Shown: positions 1 to 33,798 of the stretch, piece after piece
How positions within the stretch are numbered: the first letter of the stretch is position 1
How the letters are laid out: every line of letters begins with the position of its first letter
Origin: Bacillota bacterium
Lineage (GTDB): Bacteria > Bacillota > Clostridia > Christensenellales > DTU072
Direction of reading: 5' to 3'
DNA length: 33,798 bases
NCBI GenBank assembly: GCA_044426075.1
Contig: JAWXUT010000004.1
Location: 1 to 33,798 of the forward strand
Program-made: the position numbers and the translations under genes
Notes under the pieces: model-generated
Told to the model about the DNA's origin: nothing
Database searches by the model: none
The model's input: only the letters and a program-made list of their open reading frames with translations

Positions 1-793
1 GAGCCGTGGGCTTCTAGGTTGCAGACGCCACTGTAATTAATTGCTTTTAGTGCAGAGATTACTGCGTGCCAGTCTATGGTGCCGAGGGTGGGGGCAAGGT
101 GATCATCTTCTACCCTTGTGTTGTCGTGGAGGTGTATCACTTTTAGTTGATTGCCAAGTTCTTTTATAAAGGACACTCCGCTATCTTCGTGTAAAATGTG
201 TGCGTGACCTATGTCTAGACAAGCGCAGTAGTGCGGATTGTTTAATATTTTTAAGGTGCGGTTTACGTGATTTGCGCAACTCATTGTGCAATGTACTATT
301 TTGTTGTGCTCATTTCTGCCATACATATTTTCTATTGCAAGTGTGATGTTGTGCTTTTGTAAATAGGGCAACAAACTGCCGTAAAGTTTGCATCCTTTAT
401 TATATGTTGATCATATAGTGCGGGATCTTGATCTAGCTTGCTACGCTGAGGGTGCACAACTATGTACTTTGCCCCTAAAATTGCAGATGCGTGTATGGCG
501 TTTTGCATAGATTTTAGCATACTTTCATTGTTTTTGCCGTTGTGTGGCTGTGTTGGATAAGGCGCGTGTGTTTGATGCACTTTTATTCCTATATTGTCAG
601 CATATGCGCGTAGGTCGGAAAAATATGCAATTAGGCTGCTTTCATCTTCTGAAAAATACGGACTACTTGTTGTGTATCTGGACACATAATAGTCAACGCA
701 ATTAAAGCCAGTTTCTTTTATAACAGAAAAAAGTTCTTTGTCGTCTAAGTATTTATCTATTCTTGCTGATGTTATTCCCAATGTTGTATCCAT
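1..793 (-). pseudogene. Sugar phosphate isomerase/epimerase (xylose isomerase-like TIM barrel), disrupted by an apparent frameshift; C-terminus runs off the window
   Basis: Track ORF 332..793 (153 aa, ...IGIKVHQTHAPY...AKYIVVHP...) stops at TAG 332-334. A second minus-strand frame, translated by hand, is open from ~410 down to base 1. It reads LYGSLLPYLQKHNITLAIENMYGRNEHNKIVHCTMSCANHVNRTLKILNNPHYCACLDIGHAHILHEDSGVSFIKELGNQLKVIHLHDNTRVEDDHLAPTLGTIDWHAVISALKAINYSGVCNLEAHGS. This is the expected second half of the same barrel (AIEN, CLDIGH, HLHDN..DH, LE motifs). Both frames are open in 335..410, so a single indel there would restore one protein of 260+ aa. Confidence 0.6.
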
Positions 794-898
794 AAAAACA
801 TTTTATCATTTTAATATAATTTTGGCAACAATTTTATACTTAACGCATAGAAAAATAGCTGTTTTTACTAAATTTTCATTTAAATAATATGCTATTGA

Positions 899-927
899 TT
901 GCTAAATTATTGTGTAGATGATATAAT
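899..927 (+). promoter_or_regulatory. Sigma-70-type promoter, probably giving a leaderless transporter mRNA
   Basis: TTGCTA(899-904), 17-nt spacer, TGaTATAAT(919-927). The ATG at 934 starts 7 nt after the -10 hexamer and has no Shine-Dalgarno sequence before it. Confidence 0.45.
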
Positions 928-933
928 GCTTGC

Positions 934-2418
934 ATGCAGTTAAAAAAAGCGAAGGAAAAAACTACAGTCACAACCACCCAAAAGATTAGTATGGGATTTG
1001 GTGATTTAGGATATGGTATGGTTAATAATACCATGTCTAGCTTTATAATGTACTTCGGCACAACTGTAATGGGCGTTAGCGGCACATTAATGGGACTAGC
1101 GGTGGCATCTGGCACTATGTGGGACGCCGTAACTGACCCTATGATTGGTCACGCATCCGACAACGCGCGTTCAAAATACTTCGGCAGAAGGCATCAATTT
1201 ATATTGATAGGAATCATTTTTATGGCACTTGCAAACATAATGCTTTGGTCGGTGCCAGCAGACTTTAGTATGGTTGCAAAGTTCTTTTGGTTCACCATAG
1301 GCATAATCGCGCTGGAAACGTGCCACACTTTGTTTGCTACGCCAAACGCGGCGCTCTCTATTGAAATAAGTAAAAATTATAATGAAAGAAGCAATATTCA
1401 ATCGGTTAAATCGGTTTTTTCTATACTAGGAATCCTTATGCCCACGCTTTTAATGGGTATGTTTCAAAAATCCACAGCAGAATATGCGGACGGCAGATTT
1501 AATCCACAATCTTACCTAAACTTTGCATACTTAACTTCAGCTTGCATAATTTTGTTTGGCACGGTTATGTTTATTGTAACTTACAGCCACGTACCACGCT
1601 TGCGTGAAATTGCCGAACTAGAACGCAGTAAACAGCCTGCAAACAAGCCCAAAGGGTTTAAAGTTATTATGGGTTCGTTTTTCCGTGCCCTAAAAGATAA
1701 AAACTTTAGCAGCGTTATTGTTGGTTATTCAATCGCAATGATGGCTTCAACTATTTTGGTTGCCTATGGATTTAATGCATTTACATTCACATTTAAAACT
1801 TCTGCAACAGAAATGTACATAATTATGGCGGGCTTGTTCATTATGACTATTGCAGGACAACCACTTTGGCTATACATATCAAAAAAATACAACAAAAAAA
1901 CAGCAACTATTGCGGGGCTTGGCATTGCGCTAATTGGCTGCGGAATGCTGTTTGCTATGTTTCTTGCACGTGATTTCTTTAATGGGCTACTTGAGGTTAG
2001 CGCATTTGGAGTGGTTGCTATGATGCCTCCTTTAATCGTTGCTGGTTTGGGTATAGGCGTTATGTTCTCAATGCCATTTGCACTAATTGGTGATGCTATA
2101 GTTGTAGAAAAAGCAGAAACGGGTCAAGATAAAACAGCAACATATACGGGATTTATGACGCTAGCTAACAAAGCAAGCGCTGCTATAAGCTCACTAATTT
2201 TAGGTATACTTTTGGATGCAATGGGCTTTGTTGAGGGTTCAACAGTGCAATCGGAATCGGTTGAAAGCGGACTAGGTTGGATGTTGTGTATTGGTGTAAC
2301 ACTGGCAGTAGCTGGTGGAATGATTGCATTCTCGCGCTATAATGTCAGCCGTGCCGATGTTCAAAAGGCGCTAGACAAGCTTTCTAGCTATGAAACGACC
2401 GACGACGCCACCAAGTAA
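934..2418 (+). CDS. Glycoside-pentoside-hexuronide (GPH) family sugar:cation symporter (MFS superfamily, MelB/YicJ/XynP-like)
   Basis: 494-aa ORF with ~12 hydrophobic segments. N-terminal GFGDLGYGMVNN and WDAVTDPMIGHASDNARSKYFGRR match the GPH signature (D-x-x-T-D-P-x-x-G-x-x-S-D-x-x-x-S-x-x-G-R-R). Confidence 0.85.
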   Translation: MQLKKAKEKTTVTTTQKISMGFGDLGYGMVNNTMSSFIMYFGTTVMGVSGTLMGLAVASGTMWDAVTDPMIGHASDNARSKYFGRRHQFILIGIIFMALANIMLWSVPADFSMVAKFFWFTIGIIALETCHTLFATPNAALSIEISKNYNERSNIQSVKSVFSILGILMPTLLMGMFQKSTAEYADGRFNPQSYLNFAYLTSACIILFGTVMFIVTYSHVPRLREIAELERSKQPANKPKGFKVIMGSFFRALKDKNFSSVIVGYSIAMMASTILVAYGFNAFTFTFKTSATEMYIIMAGLFIMTIAGQPLWLYISKKYNKKTATIAGLGIALIGCGMLFAMFLARDFFNGLLEVSAFGVVAMMPPLIVAGLGIGVMFSMPFALIGDAIVVEKAETGQDKTATYTGFMTLANKASAAISSLILGILLDAMGFVEGSTVQSESVESGLGWMLCIGVTLAVAGGMIAFSRYNVSRADVQKALDKLSSYETTDDATK

Positions 2419-2754
2419 AAAAATTATTTGTGCTGCAACAGAATATAAATTTTTGACAGATTTTATTTTCATACGATTAAATTACAAAGTTTAAATTTTT
2501 ATTTCATAGGTTGGCAAAATTTTATATTCGCCAGTTTGGTATCTAATTCTAGCTATTTTGGTAGCCCGATAAAGAATTTTATGAAAAAGGATAAAATTTG
2601 CATTGCATATTAAATTACATAGCATTTTTGCTATTTACAGTTATATTTATATATTTACACATAAATCTAGCGCATTATTATGAGCAAAAATATCAACCAT
2701 AACACTAAGTTTCACATAAAATTCACAAAATTTTTATAAATTCATAAAAAGCTA

Positions 2755-2783
2755 TTGTGTTTTTTTTAAATTAGATATATAAT
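2755..2783 (+). promoter_or_regulatory. Candidate sigma-70 promoter for the zinc-ribbon/4-TM gene
   Basis: TTGTGT(2755-2760), 17 nt, TATAAT(2778-2783). The region is AT-rich, so chance matches are possible. Confidence 0.35.
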
Positions 2784-2847
2784 AGTAGTATATACTAGTG
2801 TGAAAACTGTTCAGCTAGTGCTTACACCGTTTTCAAGGAGAAATTTT

Positions 2848-3981
2848 ATGGAAAATTGTACAAGTGGTGCACAATTCGAAAATGAAACGCCAGAAGCAGC
2901 AAAATCTATGCTAGCTGAAGCGCAAGCAGCCTTCGACCAAGATGCAAAAGTTAGCGTCGACCGCAACAAGATCACATATGTTTGTGAGCTTTGTGCTTGC
3001 ATCAATTTAATTGATGAACCAAACTGCACCAAGTGCGGCAAACCTCGCCCACGTGCTGAGTTTGTTAATGCATTGCGTTCACTTAGAGATGGTGTTGATG
3101 CAAAAGCTGAGTTAGAAGCTAAGGCGGCAGAAGAGGCAAAACTTGCAGAAGAAGCAAAACTTGCAGAAGAAGCACGACTTGCAGAAGAAGCAGCTAAAGA
3201 AGCAGAGGCTCAAGCTAAAACGGAAGAAGTACAATTCTATCGTTATGAAGGCGCAGCTCCTGTTGTTCAACCACAAGCAGTACATCAACCTTTTGTAATT
3301 GTTCCATATGTTGATACTCATCAAAAATTATATCAATATCAACCAAGGCAAGCATTTCGCTTTGTTCCATACACTCCAGAAGAGTTGGCAGAGCAAGCTG
3401 CTCAACAAGCAGAAATGGATGCTGCAGAGTATTTAGAAATGAAAGCTGCTAACCAACAAGCTAGCAACGCTCAAACAGAAGAGCCTAAATGTTGCGGATT
3501 TAAAAAATCTTTGGTTGCAAGGGCAGTAGGTGCAAAAAATGCGGTTGTTGGCATTGCTACAATAGTATTAATGTTCTTCTTTGCTGTGTTTAGCGCAAAT
3601 GCGGATTCAAAGGGATTAGAAATATTTAAATCATTAGGAAACTGTTTTTCAGCTGCGGGCATTAGCTTAGGTTTTAGTTCAAGTACAGTTGCCTATGTTG
3701 ATTGGACATCTTGGATTGCTCCTATTAGTTATGCACTTATCGCAATTATTTCACTTATAGTTGTTATTGTTGGCGTTAAAAAGCTAATTACTGGCAAAGG
3801 TTGCGGCAAAGGTTGGTTGTTAAATCTATCATCTGTTATCGTAGCACTTGCAATGGGCGCGTTGTTGTACTTCTGTCAAGAGGGCTTTACATTTGCTTCA
3901 TTTGGCATCGGATACTTCATTACTTTAGGCTTGACAGCATTGTCAACACTAATCGCTATCTTTACACCTAGCTGTAAATAA
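2848..3981 (+). CDS. Uncharacterised membrane protein: zinc ribbon + AEEAKL coiled-coil repeat + degenerate S-type Pro/Val/Tyr motif + 4-TM M-type domain
   Basis: The track ORF starts at GTG 2800, but the in-frame ATG 2848 follows AAGGAG (2835-2840) by 7 nt. Zinc ribbon: CELC-x10-CTKC (nt 2983-3036). Coiled-coil repeat: (AEEAKL)n. S-type motif: VVQPQAVHQPFVIVPYVDTHQKLYQYQP and FRFVPYTPEE. Four long hydrophobic helices follow (AVVGIATIVLMFFFAVFSA, WIAPISYALIAIISLIVVIVGV, WLLNLSSVIVALAMGALLYF, FGIGYFITLGLTALSTLIAIF). Confidence 0.8.
   Translation: MENCTSGAQFENETPEAAKSMLAEAQAAFDQDAKVSVDRNKITYVCELCACINLIDEPNCTKCGKPRPRAEFVNALRSLRDGVDAKAELEAKAAEEAKLAEEAKLAEEARLAEEAAKEAEAQAKTEEVQFYRYEGAAPVVQPQAVHQPFVIVPYVDTHQKLYQYQPRQAFRFVPYTPEELAEQAAQQAEMDAAEYLEMKAANQQASNAQTEEPKCCGFKKSLVARAVGAKNAVVGIATIVLMFFFAVFSANADSKGLEIFKSLGNCFSAAGISLGFSSSTVAYVDWTSWIAPISYALIAIISLIVVIVGVKKLITGKGCGKGWLLNLSSVIVALAMGALLYFCQEGFTFASFGIGYFITLGLTALSTLIAIFTPSCK
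3127..3198 (+). repeat. In-frame 18-bp tandem repeat (about 4 units) encoding AEEAKL/AEEARL/AEEAAK
   Basis: gcagaagaggcaaaactt (3127-3144), gcagaagaagcaaaactt (3145-3162), gcagaagaagcacgactt (3163-3180), gcagaagaagcagctaaa (3181-3198). Confidence 0.9.
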
Positions 3982-4002
3982 TTAGAAAAACTTATTTTGA
4001 CT

Positions 4003-4031
4003 AAAGGATTGCATATGCAGTCCTTTTTTTT
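4003..4031 (+). terminator. Rho-independent terminator after the 2848..3981 gene
   Basis: aaaggattgca / tgcagtccttt stem (one G-U pair) with a short central loop, followed by a T8 run (4024-4031). Confidence 0.75.
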
Positions 4032-4063
4032 GCAAAAAAATACAAACTTTTTTATATTTGCTA

Positions 4064-4092
4064 TTGTAATCTGTAATATAATATGATATATT
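4064..4092 (+). promoter_or_regulatory. Candidate extended -10 promoter for the first S-M gene pair
   Basis: TTGTAA(4064-4069), 17 nt, TGaTATATT(4084-4092). Confidence 0.4.
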
Positions 4093-4172
4093 AATATAGT
4101 AGTGTAATTGGGATAATTTATTTATTACTACAAAAAAATGTTTCGCCTTTATGGCAAAAGTGGAGGTTACAT

Positions 4173-4424
4173 ATGTCAAAAAAATCAAAGAAAGCAAAGC
4201 AAGAAGCCTTAGAAGCTGAAGAACAAGCAAAGTTAGCAGCAGAAGCTCAAGCTGCCCCAAAATCGCCAAAAATAAGCTTTAGGGTTATGAATAACTGTGG
4301 CGTTGTTCCAGTAGCAAGACCAGCTGACTTTATCCAATTAACACCTATTGTTCAACCTATACCTTTAGTTCCATATAGCACTCAAGAGCAACCAGTGGCT
4401 CAGTTTGAAGACGAAGAAGAATAA
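4173..4424 (+). CDS. Small S-module protein 1 (83 aa): basic N-terminus, EA/Q-rich helix, conserved Pro/Val-rich core, acidic tail
   Basis: GGAGG (4162-4166) lies 6 nt before the ATG. Sequence: MSKKSKKAKQEALEAEEQAKLAAEAQA...SFRVMNNCGVVPVARPADFIQLTPIVQPIPLVPYSTQEQPVAQFEDEEE. The core is almost identical at protein level to the 5380 gene despite many synonymous DNA differences. Confidence 0.88.
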   Translation: MSKKSKKAKQEALEAEEQAKLAAEAQAAPKSPKISFRVMNNCGVVPVARPADFIQLTPIVQPIPLVPYSTQEQPVAQFEDEEE

Positions 4425-4445
4425 GCGTTTGTGGAGGAATAAGTT

Positions 4446-5135
4446 ATGGACAAATATTATATTGTTGACCCTGCAGAGCAAGCAAAGAACAGCACAAACA
4501 TAATTATTGGCAGCGATTCAATTTATTCTACAGCAATGAACGAGGCATATGCAGCAAGATTTGGCCGTCAAGCAATAAAGTATGCTGAGAAACAAGAAGA
4601 AGAGGTTGTGGCTGAACCTGAAATTACACAAGAAGTGGTTGAAGTAAAAGAAGTGGTAGTTGTTCGCAAAAACAAAGTTGCTATCATTATAACTATGTTA
4701 ACCGCATTGCTTACAATTGCGTTAGCCGTTGCAAGTTATCTAAATATTGAGGGACTTGCAACTTACACAGCTTACTATGCTTCAGCGGGCTTACAAAGTG
4801 CTATTGAAGTGTTTAGTTCGGGGGCAAGTATAACAGTAATATTGATTTATGCACTACTACTAGCATCAATTTTGTTTGCATTACTTACTTTTATTAGAGG
4901 CATCATTTTGTTGGCTTCCAAGAAGAAGAAAAAGTGCGCACTACTATTGCCACTATTGTTTTTAGTGATGATAATCGCAAGTGTAGCTATGTTCGTAATA
5001 GAGTATATGGCTACAACAGATATTATGCTACTCATTAATCCTTTTGAGGCAGATGCAATAGGAATAGCAGCTTATGCCACAATAGCATTTGCGTTAATTG
5101 CATTTATATCATCTTTATTCTCATACAAAAAATAA
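4446..5135 (+). CDS. M-module 4-TM membrane protein (229 aa), partner of S1
   Basis: GGAGGA RBS; 21 nt after the S1 stop. Soluble acidic N-terminus, then TM1 (VAIIITMLTALLTIALAVASYL), TM2, the basic loop SKKKKKC, TM3, TM4, and a basic C-terminus (YKK). Confidence 0.8.
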   Translation: MDKYYIVDPAEQAKNSTNIIIGSDSIYSTAMNEAYAARFGRQAIKYAEKQEEEVVAEPEITQEVVEVKEVVVVRKNKVAIIITMLTALLTIALAVASYLNIEGLATYTAYYASAGLQSAIEVFSSGASITVILIYALLLASILFALLTFIRGIILLASKKKKKCALLLPLLFLVMIIASVAMFVIEYMATTDIMLLINPFEADAIGIAAYATIAFALIAFISSLFSYKK

Positions 5136-5142
5136 TCAAATC

Positions 5143-5172
5143 AAACTGGCTTCCAACGAGGTCAGTTTTTTT
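5143..5172 (+). terminator. Rho-independent terminator after the first S-M pair
   Basis: 8-bp stem aaactggc / gtcagttt (one G-U pair), 10-nt loop, T-run to 5172. Confidence 0.6.
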
Positions 5173-5299
5173 ATGTGCAAAATTTGCGTTATGCAGTCAA
5201 CACTCTCTAGTAAAATAAAAGCAAACAGCAAGTTTGTTTGTTTTGTGAACGAGTTGTGATTAATTATGCTAAAAAATTAAAAAAAATATTGTTTTTATA

Positions 5300-5328
5300 T
5301 TGTAAATCATTAATATATATGTTACTAT
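5300..5328 (+). promoter_or_regulatory. Candidate extended -10 promoter for the second S-M pair
   Basis: TTGTAA(5300-5305), 17 nt, TGtTACTAT(5320-5328). Confidence 0.4.
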
Positions 5329-5379
5329 ATAAGTGCATAAAATAAAATCGCAATTTCCGCGATATATATGGAGGATATA

Positions 5380-5640
5380 ATGTCAAGAAAAAAGAGAAAA
5401 GCAGAAGAAGCAAGACTTGCAGCGGAAGCTCAAGCACAGCAAGAAGCGCAAGCTCAACAAGAGGTACAAGCATACAGAATGCCAAAAACCAGTTTTCGCG
5501 TTATGAATAACTGTGGAGTTGTTCCAGTTGCTAGACCTGCGGATTTTATACAATTGACACCAGTTGTACAACCTATTCCACTTGTTCCATACAGCACTCA
5601 AATGCAGCCTCTAGCTCAATTTGAAGAAGAAGAATATTAA
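5380..5640 (+). CDS. Small S-module protein 2 (86 aa)
   Basis: The track ORF starts at ATG 5368, but that ATG overlaps the GGAGG (5370-5374). ATG 5380 is correctly spaced and gives MSRKKRKAEE..., parallel to MSKKSKKAKQ of S1. C-terminus: SFRVMNNCGVVPVARPADFIQLTPVVQPIPLVPYSTQMQPLAQFEEEEY. Confidence 0.88.
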   Translation: MSRKKRKAEEARLAAEAQAQQEAQAQQEVQAYRMPKTSFRVMNNCGVVPVARPADFIQLTPVVQPIPLVPYSTQMQPLAQFEEEEY

Positions 5641-5742
5641 AAACATATTCATAAGATAATAAAATAGAGATGACTTTTAAGTTCAGTTTTAAACACTAAA
5701 ATAATGTGTTGTAGCTGAAGTGATTTTATAATGGAGGCAAAT

Positions 5743-6600
5743 ATGTATAATATTCAAAATGAACATTATAACTATGATGTAAGTGAAAAGGGTAAGGCAA
5801 CGCCTTATTTTAAAGCATATCTATCTGCTACAAACGAAAGGCCTTTTTATGAGGAACCGGTTGTGCCAGTAGTTGTAGATAACAGAAAAGAGCCTAAGCG
5901 CACATTTTTTGTATTAATGGTGGCGATATTGTCATTGTTAATAGTTGCAGTAGTGGGCTTGAGTTTTATGGGCATAATGCCAGAATACACCGCTTTATTC
6001 GGCCAACAAACAGACGAAATTGTTGGTGAAGAGTATGACGAGCCTGCTGATGAAATAGTTGCAGAAGCAGCTACAGCAGAAGACGTAACAGATGGCTCAG
6101 AAACGGATACAGAAACCGAAGAAGAGAGCGTTGAATATGTGTATGCAAAAATAAGTGCCGATGATATAATAAACAGCACGCTAAAAATGTTGGGCATTAT
6201 TGAAACAGAAGAAGAATTGGTATTTTATTCAGAGTGTTTAGCCAATATCGAATTGGTTGAGACCACAGCGCTTATCGCTTACTATGCATTGCCAGCAGCA
6301 ATTGCTTTAACTGCAATTATAGCGCTTTATATCTTTATCAAATCAATATTTGCTTTGTTTAGCGCAAAGAGACGTAAATTCAGCTATATTTCATTATTGT
6401 TACTATTGGTGAGTTTGCTAGGTATTGTTGCGGGCTTGGTTTGGAATGCAGAACCATTGTCAAGCGTACTATCATTCTTTATGATGTCGGGAACAAATTT
6501 AGTACTTGGATTGGGTTATATAATCGTTATTGTACTAGAAATTTTGCTACTAATATGCTCAATGTTCGCCTATCGTAGCAAGAAGAAGGCAAAATATTAG
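5743..6600 (+). CDS. M-module 4-TM membrane protein (285 aa) with an acidic ecto-loop
   Basis: ATG 5743 follows GGAGG (5733-5737); the track start 5731 overlaps the RBS. TM1 is FFVLMVAILSLLIVAVVGLSFMGIMPEYTALFG, followed by a D/E/T-rich segment, then three more TM helices with the basic loop SAKRRK and the C-terminus RSKKKAKY. Clear paralog of the 6940 gene. Confidence 0.8.
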   Translation: MYNIQNEHYNYDVSEKGKATPYFKAYLSATNERPFYEEPVVPVVVDNRKEPKRTFFVLMVAILSLLIVAVVGLSFMGIMPEYTALFGQQTDEIVGEEYDEPADEIVAEAATAEDVTDGSETDTETEEESVEYVYAKISADDIINSTLKMLGIIETEEELVFYSECLANIELVETTALIAYYALPAAIALTAIIALYIFIKSIFALFSAKRRKFSYISLLLLLVSLLGIVAGLVWNAEPLSSVLSFFMMSGTNLVLGLGYIIVIVLEILLLICSMFAYRSKKKAKY

Positions 6601-6624
6601 TAAAACTTTTAGCGCAAATAGGGT

Positions 6625-6652
6625 GGTGGATTAATTTCCACTTACTCTTTTT
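6625..6652 (+). terminator. Weak candidate terminator after the second S-M pair
   Basis: ggtgga / tccact 6-bp stem (one G-U pair), loop ttaatt. The T-run (6648-6652) sits 5 nt from the stem, which is suboptimal. Confidence 0.3.
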
Positions 6653-6707
6653 GGTGTCTATATGGTAAAAATTGATAATAATTTTTGAACAAATTAGTAA
6701 ATAGCTC

Positions 6708-6736
6708 TTGTAATTTTTTGCGTAGTATGTTAAACT
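6708..6736 (+). promoter_or_regulatory. Candidate extended -10 promoter for the five-gene unit 6940..10525
   Basis: TTGTAA(6708-6713), 17 nt, TGtTAAACT(6728-6736). This would give a 5' UTR of ~200 nt. Confidence 0.35.
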
Positions 6737-6939
6737 ATATAATATTATATTATAAGACGCGGGGAGAAAGCGCACGCAGTGCAATTTCGGTTAGTTAGTG
6801 TAATATATCGGTGTTATTGCTAGTTCGGCTAGCTAAATGCAAAGCATTTGTAGATTTAGTAACTTGTTAGTAAGTCAGTAACACGCAGAATGTACAAGTA
6901 AAAGTTATATTTTAATAATTACAAGTTGAGGGAGAGTCA

Positions 6940-8097
6940 ATGGCAAACCAACCATCTAAAGTTAATAATAAAGTAGCGGCTTCGCCATATTACGCAAATT
7001 ATATGGCAAATAAGGGTAATGCAAACCAAAGTAGCGCCGGAAGACCTATGCAAAGGGTTCCTATGAGCACTCCTTACTATGGTGCAGCACCTATGATGGC
7101 GCCTCAACAAACCGTTAGGCCTGCCGCTAAATCAGCAGCAAAGTCAACCGTTAAACCAATGCCACAATATACAGAAAAGCAAGCTAAAAAAATCGAAAGA
7201 CAAAGAAAAAGACAAAGTTCACACTTCTTTGTAATGCGTAAAGGCGTTTGCTTCTTGATGTTTATTTGTTCATTGTTGGTTGTAGCGATGTTGGCATTGA
7301 GCTTTTTAGAAATTATGCCAAGTTTCACATCAATATACGCTATTCCAGATAACACACCACTTGATGAACGTGTTGCTGCTGATAGTTTAGAAGACGATTT
7401 AGATATCTCTAACGCTGCTAGTGATGAAGTTGCAGAAGATGACGCGCTTACAGAAGATGAGTTGTTGAGCGATGTTTATGTTGACGCTACTGAATACGTA
7501 GGTGTTGCAGATTTAATATACGGACTTGCAAACGGAATGTTTGCGTTAGGTTTGGTTGATGAAGAGGGTGTTAGCCTTTCAATCGCCTACGACGAGACAT
7601 TGGCAAGTATCCAAGCAGTTGCGCTAGAATATCCAGAAGATAGTATGGCTTCAATTGCAGCTATGATGTATGAATATATGCCACTTGCAATCGCAGTGCT
7701 TGCAGTTGTTGCAATTATTAGTTTGATAATGAGCTTTTTCGCTTTGTTTGGCAGACGAATATTTAAGGGATTTGGTTTGATGGGAATTATAATGACATTG
7801 TGTTCGGTTGTAGTTTTCATTGCGGGTCTTGCAACGCTAGGGCTTATGAACGGCAATCCAGTTTTCGCAGAAGACGGTACAATAACAAGTTTACTTGATT
7901 TCAGCCAACTAAGCGGATTCTTAACCAGAATAATATCAAGTGCACCAGCAACCGCACTAGATCCATTAGTAGATATAATGCCAGTTGTGTACTGCGCGGG
8001 TATCGGAATGTTAGCTATATTAGTAGCACCAATATTACAAATCGTGCTATCAATATTTGCAAGGCGCAAATTACCTTACAGTATTTTTGATAAGTAA
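6940..8097 (+). CDS. M-module 4-TM membrane protein (385 aa) with a P/Y/Q/A-rich N-terminal region and an acidic ecto-loop
   Basis: GAGGGAG RBS. The TM1 region FFVMRKGVCFLMFICSLLVVAMLALSFLEIMPSFTSIYA aligns with the 5743 protein. The TM2 region EYMPLAIAVLAVVAIISLIMSFFALFGRRIFK aligns with YALPAAIALTAIIALYIFIKSIFALFSAKRRK. Confidence 0.8.
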   Translation: MANQPSKVNNKVAASPYYANYMANKGNANQSSAGRPMQRVPMSTPYYGAAPMMAPQQTVRPAAKSAAKSTVKPMPQYTEKQAKKIERQRKRQSSHFFVMRKGVCFLMFICSLLVVAMLALSFLEIMPSFTSIYAIPDNTPLDERVAADSLEDDLDISNAASDEVAEDDALTEDELLSDVYVDATEYVGVADLIYGLANGMFALGLVDEEGVSLSIAYDETLASIQAVALEYPEDSMASIAAMMYEYMPLAIAVLAVVAIISLIMSFFALFGRRIFKGFGLMGIIMTLCSVVVFIAGLATLGLMNGNPVFAEDGTITSLLDFSQLSGFLTRIISSAPATALDPLVDIMPVVYCAGIGMLAILVAPILQIVLSIFARRKLPYSIFDK

Positions 8098-8114
8098 ACA
8101 TTAGGAGGGATAAT

Positions 8115-8384
8115 ATGTTTAATAGTAAACGTAAAAAAATAGAGAAACAAATGGCAATTGAAGCCGAAATGCAAGCTCGTATTAATAATGAAGCTGCACT
8201 TGTTGAGGCAAATTCACCTAAACAACCTCGTGCTTCTGTAAGATTAATGCATAACTGTGGTCCAGTGCCAATAGCACCTCCTTCAGATTTCATTCAACTT
8301 ACACCAATTGTACAACCTATCCCACTTGTTCCATATAGCACTCAAAGCCAACCACTTGTGATGTTTGACGAGTTCGAAGATTAA
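8115..8384 (+). CDS. Small S-module protein 3 (89 aa)
   Basis: AGGAGGG RBS; 17 nt after the upstream stop. Sequence: MFNSKRKKIEKQMAIEAEMQAR...SVRLMHNCGPVPIAPPSDFIQLTPIVQPIPLVPYSTQSQPLVMFDEFED. Confidence 0.88.
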   Translation: MFNSKRKKIEKQMAIEAEMQARINNEAALVEANSPKQPRASVRLMHNCGPVPIAPPSDFIQLTPIVQPIPLVPYSTQSQPLVMFDEFED

Positions 8385-8410
8385 TTGATCTTTGGGAGGA
8401 AATAGACATA

Positions 8411-9139
8411 ATGCAAAAAGCACAGTCAATAAATTCCTATATGGCAGACTCAAATAGTGATGTTGTTCAAGTTTCTAAAGGCGGTGGCGTACCAGTTTCA
8501 CCTATTGCGGTTACACAATACGTTACTCCTATTGTTTCTGTTGGTGCAATGGCACCATATCATCTCAAAGGGCAACCCGCTTTAGTTGAGCCAAACTACT
8601 TTGATGAAATGGCAGAAGATGCTGTTTCAACAGAAGAAGTCGTTGCTGTTGAATGTAGTGATAAAATTCGCAAAAGAGGATGTAGTTTTTCTTCTTTACT
8701 TGCAATCATATTGGCAATTGCTACTGTGTTTGCGCTAGTAGCGGGTAAATACATAAATAGCATTGCAGAGTATTGTGCTATTGCTGATGGTTCAATAGGA
8801 TATACTTATATTGAATCATTAATAAACAACATTACCAGCGGTGTTGTATTGAGCGCAGAAAATATTATTCCACTTTGCGTGGCATTAATAGCAGTGTGCA
8901 GCATATTGACAATTATCGCTTGTGTTATTAAATTAGGCTATAAAGGGGTTTGTATATTTGCAAAAATTACCATACTTCTTACGCTAGCAAGTTGTGGCGT
9001 TGCGTTAGGTTACGCAATTGGTACAGGGATTGCTGTTGATATTTGCCTATATGTTATATGTGGTATTACTTTTATACAAAGCGTTGTTGCGTTATGTGTA
9101 AAAAGATATAAAAATTGTAAAAAAGAAATTAAAGCTTAG
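8411..9139 (+). CDS. Fusion protein: degenerate S motif + M-module 4-TM domain (242 aa)
   Basis: GGGAGGA RBS. The N-terminus GGGVPVSPIAVTQYVTPIVSVGAMAPYHLKGQPALVEPNYFDE resembles the S core. It is followed by RKRGCSF-TM1 and three further TM helices, with the basic C-terminus KRYKNCKKEIKA. Confidence 0.8.
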   Translation: MQKAQSINSYMADSNSDVVQVSKGGGVPVSPIAVTQYVTPIVSVGAMAPYHLKGQPALVEPNYFDEMAEDAVSTEEVVAVECSDKIRKRGCSFSSLLAIILAIATVFALVAGKYINSIAEYCAIADGSIGYTYIESLINNITSGVVLSAENIIPLCVALIAVCSILTIIACVIKLGYKGVCIFAKITILLTLASCGVALGYAIGTGIAVDICLYVICGITFIQSVVALCVKRYKNCKKEIKA

Positions 9140-9170
9140 TTTAAACTGAAGAGGGATTAAGGAGAGCCGT

Positions 9171-9560
9171 ATGAATAGAAAAAAATCAAAAAAATGTTGC
9201 CAACCTGCAGTTGCTGAAACTTGTGCTCCAGTACAAGAACAACGCAGACCAGCGGTTGCTGTTGCAACAAATATGCCTTTTGCGCAACAATCACAACAAG
9301 CAGCATATATGCCAAACGCAAGTCAATTTGCAGTTATGGGCAACGCAATGCCTATGGGATTAGCTCAATACAATTCTGTTGATGAGTATGGCCGAGTTTA
9401 TAGTCCAATAATGAGTTATGGCCCACAACCAAACAGCGCACCAGTGCCAGTTGCAATTCCATCACAAATTGTACAATTGACACCAATAGTAGCCCCTGTT
9501 TCATTTGTACCATATGCAACACAAAACCAAGGCTTGTATCAATTTGAAGAAGAGATTTAA
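9171..9560 (+). CDS. Small S-module protein 4 (129 aa), longer Q/M/A/P-rich middle
   Basis: AAGGAGAG RBS. N-terminus: MNRKKSKKCC. C-terminus: APVPVAIPSQIVQLTPIVAPVSFVPYATQNQGLYQFEEEI. Confidence 0.85.
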   Translation: MNRKKSKKCCQPAVAETCAPVQEQRRPAVAVATNMPFAQQSQQAAYMPNASQFAVMGNAMPMGLAQYNSVDEYGRVYSPIMSYGPQPNSAPVPVAIPSQIVQLTPIVAPVSFVPYATQNQGLYQFEEEI

Positions 9561-9577
9561 ACAAAGGGAGAAGTTTA

Positions 9578-10525
9578 ATGGAAAACAATACTAACAACAT
9601 CGGTCTACAATCAAATCAAGGCGCACAGCAATCACAAGGTAAGTGGGTAGCTGTTGATGCCAATACTGTAGGCAATATTCCTACCGATATCGCAGCCAAT
9701 CAACCTTTTCAAGGTGCTGATGGCGCTATGTACTGTATGGGTGAACCACAACAAGCACTTGCTCAAATTAACAGCAATGTTACGCAAAACGCAGTGCCAG
9801 TTCCTTCCTCAATAGTGCAAATGCCACCTATCGTGCAACCTATTGCATTGGTGCCATTTACATCACAAAATCAACCATTATTGCAATATGATCCATATTC
9901 AAGGCCAGTAGAACCTCAAGTTCAACCAGCTCAACCAGAATATAAACTAAATCCTTACAAAGGCAACAGCCTTGCTGCTATGCTTTTAGGAATTGTATCA
10001 TTGGTGCTAGTACTATTCTTGTCAATGGCGAACTTTGCAGAAACAGCTTCTGTTGCAGCATATAGCTCTAACGGATTAGATATGATATTTGCAGTGCTTG
10101 CATATTTCGGTCTTGGTGTTTCAAGTTCATACTACACTGGCAATATTGAACCAAACCTAGATTCAATGTCTTCTGACATAATGAGTGCAATTATTGTTTT
10201 TGCTGTACCAGTTTGCATAATTGTTATAGCGTTAATAACATTAATTCTTGTTATCAAGAACCTAGTTAAATTAGCAAAAGGTGTTTCACCAAAATGCTTC
10301 AGCATAGGTGCACTAGTTAATATAATATTGATTGTTGCTGTACTTGGATTCTTGCTAGGTATGAACAATGCAGCTGAGGGCGAAATGAATATCGCTGGAT
10401 TCTTTAGCAGAAGTTCTAGCATTTACTGGGGAATTGGTCTTGCTGTAGCATTAGTATTAAATATAGTACATATTATAATAGTAGCTCTTCCAAAGAAAAA
10501 CAATTATATTGAAATCAACAAATAA
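9578..10525 (+). CDS. Fusion protein: S motif + M-module 4-TM domain (315 aa)
   Basis: AGGGAGAAG RBS. The N-terminal half contains AVPVPSSIVQMPPIVQPIALVPFTSQNQPLLQYDPY. Then come TM1 (LAAMLLGIVSLVLVLFLSMANF), TM2, the loop KLAKGVSPKC, TM3, TM4 and the C-terminus PKKNNYIEINK. Confidence 0.82.
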   Translation: MENNTNNIGLQSNQGAQQSQGKWVAVDANTVGNIPTDIAANQPFQGADGAMYCMGEPQQALAQINSNVTQNAVPVPSSIVQMPPIVQPIALVPFTSQNQPLLQYDPYSRPVEPQVQPAQPEYKLNPYKGNSLAAMLLGIVSLVLVLFLSMANFAETASVAAYSSNGLDMIFAVLAYFGLGVSSSYYTGNIEPNLDSMSSDIMSAIIVFAVPVCIIVIALITLILVIKNLVKLAKGVSPKCFSIGALVNIILIVAVLGFLLGMNNAAEGEMNIAGFFSRSSSIYWGIGLAVALVLNIVHIIIVALPKKNNYIEINK

Positions 10526-10551
10526 AAAATAACAAATACAGACTAAAAGGG

Positions 10552-10591
10552 TGGTGCGGTTTTGAATTTACAGAACAGCACCATTATTTTT
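10552..10591 (+). terminator. Rho-independent terminator (or attenuator) closing the S/M array
   Basis: 13-bp stem tggtgcggttttg / cagaacagcacca (1 mismatch, 1 G-U pair), 6-nt loop, then ttattttt. Confidence 0.7.
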
Positions 10592-10606
10592 AAAAAGGAG
10601 TTTATA

Positions 10607-10840
10607 ATGATAGAAGAAAAAGTTAAATTAGCAATTGCAGACCAATTGGGAATAGAGGCGTCAGATATCAAGCTAGAAGATGAATTGATTGCAGATTTAA
10701 ATGCAGATTCATTGGATATTGTACAATTATTGATGGAAATTGAAGTGGAATATGGCATCGAATTTGATGATAATTCTGATAGTGTTAAAAACATAAAAAC
10801 AGTACAAGACGTAGTAAATTTCATCAGTTCAAAAAACTAA
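10607..10840 (+). CDS. acpP: Acyl carrier protein (77 aa), not next to fab/pls genes
   Basis: AAGGAG (10595-10600) lies 6 nt before ATG 10607; the track start 10562 is inside the terminator hairpin. DLNADSLDIVQLLMEIEVEYGIEF matches the AcpP phosphopantetheine-attachment region (DSLD). Confidence 0.8.
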   Translation: MIEEKVKLAIADQLGIEASDIKLEDELIADLNADSLDIVQLLMEIEVEYGIEFDDNSDSVKNIKTVQDVVNFISSKN

Positions 10841-10879
10841 TATAAAATTAATAAAAATAGAGTTTTATGTGAAAATTGA

Positions 10880-10908
10880 TTGACAATGCACGGCGCTTAT
10901 GATATATT
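10880..10908 (+). promoter_or_regulatory. Promoter of rpmG-secE-nusG
   Basis: TTGACA(10880-10885), 17 nt, TGaTATATT(10900-10908). Confidence 0.6.
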
Positions 10909-10992
10909 ATATAAGCATCCTTGCATAGGGGTGTAATTTTTTGTGAAAGAATAAACACGAACCATACTGGCTAACGCCAAACGGAGGTATAC

Positions 10993-11160
10993 ATGAGCAG
11001 CGCTAAAAAAGACAAAAAGAAGATTACTCTTGCTTGCACAGAGTGCAAACAACGTAACTATGATAGCACTAAAAACAGCAAAAATGATCCAGAAAGAATG
11101 GAGTTAAACAAATATTGCCGTTTTTGCAAAAAACACACAGCCCATAAAGAAACCAAATAA
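10993..11160 (+). CDS. rpmG: 50S ribosomal protein L33 (55 aa; below the ORF-track length cut-off)
   Basis: Hand translation: [55 protein letters not shown]. It has the C-x2-C...C-x2-C zinc-type L33 pattern, a GGAGG RBS, and the canonical position upstream of secE. Confidence 0.85.
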
Positions 11161-11172
11161 GGGAGATTTATT

Positions 11173-11523
11173 ATGGCAAAAAACAACAAATTGACACTTC
11201 AAGTTAGCGATGCTGACGGAATACAACAAACTCAAGTTGAGAAGAAAGCACAAGATGCTCCTAAAAAGCAAAAACCATCAAAAGGTGGCAAAAAGCAATC
11301 TCAACAAAAGTTAAATTTCTTCCAACGCATAGCTAAATCTTTTAGAGAGATAGTATCTGAGTTAAAGAAAGTTGATTGGCCACCAATGAAAAAGAGCAAA
11401 AACAATCCTGGCGTTTTACCAAACACCAGTACAGTTTTAGTAGTTGTATTGTTCTTTATGGTTTTAATAACAGCTTTTGACGCAGGCTTAGCAGCATTGC
11501 TAAAGCTACTAACTACAGTTTAG
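11173..11523 (+). CDS. secE: Preprotein translocase subunit SecE with a ~55-aa Lys/Gln-rich N-terminal extension
   Basis: FFQRIAKSFREIVSELKKVDWP followed by a single TM helix (VLVVVLFFMVLITAF); located between rpmG and nusG. Confidence 0.8.
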   Translation: MAKNNKLTLQVSDADGIQQTQVEKKAQDAPKKQKPSKGGKKQSQQKLNFFQRIAKSFREIVSELKKVDWPPMKKSKNNPGVLPNTSTVLVVVLFFMVLITAFDAGLAALLKLLTTV

Positions 11524-11537
11524 GATTGGGTGATTGA

Positions 11538-12173
11538 ATGGAAAATAATCAAGAAAATATGATTGATTCTGTTGAAGTTGAAGAAGTTGTTACTGAAAGT
11601 GCAGTAGATGCAGCAGAAAAGCGTGACTATAAGTGGTTTGTTATACATACTTATGCGTCATATGAAACTGTTGTAAAAAAGAATCTTGAACAAATTGTTG
11701 AAAACAGCGATTTGCAAGACTGCATTATTGAAATCAACATCCCAACAGAGCAAGATATTGTTGAAAAAGACGGTAAGAGAAAGGTTATTGAAAGGAAGAA
11801 GTTCCCAGGATATGTATATCTTAAGATGATTAAGACAATACGCAAAAAACCAGAGGACGAAGATACCTTATATGACCACATATGTTATTTGGTAACAAGT
11901 ACAAGAGGTGTTACAGGTTTTGTAGGCCCTCAAGGAAAAGCGCTTCCACTTACAGAAGATGAAGTGCGTCGCATAGGTCTTGAAGAAGTAACTTCAGAAG
12001 ATTTCACAATTAAAGTGGGTGATTCTGTACGTATAGTTTCTGGTGCTTTTGAAAAGTATATGGGAACTGTTGAAGAAGTTCTATTCGACAAAAAGAAAGT
12101 TAAAGTTATGGTTCATATGTTTGGCAGACAAACACCAATTGATCTTGACTTTAACCAAGTAGAAAAATACTAA
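11538..12173 (+). CDS. nusG: Transcription termination/antitermination factor NusG (with an acidic ~30-aa N-terminal extension)
   Basis: YKWFVIHTYASYE (NGN domain), KFPGYVYLKM, and the KOW region VGDSVRIVSGAFEKYMGTVEEV; conserved synteny. Confidence 0.9.
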   Translation: MENNQENMIDSVEVEEVVTESAVDAAEKRDYKWFVIHTYASYETVVKKNLEQIVENSDLQDCIIEINIPTEQDIVEKDGKRKVIERKKFPGYVYLKMIKTIRKKPEDEDTLYDHICYLVTSTRGVTGFVGPQGKALPLTEDEVRRIGLEEVTSEDFTIKVGDSVRIVSGAFEKYMGTVEEVLFDKKKVKVMVHMFGRQTPIDLDFNQVEKY

Positions 12174-12208
12174 AGCGCAAGCTTTTTGTATAAATGGGAG
12201 AACAACAA

Positions 12209-12236
12209 AATCTATTATATGTTGTTCGTTTGAACC
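12209..12236 (+). other. Stem-loop in the nusG-rplK spacer (possible rplKA leader or attenuator element)
   Basis: 8-bp stem gaacaaca / tgttgttc with a 12-nt loop, followed by gttt. Function not established from sequence. Confidence 0.3.
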
Positions 12237-12258
12237 AAGTAGTTGGAGGTAAACGACT

Positions 12259-12684
12259 ATGGCAAAAAAAATAACCGCAGTAGCAAAACTACAATTGCCT
12301 GCAGGCAAAGCAACCCCAGGACCACCTGTTGGTAGCACATTGGGACCACACGGTATCAATATCCCTGGTTTTACAAAAGAATTTAACGCAAAGACAGCAG
12401 CACAAGCTGGACTAATTATTCCAGTTGTTATTACAATTTATGCTGACAGATCTTTCTCATTTATTCTAAAAACTCCACCAGCAGCAGTGTTAATCAAAAA
12501 AGCATTATCACTTCAATCTGGCAGTGACAAACCAAACCGCACAAAGGTTGGCAAAATCACAAGAGCTCAATTAGAAGAAATTGCAACACTAAAAATGCCT
12601 GACCTAAATGCAGCGTCTCTAGAGACAGCTATCAGTATGGTTGCAGGTACAGCACGCTCAATGGGCGTTGAAGTTATAGATTAA
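12259..12684 (+). CDS. rplK: 50S ribosomal protein L11
   Basis: [35 protein letters not shown]...; GGAGG RBS. Confidence 0.95.
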
Positions 12685-12699
12685 TAGGAGGACGGATAC

Positions 12700-13386
12700 A
12701 TGACAAAAGGTAAAAATTATCAAGATTCCTTGAAACTATACGATAGAAGCAAAGCTTACGACAATGCAGAAGCTATCGATTTCGCAGTAAAAACAGCTAA
12801 AGCTAAATTTGACGAGACAATCGAATTGTCAATTAGACTTGGTGTTGACCCAAGACACGCTGACCAACAAGTTAGAGGTGTTGTAGTATTACCACACGGA
12901 ACAGGTAAAACTGTTAAAGTATTGGTTATTGCTAAGGGTACAAAAGCAGACGATGCTAAAGCAGCTGGCGCAGACGTTGTTGGCGCAGAAGATATCGTGG
13001 CTGAAATCCAAAAAGGTTGGTTTGACTTTGATGTTTGCGTAACTACTCCTGATATGATGGGTCTAGTTGGTAGACTTGGTAAAGTTCTTGGACCAAAAGG
13101 TCTAATGCCTAACCCAAAAAGCGGTACAGTTACAATGGATGTTAAAAAAGCTATCAACGATATCAAAGCTGGTAAAGTTGAATACAGAGTTGACAAAACA
13201 GCTATTGTTCACGTTCCAATCGGCAAAAAGTCTTTCGGTACAGAAAAATTGACAGAAAACTTTTCAGCTTTAATGGAAGCAGTTGTAAAAGCTAAACCAG
13301 TTGCAGCAAAAGGTACTTACTTAAAGAGTGTTGTTGTGTCAAGCACAATGGGACCTGGAATTAAAGTTAATTACAAACAAAACTAG
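12700..13386 (+). CDS. rplA: 50S ribosomal protein L1
   Basis: [34 protein letters not shown]; AGGAGG RBS; follows rplK. Confidence 0.95.
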
Positions 13387-13415
13387 TTGACAATACGTTA
13401 AATTAGTGATATAAT
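13387..13415 (+). promoter_or_regulatory. Consensus sigma-70 promoter of rplJ-rplL
   Basis: TTGACA(13387-13392), exactly 17 nt, TATAAT(13410-13415). Confidence 0.75.
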
Positions 13416-13573
13416 ACAATAAATCAATATAATATTCCTTTCCAAGACCGTTTGTCCCGCAAGGGTTAAAGAGTATCCGCAAACATAGAGAGACAAAACC
13501 TAAAGTATAAAACTATACGTGGGCTCCGTTTCTTGTTGGAACGGAGCCTTAATAATTATAGAAGGAGGTAACA
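13416..13573 (+). promoter_or_regulatory. rplJ 5' leader (ribosomal protein L10-leader-type autoregulatory element) with a strong stem-loop
   Basis: ~158-nt untranslated leader between the consensus promoter and rplJ. It has a 9-bp GC-rich hairpin, ggctccgtt / aacggagcc (13522-13548), just upstream of the RBS. Position and architecture fit the Bacillota L10 leader; the covariance model was not run. Confidence 0.55.
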
Positions 13574-14068
13574 ATGTCAACAGCTATTAGAGAACAAAAA
13601 GAAGCTAAAGTTGCTGAGATTACAGCAATGTTATCAGAAGCAAAATCATTTGTCCTTATCGATTATAAAGGACTTACTGTTGCTCAAGACACTGAATTGC
13701 GTGTAGATTTACGCAAAGCAGGTGTTAAGTATCACGTTTTCAAAAACCGTCTTGCTAAATTAGCGCTTAACAATATGGGATACACCCAATTTGATGAGGC
13801 CCTTAACGGCACTACAGCTTTTGCAATGGGTACAGAAGATATCGCAGCACCAGCAAAGATTCCAGCAGATAAAGCAAAAGATTTCAAAAAAATCACAATC
13901 AAATGTGGTATGGTAGATGGATTATTCTTAGACGAGGCAGGCTGCAAAACTCTTGCAACTCTACCAGCAAAAGAAGTACTTATCGCACAAATGCTTGGAA
14001 TGTTACAAGCACCAATTGCATCATTTGCACGCGCAATTGACGCAATCGCACAATCAAAGTCAGTATAA
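13574..14068 (+). CDS. rplJ: 50S ribosomal protein L10
   Basis: KSFVLIDYKGLTVAQDTELRVDLRKAGVKYHVFKNRL; GGAGG RBS. Confidence 0.95.
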   Translation: MSTAIREQKEAKVAEITAMLSEAKSFVLIDYKGLTVAQDTELRVDLRKAGVKYHVFKNRLAKLALNNMGYTQFDEALNGTTAFAMGTEDIAAPAKIPADKAKDFKKITIKCGMVDGLFLDEAGCKTLATLPAKEVLIAQMLGMLQAPIASFARAIDAIAQSKSV

Positions 14069-14093
14069 TACAAATTAAAGGAGAAATTAAAAA

Positions 14094-14468
14094 ATGGCAG
14101 ATATTGCAAAATTTATTGAAGAAATCAAGACATTAACAGTTCTTGAATTAAATGATCTAGTTAAAGCACTAGAAGTAGAGTTCGGCGTAAGCGCAGCAGC
14201 ACAAGTTGCAGCAGGTGGCGCAGCAGTTGCTGAGGCAGCTCCAGTAGAAGAGAAAACAGAATTCGACGTTGTACTAGTTAGCGCTGGTAGCAACAAAATC
14301 GCTGTTATCAAAGCAGTTCGTGAAGCTGTTGGTGGCTTAGGTCTAGTTGAGGCTAAAGGTCTTGTTGAAGGCGCACCAAAAACACTTAAAGAAGGTCTTC
14401 CAAAAGACGCTGCAGACGCAATGGCTGAGAAGCTAAAAGCTGCTGGTGCAGAAGTTGAAGTTAAATAA
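14094..14468 (+). CDS. rplL: 50S ribosomal protein L7/L12
   Basis: [29 protein letters not shown]...[34 protein letters not shown]. Confidence 0.95.
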
Positions 14469-14483
14469 TTAAATATTTAGTTC

Positions 14484-14527
14484 AAAAAAACATAGCCCTT
14501 ATTACTTAGGTAATGGGGCTATTTTTT
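14484..14527. terminator. Bidirectional rho-independent terminator between convergent rplL and the DUF1540-like gene
   Basis: A7 run, long imperfect hairpin (atagccc...ggggctat with inner attac/gtaat pairing), then a T6 run. This gives a T-tract on both strands. Confidence 0.75.
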
Positions 14528-14550
14528 ATGAAGAAACAAGCGTTTATGGA

Positions 14551-14850
14551 TTATTTTAAGCGCGTTTTGCATTTTGTGCGCATCATATTATCTTGCACAA
14601 AAATAGAAGTTGCTCCGCAGCGGTTGTTTGAATTATACTGGCATTCTGCGTGGCATTGCACAGTTGCAGGAGCATCTTGCAGAAACTCATCACTTGCTTC
14701 AAGTTCGGCAAAAGTTTGTTCTAATGCACCACCAGCGCGCTTAATTTTACTTTGGCACTGCGCTTTATCATTAAATACAACCACCCCCGCATTGCAGTGT
14801 GATTTCAAATTATGTTGACAGTTTATTGTATTGCATTTTAATTGATTCAT
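14551..14850 (-). CDS. Cys-rich protein with two DUF1540-like repeats (99 aa)
   Basis: GAGGTG RBS. Two copies of the C-x3-C-x-[HY]-N-x4-C-x-A pattern (CNTINCQHNLKSHCNAGVVVF and CHAECQYNSNNRCGATSIFV). I recognise this as the Firmicute DUF1540 pattern. Confidence 0.6.
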   Translation of the reverse strand: MNQLKCNTINCQHNLKSHCNAGVVVFNDKAQCQSKIKRAGGALEQTFAELEASDEFLQDAPATVQCHAECQYNSNNRCGATSIFVQDNMMRTKCKTRLK

Positions 14851-14904
14851 AATTCACCTCAACTATATTATTAGAATATATGAGCAAATTATACATTGGT
14901 GGTA

Positions 14905-14933
14905 TTGACTTTTTGTTAAAATAGTGCTATTAT
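14905..14933 (+). promoter_or_regulatory. Promoter of rplI
   Basis: TTGACT(14905-14910), 17 nt, TGcTATTAT(14925-14933). Confidence 0.5.
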
Positions 14934-14980
14934 ATATTAACGAAGGTTTTATAACTGGGTTCGCCCAGAAAGGAGTTTAT

Positions 14981-15427
14981 ATGAAAGTTATTTTATCAGT
15001 TGATGTGCAAGGGCACGGCAAAAAAGGTGATGTAGTTACGGTTAATGACGGATATGCACGCAACTTCCTTTTGCCTAAAAAAATGGCGGTGGAAGCAACA
15101 AAGGCTATTCTTATCCAACATCAACAGATGTTAGATAAAGCGGCTCGCATTGCAGAAGAACAAAAGCAAGAGGCACTAGCGCTAGGCAAAAAAATTAGCG
15201 GCGCAACTATTGTTGTTCATGTTAGATGCGGTGACGGGAAAATGTATGGCAGTGTTACAACACAAGATATTTCAGATGCACTTAAAAGTGAGGGCTATGT
15301 TGTAGATAAAAAGAAAATTACAATTAAAGATCCTATTAAATCACCTGGAGTTTATGAAGTTAGCGTAAAAGTTTACAAAGAAACCGTTGTAAAGATTAAA
15401 GTTAGCGTAGTTGGCGACAAAGCATAA
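14981..15427 (+). CDS. rplI: 50S ribosomal protein L9
   Basis: ATG 14981 follows AAGGAG; the track start 14924 lies inside the promoter. MKVILSVDVQGHGKKGDVVTVNDGYARNFLLPKKMAVEAT is the canonical L9 N-terminus. Confidence 0.92.
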   Translation: MKVILSVDVQGHGKKGDVVTVNDGYARNFLLPKKMAVEATKAILIQHQQMLDKAARIAEEQKQEALALGKKISGATIVVHVRCGDGKMYGSVTTQDISDALKSEGYVVDKKKITIKDPIKSPGVYEVSVKVYKETVVKIKVSVVGDKA

Positions 15428-15436
15428 TATCAAAAT

Positions 15437-15471
15437 GGGCTGTAAAGAAAAAATCTTTGCAGCCCTTTTTT
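15437..15471 (+). terminator. Rho-independent terminator after rplI (may also serve the convergent ispDF)
   Basis: 12-bp stem gggctgtaaaga / tctttgcagccc (one G-U pair), A5 loop, T6 run. Confidence 0.8.
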
Positions 15472-15529
15472 AAGTTTAAGTTATAGTGAATAGTGAAGAA
15501 GTTTAGTATAATTCATTAAATTCACATGG

Positions 15530-16624
15530 TTATAAAATAGTTATAAGCGCGTGGCACGATATTGTGTTGGGCGCTGTTTTTTCGGTTGTTTTTGCAGATA
15601 TTGAGATGTTTGTTTGCGATATGTTTAATAGGGTGGATAAGTTGTTTCGCATAGCTTCAATGTGTGGTTGAAGTTTTGGATTATCTGCTATTATTATTAA
15701 ATTTACAGTTTGTATGCGTCTGTTGTGATTTGCAAAAATGCACAGTGCTTTTTCTAATAATATGGTGCTGGCTATGCCTTTAAATTGGGGGTCAGTGTCG
15801 CTAAAATGCGTGCCAATGTCACGCTCACCTATTGCGGAGAATAGCGCGTCAATTAATGCGTGCAAACAGAGGTCGCCGTCAGAATGGGCAACAATGCCAA
15901 GTGGCGAATCTATCTCTATTCCGCACAAAACTAGCTTGTTTCCTTCTGATAGACGGTGTAAATCGTATCCGCTGCCAATTTTAATTTGCGTGCCAACATA
16001 GTCGGCGGGGGTGGTTAGTTTGCGATTTTCGGGGTCGCCCTCAACTATGTGTGCGGGTTTTATAAATGTAGAATAGAGTTGACTTTCATCTGTAAAACTG
16101 GCGTTGCCTTTTAACGCGAATGCTCTTTTTATTTCTGCCGTGTTAAAGGCTTGAGGGGTGCTCACTGTGCATAACTTTTCGCGGGGGAAACCACTAACTA
16201 TGCATCCATTTTCACACTCGCATACACTATCTGTAACCGCCAATGCGGGAATTGCACTGCCGTATTTTTCAGCTGAATTGGCTAGCATTGCAATGTGATT
16301 TGGACGCACAAAGGGGCGCGCTCCGTCGTGAATTAACACTATAGGTGCGGTAACTTCCGCTAGTCCGTTTTGTACAGAAGCAGTGCGATTTTCTCCACCT
16401 TTTACAAATACTATTTCGTCAATATCCGACAACAAACTGCGTGCAGCTGCAATATCTTGTTCTTTTAACACCACAATTATGCGCGCAATACCTAGAACTC
16501 CGCAAAACGCTTGCACGCTACGGCGCAACACACTTTCTGTGCCAAGTGGCAAAAAAACCTTGTTTTCACCCATTCTAACACCATTGCCACCGCCTACGAT
16601 GACTGCATCAAATACCCTACGCAT
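15530..16624 (-). CDS. ispDF: Bifunctional IspD/IspF: 2-C-methyl-D-erythritol 4-phosphate cytidylyltransferase / MEcPP synthase
   Basis: The N-terminal half has AVIVGGGNGVRMG (IspD nucleotide-binding loop). The C-terminal half has IGSGYDLHRL...GIVAHSDGDLCLHALIDALFSAIGERDIGTHF (IspF zinc and substrate motifs). It is a single 364-aa ORF. Confidence 0.88.
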   Translation of the reverse strand: MRRVFDAVIVGGGNGVRMGENKVFLPLGTESVLRRSVQAFCGVLGIARIIVVLKEQDIAAARSLLSDIDEIVFVKGGENRTASVQNGLAEVTAPIVLIHDGARPFVRPNHIAMLANSAEKYGSAIPALAVTDSVCECENGCIVSGFPREKLCTVSTPQAFNTAEIKRAFALKGNASFTDESQLYSTFIKPAHIVEGDPENRKLTTPADYVGTQIKIGSGYDLHRLSEGNKLVLCGIEIDSPLGIVAHSDGDLCLHALIDALFSAIGERDIGTHFSDTDPQFKGIASTILLEKALCIFANHNRRIQTVNLIIIADNPKLQPHIEAMRNNLSTLLNISQTNISISAKTTEKTAPNTISCHALITIL

Positions 16625-16868
16625 CTATGATTGACTCGTACAAATCTTGTGCATCTGACTTAGATACATTGCCAACGGGCACCTTTGTAACCTTAAAAAA
16701 TACATCTTTATCGCCAAATCTGATGCCAATTACATCACCAACTTTTACTTCTTTGCTGGGTTTTGACTGCTTGCCATTTATGGTTATTCGGTCTGCGTCG
16801 CAGGCTTCGTTTGCCACTGTTCTGCGCTTTATTATGCGTGAAACTTTTAAATACTTATCTAATCTCAT
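16617..16868 (-). CDS. rqcP: S4-domain RNA-binding protein, YabO/RqcP family (ribosome quality control)
   Basis: MRLDKYLKVSRIIKRRTVANEACDADRITINGKQSKPSKEVKVGDVIGIRFG closely parallels B. subtilis YabO as I recall it (MRLDKFLKVSRLIKRRTLAKE...). Its end overlaps the ispDF start by 8 nt (ATGCGTAG). Confidence 0.8.
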   Translation of the reverse strand: MRLDKYLKVSRIIKRRTVANEACDADRITINGKQSKPSKEVKVGDVIGIRFGDKDVFFKVTKVPVGNVSKSDAQDLYESIIDA

Positions 16869-16888
16869 CTATATTTACCTCACTAAAA

Positions 16889-16917
16889 ATTATACCATAT
16901 AGCGCGAAAAAATTCAA
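16889..16917 (-). promoter_or_regulatory. Promoter of rqcP-ispDF (minus strand)
   Basis: Minus strand reads TTGAAT, 17 nt, TGgTATAAT, then GTGAGG RBS and the ATG. Confidence 0.6.
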
Positions 16918-17143
16918 GAGCATAATGCGGTTTGTGTGGTTAATTTGCAAAGAAACACCGCGCTAGCAACTATCCTCGGTAATTTAAAAGTAAAACTTTT
17001 AAAATATTTACATAAAAATATGAAAATTTCATTGGTGAATAATGGCAAAAACTGGTGGATTTTGCGGTGTTTTTTGTCGGAATTATAAGGCGAAAACTGG
17101 TAAAAAAATATTTATATATATATTATATATTAATAATAATCGC

Positions 17144-17172
17144 TTGACCGCTATGAATTATTGTGGTATAAT
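17144..17172 (+). promoter_or_regulatory. Promoter of rpoB-rpoC
   Basis: TTGACC(17144-17149), 17 nt, TGgTATAAT(17164-17172). A ~154-nt leader follows. Confidence 0.65.
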
Positions 17173-17326
17173 GTTAAAATCGTGAACTATGCGGGCAAGA
17201 GCCAAAAAAATCTCCTAAATATCTAAATTTTGGGGATATAGGGGGTTTTGTCGCATTTTTGCACGAAAAAAATATATTGTGTTGTTTTTTAGCGCAATAT
17301 GCAATAATTTCAAAGGAGCGTACAAG

Positions 17327-20300
17327 ATGTCATCAATACACAAAGTACAACGCGGTAAAGTTGAAAGAATGTCTTTTGGTAAAATTAAAGATATACTTCA
17401 AGTCCCCTATCTTATCGAGGTTCAAAAGAAGTCATATGAGAATTTCTTCAAATATGGCATAAGAGAGGTGCTTGACGATTTTTCACCAATTTCTGACAAC
17501 AACAACGGCAGGTTAGAATTGGAATTTTTGGAACACACCATTGGTGCAAAAGGAAAATACTCACTAGCTGAGTGTAAAAACCGTGATGCAACATATGAAC
17601 TTCCATTACGTGTAAAATTAAGACTTACCAACAAAGAAACAGGACAAAAACTTGAGCAAGTTGTTTTTATGGGAGACTTCCCAAAAATGACCGACAACGG
17701 TACATTTATTATCAACGGTTCAGAGCGTGTTGTAGTTAGCCAATTGGGTAGAAGCCCAGGTGTTAACACAGTTTTAAATGAAAAAGGTGGTTTTGACACA
17801 TCATTGCATCCATACAGAGGTGCTTGGTTAGAATTTATGCAAGATATCAGCAACAGCACTGGTGCAGTTACTTTATCTGTTCGCGTAGATAGAAACAAAA
17901 AGATTACAGCAACCTTACTATTGAGGGCATTGGGATATGGCAGCAACGAAGTTTTGGCTGAGTTGTTTGATAACGATCCAATTATTGCAGCTACATGTTT
18001 AAAAGACGGTTCAACTAGCAACAGCAGTGATGCTAGGCGTGATGTATACTTGAAGCTTCGTCAAGGCGAGCAAACAAGTAATGCAGCGTTTGATAACCAC
18101 TTAAAGAATGTATTTTACGATGTAAAGCGTTATGACCTTTCAAGAGTTGGTCGTTACAAATACAACCAATACTTGGGTCTAGCAAGGCGCATTGAAGGAT
18201 TGGTTGCTGCAGAAGATGTTATTTATAACGGAGAAGTACTTGCAGAAGCTGGTGCAGAAATCGATAAAGAGACAGCACTTGTTATCCAAAACACTGGTAT
18301 GAGTTTTGTTAGGGTTGAGCTTGAAAATGGCAAAATCTGCAAAATTATAGGTAACCGCACGGTTGATTTGGGCGCATACATTGATTGTGACCCTAAAACA
18401 CTTGGCGTGTTAGAACACGTATATTATCCAAACCTATTGCCACTACTTGAAGAGTATGCAGACGATATGGAAGGCTTGAAAGTTGCAATAAAAGAAAATG
18501 CTAAAACATTGGTTTTAAAGCATATTTCTATTGATGACATCATTGCAGCTGTAAGTTACAACTTGAATATGCGTGCCATGACTTCAGCCGGCATACTTGA
18601 AATTGACAACATCGATCACTTGGCAAATCGTCGTGTACGTGCTGTTGGTGAGTTGTTGCAAAACCAATTCCGTTTGGGTATGGCAAGGTTAGAGAGAGTT
18701 GTTAAAGAGAGAATGAACATCACTGATGTTAACGAAGTAACAGCACAATCATTGATTAATATCAGACCAGTATCTGCTGCAATCCGCGAGTTTTTCGGCA
18801 GTTCACAGTTGTCACAATTTATGGATCAACCAAACCCAATTGCAGAATTGACACATAAAAGGAAATTATCTGCTTTAGGACCTGGTGGTTTGAACAGAGA
18901 GCGTGCGGGCTTTGAAGTTCGTGACGTTCACCATACTCACTACGGCAGAATGTGTCCTATTGAAACTCCAGAAGGACAAAACATTGGTCTTATTACATCA
19001 CTAAGTTCATATGCAAGAGTAAATGAATACGGTTTTATTGAATCTCCTTATCGTAGAGTAGATAAAGCAACTGGTGTTGTTACAGAAGAAGTTGTATATT
19101 TAGATGCAGCTTTAGAAGATAAATATATTATCGCTCAAGCAAATGAGCCATTGACAGAAGACGGACATTTTGTTCATACAAGGGTAACTTGCCGTCACAA
19201 AGAAGATATTAAAGAGTATCACGCAGAAGATATCGATTTTATGGACGTATCTCCACAACAATTGGTATCAATTGCAGCATCTCTAATTCCTTTCTTAGAA
19301 AACGATGATGCTAACCGCGCATTGATGGGATCAAACATGCAACGCCAAGCTGTGCCACTTTTAAAACCACAAGCTCCAATTATCGGAACTGGTATGGAAT
19401 ACAAAGTTGCCCACGATAGTGGTGTATGTATTTTAGCACAAGAAGACGGTGTAGTAACATATGTAAGTGCAAACCGCATTGTTATTACTGACGCAGAAGG
19501 TTTTGAGCATAGTTATGAATTGTCTAAATTCGCTTGCAGCAACCAAGGCACTTGTATCAACCAAAAACCACTTGTTCACAAAGGTGATATAGTTAAAAAA
19601 GATGATACACTTGCTGACGGACCTAGCACAGAAAACGGCGAGTTAGCTTTAGGTAGAAATATTCTTATCGGATTTATGACTTGGGAAGGTTACAACTACG
19701 AAGATGCTATCTTGATTTCTGAAGATATCGTTAAAGAAGATGTATTTACAAGTATCCATATTGAAAAATATGAATTAGAATGCCGCGATACAAAACTTGG
19801 CGAAGAGCAAATTACAAGAGATATCCCTAACGTAGGTGAAGATATGCTTAAATACCTTGACGAAGACGGCGTTATAACCGTGGGCGCAGAGGTAAGAAGT
19901 GGCGATTATCTAGTAGGTAAAGTTACACCAAAGGGTGAAACAGAGCCAACTCCAGAAGAGCGTTTGCTTAAAGCAATTTTCGGCGACAAGGCACGTGAGG
20001 TTCGTGATGTATCTCTAAAGGTTCCAAACGGAAGCGGTGGTATTGTTGTTGATGTTAAGGTTTTCACAAGAGAGAATAAAGACGAGTTAGATCCAGGCGT
20101 AAACAAACTAGTTCGCGTATATATCGCACAAAAACGTAAAATTGGCGTGGGCGATAAGATGGCTGGACGACACGGAAACAAGGGTGTTATCTCACGCGTA
20201 TTACCTCGTGAAGATATGCCATTTATGGCAGACGGCACACCACTACAAATCGTGCTTAACCCACTAGGCGTTCCTAGCCGTATGAATATCGGACAAGTTC

Positions 20301-21199
20301 TAGAAGTTCACTTAGGTCTAGTAGCAAATATGCTTGGATTTAAAGTTGCAACTCCAGTTTTCGACGGTGCGTCTGAAAATGATATTAAAGAGTTGTTTGA
20401 ACAAAATAACCTACCAAACAATGGTAAATTGCAATTGTTTGACGGCAGAACCGGTGAACCATTTGAAAACACAGTTACAGTTGGATATATGTATATGCTA
20501 AAACTTATCCACTTGGTTGATGACAAAATTCACGCTCGTTCAGTTGGACCATACAGTTTGGTTACACAACAACCTTTGGGTGGTAAAGCTCAATTTGGTG
20601 GACAACGTTTCGGTGAGATGGAAGTTTGGGCATTGGAAGCATATGGTGCTGCTAATATCCTACAAGAAGTTCTTACAGTTAAGTCAGATGACGTTATGGG
20701 TCGCCAAAAGATATTCGATAGCATTATGAAACAAAATGTTACAGCAGAACCTGGTTTACCAGAGGCATTTAAAGTTCTTAAAAAAGAGATGCAAAGTTTG
20801 TGCTTAGAGATTAAACTTCTAAATGAAGGAAGTGAAGAAGTTACTCTTGGTGACAGCTACGATGACGATAAAGAGTTCGTTTCATCTGCAACTAAGAGCA
20901 GTGAAGAGGTTGTTGATGTATTCGGTGGCGAAGCTAGCGACATTGGTGACAGCGCGTTTGGCGGATTGTTCGGTGACGACGACGCAGACGATGATGCACT
21001 AGGCGGATTGTTCGGCAGTCTTGCTGGTGAAGGTGGATTGCTAGGTGACGACTTCGATGATGACTTTATGGATAAAGACGACATTTTTGAAGACGACACA
21101 GAAAGCGATTTAGAAGATGATTACGAGTCAGAGGACGATTACAACGGAGTAGAAGCTCTACTACAAGGTGAGTTCGACGATGACGACTCAAACAATTAG
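17327..21199 (+). CDS. rpoB: DNA-directed RNA polymerase subunit beta, with a ~125-aa hyperacidic C-terminal extension
   Basis: ATG 17327 follows AAGGAG (17313-17318) by 8 nt; the track start GTG 17279 is unsupported. The sequence carries canonical beta-subunit motifs throughout (e.g. [36 protein letters not shown]). Confidence 0.97.
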
Positions 21200-21211
21200 T
21201 GAGGTAACAAT

Positions 21212-24200
21212 ATGAGTGAAATGAACAGCTTTGATGCAATACAGATTAAACTTGCTTCGCCAGAAAAGATCAGAGAATGGTCTTATGGCGAGGTTACAAA
21301 ACCCGAAACAATAAATTACAGAACACAAAAACCAGAAAAAGATGGTTTATTCTGTGAGAAAATATTTGGACCTCAACGCGACTATGAGTGTCATTGCGGC
21401 AAGTACAAAAGAATAAGATATAAAGGCGTTATTTGCGACAAGTGTGGCGTAGAAGTTACAAAGAGCAAAGTTCGTCGTGAAAGAATGGGACACATTGAAC
21501 TTGCTGCCCCAGTAACACATATTTGGTATTCAAGAGGAGTACCTGGCAGAATCAGCAGAATTTTGGATATGACTCCAAAGCACGTTGAGCAAGTAATTTA
21601 TTTTGCGGCTTCAATCGTTGTTGACCCAGGTAAATCTAACTTTGCATTTAAGCAAGTTATCCGTGAAGAAGAATATCGCAAAGCTCTTGAGGAGTTTGGC
21701 GAAGACGGTTTCAAAGTAGGCTGGGGTGCTGAGGCAATTAAAGGTCTATTAATGGATATCGATCTTGAAAAAGAGAGTGTAGAACTTAGAGAGATGATTG
21801 CGGCAGCTACAACTGGTGTTGGCAAAGAGAGCAAAGTAAAATCTCAAAAATTAATAAACGCTGCAAGAAAACTAGAAATAGTTGAAGCATTCAGACAAGG
21901 TGGCAACCGCCCAGAATGGATGGTGCTAGATGTTATTCCAGTTATCCCACCAGAATTGCGCCCAATGGTTCAATTAGACGGTGGCAGATTTGCTACTAGT
22001 GACTTGAATGAACTTTACAGAAGAGTTATAAACAGAAACAATCGTTTGACACGTATGATGGACAGCGGTGCACCTGATATAGTTGTTCGCAACGAAAAGA
22101 GGATGTTGCAAGAAGCTGTTGACGCGTTGATTGATAACGGCAGACACGGCAGAGCTATTACTGGCCCTGGCAACCGTAACTTGAAATCACTTTCAAATAT
22201 GCTAAGTGGTAAACAAGGTCGTTTCCGTCAAAACCTACTAGGAAAACGTGTTGACTACTCTGGCCGTTCGGTTATCGTTGTTGGACCCGAACTAAAGTTG
22301 TATCAATGTGGTTTGCCTAAAGAAATGGCTCTTGAATTGTTCAAACCATTTATCTTCCGTAAATTAGTTGATCAAGGTATTTGTCAAAACATTAAAACTG
22401 CAAGAAAGGCAGTTGAGCGTACCAAACCTCAAGTTTGGGATATCCTAGAAGACGTTATTAAAGATCACCCAGTTCTTTTGAACCGTGCTCCAACACTTCA
22501 CAGATTGGGTATTCAAGCGTTTGAACCTATCCTTGTTGAGGGTCGTGCTATCAAGTTGCACCCATTGGTTTGTTCTGCTTTTAACGCCGACTTCGACGGT
22601 GACCAAATGTCAGTTCACGTTCCACTTTCAGTTGCAGCACAAGTTGAAGCTAGATTCCTTATGTTATCAACAAACAACATCTTAAAGTTGTCTGACGGTA
22701 AGCCTATTATCAGCCCAACTCAAGATATGATCATCGGTAGTTACTATCTAACTCAAGATAAACCTGGCGCGAAGGGCGAAGGCAGATGTTTTATTAACGA
22801 AGATGAGGCTAAAATGGCTTATCAAGTTAAAGAAATTGAGTTGCAAACAGCTATTCAAGTTCGTGTAACTAAAGAAATTAATGGTGTTACTATCCAAAAA
22901 CGTATTCCAACCACTGTAGGTAGAATCATATTTAATGAAGCTATTCCACAAGATCTTGGATTTACGGCTCGTAACACAGATGAAGATATGCTAAAATATG
23001 AAATCGATTTCCAAGTTGGCAAAAAACAACTTTCAGAAATTGTTGCAAGATGTTTCAAAAAACATGGCGCAGTTGAAGTTAGCAAAATGCTTGACCTTAT
23101 CAAATCAATTGGTTTCAAATACAGCACAATTGGTGCAATAACTGCATCAGTATTCGATATGCAAATCCCAAGCAGTAAGCAAACTATTCTTGACGCAGCT
23201 GATAAAGCGGTTGAGGCTCGTGAAAAAGCTTATATGCGTGGTGAACTTACTGAAGAAGAGCGTTATAAAGAGACAATTAGCATTTGGGAGCAAGCTACAA
23301 ACCAAGTTGCTAAAGATCTAGAAGATAACTTTAAAAACTTTGATAAATGCAATCCTATCTGGATGATGGCTGACTCTGGCGCTCGTGGTAGCATGCAACA
23401 GATCAAACAACTTTCTGGTATGCGTGGATTGATGGCTGATCCTACAGGTAAAACTATCGAAATCCCTGTTAAATCTTCTTTCCGTGAAGGTCTATCAGTT
23501 GTTGAGTACTTTATCTCTTCACACGGATCACGTAAAGGTGGTGCTGATACCGCTCTAAAAACAGCTGACTCAGGTTACCTAACCCGTAGGCTTGTTGACG
23601 TTGCTCACGATGTTATCATTAAAGAAGAAGATTGTGGCGACACTCGCGGTTTTGTAGTTAAAGCTATTGTTAGTCCAGTTGGTAAAGTTGTTGAAGGACT
23701 TGCTTTGCGTATTGCTGGTAGATATGTTGTTCACGACGTTGTTGATCCAGTTACTGGTGAAATATTAGCTGCAGCTGACACAATGATTTCTGAAGAAATG
23801 GCAGTTGTTATCGATAAGGCTGGTGTTGAACAAGTTACTATCCGTAGCGCACTTACATGTAAATCAAAACAAGGCATCTGTGCAAAATGTTACGGTGCTA
23901 ATATGTCTAGTTGGAATCCAGTTAAACTTGGTGAGGCTGTTGGTATTATCGCAGCTCAATCAATCGGTGAACCTGGTACACAGCTTACAATGAGAACGTT
24001 CCATACCGGTGGTGTTGCGTCTGGCGCTGATATCACACAAGGTTTGCCTCGTGTCGTTGAGTTGTTTGAAGCTAGAAAACCTAAGGGTGAAGCTGTTATC
24101 ACAGATATCAAAGGTACTGCTACAGTAAGAGTTGATACTACTGGTGAGACTCCTGTAACTATAGTTACTGTTGTTCGAGATGGCCACGTTGTGGATCCTA

Positions 24201-24877
24201 AAGACACTAAAAACGAAAATATGATGGTTTATAAATTACCTGCAAAGAGCACTGTTCTTGTAAAAGACGGTCAAGCTGTTGAAGCTGGTGATATGCTAAC
24301 ACTAGGTAGCGTAAACCCACAAGATATTTTGCGTACAAAGGGTGTTCAAGGTGTTCAAGAAGCTATGATTCGTGAAGTTCAATCTGCATATGAGTCAAAC
24401 GGTGTTAACATCAATGACAAACATATTGAAGTTATCGTAAGACAAATGTTGCGTAAAGTTAAAGTTAATGATCCACGCGACACAACACTTCTTATGAATG
24501 AACAAGTAAATATCGTTACTTTTGAAGAAGAGAACGAGAGAGTGCTAGAAGAAGGCGGACTACCAGCTATGGCAAACCGTATCTTGCTAGGTATCACTAA
24601 AGCTTCACTTGCTACATCATCATTCCTATCAGCTGCATCTTTCCAAGAAACAGCAAAAGTGCTAACCGAAGCTGCTATTAAGAGCAAGGTTGACCACTTG
24701 GTTGGTTTGAAAGAAAACGTTATTATCGGTAAGTTGATTCCAGCGGGAACTGGTATGATGCAATACCGCAATGTAGGAATTGAAAAAACTGCTGTTGATA
24801 TCGACATAGATGAAGAAACAGTGGAAGAGTACAAAACGGACCATATCGACGATTCATATGATCCAGACGAGGAATAA
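21212..24877 (+). CDS. rpoC: DNA-directed RNA polymerase subunit beta-prime
   Basis: Zinc-finger [20 protein letters not shown], catalytic NADFDGDQM, and trigger-loop/bridge-helix regions; GAGG RBS. Confidence 0.97.
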
Positions 24878-24884
24878 TTTTTAA

Positions 24885-26051
24885 ATGAAAAGATTTTTTA
24901 CTTCAGAAAGTGTCACAGAAGGACACCCAGATAAAGTTTGCGACCAAATATCAGATGCTGTATTAGACAGCATCTTAGCGGTTGCACCAGAGTCAAGAGT
25001 AGCTTGCGAAACCGTAGTTACTACTGGTATGGTGCTTGTTATGGGTGAAGTTACAACTTCTGCAACACTTGATATACCTTCAATCGTACGTGATACCGTA
25101 AAAGAGATAGGTTATGTAAATCCAGAAAGTGGGTTTGACTACCGTTCTTGTTCGGTGTTGGTTACGCTTGACAGACAGTCAGCTGACATCGCTCTTGGTG
25201 TAGATAGCAGTTTAGAAGATAAAGCTAGCGATTCTCACTATGACAAGATTGGTGCGGGTGACCAAGGTATGATGTTTGGATTTGCTTGCAACGAAACAGA
25301 AGAATTAATGCCAATGCCAATTATGCTTGCACACAAGTTGTCACAAAAGTTGACAGATGTGCGTAAATCTGGTGCATTGACATATCTTCGTCCCGACGGC
25401 AAATCACAAGTTACCATTGAGTATGACGGAAACAAGGTAAAAAGAGTTGATACAGTAGTTTTGTCAACTCAACACAGCGAAGAAATTAGCATCGATAAGT
25501 TGCGTAGCGACCTAAAAGAGGCGGTTATTGAAGCTGTTATTCCGGCTGAACTTATGGATAGCGATACAAAAATATACATAAATCCTACTGGCAGATTTGT
25601 AATTGGCGGCCCTCAAGGTGATAGCGGTCTTACTGGCAGAAAGATTATTGTTGATACTTATGGCGGATATGCACCACACGGTGGTGGCGCTTTTAGCGGA
25701 AAAGATCCAACAAAAGTGGATAGAAGCGCGGCTTATTATGCAAGATATGTTGCAAAAAACATTGTTGCAAGCGGACTAGCTGATAAATGTGAGTTGCAAC
25801 TTGCATACGCTATCGGAAAAGCACAACCCGTTTCTATTTTAGTAAACACATTTGGCACTGGTAAGTTAGCTGATGATGTGCTGGTTGAAGCGTTACCAAC
25901 AATTTTCGACTTCAGACCAAAGGCAATTATCGACGCACTTGATTTAACCCAGCCACAATATCGCAAAACGGCAAGTTATGGTCATTTTGGCAGAGATTGC
26001 TTCAGTTGGGAAAAAACCGATAAAATAGCTGAGTTAAAGAGGCTTATTTAA
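24885..26051 (+). CDS. metK: S-adenosylmethionine synthetase
   Basis: [52 protein letters not shown]. It starts 7 nt after the rpoC stop. Confidence 0.95.
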
Positions 26052-28276
26052 TGATAATTGAAGGAAGTGTTGAAAGGATAGCCTTCCGCAATGAGGAAAA
26101 TGGTTATACTGTAATTGATTTTTATGCTGACAACAAGGTTATACCTGTTGTTGGCATTTTTCCTATGATCTGCGTGGGCGAAACGCTTTCTTTAGTGGGT
26201 GAATATGTCACAAAAGGCATATATGGCGAGCAATTTTCGGTAAAAGAAGTTGTTTATAAGTCGCCAACAGATAAATTTGGCATCATAAATTACCTATCTT
26301 CGGGTTTGTTTAAAGGTGTTGGAATTTCAATTGCCACCTCAATTTTTGAGACATTTGGCACAGATACATTAAAAGTTATGGAAAATACGCCCGATAAACT
26401 TTCAAAAGTTAGGGGCATAAGTGCAAAGCGCGCGGTAGAAATTGGCATAGAGTTTGGCAAGCATATTGATATGCAACACACATTAATATTTTTGCAACAG
26501 CACGGCATAACACTTGGTCAGTCATTAAAAATCTACAAAAAATATGGTGCAAATACTGAAGAACAACTACTCGATAATCCATATAAATTGGTAGAGGATA
26601 TTGAGGGAATAGGGTTTACAACAGCCGATAAAATGGCGGGTAAATTTGGCATTGATAGCGACAGTGAGTTCAGAATAATGGCTGGAATCACGCATATTTT
26701 GCAAGAGGGCGCAAGCCGTGAAGGTCACACATGTATGCCATATGATATGGTTGTTGATGCAAGTGCGCACTTGTTGGGGGTTGTTGATACCGAAAAAGTC
26801 GCAAGTTGTATTGCGCCAATGTTATTAACTTTGAGACTTAAAAAGCACAGCATTACAATCAATAATGAAGATGTTGAAATGTTGGCTCTGCCACAATTTT
26901 ATGCAACTGAAGGTGCAATAGCAATGCGTTTAATGCGCTTGATATCTGCGGTGGAAACGGTAAATTTCAACCTTGAAAAAGACATTGCACGCTACGAGCA
27001 CAGCAACGATATCTTGTTGCACGAAGCACAAAAAAAGGCGATTGAAACGGCAATAAGCAGTGGTGTTATGGTTATAACGGGCGGGCCTGGTACCGGCAAA
27101 ACCACCATAATAAAATGCATAACAGAGTTGTTTATGTCTAGCGGAAAAAGGGTAAAGTTATGTGCCCCAACCGGAAGAGCGGCAAAGCGTATGAGCGAGG
27201 CAACTGGGTTAGAGGCAAAAACAATACACCGTTTGTTGGGTATGGAATTTGCAGAAGGCAAGTTTAACTTTAAGTACAATGAACTTGAGCCGCTTGACGC
27301 CGATGTTGTTATAGTTGATGAGATAAGTATGGCTGATATTTTCATATTCAACTCATTGATAAAAGCGCTTGAAATGGGCACAAGGATTGTGCTTGTTGGC
27401 GATAAAGATCAACTACCTTCAGTGTCTGCAGGTAACATTTTGGGTGACATAATTGCGTGCAATATGGTACCCGTAATCGCATTAACTGAAATTTATAGGC
27501 AAGATGCAAACAGTTTAATTATATCAAACGCGCACCGCATAAACAACGGTGAAATGCCAGTGCTAAACAACGCATCTAAGGACTTTTTTGTAGATGATAA
27601 GATAGAGCCAGAAACAATTTCTGACACGGCAATTGCAATGTATACAAGTAGATTGCCAAAGTATTTTAACATTGCCGCCACCGATATCCAAGTGTTGACG
27701 CCAGTCAAAAAAACCGTTTGCGGGGTGGAAGCGTTAAATGCAAATATTCAAAAAATAATAAATCCAGTTGGCTCATATGTAACGTGTCGCGACACCATAT
27801 TTAGGGTGGGTGACAAGGTTATGCAAATTGTAAATGATTACGATTTGGAGTGGACGCGTGAAGACGGTTTCAATTTTGAAGAAGGCAAGGGTGTTTTCAA
27901 CGGCGATATTGGGTTTATTAAGGATATAAACAAAGATACTATTCTTGTAAAATATGACGATAACAAGATAGTTAGATACAAAAAAGACAAACACGAAGAA
28001 CTCAATTTGGCATATGCAATAAGCGTGCATAAGAGTCAAGGTTCGGAGTTTAAAGTGGTGCTTTTGGTGCTTGCAAAAAGTTACAGAGGGCTGCTTACAA
28101 GAAACCTATTGTACACCGCCGTCACTAGGGCAAAAGAAGCAGTGGTTATAGTGGGCAATCCTAACACAATTTTGAGTATGGTGCACAACAATGTATCCGC
28201 AAAAAGATACACTTTACTAAAAGATTTGTTGGAAAAAGGCAACGCAAGAATGGGCAAAATTCTGCACGGAGAATAG
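26051..28276 (+). CDS. recD2: ATP-dependent RecD-like DNA helicase (RecD2, SF1B)
   Basis: TAATG overlap with the metK stop. It has an N-terminal OB/HhH-like region, Walker A GGPGTGKTT, VIVDEISM, and the C-terminal motifs AISVHKSQGSEF and YTAVTRAK. Confidence 0.88.
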   Translation: MIIEGSVERIAFRNEENGYTVIDFYADNKVIPVVGIFPMICVGETLSLVGEYVTKGIYGEQFSVKEVVYKSPTDKFGIINYLSSGLFKGVGISIATSIFETFGTDTLKVMENTPDKLSKVRGISAKRAVEIGIEFGKHIDMQHTLIFLQQHGITLGQSLKIYKKYGANTEEQLLDNPYKLVEDIEGIGFTTADKMAGKFGIDSDSEFRIMAGITHILQEGASREGHTCMPYDMVVDASAHLLGVVDTEKVASCIAPMLLTLRLKKHSITINNEDVEMLALPQFYATEGAIAMRLMRLISAVETVNFNLEKDIARYEHSNDILLHEAQKKAIETAISSGVMVITGGPGTGKTTIIKCITELFMSSGKRVKLCAPTGRAAKRMSEATGLEAKTIHRLLGMEFAEGKFNFKYNELEPLDADVVIVDEISMADIFIFNSLIKALEMGTRIVLVGDKDQLPSVSAGNILGDIIACNMVPVIALTEIYRQDANSLIISNAHRINNGEMPVLNNASKDFFVDDKIEPETISDTAIAMYTSRLPKYFNIAATDIQVLTPVKKTVCGVEALNANIQKIINPVGSYVTCRDTIFRVGDKVMQIVNDYDLEWTREDGFNFEEGKGVFNGDIGFIKDINKDTILVKYDDNKIVRYKKDKHEELNLAYAISVHKSQGSEFKVVLLVLAKSYRGLLTRNLLYTAVTRAKEAVVIVGNPNTILSMVHNNVSAKRYTLLKDLLEKGNARMGKILHGE

Positions 28277-28315
28277 TATTTATATAATATATTATGATTC
28301 TAAGGGGGAGTTATT

Positions 28316-29065
28316 ATGACAAAAGACGACAACTTTAATTCTATACTAGAAAAAGGCAAGTTATTTTTGCAGAAAACACTGTTCCCAAAGGCGCATAAAT
28401 GTATTTTTTGTGGCAGAGAAATTTACAAAGATAACGGTTTGTATTCCACTTGCGACAAGTGTTTTGAAAAATTGCCGTATAGGTTGGGCGAATATTGTTT
28501 GATTTGTGGTGACCCCGCGGTTGAACGCAATTTGTGCAAAAGGTGCAGAGATTTTAGACCCGATTTCAGTGCGTTATATGCGCCATTTAATTATACGCAA
28601 AAAGTGAGTTCTGTTGCGGTTGGTTACAAAGATAAGCCCAATAAATGGATGGCTCCTTACATTGCAAAATATATGGCGGATTGGTACAATACTTTTAATA
28701 TTGTGGGCGAAGTTATGGTTTATGTGCCTTCTAGCCCCGACGCAATTAAAAGCCGTAGGTTTGATCACAACGAGTTGGTTGCAGAAGAGCTTGCAAAAAT
28801 GATAAACATTCCAGTGGTAAATGCGCTTAGTTGCAGTGGAATGGTTAGCAGTCAGACCGAAAATGACAGAGAAATGCGCTCATTAAACGTGGTAGGTGCG
28901 TTTCATAAATCCGAAGATTATAACACCGAGCTAATAGAAAATAAAGATGTTATTTTGATTGACGATGTTGTAACAACGGGGGCAACGGTGCGAGAGTGCG
29001 CGCGTGTGCTAATGCAAGAAAATAAGGCAAAAAGCGTAAGAGTATTGGCTTTTGCAAGAAGATAA
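28316..29065 (+). CDS. comFC: ComF family protein (ComFC-like phosphoribosyltransferase with N-terminal double zinc ribbon)
   Basis: CIFCG...CDKC...CLICG...CKRC zinc ribbons; PRTase loop VILIDDVVTTGAT. Confidence 0.85.
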   Translation: MTKDDNFNSILEKGKLFLQKTLFPKAHKCIFCGREIYKDNGLYSTCDKCFEKLPYRLGEYCLICGDPAVERNLCKRCRDFRPDFSALYAPFNYTQKVSSVAVGYKDKPNKWMAPYIAKYMADWYNTFNIVGEVMVYVPSSPDAIKSRRFDHNELVAEELAKMINIPVVNALSCSGMVSSQTENDREMRSLNVVGAFHKSEDYNTELIENKDVILIDDVVTTGATVRECARVLMQENKAKSVRVLAFARR

Positions 29066-29075
29066 CGGAGTATAT

Positions 29076-30125
29076 ATGAACTATATTGATATTTGTAAAG
29101 AAAAATTGGATGCCTTGCGCAATAGAGATGACTATTTAATATTATCTATTGAATCAAGCTGTGATGAAACGGCGGTTGCTGTTGTTCGCGGAAGATATAT
29201 TGTTTCTAGCGTTATATCCTCACAAATTGAAATCCACAAGCGTTTTGGCGGAGTTGTGCCAGAAATCGCAAGTCGCAATCACGCTCTTCAAATTAAACAC
29301 ATTGTAGATGAGGCTATGCAAAAAGCGGGTGTTACATTTGATGATATTTCTGCAATCGCGGTTACATATGGTGCGGGGCTTTTGGGCGCGCTTCTTGTTG
29401 GGGTGAGTTACGCAAAAGCGCTAGCTTATACTTTAGAGCTTCCACTTATTGCAGTTAGCCACATTAAGGGGCACATTGCCGCAAACTACATTGCCACCCC
29501 CGATTTAGAGCCACCTTTTGTGTGTCTTTTGGCAAGTGGAGGCCACACTGAAGTGCTAAAAATTAATTCATTTAATGATATAGAAGTGTTGGGTGAAACG
29601 CAAGATGATGCAGTGGGCGAAGCTTTTGATAAAGTGGCTCGCGTGCTAGGTTTGCCATATCCTGGTGGACCCGAAATTGAGCGCCTTGCAAAAGAGGGTG
29701 CGCCAAGTTATAAATTGCCACGCGCATTTAAAGGCGAAAAGCACCTTAACTTCTCATTTAGCGGACTTAAAACTGCGGTTATAAATATGGTTTCAAATAT
29801 GACACAACGCGGAGAGGTTGTAAATCGCGCCGATCTCGCTTGTTCTTTTCAGACCGAGGCGGTTGGAGTTTTGGTTGACCACGCAATTGAAGGCGCAAAA
29901 CGCTCGGGCATAAACACTATTGCTCTTGCCGGTGGAGTTGGCGCAAATACCGCGCTTCGCAAAAAGTTGCAAGAAGAGGGCGCAAAACATAATATTCGCA
30001 TCCTTTTGCCACCTAAAATACTTTGCACAGATAACGGAGCTATGATTGGTGTGGCGGCATATGAGGCTATAAAACTAGGCGAACAACCAGCAGATCTCAC
30101 TTTAGATGCAGATCCAGCCGTGTAA
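29076..30125 (+). CDS. tsaD: tRNA N6-adenosine threonylcarbamoyltransferase
   Basis: ATG 29076 lies downstream of the comFC stop and a CGGAG RBS; the track start 29052 overlaps comFC. ILSIESSCDETAVAVV, SHIKGHI, GGVGANTALR. Confidence 0.92.
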   Translation: MNYIDICKEKLDALRNRDDYLILSIESSCDETAVAVVRGRYIVSSVISSQIEIHKRFGGVVPEIASRNHALQIKHIVDEAMQKAGVTFDDISAIAVTYGAGLLGALLVGVSYAKALAYTLELPLIAVSHIKGHIAANYIATPDLEPPFVCLLASGGHTEVLKINSFNDIEVLGETQDDAVGEAFDKVARVLGLPYPGGPEIERLAKEGAPSYKLPRAFKGEKHLNFSFSGLKTAVINMVSNMTQRGEVVNRADLACSFQTEAVGVLVDHAIEGAKRSGINTIALAGGVGANTALRKKLQEEGAKHNIRILLPPKILCTDNGAMIGVAAYEAIKLGEQPADLTLDADPAV

Positions 30126-30220
30126 CTTGCAAAAAATCACTGCGCAAAAGGCATAAACTCCGTTTCTGCAGTAATAAAATAGCAAAACTCAAAAAAAATA
30201 CAATAAATGTGTAAAATTAA

Positions 30221-30249
30221 TTGACATCTTTTTACTCTCTTGTTATAAT
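30221..30249 (+). promoter_or_regulatory. Consensus promoter of rpsL-rpsG-fusA
   Basis: TTGACA(30221-30226), 17 nt, TGtTATAAT(30241-30249). A ~275-nt leader follows. Confidence 0.75.
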
Positions 30250-30525
30250 GATTAGGCTTGTGAAGTGTGTTTTGTTATGTCACGCACAAGGTTGCAATTT
30301 GTGCGATCATTCATATTCATTTCAAAAGCAATCAACTATGGTAGTAAGATGCGTCGTTCCCGAAGAACTAAGGTGTGTTTTTCCGGAGAAAACGATGCTA
30401 CTTAATATTGGTTAATGATAATATTCCTACATCATTGCCGTAATAAAAAAATACTCGGGCACAAAGCCCACAGAGCCCCCTTTTGGGTTGAATTGGGAGC
30501 TTACTAAAAAAGGAGGAACCCAATA

Positions 30526-30897
30526 ATGCCAACAATTAACCAACTCATAAGGCACGGCCGTGAGAAACAAGTTAAAAAGTCAGTTACCCCTTTGATGGAT
30601 AAATGTCCACAAAAAAGAGGTGTTTGCCTTTCAGTTTCTACAACAACGCCTAAAAAGCCAAACTCTGCTGTTCGTAAAATCGCAAGGGTACGTATTGTAA
30701 ACGGAATGGAAGGTACTGTATATATTCCAGGTATCGGCCACAACTTGCAAGAGCACAGTGTTGTTCTTATCAGAGGCGGAAGAGTTAGGGATCTACCTGG
30801 TGTACGTTACCACATCATAAGAGGTACTTTAGATACAGCAGGTGTAGCTAAGAGAAATCAAGCTAGATCCAAATACGGCGCTAAAAAACCTAAGTAA
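30526..30897 (+). CDS. rpsL: 30S ribosomal protein S12
   Basis: [12 protein letters not shown]...[17 protein letters not shown]...[30 protein letters not shown]. Confidence 0.97.
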
Positions 30898-30933
30898 GCG
30901 GTTTTTAGCAGATTAAATTAGGAGGATATTAAA

Positions 30934-31404
30934 ATGCCAAGAAGAAGTGGTGTCCCAAAACGTGACGTTTTGCCAGATCCAATATACAATTCAAAGGTAA
31001 TTACTAAACTTATCAACCAAATTATGTTGGATGGTGAGCGTGGTGTTGCCCAAAAGATCGTTTATGAAGCTTTTGCTATTGTTGAAGCAAAGTTAGGTCA
31101 AGCACCTGACGAAGTTTTTCAAAAAGCTTTAGAAAACATTATGCCTACTCTAGAGGTTAAAGCTCGCCGTGTTGGTGGAGCTAACTATCAAGTTCCTCTA
31201 GAAATCAGACCTGATCGTCGCCAAACACTAGGAATTCGTTGGATGGTTCTATTTGCTCGTAAACGTAGCGAAAGAACTATGAAAGAAAGACTAGCTGGTG
31301 AGATTACAGATGCATTTAACAACGCTGGTGGCGCTGTTAAGAAGAAAGAAGATACCCACCGTATGGCAGAAGCTAACAAAGCATTTGCACATTTCCGTTG
31401 GTAG
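30934..31404 (+). CDS. rpsG: 30S ribosomal protein S7
   Basis: [40 protein letters not shown]... Confidence 0.97.
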
Positions 31405-31461
31405 AATCGAATATATTGCACAAATTTGTCAATATATCTAATGCAATGAAGCAATACAAAG

Positions 31462-31497
31462 TTAAGAACGGTATTCAAAATTGCCGTTCTTAATTTT
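31462..31497 (+). terminator. Stem-loop with a short T-run between rpsG and fusA (partial terminator or processing site)
   Basis: 10-bp perfect stem ttaagaacgg / ccgttcttaa, 12-nt loop, then tttt. Confidence 0.5.
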
Positions 31498-31543
31498 AAG
31501 TTAATACAGTCCCACTTAGCGGACAGAATTAGAGGAAATAAAT

Positions 31544-33616
31544 ATGTCAAGAGAATTCCCAATTAGTAAATTAAGAAACATTGGTATCATGGCTCATATT
31601 GATGCTGGTAAGACTACTACAACTGAGCGTATCTTGTATTACACAGGTAAAACACATAAGATAGGTGAAGTTCATGAAGGCGCAGCTACAATGGACTGGA
31701 TGGTTCAAGAGCAAGAAAGAGGTATTACAATTACTTCTGCTGCTACAACTTGTCAGTGGGCTGGTCATGTTATCAATATTATCGACACCCCTGGTCACGT
31801 TGACTTTACTGTTGAAGTTGAAAGAAGTTTGCGTGTACTTGATGGTGCTGTTGCTGTTTTCTGTGCAAAAGGTGGCGTTGAGCCTCAATCAGAAACAGTT
31901 TGGAGACAAGCTGAGAAGTACAATGTACCACGTATGGCATTCGTTAACAAAATGGATATCAATGGTGCTGACTTCTACAACGTTGTTGAAATGATGAAAT
32001 CACGTTTGGGTGCAAACGCAATTCCAATCGCTTTGCCAATCGGTAAAGAAGATTCATTTATCGGTATTATTGATCTTATTAAGAACGAAGCTATTATCTA
32101 CACAGATAACCTAGGCACAGTTCAAGATCACACAGAGATTCCAGATGAGTACAAAGACGAAGCTGCTGAAGCACGTGCGGCACTTATGGAAGTTATCGCT
32201 GAAACTGATGAAGATATGATGGAAAGATTCTTTAACGGTGAAGAGTTCACAGAAGAAGAAATCTGGGCAACATTGCGTAAACTAACAATCGATATGAAGA
32301 TTACACCAGTACTTTGCGGTACAGCTTACCGTAACAAAGGTGTTCAACAATTATTAGATGCTGTTGTAGCACTAATGCCATCACCACTAGATGTTCCTGC
32401 AATTACAGGTGAGTGGGAAGGCGAAGCTATGGTTAGAGAGAGCAGTGATGATGTTCCACTAGCAGGTTTAGCATTTAAGATTGCAGCTGACCCATTTGTT
32501 GGTAAGTTGACATTCTACCGTATTTACAGCGGTGTGTTAAAAGCTGGTAGCACAGTTTACAACTCATTTAAGCAACAAAAAGAGAGAATCGGTCGTATCG
32601 TTCGTATGCACGCTAACAGCCGTACCGATCTTGATGAAGCTTATGCAGGTGATATCGTAGCAATCGTTGGTCTAAAAGTAACCACTACTGGTGAAACTTT
32701 ATGTGACCAATCTGCTCCAGTTATACTAGAAAACATGGTCTTCCCAGATCCAGTTATCCGTGTAGCTATCGAGCCAAAAACTAAACTAGGTCAAGAGAAA
32801 ATGGGTCTTGCACTAAACAAACTTTCAGATGAAGATCCAACATTCCGCACATACACAGACAAAGAAACTGGACAAACCATTATCGCTGGTATGGGTGAAT
32901 TGCACTTAGAAATCATCGTAGATAGACTTTTGCGTGAGTTTAAAGTTGAAGCTAACGTTGGTAAACCACAAGTTGCTTATCGTGAGACTATCCGTAAAGA
33001 AGCTCGCGGTGATGGTAAATTTGTTCGCCAATCTGGTGGTAAAGGTCAATATGGTCACGCTGTTATCATAATGAGCCCACAAGAGCCAGGTGCAGGTATC
33101 GAATTTATCGATGAAACTGTTGGCGGTTCAGTACCAAAAGAATACATCAAGTGTGTTGAAGAAGGCGTTAAAGATGCAGCTAAGGGCGGTATCGTTGCTG
33201 GTTACGAATTGGTTGACTTTAAAGTTCGCCTAATTGATGGTAGCTACCACGAAGTTGACTCTTCAGAAATGGCATTTAAAATTGCTGGTAGTATGGCTCT
33301 TAAAGATGCTTGTGCTAAAGCTGGCGCAACTATTCTTGAACCAGTTATGGCAGTTGAAGTTACTGCACCAAGTGAATATCTTGGCGATATGATAGGAACT
33401 GTTACTGCAAGACGTGGTATGATTAAAACCACTGATGACAGAAACGGAATCAAAGTACTTGCAGCTGATGTTCCACTATCAGAAATGTTCGGTTACGCAA
33501 CAGTTTTGCGTAGTGCAACACAAGGTAGAGGTAACTACACAATGCAACTAGATAGCTATCACGAAGTTCCTAAGTCAATCTTAGAGACAATTGTTGGCGC
33601 TAGAGCTAAAAAATAA
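31544..33616 (+). CDS. fusA: Translation elongation factor G
   Basis: [37 protein letters not shown]; 690 aa. Confidence 0.97.
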
Positions 33617-33678
33617 TAGACAAAACTGCTATTCTGCCTAAAAAAATGGGTAGAATAGAAAAAAGTTTATAAAATAAC

Positions 33679-33707
33679 TAGACAATATTATTATATTGTA
33701 TTATAAT
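33679..33707 (+). promoter_or_regulatory. Candidate internal promoter for tuf
   Basis: TAGACA(33679-33684), 17 nt, TATAAT(33702-33707). Confidence 0.45.
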
Positions 33708-33746
33708 TAAAACAAATAAAAGAATATTCTTGGAGGAATAATTAAA

Positions 33747-33798
33747 ATGGCAAAATCCAAATTTGAAAGAAATAAGCCACACGTTAACGTTGGTACTA
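33747..33798 (+). CDS. tuf: Translation elongation factor Tu (first 17 codons only; runs off the window)
   Basis: GGAGGA RBS, then MAKSKFERNKPHVNVGT, the canonical EF-Tu N-terminus. Confidence 0.9.
   Translation, partial: MAKSKFERNKPHVNVGT

What the first reader, a model, noticed from the sequence alone, without database searches (positions are those of the whole stretch)
2755..10591. Ten-gene same-strand array built from just two recurring modules: small Pro/Val-motif proteins (S) and 4-TM membrane proteins (M)
A 7.8-kb block lies between a sugar-uptake gene and the conserved acpP/rpmG-secE-nusG cluster. I can see no enzyme, regulator, transporter signature, transposase or phage gene in it. 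Every ORF is a free S protein (4173, 5380, 8115, 9171), a free M protein (4446, 5743, 6940), or an S-M fusion (2848, 8411, 9578). The order is [fusion] T [S-M] T [S-M] (T) [M-S-fusion-S-fusion] T, where T is a terminator. All ten ORFs have good Shine-Dalgarno sites. In the last unit the intergenic gaps are 17-31 nt, which suggests translational coupling. Repeated local duplication of a two-component module, with strong conservation of one 35-40 aa motif, suggests a dedicated lineage-specific system. I do not recognise either module as a named family. Hypotheses include a membrane-anchored scaffold or envelope-assembly system, or variant adaptor/receptor pairs.
Basis: partly seen in the sequence, partly recalled or inferred. 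Interest (0 to 1): 0.88.

Follow-up and report, generated by a model that had tools for sequence, protein, structure and literature searches.

The report
Conserved tetraspan plus proline-motif gene cluster
This is a real, strongly conserved block of genes of unknown function, found only in a group of uncultured gut and digester Clostridia, that most likely builds a multi-part membrane scaffold from four-helix membrane proteins and a shared short proline-rich docking motif.

Summary
There are ten same-strand ORFs with Shine-Dalgarno sites and four terminator hairpins. Two modules recur: a ~37-aa Pro/Val/Gln motif (S, 7 copies) and a 4-TM domain (M, 6 copies).

It is not a recent local expansion. 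An 8-gene version (F1-M2-S-M3-S-F2-S4-F3) keeps the same gene order between gltX and acpP-rpmG-secE-nusG in about 65 species-level MAGs of uncultured Christensenellales-type Clostridia. Each position is an old orthologue: dN/dS is 0.04-0.19, and each position has its own version of S. The window is a 10-gene variant.

No Pfam, NCBIfam, PADLOC, PHROGs or PDB sequence match reaches threshold, and every database name is "hypothetical protein". The S profile finds only 151 of 1.84 billion protein clusters. Its only known companion domain is a zinc ribbon.

AlphaFold2 models M confidently as an N-in/C-in tetraspan. The weak fold and profile matches that recur are claudin, TARP, MP20, LetA and SUR7. 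None is significant, and hhalign against LetA/PqiA is negative. S is modelled as disordered, lies in the cytoplasm and is the most conserved segment.

Best reading: a vertically inherited, non-enzymatic heteromeric tetraspan membrane complex held together or decorated by a cytoplasmic linear motif. Its physiological role is unknown.

The parts
2848..3981 (+). F1: zinc ribbon, coiled coil, degenerate S motif and 4-TM M domain (377 aa)
   Evidence: ORF. Orthologues at the first cluster position in about 40 loci, 24-34% identical. The L001 orthologue carries PF12773 DZR.
2983..3036 (+). F1 zinc ribbon, CELC-x10-CTKC
   Evidence: Read from the sequence. Zinc-ribbon Pfam families are the only known domains found together with S.
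3100..3228 (+). F1 Ala/Glu/Lys-rich coiled-coil-like segment
   Evidence: Sequence. The DNA repeat families D2/D3 are the same low-complexity coding sequence.
3253..3345 (+). S motif copy in F1 (degenerate, with a doubled VPY)
   Evidence: S HMM, E 8e-9; alignment.
3544..3969 (+). M domain of F1
   Evidence: M HMM, E 4.5e-16.
4003..4034 (+). Terminator-like hairpin plus T tract after F1
   Evidence: -14.6 kcal/mol, z -3.6.
4173..4424 (+). S1: free S protein (83 aa) with a basic N-terminus, the S motif at nt 4305-4412 and an acidic tail
4446..5135 (+). M1: free 4-TM protein (229 aa), M domain at nt 4677-5132. It is an extra copy compared with the canonical 8-gene cluster.
   Evidence: M HMM, E 1e-19. 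It has no positional orthologue in most loci.
5143..5175 (+). Terminator-like hairpin plus T tract after M1
   Evidence: -12.9 kcal/mol, z -3.6.
5380..5640 (+). S2: free S protein (86 aa), S motif at nt 5521-5628
   Evidence: Its core DNA is 81% identical to that of S1.
5743..6600 (+). M2: free 4-TM protein (285 aa) with an N-terminal TPYF motif and a long acidic first outer loop; M domain at nt 5911-6588
   Evidence: Orthologues at cluster position 2.
6612..6657 (+). Weaker terminator-like hairpin after M2
   Evidence: -18.2 kcal/mol, z -4.0.
6940..8097 (+). M3: free 4-TM protein (385 aa), M domain at nt 7246-8085. It has a large first and second outer loop, an invariant inner loop and the invariant C-terminus PYSIFDK.
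8115..8384 (+). S3: free S protein (89 aa), S motif at nt 8262-8372
8411..9139 (+). F2: S-M fusion (242 aa), degenerate S at nt 8489-8590, M at nt 8684-9112
   Evidence: S E 9e-7, M E 2e-20. Positional orthologues.
9171..9560 (+). S4: longer free S protein (129 aa) with its own N-terminal region (YNSVDEYGRVYSP); S at nt 9441-9551
9578..10525 (+). F3: S-M fusion (315 aa), S at nt 9794-9895, M at nt 9968-10510
   Evidence: 127 homologues. AF2 mean pLDDT 82, with the M domain above 90 and S below 50. The S segment is 92% conserved.
10544..10592 (+). Terminator-like hairpin plus U tract after F3; marks the end of the block
   Evidence: -19.3 kcal/mol, z -5.5, 0 of 200 shuffles as stable.

Best explanation
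The block encodes a vertically inherited, lineage-specific, multi-subunit complex of the cytoplasmic membrane. Five or six paralogous tetraspan subunits (M: four TM helices, N- and C-termini inside, short beta strands in the outer loops) sit side by side in the membrane. Their cytoplasmic face is tied together, or decorated, by a ~37-aa Pro/Val/Gln-rich linear motif (S, consensus VPVA.P..IVQLTPIVQPI.LVPY.TQ.QPL.QF). S is either fused in front of TM1 (F1, F2, F3) or supplied by small soluble partners (basic N-terminus, S, acidic-aromatic tail). S is disordered on its own and would fold on binding. Each copy has its own conserved version, so each probably has its own docking site. The M domains have no conserved polar or catalytic residues, so the complex is more likely a scaffold or organiser than an enzyme or transporter. 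Shown: the modules, their topology and orientation, the conservation pattern, the synteny and the purifying selection. Inferred: physical assembly, S as the docking element, and the scaffold role. Unknown: the physiological process served (membrane or envelope organisation is my guess).
For: Eight positional orthologues in a fixed order occur in 32 fully detected canonical loci and about 65 loci overall. dN/dS is 0.035-0.185 for all eight genes, including the 80-130 aa S ORFs. Pairwise identities of F3, M3 and F1 track those of the neighbouring NusG (rho 0.34-0.58). AF2 gives the F3 M domain pLDDT above 90 with 4 TM helices and 3 short outer strands, and gives S pLDDT below 50. The M3 model has the same architecture. 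K/R lie on the predicted inner segments and D/E in the outer loops. Conservation peaks on the cytoplasmic side: F3 S motif 4.0 bits per column, M3 inner loop 4.0, M3 C-tail 4.05, against 1.4-1.7 for the F3 outer loops. S cores are 0.68-0.90 identical within a position but 0.23-0.57 between positions, except Sa/Sb at 0.71. When fused, S is always N-terminal to M. One genome has a single ORF with at least 5 tandem M domains, a natural M-M fusion. The few invariant residues within the M domains are mostly Pro, Gly and aromatic residues; the only invariant polar ones, two Asp and a Ser in M3, lie in its outer loops. Strict sigma-A-type promoters are enriched upstream of cluster units (10 of 174 against 0.3 expected), and sporulation-sigma patterns are not.
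Against: No interaction was tested, and no multimer prediction was possible. In the natural fusion F3, AF2 does not dock S onto its own M domain. S may therefore bind something encoded elsewhere. The numbers of S motifs and M domains are not strictly matched: 6 to 5 in the canonical cluster, 7 to 6 in the window, and only 2 S in L065. The tetraspan-superfamily likeness is not statistically significant. All genomes are MAGs. There are no expression or localisation data.
Confidence: 0.42

Rival explanations
1. Membrane adaptor for an external cytoplasmic machine. M proteins are only anchors. The S motif, together with the acidic-aromatic tail of the free S proteins, recruits a conserved soluble partner encoded elsewhere, for example a cytoskeletal or division protein, a chaperone or the translation/secretion apparatus. 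Free S proteins would act as competitors or regulators.
For: S is near-invariant (92% in F3) and disordered in the monomer model, and it is not docked on its own M domain. Free S proteins end in EEEYYED/DEEY-type tails (55% D/E), a design that resembles known partner-recruiting tails (my own knowledge: SSB and tubulin tails). The cluster sits among core translation and transcription genes.
Against: Position-specific S variants fit several distinct sites better than one common partner. No candidate partner is conserved in the neighbourhood across the three kinds of locus. No known motif class matches S.
Confidence: 0.25
2. LetA/PqiA-like lipid transporter. Zinc-ribbon plus tetraspan modules would move lipids, possibly linked to the adjacent acyl carrier protein.
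For: The best Foldseek hit of the F3 model is LetA, 9n8w_A (E 0.045, probability 0.84). LetA modules consist of a zinc ribbon plus a tetraspan TMD and can be split over adjacent genes (PMC13017536). F1 has a zinc ribbon. A bona fide ACP gene follows F3 in about 60 loci. L065 has tandem M domains.
Against: hhalign of the M profile against LetA/PqiA modules gives probability 0.1%. There is no PqiA Pfam hit. No MCE gene occurs in any locus listed with Pfam annotation. The zinc ribbon occurs in only one subunit class and lies about 170 aa from TM1. M has no conserved polar network. A terminator separates F3 from acpP. The termite-gut and second loci lack acpP.
Confidence: 0.1
3. Sporulation- or differentiation-specific membrane complex.
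For: A second S/M locus in a related genome lies next to spoIIE, yabP, yabQ-like and TasA/SipW-like genes. One M3 orthologue gives a sub-threshold SpoIIM hit (E 1.3e-4).
Against: The main cluster lies among housekeeping genes. Upstream regions are enriched for sigma-A-type consensus promoters, not sigma E/K/F/G/H patterns. The adjacency in L081 is a single observation.
Confidence: 0.08
4. Peptide-plus-immunity (bacteriocin or toxin) array, a mobile or defence island, or non-functional duplicated ORFs.
For: Small ORFs alternate with small multi-TM ORFs, which superficially resembles bacteriocin/immunity loci.
Against: The chromosomal position is fixed and tracks NusG. dN/dS is at most 0.19 with no diversification of the peptide. 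S lacks a signal or leader peptide and is fused on the cytoplasmic side of M. There is no exporter, peptidase, integrase or transposase. PADLOC gives no hit and PHROGs none below E 0.01; the IMG/VR scan finds no relative. GC content is the same as in the flanks.
Confidence: 0.03

Closest known systems
Claudin / PMP22 / MP20 / TARP / LHFPL / SUR7 tetraspan membrane proteins (eukaryotic)
   Same: Both have four TM helices with both ends cytoplasmic, a larger first outer loop and short beta strands contributed by both outer loops (AF2). Nearly all of the top 50 Foldseek hits of F3 are from this group, and they recur for M3. Sub-threshold Pfam hits to SUR7 (14 of 31 M3 orthologues), L_HMGIC_fpl (10 of 31) and PMP22_Claudin (2 of 31) fall on TM2-loop-TM3. 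Like claudins and TARPs, the proteins carry a cytoplasmic short linear motif and lack catalytic residues.
   Different: No match is significant: best Foldseek E is 0.045, and best Pfam score is 26.0 bits against a cut-off of 29.6. The claudin W...C...C signature is not seen in outer loop 1 of the window proteins. The linear motif here is N-terminal and 37 aa long, not a C-terminal PDZ ligand. The subunits are encoded as a fixed bacterial multi-paralogue operon together with free motif-only proteins.
LetA / PqiA (bacterial zinc-ribbon plus tetraspan lipid-transport modules; PMC13017536)
   Same: LetA is the only described prokaryotic tetraspan-type family and is the top Foldseek hit. It has a zinc ribbon next to a tetraspan TMD. 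Its modules can be fused in tandem or split over adjacent genes.
   Different: There is no sequence relation (hhalign probability 0.1%; no PF04403 hit). There is no MCE partner. The host is a Bacillota lineage. The zinc ribbon is in only one subunit and is far from the TMD. There is no conserved polar network. The S motif has no counterpart in LetA.
Shared-motif gene neighbours, such as bacterial amyloid signalling sequences (BASS) and other motif-templated pairs
   Same: A short conserved motif is shared between adjacent gene products. One is small and soluble and the other carries a larger domain (comparison from my own knowledge).
   Different: There is no NLR or Bell-type partner. S is proline-rich, which is unfavourable for amyloid cores. 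There are seven copies per locus, and the cluster has a fixed housekeeping-like position. Not tested here.

Membership tests
Claudin/PMP22/TARP/SUR7 tetraspan superfamily | Four TM helices with N- and C-termini cytoplasmic | tested here: met
   AF2 helices in F3 (128-147, 201-234, 243-267, 286-303) and the equivalent helices in M3. K/R are on the inner segments and D/E in the outer loops.
Claudin/PMP22/TARP/SUR7 tetraspan superfamily | Extracytoplasmic beta sheet built from loop 1 and loop 2 | tested here: inconclusive
   DSSP on the F3 model shows strands 149-153 and 162-165 (loop 1) and 282-284 (loop 2). M3 shows only 2-3-residue strands. Model coordinates could not be inspected.
Claudin/PMP22/TARP/SUR7 tetraspan superfamily | Profile match at or above the Pfam gathering score (PMP22_Claudin, Claudin_2, SUR7, L_HMGIC_fpl) | tested here: not met
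   The window proteins give no hit at E<1. The best orthologue scores 26.0 bits on SUR7 against a cut-off of 29.6, over TM2-TM3 only.
Claudin/PMP22/TARP/SUR7 tetraspan superfamily | Significant structural match to a solved member | tested here: inconclusive
   Foldseek on F3: MP20 E 0.14 (probability 0.89), claudin-3 E 0.17, TARPs E 0.2-0.7. On M3: claudin-15 E 2.7. No hit reaches E<=0.001.
Claudin/PMP22/TARP/SUR7 tetraspan superfamily | Claudin signature W-x(n)-W-x2-C-x(8-10)-C in outer loop 1 (signature quoted from my own knowledge) | tested here: not met
   I saw no such Trp/Cys pattern in the first outer loops of the six window M domains; read by eye from the translations, no pattern search was run.
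LetA/PqiA lipid-transport family | Sequence or profile similarity to PqiA/LetA modules | tested here: not met
   No PF04403 hit. hhalign of a 339-sequence M profile against the four E. coli LetA/PqiA modules gives probability 0.1%.
LetA/PqiA lipid-transport family | A zinc ribbon directly preceding each tetraspan TMD | tested here: not met
   A CxxC...CxxC pattern occurs in 39 of 179 fusion proteins, which I take to be essentially the F1 class (class membership of the 39 was not tabulated), and in 4 of 163 free M proteins. In the window F1 it lies about 170 aa before TM1.
LetA/PqiA lipid-transport family | An adjacent MCE-domain partner (LetB/PqiB) | tested here: not met
   No MCE family appears among the Pfam-annotated genes of L001-L003, L080 and L081, and none in the window.
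Class II bacteriocin plus immunity loci | A leader-bearing secreted peptide with a dedicated exporter or peptidase, and a diversifying peptide | tested here: not met
   No exporter or peptidase gene is present. The S core is 0.68-0.90 identical within a position and dN/dS is 0.04-0.14. S is fused on the cytoplasmic side of M.
Known anti-phage defence or phage gene families | Match to PADLOC or PHROGs models, or presence on viral contigs | tested here: not met
   PADLOC gives no hits. PHROGs gives only E>=0.014 low-complexity hits. IMG/VR has no relatives.

The most novel reading that the evidence does not exclude
This would be the first prokaryotic claudin/TARP-like tetraspan web outside LetA. 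In this reading it is an obligate hetero-oligomer of five or six specialised tetraspan paralogues, cross-linked on the cytoplasmic side by a family-specific linear motif that also exists as free small proteins. Together they would form a new kind of membrane-organising or envelope-scaffolding machine that is core to an uncultured order-level branch of gut Clostridia.
Probability: 0.3. Interest if true: 0.8.

Novelty: categorically new. Interest (0 to 1): 0.68.

Why it matters
Two uncharacterised protein modules make up 8-10 strongly constrained genes at a fixed core-genome position in dozens of uncultured species from gut, rumen, digester and termite-gut samples, yet every copy is annotated "hypothetical". 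If M is a true tetraspan relative, bacteria would have a second, non-transporter use of a fold long thought to be eukaryotic (LetA being the first, PMC13017536). It would also offer a compact model of how a short linear motif specifies the assembly of paralogous membrane subunits. In practical terms, the S motif and the F3 protein are sharp lineage markers, and the cluster is a ready target for multimer prediction and heterologous expression.

Tried and rejected
- **Family libraries.** Pfam, NCBIfam, PADLOC and PHROGs scans of all ten proteins gave nothing at threshold.
- **PDB sequence search.** The F3 profile gave only TM-bias hits with E>=0.8, and the S profile gave nothing.
- **Rfam.** No match on the whole window.
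- **Foldseek against PDB.** Two AF2 models gave no significant hit.
- **hhalign.** M profile against LetA/PqiA was negative.
- **S-core searches.** Against 5.8 billion proteins the S-core profile found only small S proteins, all from MAGs labelled Christensenellales, Clostridia or Bacillota. Against 1.84 billion representatives it found 151 clusters. Ten unusual architectures were checked, and only zinc ribbons turned up.
- **Exact look-up of the window F3.** Not on record.
- **IMG/VR scan.** No relatives.
- **Literature.** Full-text search for motif strings and for Christensenellales cluster descriptions found nothing.
- **Identity to the window versus NusG.** Uninformative, because all relatives are about equally distant from the window. 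All-against-all pairs were used instead.
- **Window promoter scan.** No more sigma-70-like sites than in shuffles (31 against 32.9), so the individual promoter calls in the window are not evidence.
- **Sporulation-sigma patterns.** Not enriched upstream of cluster units.
- **acpP as part of the system.** Rejected. It is separated from F3 by a terminator and is absent from the other two locus types.

Full report
**1. The observation**

- I call them F1 (2848-3981), S1 (4173-4424), M1 (4446-5135), S2 (5380-5640), M2 (5743-6600), M3 (6940-8097), S3 (8115-8384), F2 (8411-9139), S4 (9171-9560) and F3 (9578-10525).
- Every ATG is preceded by a GGAG/GAGG-type Shine-Dalgarno sequence 4-10 nt upstream. 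The gaps within the last unit are 17, 26, 31 and 17 nt.
- Hairpins followed by T tracts lie after F1, M1, M2 (weaker) and F3. They fold much better than shuffled sequence, with z-scores of -3.6 to -5.5.
- GC content matches the flanks.
- HMMs seeded only from the window find the S motif in exactly seven proteins and the M domain in exactly six.

**2. It is a conserved system, not a local curiosity**

- F3 has 127 homologues, all unnamed and all from MAGs labelled Clostridia or Christensenellaceae. M3 has 73. Source names are uniformly "hypothetical protein".
- A scan of one genome per GTDB species returned 74 loci. The MAGs are labelled Clostridia, Christensenellales, Christensenellaceae, "Christensenella sp. 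UBA..." or Candidatus Stercoripulliclostridium, and come from chicken, ruminant and human gut, digesters and termite gut.
- Mapping S and M HMM hits and marker genes on these loci gives one recurrent architecture: gltX, then F1 M2 S M3 S F2 S4 F3, then acpP rpmG secE nusG.
- Best-hit labelling shows that each position is its own orthologous group. Thirty-two loci have the exact FMSMSFSF pattern.
- The window is a variant. It has an extra S1-M1 pair, S2 lies before M2 rather than after it, and gltX is absent.
- S1 and S2 are the only copies similar at the DNA level, 81% over 160 nt.
- Nei-Gojobori dN/dS between related genomes is 0.035-0.185 for all eight genes, small S ORFs included.
- Pairwise identities of F3, M3 and F1 correlate with those of the adjacent NusG (rho 0.34-0.58). 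The pairs are not independent, so the p-values are inflated.
- The paralogues are therefore ancient, vertically inherited and individually constrained.
- The same modules also occur in two other settings. One is a second locus of another Christensenellales genome, next to spoIIE, yabP and TasA/SipW-like genes. The other is a divergent cluster in termite-gut Clostridiales MAGs, which has zinc-ribbon proteins but lacks the rpmG context.

**3. What the modules are**

*Family membership*
- No Pfam, NCBIfam, PADLOC or PHROGs model reaches threshold.
- PDB sequence searches are empty or show only TM-bias hits.
- IMG/VR has no relative.

*The S motif*
- Its consensus over 282 distinct copies is PVPVA.P[AS][DS][IF][VI]QL[TP]PIVQP[IVF][AP][LFI]VPY[ST][TS]Q.QPL. 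Q, P, V, P and Y are present in 77-94% of copies at key positions.
- A profile of the seven window cores, run against 1.84 billion representative proteins, finds only 151 clusters at E<=0.001.
- Their lengths fall into three classes: free S (50-145 aa), S-M fusions (220-350 aa) and F1-like proteins (370-450 aa).
- The only known domain found with S is the zinc ribbon (DZR, Zn_Ribbon_1).
- Free S proteins (n=125) have three parts. The N-terminus is basic (MSKKSKK...; 36% K/R in the first 12 residues). S follows. The tail has a median length of 8 aa, is 55% D/E and carries Tyr, for example EEEYYED or DEEY.

*The M domain*
- AF2 on a 50-sequence F3 alignment gives mean pLDDT 82. The M domain scores above 90. 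It has four TM helices, two short strands and two helices in outer loop 1, one strand in outer loop 2, and a small two-stranded element formed by the pre-TM1 segment and the C-tail on the inner face.
- In the same model the S motif (residues about 59-100) has pLDDT below 50, so it is a linear motif that is not docked in cis.
- M3 (31 sequences, mean pLDDT 75) shows the same core with much larger outer loops.
- K/R cluster on the predicted inner segments and D/E in the outer loops. The topology is therefore N-in/C-in, and S is cytoplasmic.

*Where conservation sits*
- Conservation is highest on the cytoplasmic side. The F3 S motif has 4.0 bits per column and a 92% majority residue.
- The M3 inner loop (LFGRRIFKGFG) has 4.0 bits and the M3 C-tail (KVPYSIFDK) 4.05 bits. 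The F3 outer loops have 1.4-1.7 bits.
- The few invariant residues within the M domains are mostly Pro, Gly and aromatic residues; the only invariant polar ones, two Asp and a Ser in M3, lie in its outer loops. This argues against catalysis or proton-coupled transport.

*Position-specific versions of S*
- Ungapped identity of the 37-aa core within a position is 0.90 (F3), 0.80 (Sa), 0.76 (Sb), 0.74 (S4), 0.68 (F2) and 0.53 (F1).
- Between positions it is 0.23-0.57, except Sa/Sb at 0.71.

*Other features*
- One genome (L065) encodes at least five M domains in tandem in a single ORF. This natural fusion argues that M domains work side by side.
- M proteins without S often carry an N-terminal [STAN]PY[YFS] motif: 56 of 163, against 0 of 179 fusions and 4 of 501 control ORFs.

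**4. Relation to known folds**

- Foldseek of the F3 model against PDB returns no significant hit.
- Its list is nevertheless almost entirely one fold class: LetA (9n8w_A, E 0.045, probability 0.84), MP20 (probability 0.89), claudin-3 and -19, TARP gamma-2/3/5/8, GARLH4 and the Cav gamma subunit.
- Claudins, TARP and GARLH4 recur for M3 at E 2.7-10.
- When 31 M3 orthologues are scanned one by one, 14 hit SUR7 (best E 8.7e-6), 10 hit L_HMGIC_fpl and 2 hit PMP22_Claudin.
- All of these hits are below the gathering score and cover only TM2-loop-TM3.
- The LetA paper defines LetA modules as a zinc ribbon plus a tetraspan TMD. It states that the tetraspanin superfamily had been thought to be eukaryotic (PMC13017536).
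- hhalign of a 339-sequence M profile against the four E. coli LetA/PqiA modules is negative (probability 0.1%; sequences).
- No MCE partner is present in any annotated locus.
- My conclusion is that M has a claudin/TARP/LetA-like tetraspan topology. Superfamily membership is unproven, and M is not a LetA/PqiA family member.

**5. Mechanism**

My best-supported reading is a non-enzymatic hetero-oligomeric tetraspan complex in the cytoplasmic membrane.
- S would be its cytoplasmic docking element, either tethered in F1, F2 and F3 or delivered by free S proteins to subunits without S.
- Shown: modules, topology, conservation pattern, synteny and selection.
- Inferred: assembly, and S acting as a ligand.
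- The main rival is that S recruits a soluble machine encoded elsewhere.
- The LetA-like lipid transport, sporulation-specific, and bacteriocin/immunity or mobile-element readings are each disfavoured by specific tests (see the rival explanations).
- Where a strict consensus promoter is present upstream of cluster units across loci, it is sigma-A-like (10 of 174 against 0.3 in shuffles). Sporulation-sigma patterns are not enriched.
- Gaps of 120 nt or more, which could hold promoters, recur mainly before F1 and before M3, suggesting a basic two-operon layout.
- The adjacent acpP is a genuine ACP (TIGR00517, 71.8 bits against a cut-off of 70.45). A terminator separates it from F3, and it is absent from the other locus types, so I treat it as a neighbour and not a component.

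**6. Novelty and verdict**

- Both modules are unnamed and confined to one uncultured lineage. I found no described system with this composition, including by full-text search for motif strings.
- I rate it categorically new as a system. The caveats are that the M fold probably belongs to a known structural class and that the function is unknown.
- Interest is 0.68. It is a strong, well-delimited lead with clear next experiments, but it is not yet tied to a known biological question.

Noticed in passing
window 24885-30125: Four genes lie between rpoC and rpsL-rpsG-fusA: metK (S-AdoMet synthetase), a RecD2/YrrC-type helicase, a ComFC-like protein (double zinc ribbon plus phosphoribosyltransferase) and tsaD. 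This is an unusual insertion into the otherwise classical rpoBC-str arrangement.
   Followed up: partly
window 2419-2847: In most related loci the order is MFS transporter, small ORF, gltX, then the cluster. Here gltX is missing, and a ~430-nt AT-rich non-coding stretch separates the GPH/MelB-like symporter from F1.
   Followed up: partly
L081 5870-11062 (JGI 3300064362, contig Ga0610559_000027): This is a second S/M locus in another Christensenellales genome: four M proteins and three near-identical 72-73-aa S proteins, interrupted by an alkaline-phosphatase-like gene. It is flanked by spoIIE, yabP and yabQ-like genes on one side and by TasA/camelysin-like and SipW-like genes on the other.
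   Followed up: partly
L065 5104-7971 (MAG 'Christensenella sp. UBA1782'): A single ORF of at least 955 aa contains five tandem M domains arranged as pairs separated by acidic linkers. That cluster has no free S genes, and only F1 and F3 carry S. The ORF contains an N-derived X, so its end is uncertain.
   Followed up: partly
L071-L077 (termite-gut Clostridiales MAGs), e.g. L072 5159-10942: This is a divergent version of the system: a zinc-ribbon-M protein, several short M proteins, duplicated 69-77-aa S proteins and a Cys-rich S-M fusion. It lies away from the rpmG-secE-nusG region and has a separate double-zinc-ribbon protein upstream.
   Followed up: partly
window M2 aa 20-23 and M3 aa 15-18 and 44-47; loci generally: M proteins without S often carry an N-terminal [STAN]PY[YFS] motif (56 of 163), which never occurs in S-M fusions (0 of 179) and is rare in control ORFs (4 of 501). 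It may be a second cytoplasmic linear motif.
   Followed up: partly
L076 and L014: Contigs carrying the cluster are labelled 'uncultured Bacteroidaceae bacterium' (L076) and 'Ruminococcus bicirculans' (L014). Given the gltX-cluster context, these are probably mis-binned or mislabelled contigs.
   Followed up: no
window 10880-10934: The best sigma-70-like promoter in the region (TTGACA-17-TATATT with an extended TG, 11 of 12 matches) is followed at once by a hairpin plus T tract, upstream of rpmG. This may be a leader or attenuator for the rpmG-secE-nusG operon. Rfam had no match.
   Followed up: no
window 332-793 (- strand): A 153-aa ORF has a sub-threshold xylose-isomerase-like TIM-barrel (AP_endonuc_2) match covering only the first ~108 of 249 profile positions. 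It may be a truncated gene or a mis-called start next to the sugar symporter.
   Followed up: no

Follow-up and report, generated by a model that had tools for sequence, protein, structure and literature searches.

Four small proteins (S1-S4), encoded in a 33,798-nucleotide stretch of DNA from a Bacillota bacterium of the Christensenellales (contig JAWXUT010000004.1; hereafter the window), carry a nearly invariant motif that is predicted to be unstructured and that recurs in four-helix membrane proteins encoded next to them. Christensenellales are heritable, health-associated gut bacteria, mostly uncultured, and by homology the S proteins constitute an undescribed family confined to uncultured Clostridia of this type in the gut. 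The explanation we tentatively prefer is that S represents the detached cytoplasmic arm of a tetraspan family, which would display a linear motif for a shared putative partner. The relevant features of the locus are:

2848..3981, + strand: F0, a 4-TM membrane protein that has a helical repeat of the AEEAKL type, a Zn ribbon (CELC...CTKC) in the cytoplasm and two copies of the motif in degenerate form.
4003..4026, + strand: terminator-like hairpin and T run, 3' of F0, dividing F0 from the S1-M1 unit.
4173..4424, + strand: S1, 83 aa, with basic N-terminus, A/E/Q helix, conserved motif and acidic end (S HMM E 4e-27).
4446..5135, + strand: M1, 229 aa, 4-TM, N-in/C-in by the positive-inside rule, without S motif, 21 nt after S1.
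5143..5168, + strand: terminator-like hairpin and T run, 3' of M1.
5380..5640, + strand: S2, 86 aa (S HMM E 1e-27).
5731..6600, + strand: M2, 289 aa, a 4-TM paralogue whose extracytoplasmic loop is acidic and which has a TPYFKAY block at the N-terminus.
6940..8097, + strand: M3, 385 aa, a 4-TM paralogue that has a SPYYANY block at the N-terminus and ends in a conserved tail (...KLPYSIFDK).
8115..8384, + strand: S3, 89 aa (S HMM E 2e-26).
8411..9139, + strand: M4, 242 aa, a 4-TM paralogue in which the motif at the N-terminus is degenerate here (VPVSPIAVTQYVTPIVSVGAMAPY).
9171..9560, + strand: S4, 129 aa, with a Q/M/A/P-rich spacer instead of the helix (S HMM E 4e-24).
9578..10525, + strand: M5, 315 aa, a natural fusion of an N-terminal element, S motif, Pro-rich linker and four TM helices.

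The four S open reading frames are genuine genes at the positions proposed in the preliminary description of this DNA, and the basic N-terminal patches of the proteins, the NCG of S1-S3 and the endings FEDEEE, FEEEEY, FDEFED and FEEEI reported there for S1 to S4 are all present in the translations. The likely start of S2 is the ATG at 5380, with GGAGG 5 nt upstream; the ATG at 5368 overlaps this ribosome-binding site. Frameshifting or read-through joining S to M was also rejected: S1 and M1 are in frame but separated by two stops and a ribosome-binding site, and the frames differ within the pairs S3/M4 and S4/M5. The proposed absence of TM segments and signal peptides was corroborated, all 19-residue windows of the four proteins scoring below 1.6 on the Kyte-Doolittle scale. 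With respect to the core motif, it is indeed common to the four proteins, but the regular expression originally given for it, taken literally, matches none of them, owing to one surplus 'x' after 'A' and to the sequence QLTPVV in S2. Once corrected to [VP]P[VI]Ax[PS]xx[FI][IV]QLTP[IV]V[QA]P[IV]x[LF]VPY[SA]TQxQ, the pattern matches 4/4. The motif of S4 is the QNQ variant common to S4 and M5, and this private S4/M5 variant (IVQ..., QNQ, L.Q[FY]) is present in the window and in locus L001.

A profile built from S1-S4 retrieved 390 homologues at E<=1e-3, and an HMM search run exhaustively over 1.84 billion representatives gave 147 clusters only. In more than 100 homologues, all of them "hypothetical" proteins from metagenome-assembled genomes of uncultured Clostridia/Christensenellales, the motif, a Pro/Gln/hydrophobic stretch of ~35-45 residues, is nearly unaltered, with the consensus ...PVPVA[KR]PADFIQLTPIVQPIxxVPYSTQxQPLAQ[FY][DE] and an acidic run after it. 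An alignment of 116 sequences shows no variation at Q, L, T, P, V, P, P, Q and Q and at least 90% conservation in ~18 further columns, the other columns being variable. Gene conversion or a DNA-level repeat as the source of this similarity was ruled out by synonymous divergence, the core codons of S1 and S2 showing 16 synonymous versus 3 non-synonymous differences. Nor is the similarity due to chance, and the large excess of synonymous changes marks the core as constrained.

The adaptor role first suggested for S was to be given up if the motif were not conserved in other genomes, or if structure prediction revealed an autonomous globular fold with a known function; the motif is conserved in homologues from other genomes, and AlphaFold2 yields no globular fold for it. 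In the S3 model (with 116 homologues) residues 2-32 form a helix with pLDDT 74-79, in agreement with the helix-like character attributed to the A/E/Q stretch, and the motif is coil with pLDDT ~60. The models thus portray the motif as disordered; a conserved island, predicted to be unstructured and surrounded by variable flanks, has the attributes of a short linear motif. No described family or system corresponds to these proteins, which is where their novelty lies, rather than in a demonstrated new mechanism. Nothing reached the threshold in Pfam-A 2025, NCBIfam 20.0 or PADLOC for any of the ten locus proteins, the 116 S homologues or the 118 M5 homologues; PDB sequences gave no match to the S profile even at E<=10, and Rfam none over the whole window. 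Full-text literature searches for motif strings returned 0 papers, and a broader search on small proteins and Christensenellales nothing relevant.

Copies of the motif outside the S genes, missed in the preliminary description, are found in cis in M5 and in degenerate form in M4 (once) and F0 (twice). In M5 the motif lies at nt ~9794-9892 (HMM E 1e-10), preceded by a small structured element near the N-terminus (residues 21-55), and the motif columns are invariant in 118 homologues. The M4 motif is not significant in the window copy (E 0.5) and intact in orthologues (E 1e-12 to 1e-20). M2 and M3 are similar to each other (E 1e-22), and the C-terminus of the M3 family is a compressed look-alike of the motif, [KR]K[VI]PYSIFD[KR]. 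Hydropathy, the positive-inside pattern and AlphaFold2 helices agree on four TM helices with N-in/C-in orientation for the M proteins, and the location of the arm in the cytoplasm follows from the positive-inside pattern and from the Zn ribbon of F0, which is on the cytoplasmic side. The start of F0 was deduced from the orthologue P0373, with N-terminus MENCTSG. Its CxxC...CxxC pair is present and orthologues match PF13240/PF12773, with no Pfam match for the window copy; the first Zn ribbon seen in orthologues has decayed here, with 3/4 Cys gone. The degenerate motifs of F0 read QPFVIVPY and QAFRFVPY and coincide with DNA repeat family D4 (3286-3308 and 3349-3371). A homology search with F0 returned only 2 matches, low-complexity AEEAKL words having crowded the candidates.

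The association between S and M genes is well supported at the level of gene organization. An ORF with at least 3 TM segments is found within 300 nt downstream of ~85% of the free S genes (146 of ~171 non-redundant), and a gene pair resembling S4 and M5 recurs in most loci. Besides, ~105 ORFs with at least 3 TM segments in the fetched loci carry the motif themselves, N-terminal to the 4-TM domain, and a full S (MSKK... plus motif) is fused to this domain in P0139, P0147, P0154, P0156, P0157, P0160-P0164, P0171 and P0206. The acidic run becomes in these fusions an internal linker between the motif and TM1, with a basic stretch after it. S and M are thus fused in some genomes and adjacent where split, as expected for a Rosetta-stone pair, and the existence of fusions argues against mere clade synteny keeping them together.

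Within the locus, the S1-M1 unit is bracketed by the two hairpins listed above, a weaker 6-bp hairpin is found on the 3' side of M2, and the intergenic gaps in M3-S3-M4-S4-M5 are 17-32 nt. The array is syntenic in ~70 loci, in the order F0-M2-M3-M4-M5-ACP-rpmG-secE-nusG, while M proteins are only 25-55% identical, and it appears to be ancient and orthologous; the number of motif-bearing genes per locus is high and similar between loci, with six to eight motif copies each. The motif is kept nearly unchanged in six or seven proteins per genome, between genomes whose other proteins are down to 25-50% identity. A block of about ten genes adjoining core transcription and translation operons has no annotation. 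The ORF at 934-2418 encodes an MFS_2 transporter, and a tRNA-synthetase gene found 5' of F0 in other loci is absent from that position here. The locus has no conserved transporter, protease or maturase; a radical-SAM gene is present only in two overlapping loci (L001 and L002).

In our preferred reading, S1-S4 would be separately encoded copies of the cytoplasmic arm located at the N-terminus in a lineage-specific four-helix family comprising F0 and M1-M5. This arm, which starts with basic residues and continues through a spacer, either helical or of low complexity, to the disordered motif and the acidic run, would be present in cis in M5, M4 orthologues and the many full S-M fusions, and be supplied in trans elsewhere from a small gene directly upstream in the same operon. 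Positioned on the cytoplasmic side of the membrane, the invariant motif would serve as a short linear interaction motif and bind one conserved cytoplasmic or membrane protein common to all paralogues. Each S may be kept with its own M by the variable parts of S, or simply by co-translation and electrostatics. The idea that S replaces a missing arm is nevertheless incomplete, because M4 and M5 types have their own motif and yet are preceded by an S gene.

A rival reading builds on the role originally proposed: the motif and/or the acidic tail would dock S on the cytoplasmic face of its cognate M by beta-strand augmentation, and S would be a regulatory or adaptor subunit bound to M. The adjacency of S and M and their occasional fusion speak for this reading. 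The M5 model also shows a small cytoplasmic sheet of two strands, one from the N-juxtamembrane segment (E122-124) and one from the C-tail (E310-312), with room for another strand, and the basic cytoplasmic loops and tails of M proteins (KKKKK, KKKAKY) would complement the acidic run of S. However, AlphaFold2 leaves the cis motif of M5 undocked, with pLDDT below 50 beside a membrane domain above 90; this is weak negative evidence and would be compatible with trans binding to M or with binding inside an oligomer. The cytoplasmic surfaces of M proteins are very small, and motif identity between paralogues is ~60-90%, versus 20-27% for the partner M proteins, which would fit a common partner better than paralogue-specific binding to M; the motif look-alike at the end of the M3 family points the same way. 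A docking peptide of the SSB or EEVD type, dependent on a free C-terminus, is not supported: S proteins end in different residues (Y, E, D, F or I among 116 homologues), and in fusions the acidic run serves as a linker inside the chain. Overall, we regard docking on M as rather unlikely.

Less likely still would be the association of the motifs with each other, copies from S, M4, M5 and F0 forming a beta-rich cytoplasmic hub that clusters the tetraspans as a hetero-oligomer. The motif consists of four short hydrophobic segments split by prolines and is predicted to be unfolded as a monomer, and the numerous motif-bearing genes per locus, alike in count between loci, as well as the private S4/M5 variant, are in line with this possibility, although M1-M3 lack the motif and common descent alone can account for the variant. 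The short operons between terminator-like hairpins, in which a multi-TM gene comes after a small one, also recall an exported or toxic peptide with M as its immunity or antidote protein (a class II bacteriocin or a toxin-antitoxin-like pair), or a RiPP precursor. We consider this highly improbable: S has no signal peptide, double-glycine leader or hydrophobic segment, the locus has no exporter and PADLOC found no match, covalent S-M fusions are common, and the array occupies a fixed housekeeping site by rpmG-secE-nusG throughout the clade; regarding RiPPs, the most conserved part of S is its C-terminal half and not a leader, and there is no conserved maturase.

Returning to the detached arm, strong constraint on an unstructured peptide of ~40 residues implies an important binding partner, whose identification would assign a function to the whole locus. 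The locus also offers a natural case of a membrane protein whose cytoplasmic arm is found in fused form as well as on a small protein of its own, useful for studies of partnerships between small proteins and membrane proteins. A broader and rather speculative proposal, to which we give little weight, is that the locus encodes a new multi-subunit membrane assembly restricted to an uncultured lineage of Christensenellales, with five or six claudin/LetA-like tetraspans and six to eight copies of the invariant disordered motif, in cis and on detachable S proteins, that would build or recruit a cytoplasmic hub. The fixed location next to an acyl-carrier-protein gene and the weak resemblance of the fold to LetA would hint at a part in handling lipids or the envelope.

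In comparison with known systems, S resembles the SSB C-terminal tail and the EEVD ends of Hsp70/Hsp90 in having an acidic stretch and an aromatic residue near the end of a disordered region. Those tails require a free carboxy-terminus with conserved final residues, whereas S proteins differ in their final residues, and ~100 fused relatives have the acidic run inside the chain. With regard to Pfam families of small multi-pass membrane proteins, sub-threshold matches to DUF996 were obtained for 11 of 118 M5 homologues (best E 1.7e-5) and to Yip1 for 3 of 118, DUF996 scoring 12.7 bits against the window M5 (cut-off 31.3); to our knowledge these families are uncharacterised in bacteria, and they differ from M proteins in having no S-like arm. 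In bacterial LetA/PqiA proteins, a membrane domain of the tetraspanin superfamily is combined with Zn-ribbon domains in the cytoplasm (PMC13017536). F0 likewise joins cytoplasmic Zn ribbon(s) to a 4-TM domain, but it has a single TM domain and is not a pseudodimer, the locus has no MCE/LetB partner, and LetA has no S-like motif. Foldseek with the M5 model gave no match at E<=1e-3 (best E 0.054, TM-score <=0.5), LetA (9n8w_A) being the top, non-significant match and nearly all the weak ones falling in the claudin/TARP/PMP22 fold class; neither PqiA nor claudin families were matched at or above the Pfam gathering threshold. Claudin/TARP/PMP22 tetraspans have disordered cytoplasmic tails with short linear motifs, such as PDZ-binding ends, and, as a functional analogy only, the M proteins share with them four TM helices, both ends in the cytoplasm, short predicted extracytoplasmic beta-strands and a disordered cytoplasmic arm with a conserved linear motif. 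Here, unlike in those proteins, the hosts are bacterial and monoderm, the motif lies on the N-terminal side, spans ~40 residues and bears no relation to PDZ ligands, and the arm is partly a separate gene.

The region downstream of the sugar-type transporter holds six paralogous membrane-protein genes (F0 and M1 to M5) interleaved with four genes for small proteins (S1 to S4), the latter all found on the + strand, at the coordinates given in the preliminary description:

2848-3981: F0, membrane protein, paralogue of the M proteins
4173-4424, + strand: S1, ORF of 83 aa
4446-5135: M1, membrane protein, paralogue
5380-5640, + strand: S2, ORF of 86 aa
5731-6600: M2, membrane protein, paralogue
6940-8097: M3, membrane protein, paralogue
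8115-8384, + strand: S3, ORF of 89 aa
8411-9139: M4, membrane protein, paralogue
9171-9560, + strand: S4, ORF of 129 aa
9578-10525: M5, membrane protein, paralogue

The start of S2 is preceded by GGAGG 5 nt upstream of the ATG at 5380, a site that the other candidate ATG (5368) overlaps. The alignment bore out the earlier description of basic N-termini, an NCG in S1-S3, a common core and acidic ends, and no hydrophobic window compatible with a TM segment or signal peptide was present in any of the four proteins. The core pattern originally proposed was off by one position, and S2 reads QLTPVV; in its corrected form it matches all four. When S1 is compared with S2, 15 of the 34 core codons are identical, 16 differ synonymously and 3 change the amino acid. 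This excess of synonymous changes rules out a DNA repeat or gene conversion; the similarity is at the protein level, under purifying selection. Codon adaptation of the S genes (0.61-0.65, with the ribosomal-protein genes and EF-G of the window as reference) resembles that of NusG, SecE and ACP, with lower values for the M genes (0.54-0.61).

A search with a profile built from S1-S4 retrieved 390 proteins at E<=1e-3, all 'hypothetical', 70-130 aa long and without Pfam domains, from Clostridia/Christensenellales MAGs. The motif, whose absence from homologues in other genomes had been named as grounds for rejecting the adaptor idea, is kept in the 116 homologues aligned: the Q-L-T-P, V, P, P, Q and Q columns are invariant, around 18 further columns are at least 90% conserved, and variation is found in the spacer and at the very C-terminal end. 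The alignment consensus reads RPSVSFRVMNNC[AG]PVPVA[KR]PADFIQLTPIVQPIPIVPYSTQxQPLAQFD[DE][ED]. The family is narrow: 1.84 billion representative proteins, searched exhaustively by HMM, yielded just 147 clusters. Among 185,579 species-representative genomes scanned, 67 loci turned up, nearly all in MAGs of uncultured Clostridia, Christensenellaceae/Christensenellales or Candidatus Stercoripulliclostridium, and many record names (chicken, sheep, goat, roe deer) suggest an animal-gut origin. No match to the family was found among curated families, solved structures, defence-system models or the literature, and it is undescribed.

Homology among F0 and M1-M5 is weak but detectable (E values of 1e-22 for M2-M3, 7e-8 for M1-M2, 1e-8 for M4-M5 and 1e-5 for F0-M5). 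Each has four TM helices, with basic residues ahead of TM1, in the TM2-TM3 loop and at the C-terminal end, and therefore an N-in/C-in topology. M5 itself contains the S motif, reading VPSSIVQMPPIVQPIALVPFTSQNQPLLQYD (profile of the four S cores, E 1e-10). The N-terminus of M4 carries a degenerate copy (8411-8560, HMM E 0.5) that is intact in orthologues (E 1e-12 to 1e-20), and F0 has two degenerate copies, QPFVIVPY and QAFRFVPY, which follow its Zn ribbon and a helical repeat of AEEAKL type. Of the two ribbons in F0, the first (2848-2920) has decayed, with MENCTSGAQFENE in place of the MEKCTSCGAVYTEAEMFCSQCG of orthologue P0374 and three of four cysteines lost; the second, CELC...CTKC, is intact. 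The listed start of F0, a GTG at 2800, probably lies too far 5'. The M3 family lacks an N-terminal motif and has a strongly conserved C-terminus, [KR]K[VI]PYSIFD[KR] (around 8068-8094 in the window, and in orthologues from loci L001-L072 of other genomes), which resembles a compressed S motif (VPYS...FD) and may be a second way to present the same recognition element. Membrane paralogues without the motif frequently begin with another conserved block, [ST]PY[YF]xx[YF] (e.g. RDMSSPYYKSY, KATPYFKAY), seen at the N-termini of M1, M2 and M3 (e.g. 5731-5850, 6940-7010); the strict pattern occurs in 57 of 195 membrane ORFs without the motif, a denominator that includes some unrelated membrane ORFs, versus 0 of 105 bearing it.

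The genes are paired as S1-M1, S2-M2, S3-M4 and S4-M5, M3 having no S partner. Terminator-like hairpins lie 3' of F0 and M1, a weaker 6-bp hairpin lies 3' of M2, and from M3 through M5 the intergenic spacing is 17-32 nt. In 72 loci fetched from other genomes, with 299 motif-carrying ORFs, 146 of about 171 non-redundant ORFs encoding S as a separate protein have an ORF with three or more TM helices no further than 300 nt downstream, most of the others being located at contig ends. In about 105 ORFs the motif precedes three or more TM helices of the same protein, and the exhaustive search revealed proteins (for example P0139, P0147, P0154, P0160-P0164 and P0206) that open with a complete S (MSKK..., then spacer, motif and acidic run) and pass through a basic stretch into a 4-TM domain. 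The order F0, M2-like, S, M3-like, S, M4-like, S4-like, M5-like, ACP, rpmG, secE, nusG recurs across the clade, the M4-like protein usually with an intact motif. Since this order is conserved while M proteins are just 25-55% identical across syntenic loci, the paralogues are old, each with its own orthologues, which rules out a recent local duplication as the origin of the array. The least widespread unit is the S1-M1 pair.

Several neighbouring genes deserve mention. A stand-alone acyl-carrier-protein-like gene (10607-10840; PF00550, E 4e-10) separates M5 from rpmG, as in 43 of the 72 loci; it may be the housekeeping acpP or may be linked to the array. In the SecE homologue (11173-11523) the single TM helix is preceded by a long, K/Q-rich N-terminal extension (about 60 residues). 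An L9 gene (14924-15427) is found just ahead of a bifunctional IspD/IspF (YgbB) gene (15530-16624, - strand), which coincides with a local GC-skew dip (16001-17000); the other large genes of the ribosomal-protein/rpoBC region are all on the + strand. Upstream of F0, 934-2418 encodes the MFS_2 sugar-type transporter; the tRNA-synt_1c gene found directly 5' of F0 in L001, L003, L005 and L039 is missing there in the window (934-2418, 2419-2847). A 153-aa ORF at 332-793 (- strand) matches a xylose-isomerase-like TIM-barrel family of 249 positions only up to position ~108, at 28.9 bits, below the 31.1 cut-off; the L001 relative of this ORF has 290 aa, and the ORF may be truncated or a pseudogene.

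An AlphaFold2 model of S3 (116 homologues) showed a helix at residues 2-32 (pLDDT 74-79) and the conserved motif as coil (pLDDT ~60), with no autonomous fold; the globular structure of known function that would have spoken against an adaptor is thus not predicted. The M5 model (118 homologues) has a mean pLDDT of 83, exceeding 90 over residues 120-310, and its own motif (residues ~75-105) is below 50, so that the model gives no sign of cis packing between motif and membrane domain. Residues 21-55 (9578-9745) form a confidently predicted beta-hairpin (pLDDT 83-87) flanked by disorder, containing a G.W[VI].VD...GPDG..YC.G element nearly invariant among the 118 homologues, and in this model they may be the part that actually packs on the membrane domain.

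S is a soluble, largely disordered protein whose conserved part recurs in relatives, where it forms the N-terminal arm, on the cytoplasmic side, of a tetraspan membrane protein, and its genes are predicted to be co-transcribed with membrane genes and are sometimes fused to them. The earlier proposal that S is an adaptor connected with the M proteins was right in outline, given the adjacency and the fusions, while its two modes of docking were not borne out. Binding of the motif as a strand on M fits poorly with the undocked motif of the M5 model, and also with the fact that the motif is 60-90% identical between paralogues and the M partners, which expose very little cytoplasmic surface, only 20-27%. 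For the same reasons, and because the M3 family ends in a look-alike of the motif, we favour a short linear interaction motif that would be presented at the membrane to a partner common to all paralogues; docking of the motif on M and motif-to-motif assembly are less likely candidates. As S lies beside a membrane protein, a peptide/immunity-type pair was also considered and is disfavoured, since S has no export signal, its conserved part is on the 'wrong' side for a leader, S-M fusions are common and the locus has a fixed housekeeping position.

The second mode, docking through the C-terminal tail, fares no better. The F/Y-D/E-D/E-E opening of the tail belongs to the conserved motif, and beyond it length and final residue vary (Y is commonest, with E, D, F and I also found). 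In the fusions the acidic run is internal and extends as a linker of 20-100 residues up to TM1. Because of these variable ends and this continuation, the tail of separate S proteins is best read, from the alignments, as the stump of the fusion linker; it may contact the basic loops of M electrostatically. SSB and EEVD peptides need a free C-terminus, and the S tail is not of that kind. With regard to the membrane domain, a Foldseek search of the M5 model against the PDB gave no significant match, and the weak ones (E 0.05-0.8) were almost all LetA, claudins, TARPs and MP20. A LetA-like relation of M5 and F0 is at this point a lead only: in LetA, as shown recently, a membrane domain of the tetraspanin superfamily is joined to Zn ribbons on the cytoplasmic side (PMC13017536), and F0 has a similar layout of Zn ribbon plus membrane domain.

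Follow-up and report, generated by a model that had tools for sequence, protein, structure and literature searches.

LetA modules consist of a cytoplasmic zinc ribbon followed by a four-helix transmembrane (TM) domain with extracytoplasmic beta-strands (E. coli LetA, PDB 9n8w; Nature 2026, PMC13017536), and they may be joined in a single gene or encoded by neighbouring genes (PMC13017536). The locus that we compare with this system lies in a window of 33,798 nucleotides (the whole stretch of DNA that was analyzed), where ten genes, all on the + strand, encode small proteins built around a short proline-rich motif (the S motif; free S proteins) and membrane proteins with four TM helices (M proteins), some of which carry the same motif. 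Its first gene, F2800 (2800-3981), partly resembles LetA/PqiA in that it encodes a zinc ribbon (nucleotides 2983-3039; CxxC-x11-CxxC) and four TM helices and is followed by an array of paralogous four-TM genes; between the ribbon and the helices lie about 160 residues of coiled coil and a divergent S motif (nucleotides 3262-3345). LetA was also the top Foldseek match of our structural model of M9578 (described below), though the match was not significant (E = 0.054, TM-score 0.16-0.20). The differences are that LetA has no S-like motif and that, among the membrane proteins of the cluster, only F2800 has a zinc ribbon. Alignment of the M9578 family with E. coli LetA by hhalign gave a probability of 0.2% with 22 columns aligned, and Pfam detected no PqiA (PF04403-type) domain, ruling out LetA homology for this family; no MCE domain was found in the cluster genes of the window or of two other loci, L001 and L003. 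F2800 is also a third motif-bearing membrane protein of the window, one that an earlier sequence-only reading of this DNA had not mentioned. It is colinear with M9578 (E = 7.5e-5), has 49 homologues (mostly about 30% identical over nearly the full length), and shares its form of the motif, QPFV[IV]VPYV..Q..(W/Y)QY.P, with L001 and L003.

The M9578 model likewise resembles the eukaryotic claudin/TARP/PMP22-MP20 fold in having four TM helices with the N- and C-terminus both inside and in forming beta-strands in its outer loops (residues 149-153, 162-165, and 282-284). After LetA, the Foldseek matches listed came mostly from the claudin/TARP/PMP22 superfamily, with E values of at least 0.2, identities of 6-14%, and TM-scores of 0.3-0.5 by target (0.50 for MP20) and 0.2-0.3 by query, the model including about 125 untrimmed residues outside the TM helices. 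These proteins have no sequence relation to the M proteins. Claudins and TARPs recruit scaffolds by short cytoplasmic tail peptides; the S peptide differs in its N-terminal position, its length of 35-50 residues, and its additional occurrence in separately encoded free proteins. The cluster might extend a tetraspan/LetA-like fold to monoderm bacteria.

For the motif itself, the comparison is with proline-rich linear motifs that form polyproline-II helices, such as the ligands of SH3, WW, and EVH1 domains and the amphipathic (VHLPPP)8 repeat of gamma-zein. The likeness is by analogy only: the S core has a proline in nearly every triplet, period-3 hydrophobicity, and no predicted autonomous fold. 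It differs in lacking a recognized consensus (PxxP or PPxY), and no reader domain for polyproline ligands was found in the cluster. The period-3 hydrophobic moment is modest (z = 2.0-2.7, p = 0.012-0.039) and appears only in intact S cores, being absent from the decayed motif of M8411.

None of the ten cluster proteins gave a Pfam or NCBIfam match at or near the curated thresholds, and Pfam annotation was absent in all 240 relatives listed. Among solved structures (PDB), the motif profile had no sequence relative and the M profile gave chance-level matches only; besides the LetA paper, our literature search for a described family returned nothing relevant. The motif and both protein families (S and the four-TM M) are undescribed. 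The cluster proteins had no PHROGs or PADLOC match at E 0.01, and we rejected a phage or defence origin on these grounds.

Motif copies in M8411 and M9578

Two membrane proteins in the region 8411-10525 carry the motif, and each is directly preceded by a free S gene. S8115 (8115-8384; 89 amino acids, P0154 in a 180-member free-S family) ends 26 nt upstream of M8411 (8411-9139; D-type, 242 amino acids), and S9171 (9171-9560; a long B-type free S protein of 129 amino acids) ends 17 nt upstream of M9578 (9578-10525; C-type, 315 amino acids). Both M proteins have four TM helices and the motif on a predicted cytoplasmic N-terminal tail; a Shine-Dalgarno sequence precedes S8115, and M8411 has a separate one. 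The motif of M9578 is intact and spans residues 72-107 (9791-9898), and that of M8411, VPVSPIAVTQYVTPIVSVGAMAPYHLKGQPALVEPNYFDE, spans residues 27-66 (8489-8608), both on the + strand. The sequence-only reading had named these four open reading frames, both motif strings, and the free S gene ahead of each fusion, and we recovered all of them exactly. It had also put the motif about 40 residues before the first helix (TM1), a figure that fits the centre of the motif; the motif end lies about 20 residues from TM1 in M9578 and about 25 in M8411 (median 21 over 105 fused proteins).

We scored both proteins with a hidden Markov model (HMM) trained on the window's four free S cores, using 2000 composition-preserving shuffles as the null. 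M9578 scored 37.6 bits (E = 8e-14), a value reached by 0 of the 2000 shuffles, the best of which scored 13.8 bits. M8411 is indeed the more degenerate, as had been claimed: its best domain scored 5.4 bits (range 5.4-12.7 bits) and family-conserved positions are gone (VQLTP has become TQYVTP, QPIAF has become SVGAM, and VPYSTQ has become APYHLK). The low score and the lost positions are what one would expect if the similarity of M8411 were a matter of Pro/Val/Gln composition, in which case the region would hold only one true fusion. We regard this as scarcely credible, because the score was matched by only three of 2000 shuffles of the N-terminal 95 residues and by none of 2000 for the 51-residue segment, M8411 aligns colinearly over its full length with D-type relatives from other genomes, it holds the same slot in the conserved gene order, and all 40 of its homologues from other loci carry an intact motif in the same place (for example, the homologue at 8423-9112 of L003, at 66.9 bits). 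A BLASTP comparison of M8411 with S8115 gave E = 3e-4. Since the homologues elsewhere keep the motif intact, the weak copy of M8411 is, on these sequence comparisons, a true homologue that has decayed; the shuffle tests and the homologues in other genomes together rule out a compositional artefact for the S/M motif similarity.

Gene order and the fusion argument

Upstream of this region the cluster contains two A-type free S proteins, S4173 (4173-4424; 83 amino acids) and S5368 (5368-5640; 90 amino acids), which are 87% identical over a 53-residue aligned core, and three four-TM proteins without the motif: M4446 (4446-5135; the partner of S4173, followed by a terminator-like hairpin at 5143-5168), M5731 (5731-6600; with a long acidic outer loop), and M6940 (6940-8097; with no free S gene directly upstream). 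The motif was likewise absent from all eight homologues of M4446 and all 72 of M6940. M5731 is homologous to M6940 (E = 6e-19) and to M9578 (E = 7e-6), and M4446 matched M9578 at E = 1e-3. The free S cores of the window share 58-87% mutual identity over local alignments, and their M partners hardly align.

Our motif survey yielded 290 copies in 70 sequences, of which 184 are free and 105 fused, 92 of the fused ones to four TM helices. The cluster comprises 8-10 genes and was found only in uncultured gut Clostridia (Christensenellales-like), the 69 loci other than the window stemming from dozens of such metagenome-assembled genomes (MAGs). Most of these loci keep the gene order GltX - F - m - a - m - a - D - b - C - ACP - rpmG, in which a and b are free S proteins (A-type and B-type), m is a motif-less four-TM protein, and C, D, and F are motif-bearing four-TM proteins of the M9578, M8411, and F2800 types; the site on the chromosome is fixed, adjoining rpmG-secE-nusG. 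A free S gene is followed by an open reading frame with at least three TM helices in 164 of 177 cases (free S genes at contig edges left out). The B-type is always free (41 copies), and the order b-C is conserved; M9578 has 127 full-length relatives, with the motif present in all of the 120 among the matches listed. In 134 further representative clusters, the motif occurred only as a small free protein, before this four-TM domain, or on zinc-ribbon proteins, which in another lineage carry it at their C-terminus. Gene adjacency, a fixed order, and a motif that is joined to nothing but this four-TM family or zinc ribbons clearly tie S and M together in function. Isolated a-m pairs also occur, and because they sit in unrelated neighbourhoods the pair is an autonomous unit; at one such locus (L035) the neighbours were unrelated enzymes that gave no functional clue.

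A small gene followed by a four-TM gene, repeated as an array, is also the layout of bacteriocin or toxin peptides with four-TM immunity proteins, and Rce1-like/CPBP genes lie near one distant locus (L070). Such an arrangement is extremely improbable here: the S core is nearly invariant among free-S relatives of many different MAGs, what would be the immunity protein carries the motif on its own cytoplasmic tail, the chromosomal position by rpmG-secE-nusG is fixed, neither a leader nor a double-glycine site was seen in the sequences, and none of the cluster genes has a match to a transporter or peptidase family or to anything in PADLOC or PHROGs.

The sequence-only reading had taken the coexistence of free and fused motifs as fusion/fission evidence that S and M touch. 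In the loose sense, Rosetta-stone composites do exist at this locus, as D- and C-type proteins contain both an S core and a four-TM domain homologous to the motif-less m proteins, and they coexist with separately encoded homologues of both parts. In the usual case, orthologues that are separate genes in one genome are joined in a second; here components and composite are paralogues of the same genome, and the composite retains a free component next door. Among 284 cores, the nearest neighbour was of the same state (free or fused) for 277, and the seven exceptions were mostly contig edges plus one likely frameshift (the split D-type gene of L001, an old assembly, with a shift from frame +2 to +1 at TM1). 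We found no recent or orthologous fission or fusion event among these cores or among the homologues of M8411 (40), M4446 (8), and M6940 (72); each orthologous group has a fixed state. Free and fused copies represent long-standing, stable classes, and because their states are stable within orthologous groups the Rosetta relation holds only between distant paralogues. Nor is free S a simple stand-in for a missing fused copy, or the pattern one of plain fission, because a free S gene is still present upstream of 91 of the 105 fused proteins and 94 of the 164 M partners have a motif of their own. The functional half of the earlier argument stands, and its step to physical contact does not follow: fused copies alongside free ones indicate that S and M share a function and do not point to one particular binary contact. 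This may serve as a methodological warning, in that fused and free forms among paralogues argue for shared function and not for a given pairwise interaction. Physical S-M binding is possible, yet the data do not single it out.

The close spacing of the genes raises two further readings. Stop-codon read-through joining S to M was ruled out, as the relative frames over 164 pairs (61/52/51) carry no signal; in the window two of four pairs are in frame. Alternatively, free S might be a cis-acting leader that tunes expression of the downstream M gene, either inside the ribosome tunnel by means of its conserved C-terminal segment and acidic tail, in the manner of MifM or SecM, or by translational coupling. 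Free S does end 17-26 nt ahead of the M gene in three of the four pairs of the window, and its conserved part is C-terminal, with a run of acidic residues after it, an arrangement that resembles the MifM stall site. Leaders of this kind have an N-terminal signal or TM sensor and an arrest motif found only in the upstream reading frame; free S has no signal, TM, or other hydrophobic segment with which to sense insertion, and the motif also lies inside membrane proteins, being equally invariant in M9578-type proteins at 200 residues from their stop codon, and at the C-terminus of zinc-ribbon proteins. The lack of a frame bias also speaks against a leader, and the exit tunnel appears too short for a conserved stretch of about 45 residues, so that we consider this reading very unlikely.

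Topology, conservation, and a candidate role for the motif

The charge distribution supports a cytoplasmic position for the S motif: in 118 relatives of M9578, lysine and arginine are enriched in loop 2, the C-tail, and the segment immediately preceding TM1 and are depleted in loops 1 and 3. The absence of a hydrophobic segment from the free S proteins agrees with this placement, which the sequence-only reading had proposed for the fusions. AlphaFold2 modelled M9578 (from 118 sequences) with an overall pLDDT of 83 and values above 90 in the TM domain, and it left the motif undocked at 44-50. S4173 was modelled at pLDDT 65.6 and pTM 0.22, with an N-terminal helix only and an unstructured core. 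The failure to dock is weak evidence because an invariant motif yields no covariation signal and because a single-chain model cannot show binding in trans.

The motif is by far more conserved than the domain to which it is attached. In the 118 M9578 relatives the 40-residue motif region is nearly invariant, with a majority-residue frequency of 0.91 as compared with 0.46-0.52 in the TM helices and 0.39-0.41 in the outer loops. The A, B, and C types, along with most copies of the D type, conserve the same positions, QLxPxVQP....VPY..Q.QP; in S4173 numbering, Q55, P58, Q61, P62, P67, and Y68 are the best conserved. The invariant residues are encoded by freely varying synonymous codons, which shows that selection is on the protein and rules out conservation at the RNA level. 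An invariant motif beside a variable TM domain is a contrast of a kind that usually marks contact with essential, slowly evolving machinery.

These observations bear on the model first proposed for the locus, in which the S core binds the cytoplasmic face of M directly (in cis in the fusions, and in trans between free S and the downstream M) and an S-M pair is a split version of the fused protein. We consider this model possible but doubtful. A motif that recognized each M domain should co-vary with it, and the binding reading is weakened by a motif that is nearly invariant while the M paralogues can scarcely be aligned and have no conserved cytoplasmic sequence in common apart from positive charge; the undocked motif in cis, the retention of free S upstream of most fused proteins, and the lack of any orthologous fusion or fission event point the same way. 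The model draws its support from the distant homology of both parts of the composites (D, C, and F) to the components (a and m), from the tight a-m bicistrons, including isolated ones with a motif-less m, from the restriction of the motif to this four-TM family (elsewhere it is only free or on zinc-ribbon proteins), and from the cytoplasmic loops of the C-type being its second most conserved parts.

The reading that we tentatively prefer, at somewhat less than even chances, is that S is a docking peptide that contacts a shared, conserved partner, that M is its membrane anchor, and that the paired carriers act in one assembly. S would be a cytoplasmic, intrinsically unstructured peptide of 35-50 residues, rich in proline and glutamine, whose core of phi-phi-(Q/P) triplets (FIQ LTP IVQ PIP LVP) may adopt an amphipathic polyproline-II-type helix. 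The peptide is displayed in two ways: on small soluble proteins (a and b, and zinc-ribbon proteins in another lineage) and on the N-terminal tails of four-TM proteins (C, D, and F). The latter are paralogous carriers with both termini inside and the motif about 21 residues from TM1, and soluble and membrane carriers would be co-transcribed pairwise and act in one membrane-proximal assembly. The invariant core may touch a shared, highly conserved surface, either other S copies in a multi-subunit complex or a conserved third protein; the fast-evolving TM domain is probably not its contact surface, and M would serve to anchor S in the membrane. The variable flanks of free S (a basic N-terminal helix and an acidic, aromatic C-tail) could set the specificity of each pair. 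Two observations run counter to a shared partner: in the C-type, conservation is moderate (0.66-0.69) in cytoplasmic loop 2, the C-tail, and the N-terminal hairpin, which could be an S docking site, and the isolated a-m pairs with a motif-less m suit direct binding of S to m at least as well. If the S partner were found, an entire cluster of conserved hypothetical genes in abundant, uncultured gut bacteria would gain a function.

A more specific proposal, which we think unlikely, is that the cluster encodes a previously unknown bacterial membrane scaffold in which five paralogous tetraspan-like subunits of claudin/LetA fold and three soluble ones are held together at the cytoplasmic face through co-assembly of their invariant, amphipathic polyproline-II S peptides. 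If true, bacteria would have an equivalent of tetraspan webs in which the adaptor peptide is built in, encoded beside the core rpmG-secE-nusG operon in an uncultured order of gut Clostridia.

M9578 carries a second conserved element on its predicted cytoplasmic side (9638-9736, + strand; residues 21-53, GxWxxVD...GxDGxxYC), in which G21, D48, G49, and Y52 are invariant and W23 is nearly so. AlphaFold2 modelled it as a beta-hairpin at pLDDT 83-87, with strands at residues 43-45 and 51-53.

Layout of the cluster

Upstream of the rpmG-secE-nusG-rplKAJL-rpoBC-rpsLG-fusA operon, which begins at 10993 (its Pfam content was taken from the syntenic locus L003), the window, from a low-GC Firmicute (GC about 0.33-0.44), carries ten genes without annotation, all on the + strand. 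These comprise F2800 (2800-3981); four pairs, each of a free S gene (a small soluble protein bearing the Pro/Gln-rich S motif) and an M gene (a membrane protein), named by start coordinate as S4173 and M4446, S5368 and M5731, S8115 and M8411, and S9171 and M9578; and M6940, an M gene listed without a paired S. No significant match was found for any of the ten proteins in Pfam, NCBIfam, PHROGs or PADLOC, and solved structures include no sequence relative of the motif profile or of the M9578-family profile; the S motif is without known counterpart and the family is undescribed. Between the last cluster gene and rpmG lies a lone ACP-like gene (PP-binding; 10562-10840), whose position is kept in most related loci.

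Terminator-like hairpins stand 3' of F2800 (4003-4026), M4446 (5143-5168) and M5731 (6625-6642), so that the S-M pairs look like bicistronic units; the hairpins divide the cluster among several transcription units, one of which probably runs from M6940 to M9578. S4173 and S5368 share 87% identity across a 53-residue aligned core, and the region 4173-6600 reads a-m, a-m (a, free S; m, motif-less M) as against m-a-m-a in most relatives, pointing to a rearrangement or duplication of an S-M unit specific to this lineage. The altered layout coincides with a decayed motif in M8411. Outer loop 1 of M5731 (5731-6600) and M6940 (6940-8097) is strongly acidic (88-105 residues, with 28 Asp/Glu and only 1-2 Lys/Arg) and may be surface-exposed and fast-evolving.

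Copies, conservation and topology of the motif

The cores of the window's four free S proteins were used to make an HMM, and we compared its scores with those of 2,000 composition shuffles per target. M9578 scored 37.6 bits (E 8e-14), which 0/2000 shuffles reached (top shuffle 13.8 bits); the best domain of M8411 scored 5.4 bits, reached by 3/2000 shuffles of the N-terminal 95 aa and 0/2000 of a 51-aa segment. The sequence-only reading, which had described the motif as fused to the N-termini of these two proteins, is borne out in that the similarity goes beyond composition in both, and the ORFs and the two peptide strings it quoted lie exactly where it placed them; its distance of about 40 residues before TM1 holds for the motif centre only, the motif end lying about 20-25 residues before TM1 (median 21 residues over 105 fused proteins). 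M4446, M5731 and M6940 gave no match to this HMM and were indistinguishable from shuffles.

Alignment shows the weak copy in M8411 to be genuinely homologous: the protein is colinear from end to end with D-type relatives (the M8411 type) of other genomes, these show ..PV..P...VQLTPIIQPIAFVPYSTQDQPLYMYDEEEE.. at the matching site, and the motif is present in 40/40 M8411 homologues in other loci (HMM E of 1e-3 or better). Several family-conserved positions have been lost from the copy in the window. F2800 is a third motif-bearing membrane protein, absent from the earlier finding; it combines a zinc ribbon (CxxC-x11-CxxC; 2983-3039, +), a divergent S motif (QPFVIVPYVDTHQKLYQYQP; 3262-3345, +; about 6 bits, reached by 2-9/2000 shuffles), an A/E/K-rich coiled coil and four TM helices, and its homologue is the first cluster gene wherever the cluster start is on the contig.

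Within the M9578 family the S motif has a majority-residue frequency of 0.91 (entropy 0.39 bits), followed by the N-terminal hairpin, loop 2 and C-tail (0.66-0.69), the TM helices (0.46-0.52) and, lowest, the outer loops (0.39-0.41). Several synonymous codons are used at every invariant motif residue, and selection therefore acts on the protein. The positions QLxPxVQP....VPY..Q.QP are common to three types (A, B and C) and most D-type copies. Intact cores, with the triplets FIQ LTP IVQ PIP LVP, have a hydrophobic moment at 120 degrees per residue (z 2.0-2.7, p 0.012-0.039) and none at 100, 160 or 180 degrees, a periodicity that would fit an amphipathic polyproline-II helix; the signal is absent from the decayed M8411 copy and from the F2800 copy.

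In the AlphaFold2 model of M9578 (118 sequences) the TM domain has pLDDT above 90 and residues 59-105 have 44-50; the prediction for free S (120 sequences; pLDDT 65.6, pTM 0.22) is limited to an N-terminal helix. A second conserved cytoplasmic element, at M9578 residues 21-53 (9638-9736; GxWxxVD...GxDGxxYC), is modelled as a beta-hairpin (pLDDT 83-87) that may pack with the juxtamembrane and C-tail strands 122-124 and 310-312; its likeness to a beta-propeller blade signature is weak (designed protein Cake2, E 2.4, not significant).

Every M protein has four TM segments. Across 118 M9578 relatives, K+R is 3.1 in the juxtamembrane N-segment (14.5 residues), 2.1 in loop 2 (8 residues) and 4.1 in the C-tail (22 residues), against 2.6 in loop 1 (51 residues, net charge -2.3) and 1.0 in loop 3 (17 residues). 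By the positive-inside rule this distribution places both M termini in the cytoplasm, and the S motif is therefore cytoplasmic, free and fused alike, as had been proposed; no hydrophobic segment was found in the free S proteins.

Free and fused classes

M9578 has 127 relatives (E of 1e-3 or better), mostly full-length among the 120 listed, all of which carry the motif; free S has 180, of 60-115 aa among the 120 listed. A scan with one genome per species gave 65 loci, nearly all titled as uncultured Christensenellales, Christensenellaceae or Clostridia MAGs (including Ca. Stercoripulliclostridium), and searching 1.84 billion representative proteins with a profile brought up only 162 clusters. 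We counted 290 motif copies in 70 sequences, 184 free and 105 fused, with four TM helices in 92/105 of the latter. The 134 further representative clusters comprised 68 small free proteins, 53 with motif plus TM helices, nine with zinc ribbon plus motif and no TM helix, and four fragments; no other known domain was attached to the motif among them.

We distinguish four subtypes: A (free; SFRVMNNCxPVPVAxPADFIQLTP...QPLAQFDEEE), B (long, free), C (fused; the M9578 type) and D (fused; the M8411 type). For 277/284 cores the closest core from a different locus is in the same state, free or fused, the exceptions being mostly contig edges and one split D-type gene; the motif never occurs in M4446 or M6940 homologues and always in those of M8411. 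We thus infer from these comparisons that the free and fused forms are old, stable classes. The motif state being fixed per homologue group, the Rosetta-stone relation on which the sequence-only reading based a physical S-M interaction is confined to distant paralogues (M5731 against M9578, E 7e-6; M4446 against M9578, E 1e-3), and the fusion and fission events it invoked are not supported, no orthologues having been found split in one genome and fused in another. In the split gene (L001, a 2.39-Mb JGI scaffold, 9060-9802), which comes from an old assembly, the frame changes at TM1, leaving an S part of 98 aa and a second part of 123 aa with three TM helices; the split probably reflects a frameshift or faulty assembly rather than genuine fission. 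Read-through joining S to M was likewise set aside, there being no frame bias (61/52/51).

Coupling of S and M

Of 177 free S genes that do not lie at the edge of a contig, 164 have, next downstream on the same strand, an ORF with three or more TM helices, and the M partner bears its own motif in 94/164 pairs. Most of the 69 other loci keep very nearly the same gene order (MFS - GltX - F(Zn+TM) - m - a - m - a - D - b - C - ACP - L33 - NusG, where F is the F2800 type and b a free S); the window has a variant, F a m a m m a D* b C, with M8411 as D*. That S and M act together is shown by their linkage, by the exclusive architecture and by the conserved order; the proposed interaction is supported as functional coupling but not as specific physical binding.

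Direct binding of the S core to the M domain is a serious rival, if a rather unlikely one. Its chief support is that isolated a-m pairs, whose m protein lacks the motif, exist outside the main cluster (L027, L028, L032, L033 and L035; in L035, the one such locus examined, the pair at 10001-10913 lies among unrelated metabolic genes). However, a near-invariant motif would have to recognize M domains so diverged that they barely align, fused proteins retain an adjacent free S (which precedes 91/105, extending what had been noticed in the window), orthologous fission was not found, and AlphaFold2 leaves the motif of M9578 undocked in cis. We lean tentatively, at slightly less than an even chance, towards S as a docking peptide: it would be presented at the inner membrane face, either tethered about 21 residues from TM1 or on soluble proteins, and would contact a shared conserved surface, with M serving as the anchor. 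That surface may belong to further S copies, within an assembly of several subunits, or to a conserved third protein. A leader or arrest peptide fits poorly and is very improbable, and a bacteriocin-immunity pair, also a poor fit, is more improbable still. The system is clean, strongly conserved and lineage-restricted, and its partner could be found by straightforward experiments.

Foldseek with the M9578 model returned LetA (9n8w) first, followed chiefly by claudins, TARPs, the Cav gamma subunit and MP20; all are members of the tetraspan superfamily and none is significant (best E 0.054, TM-scores 0.16-0.50). LetA modules consist of a cytoplasmic zinc ribbon and a tetraspan-like 4-TM domain, fused in one gene or in adjacent genes (PMC13017536), which recalls F2800 and the array of M genes here; however, hhalign against E. 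coli LetA gives a probability of 0.2% and the cluster genes contain no MCE domain, so membership is not supported.

Adjacency to the ribosomal operon is not universal, since in L001 (12361-14042), and likewise in L002, the place of ACP-rpmG after the cluster is taken by a 40-aa ORF, a 235-aa protein that belongs to no known family and a small radical-SAM protein. In L070, from a more distant lineage, the cluster is reduced (2596-5386) to GltX, a soluble multi-zinc-ribbon protein and two motif-carrying M genes; the zinc-ribbon protein, with a C-terminal motif, stands in for free S and stops 2 nt short of a motif-carrying M gene. A metallo-beta-lactamase-fold gene and two Rce1-like/CPBP genes come next.
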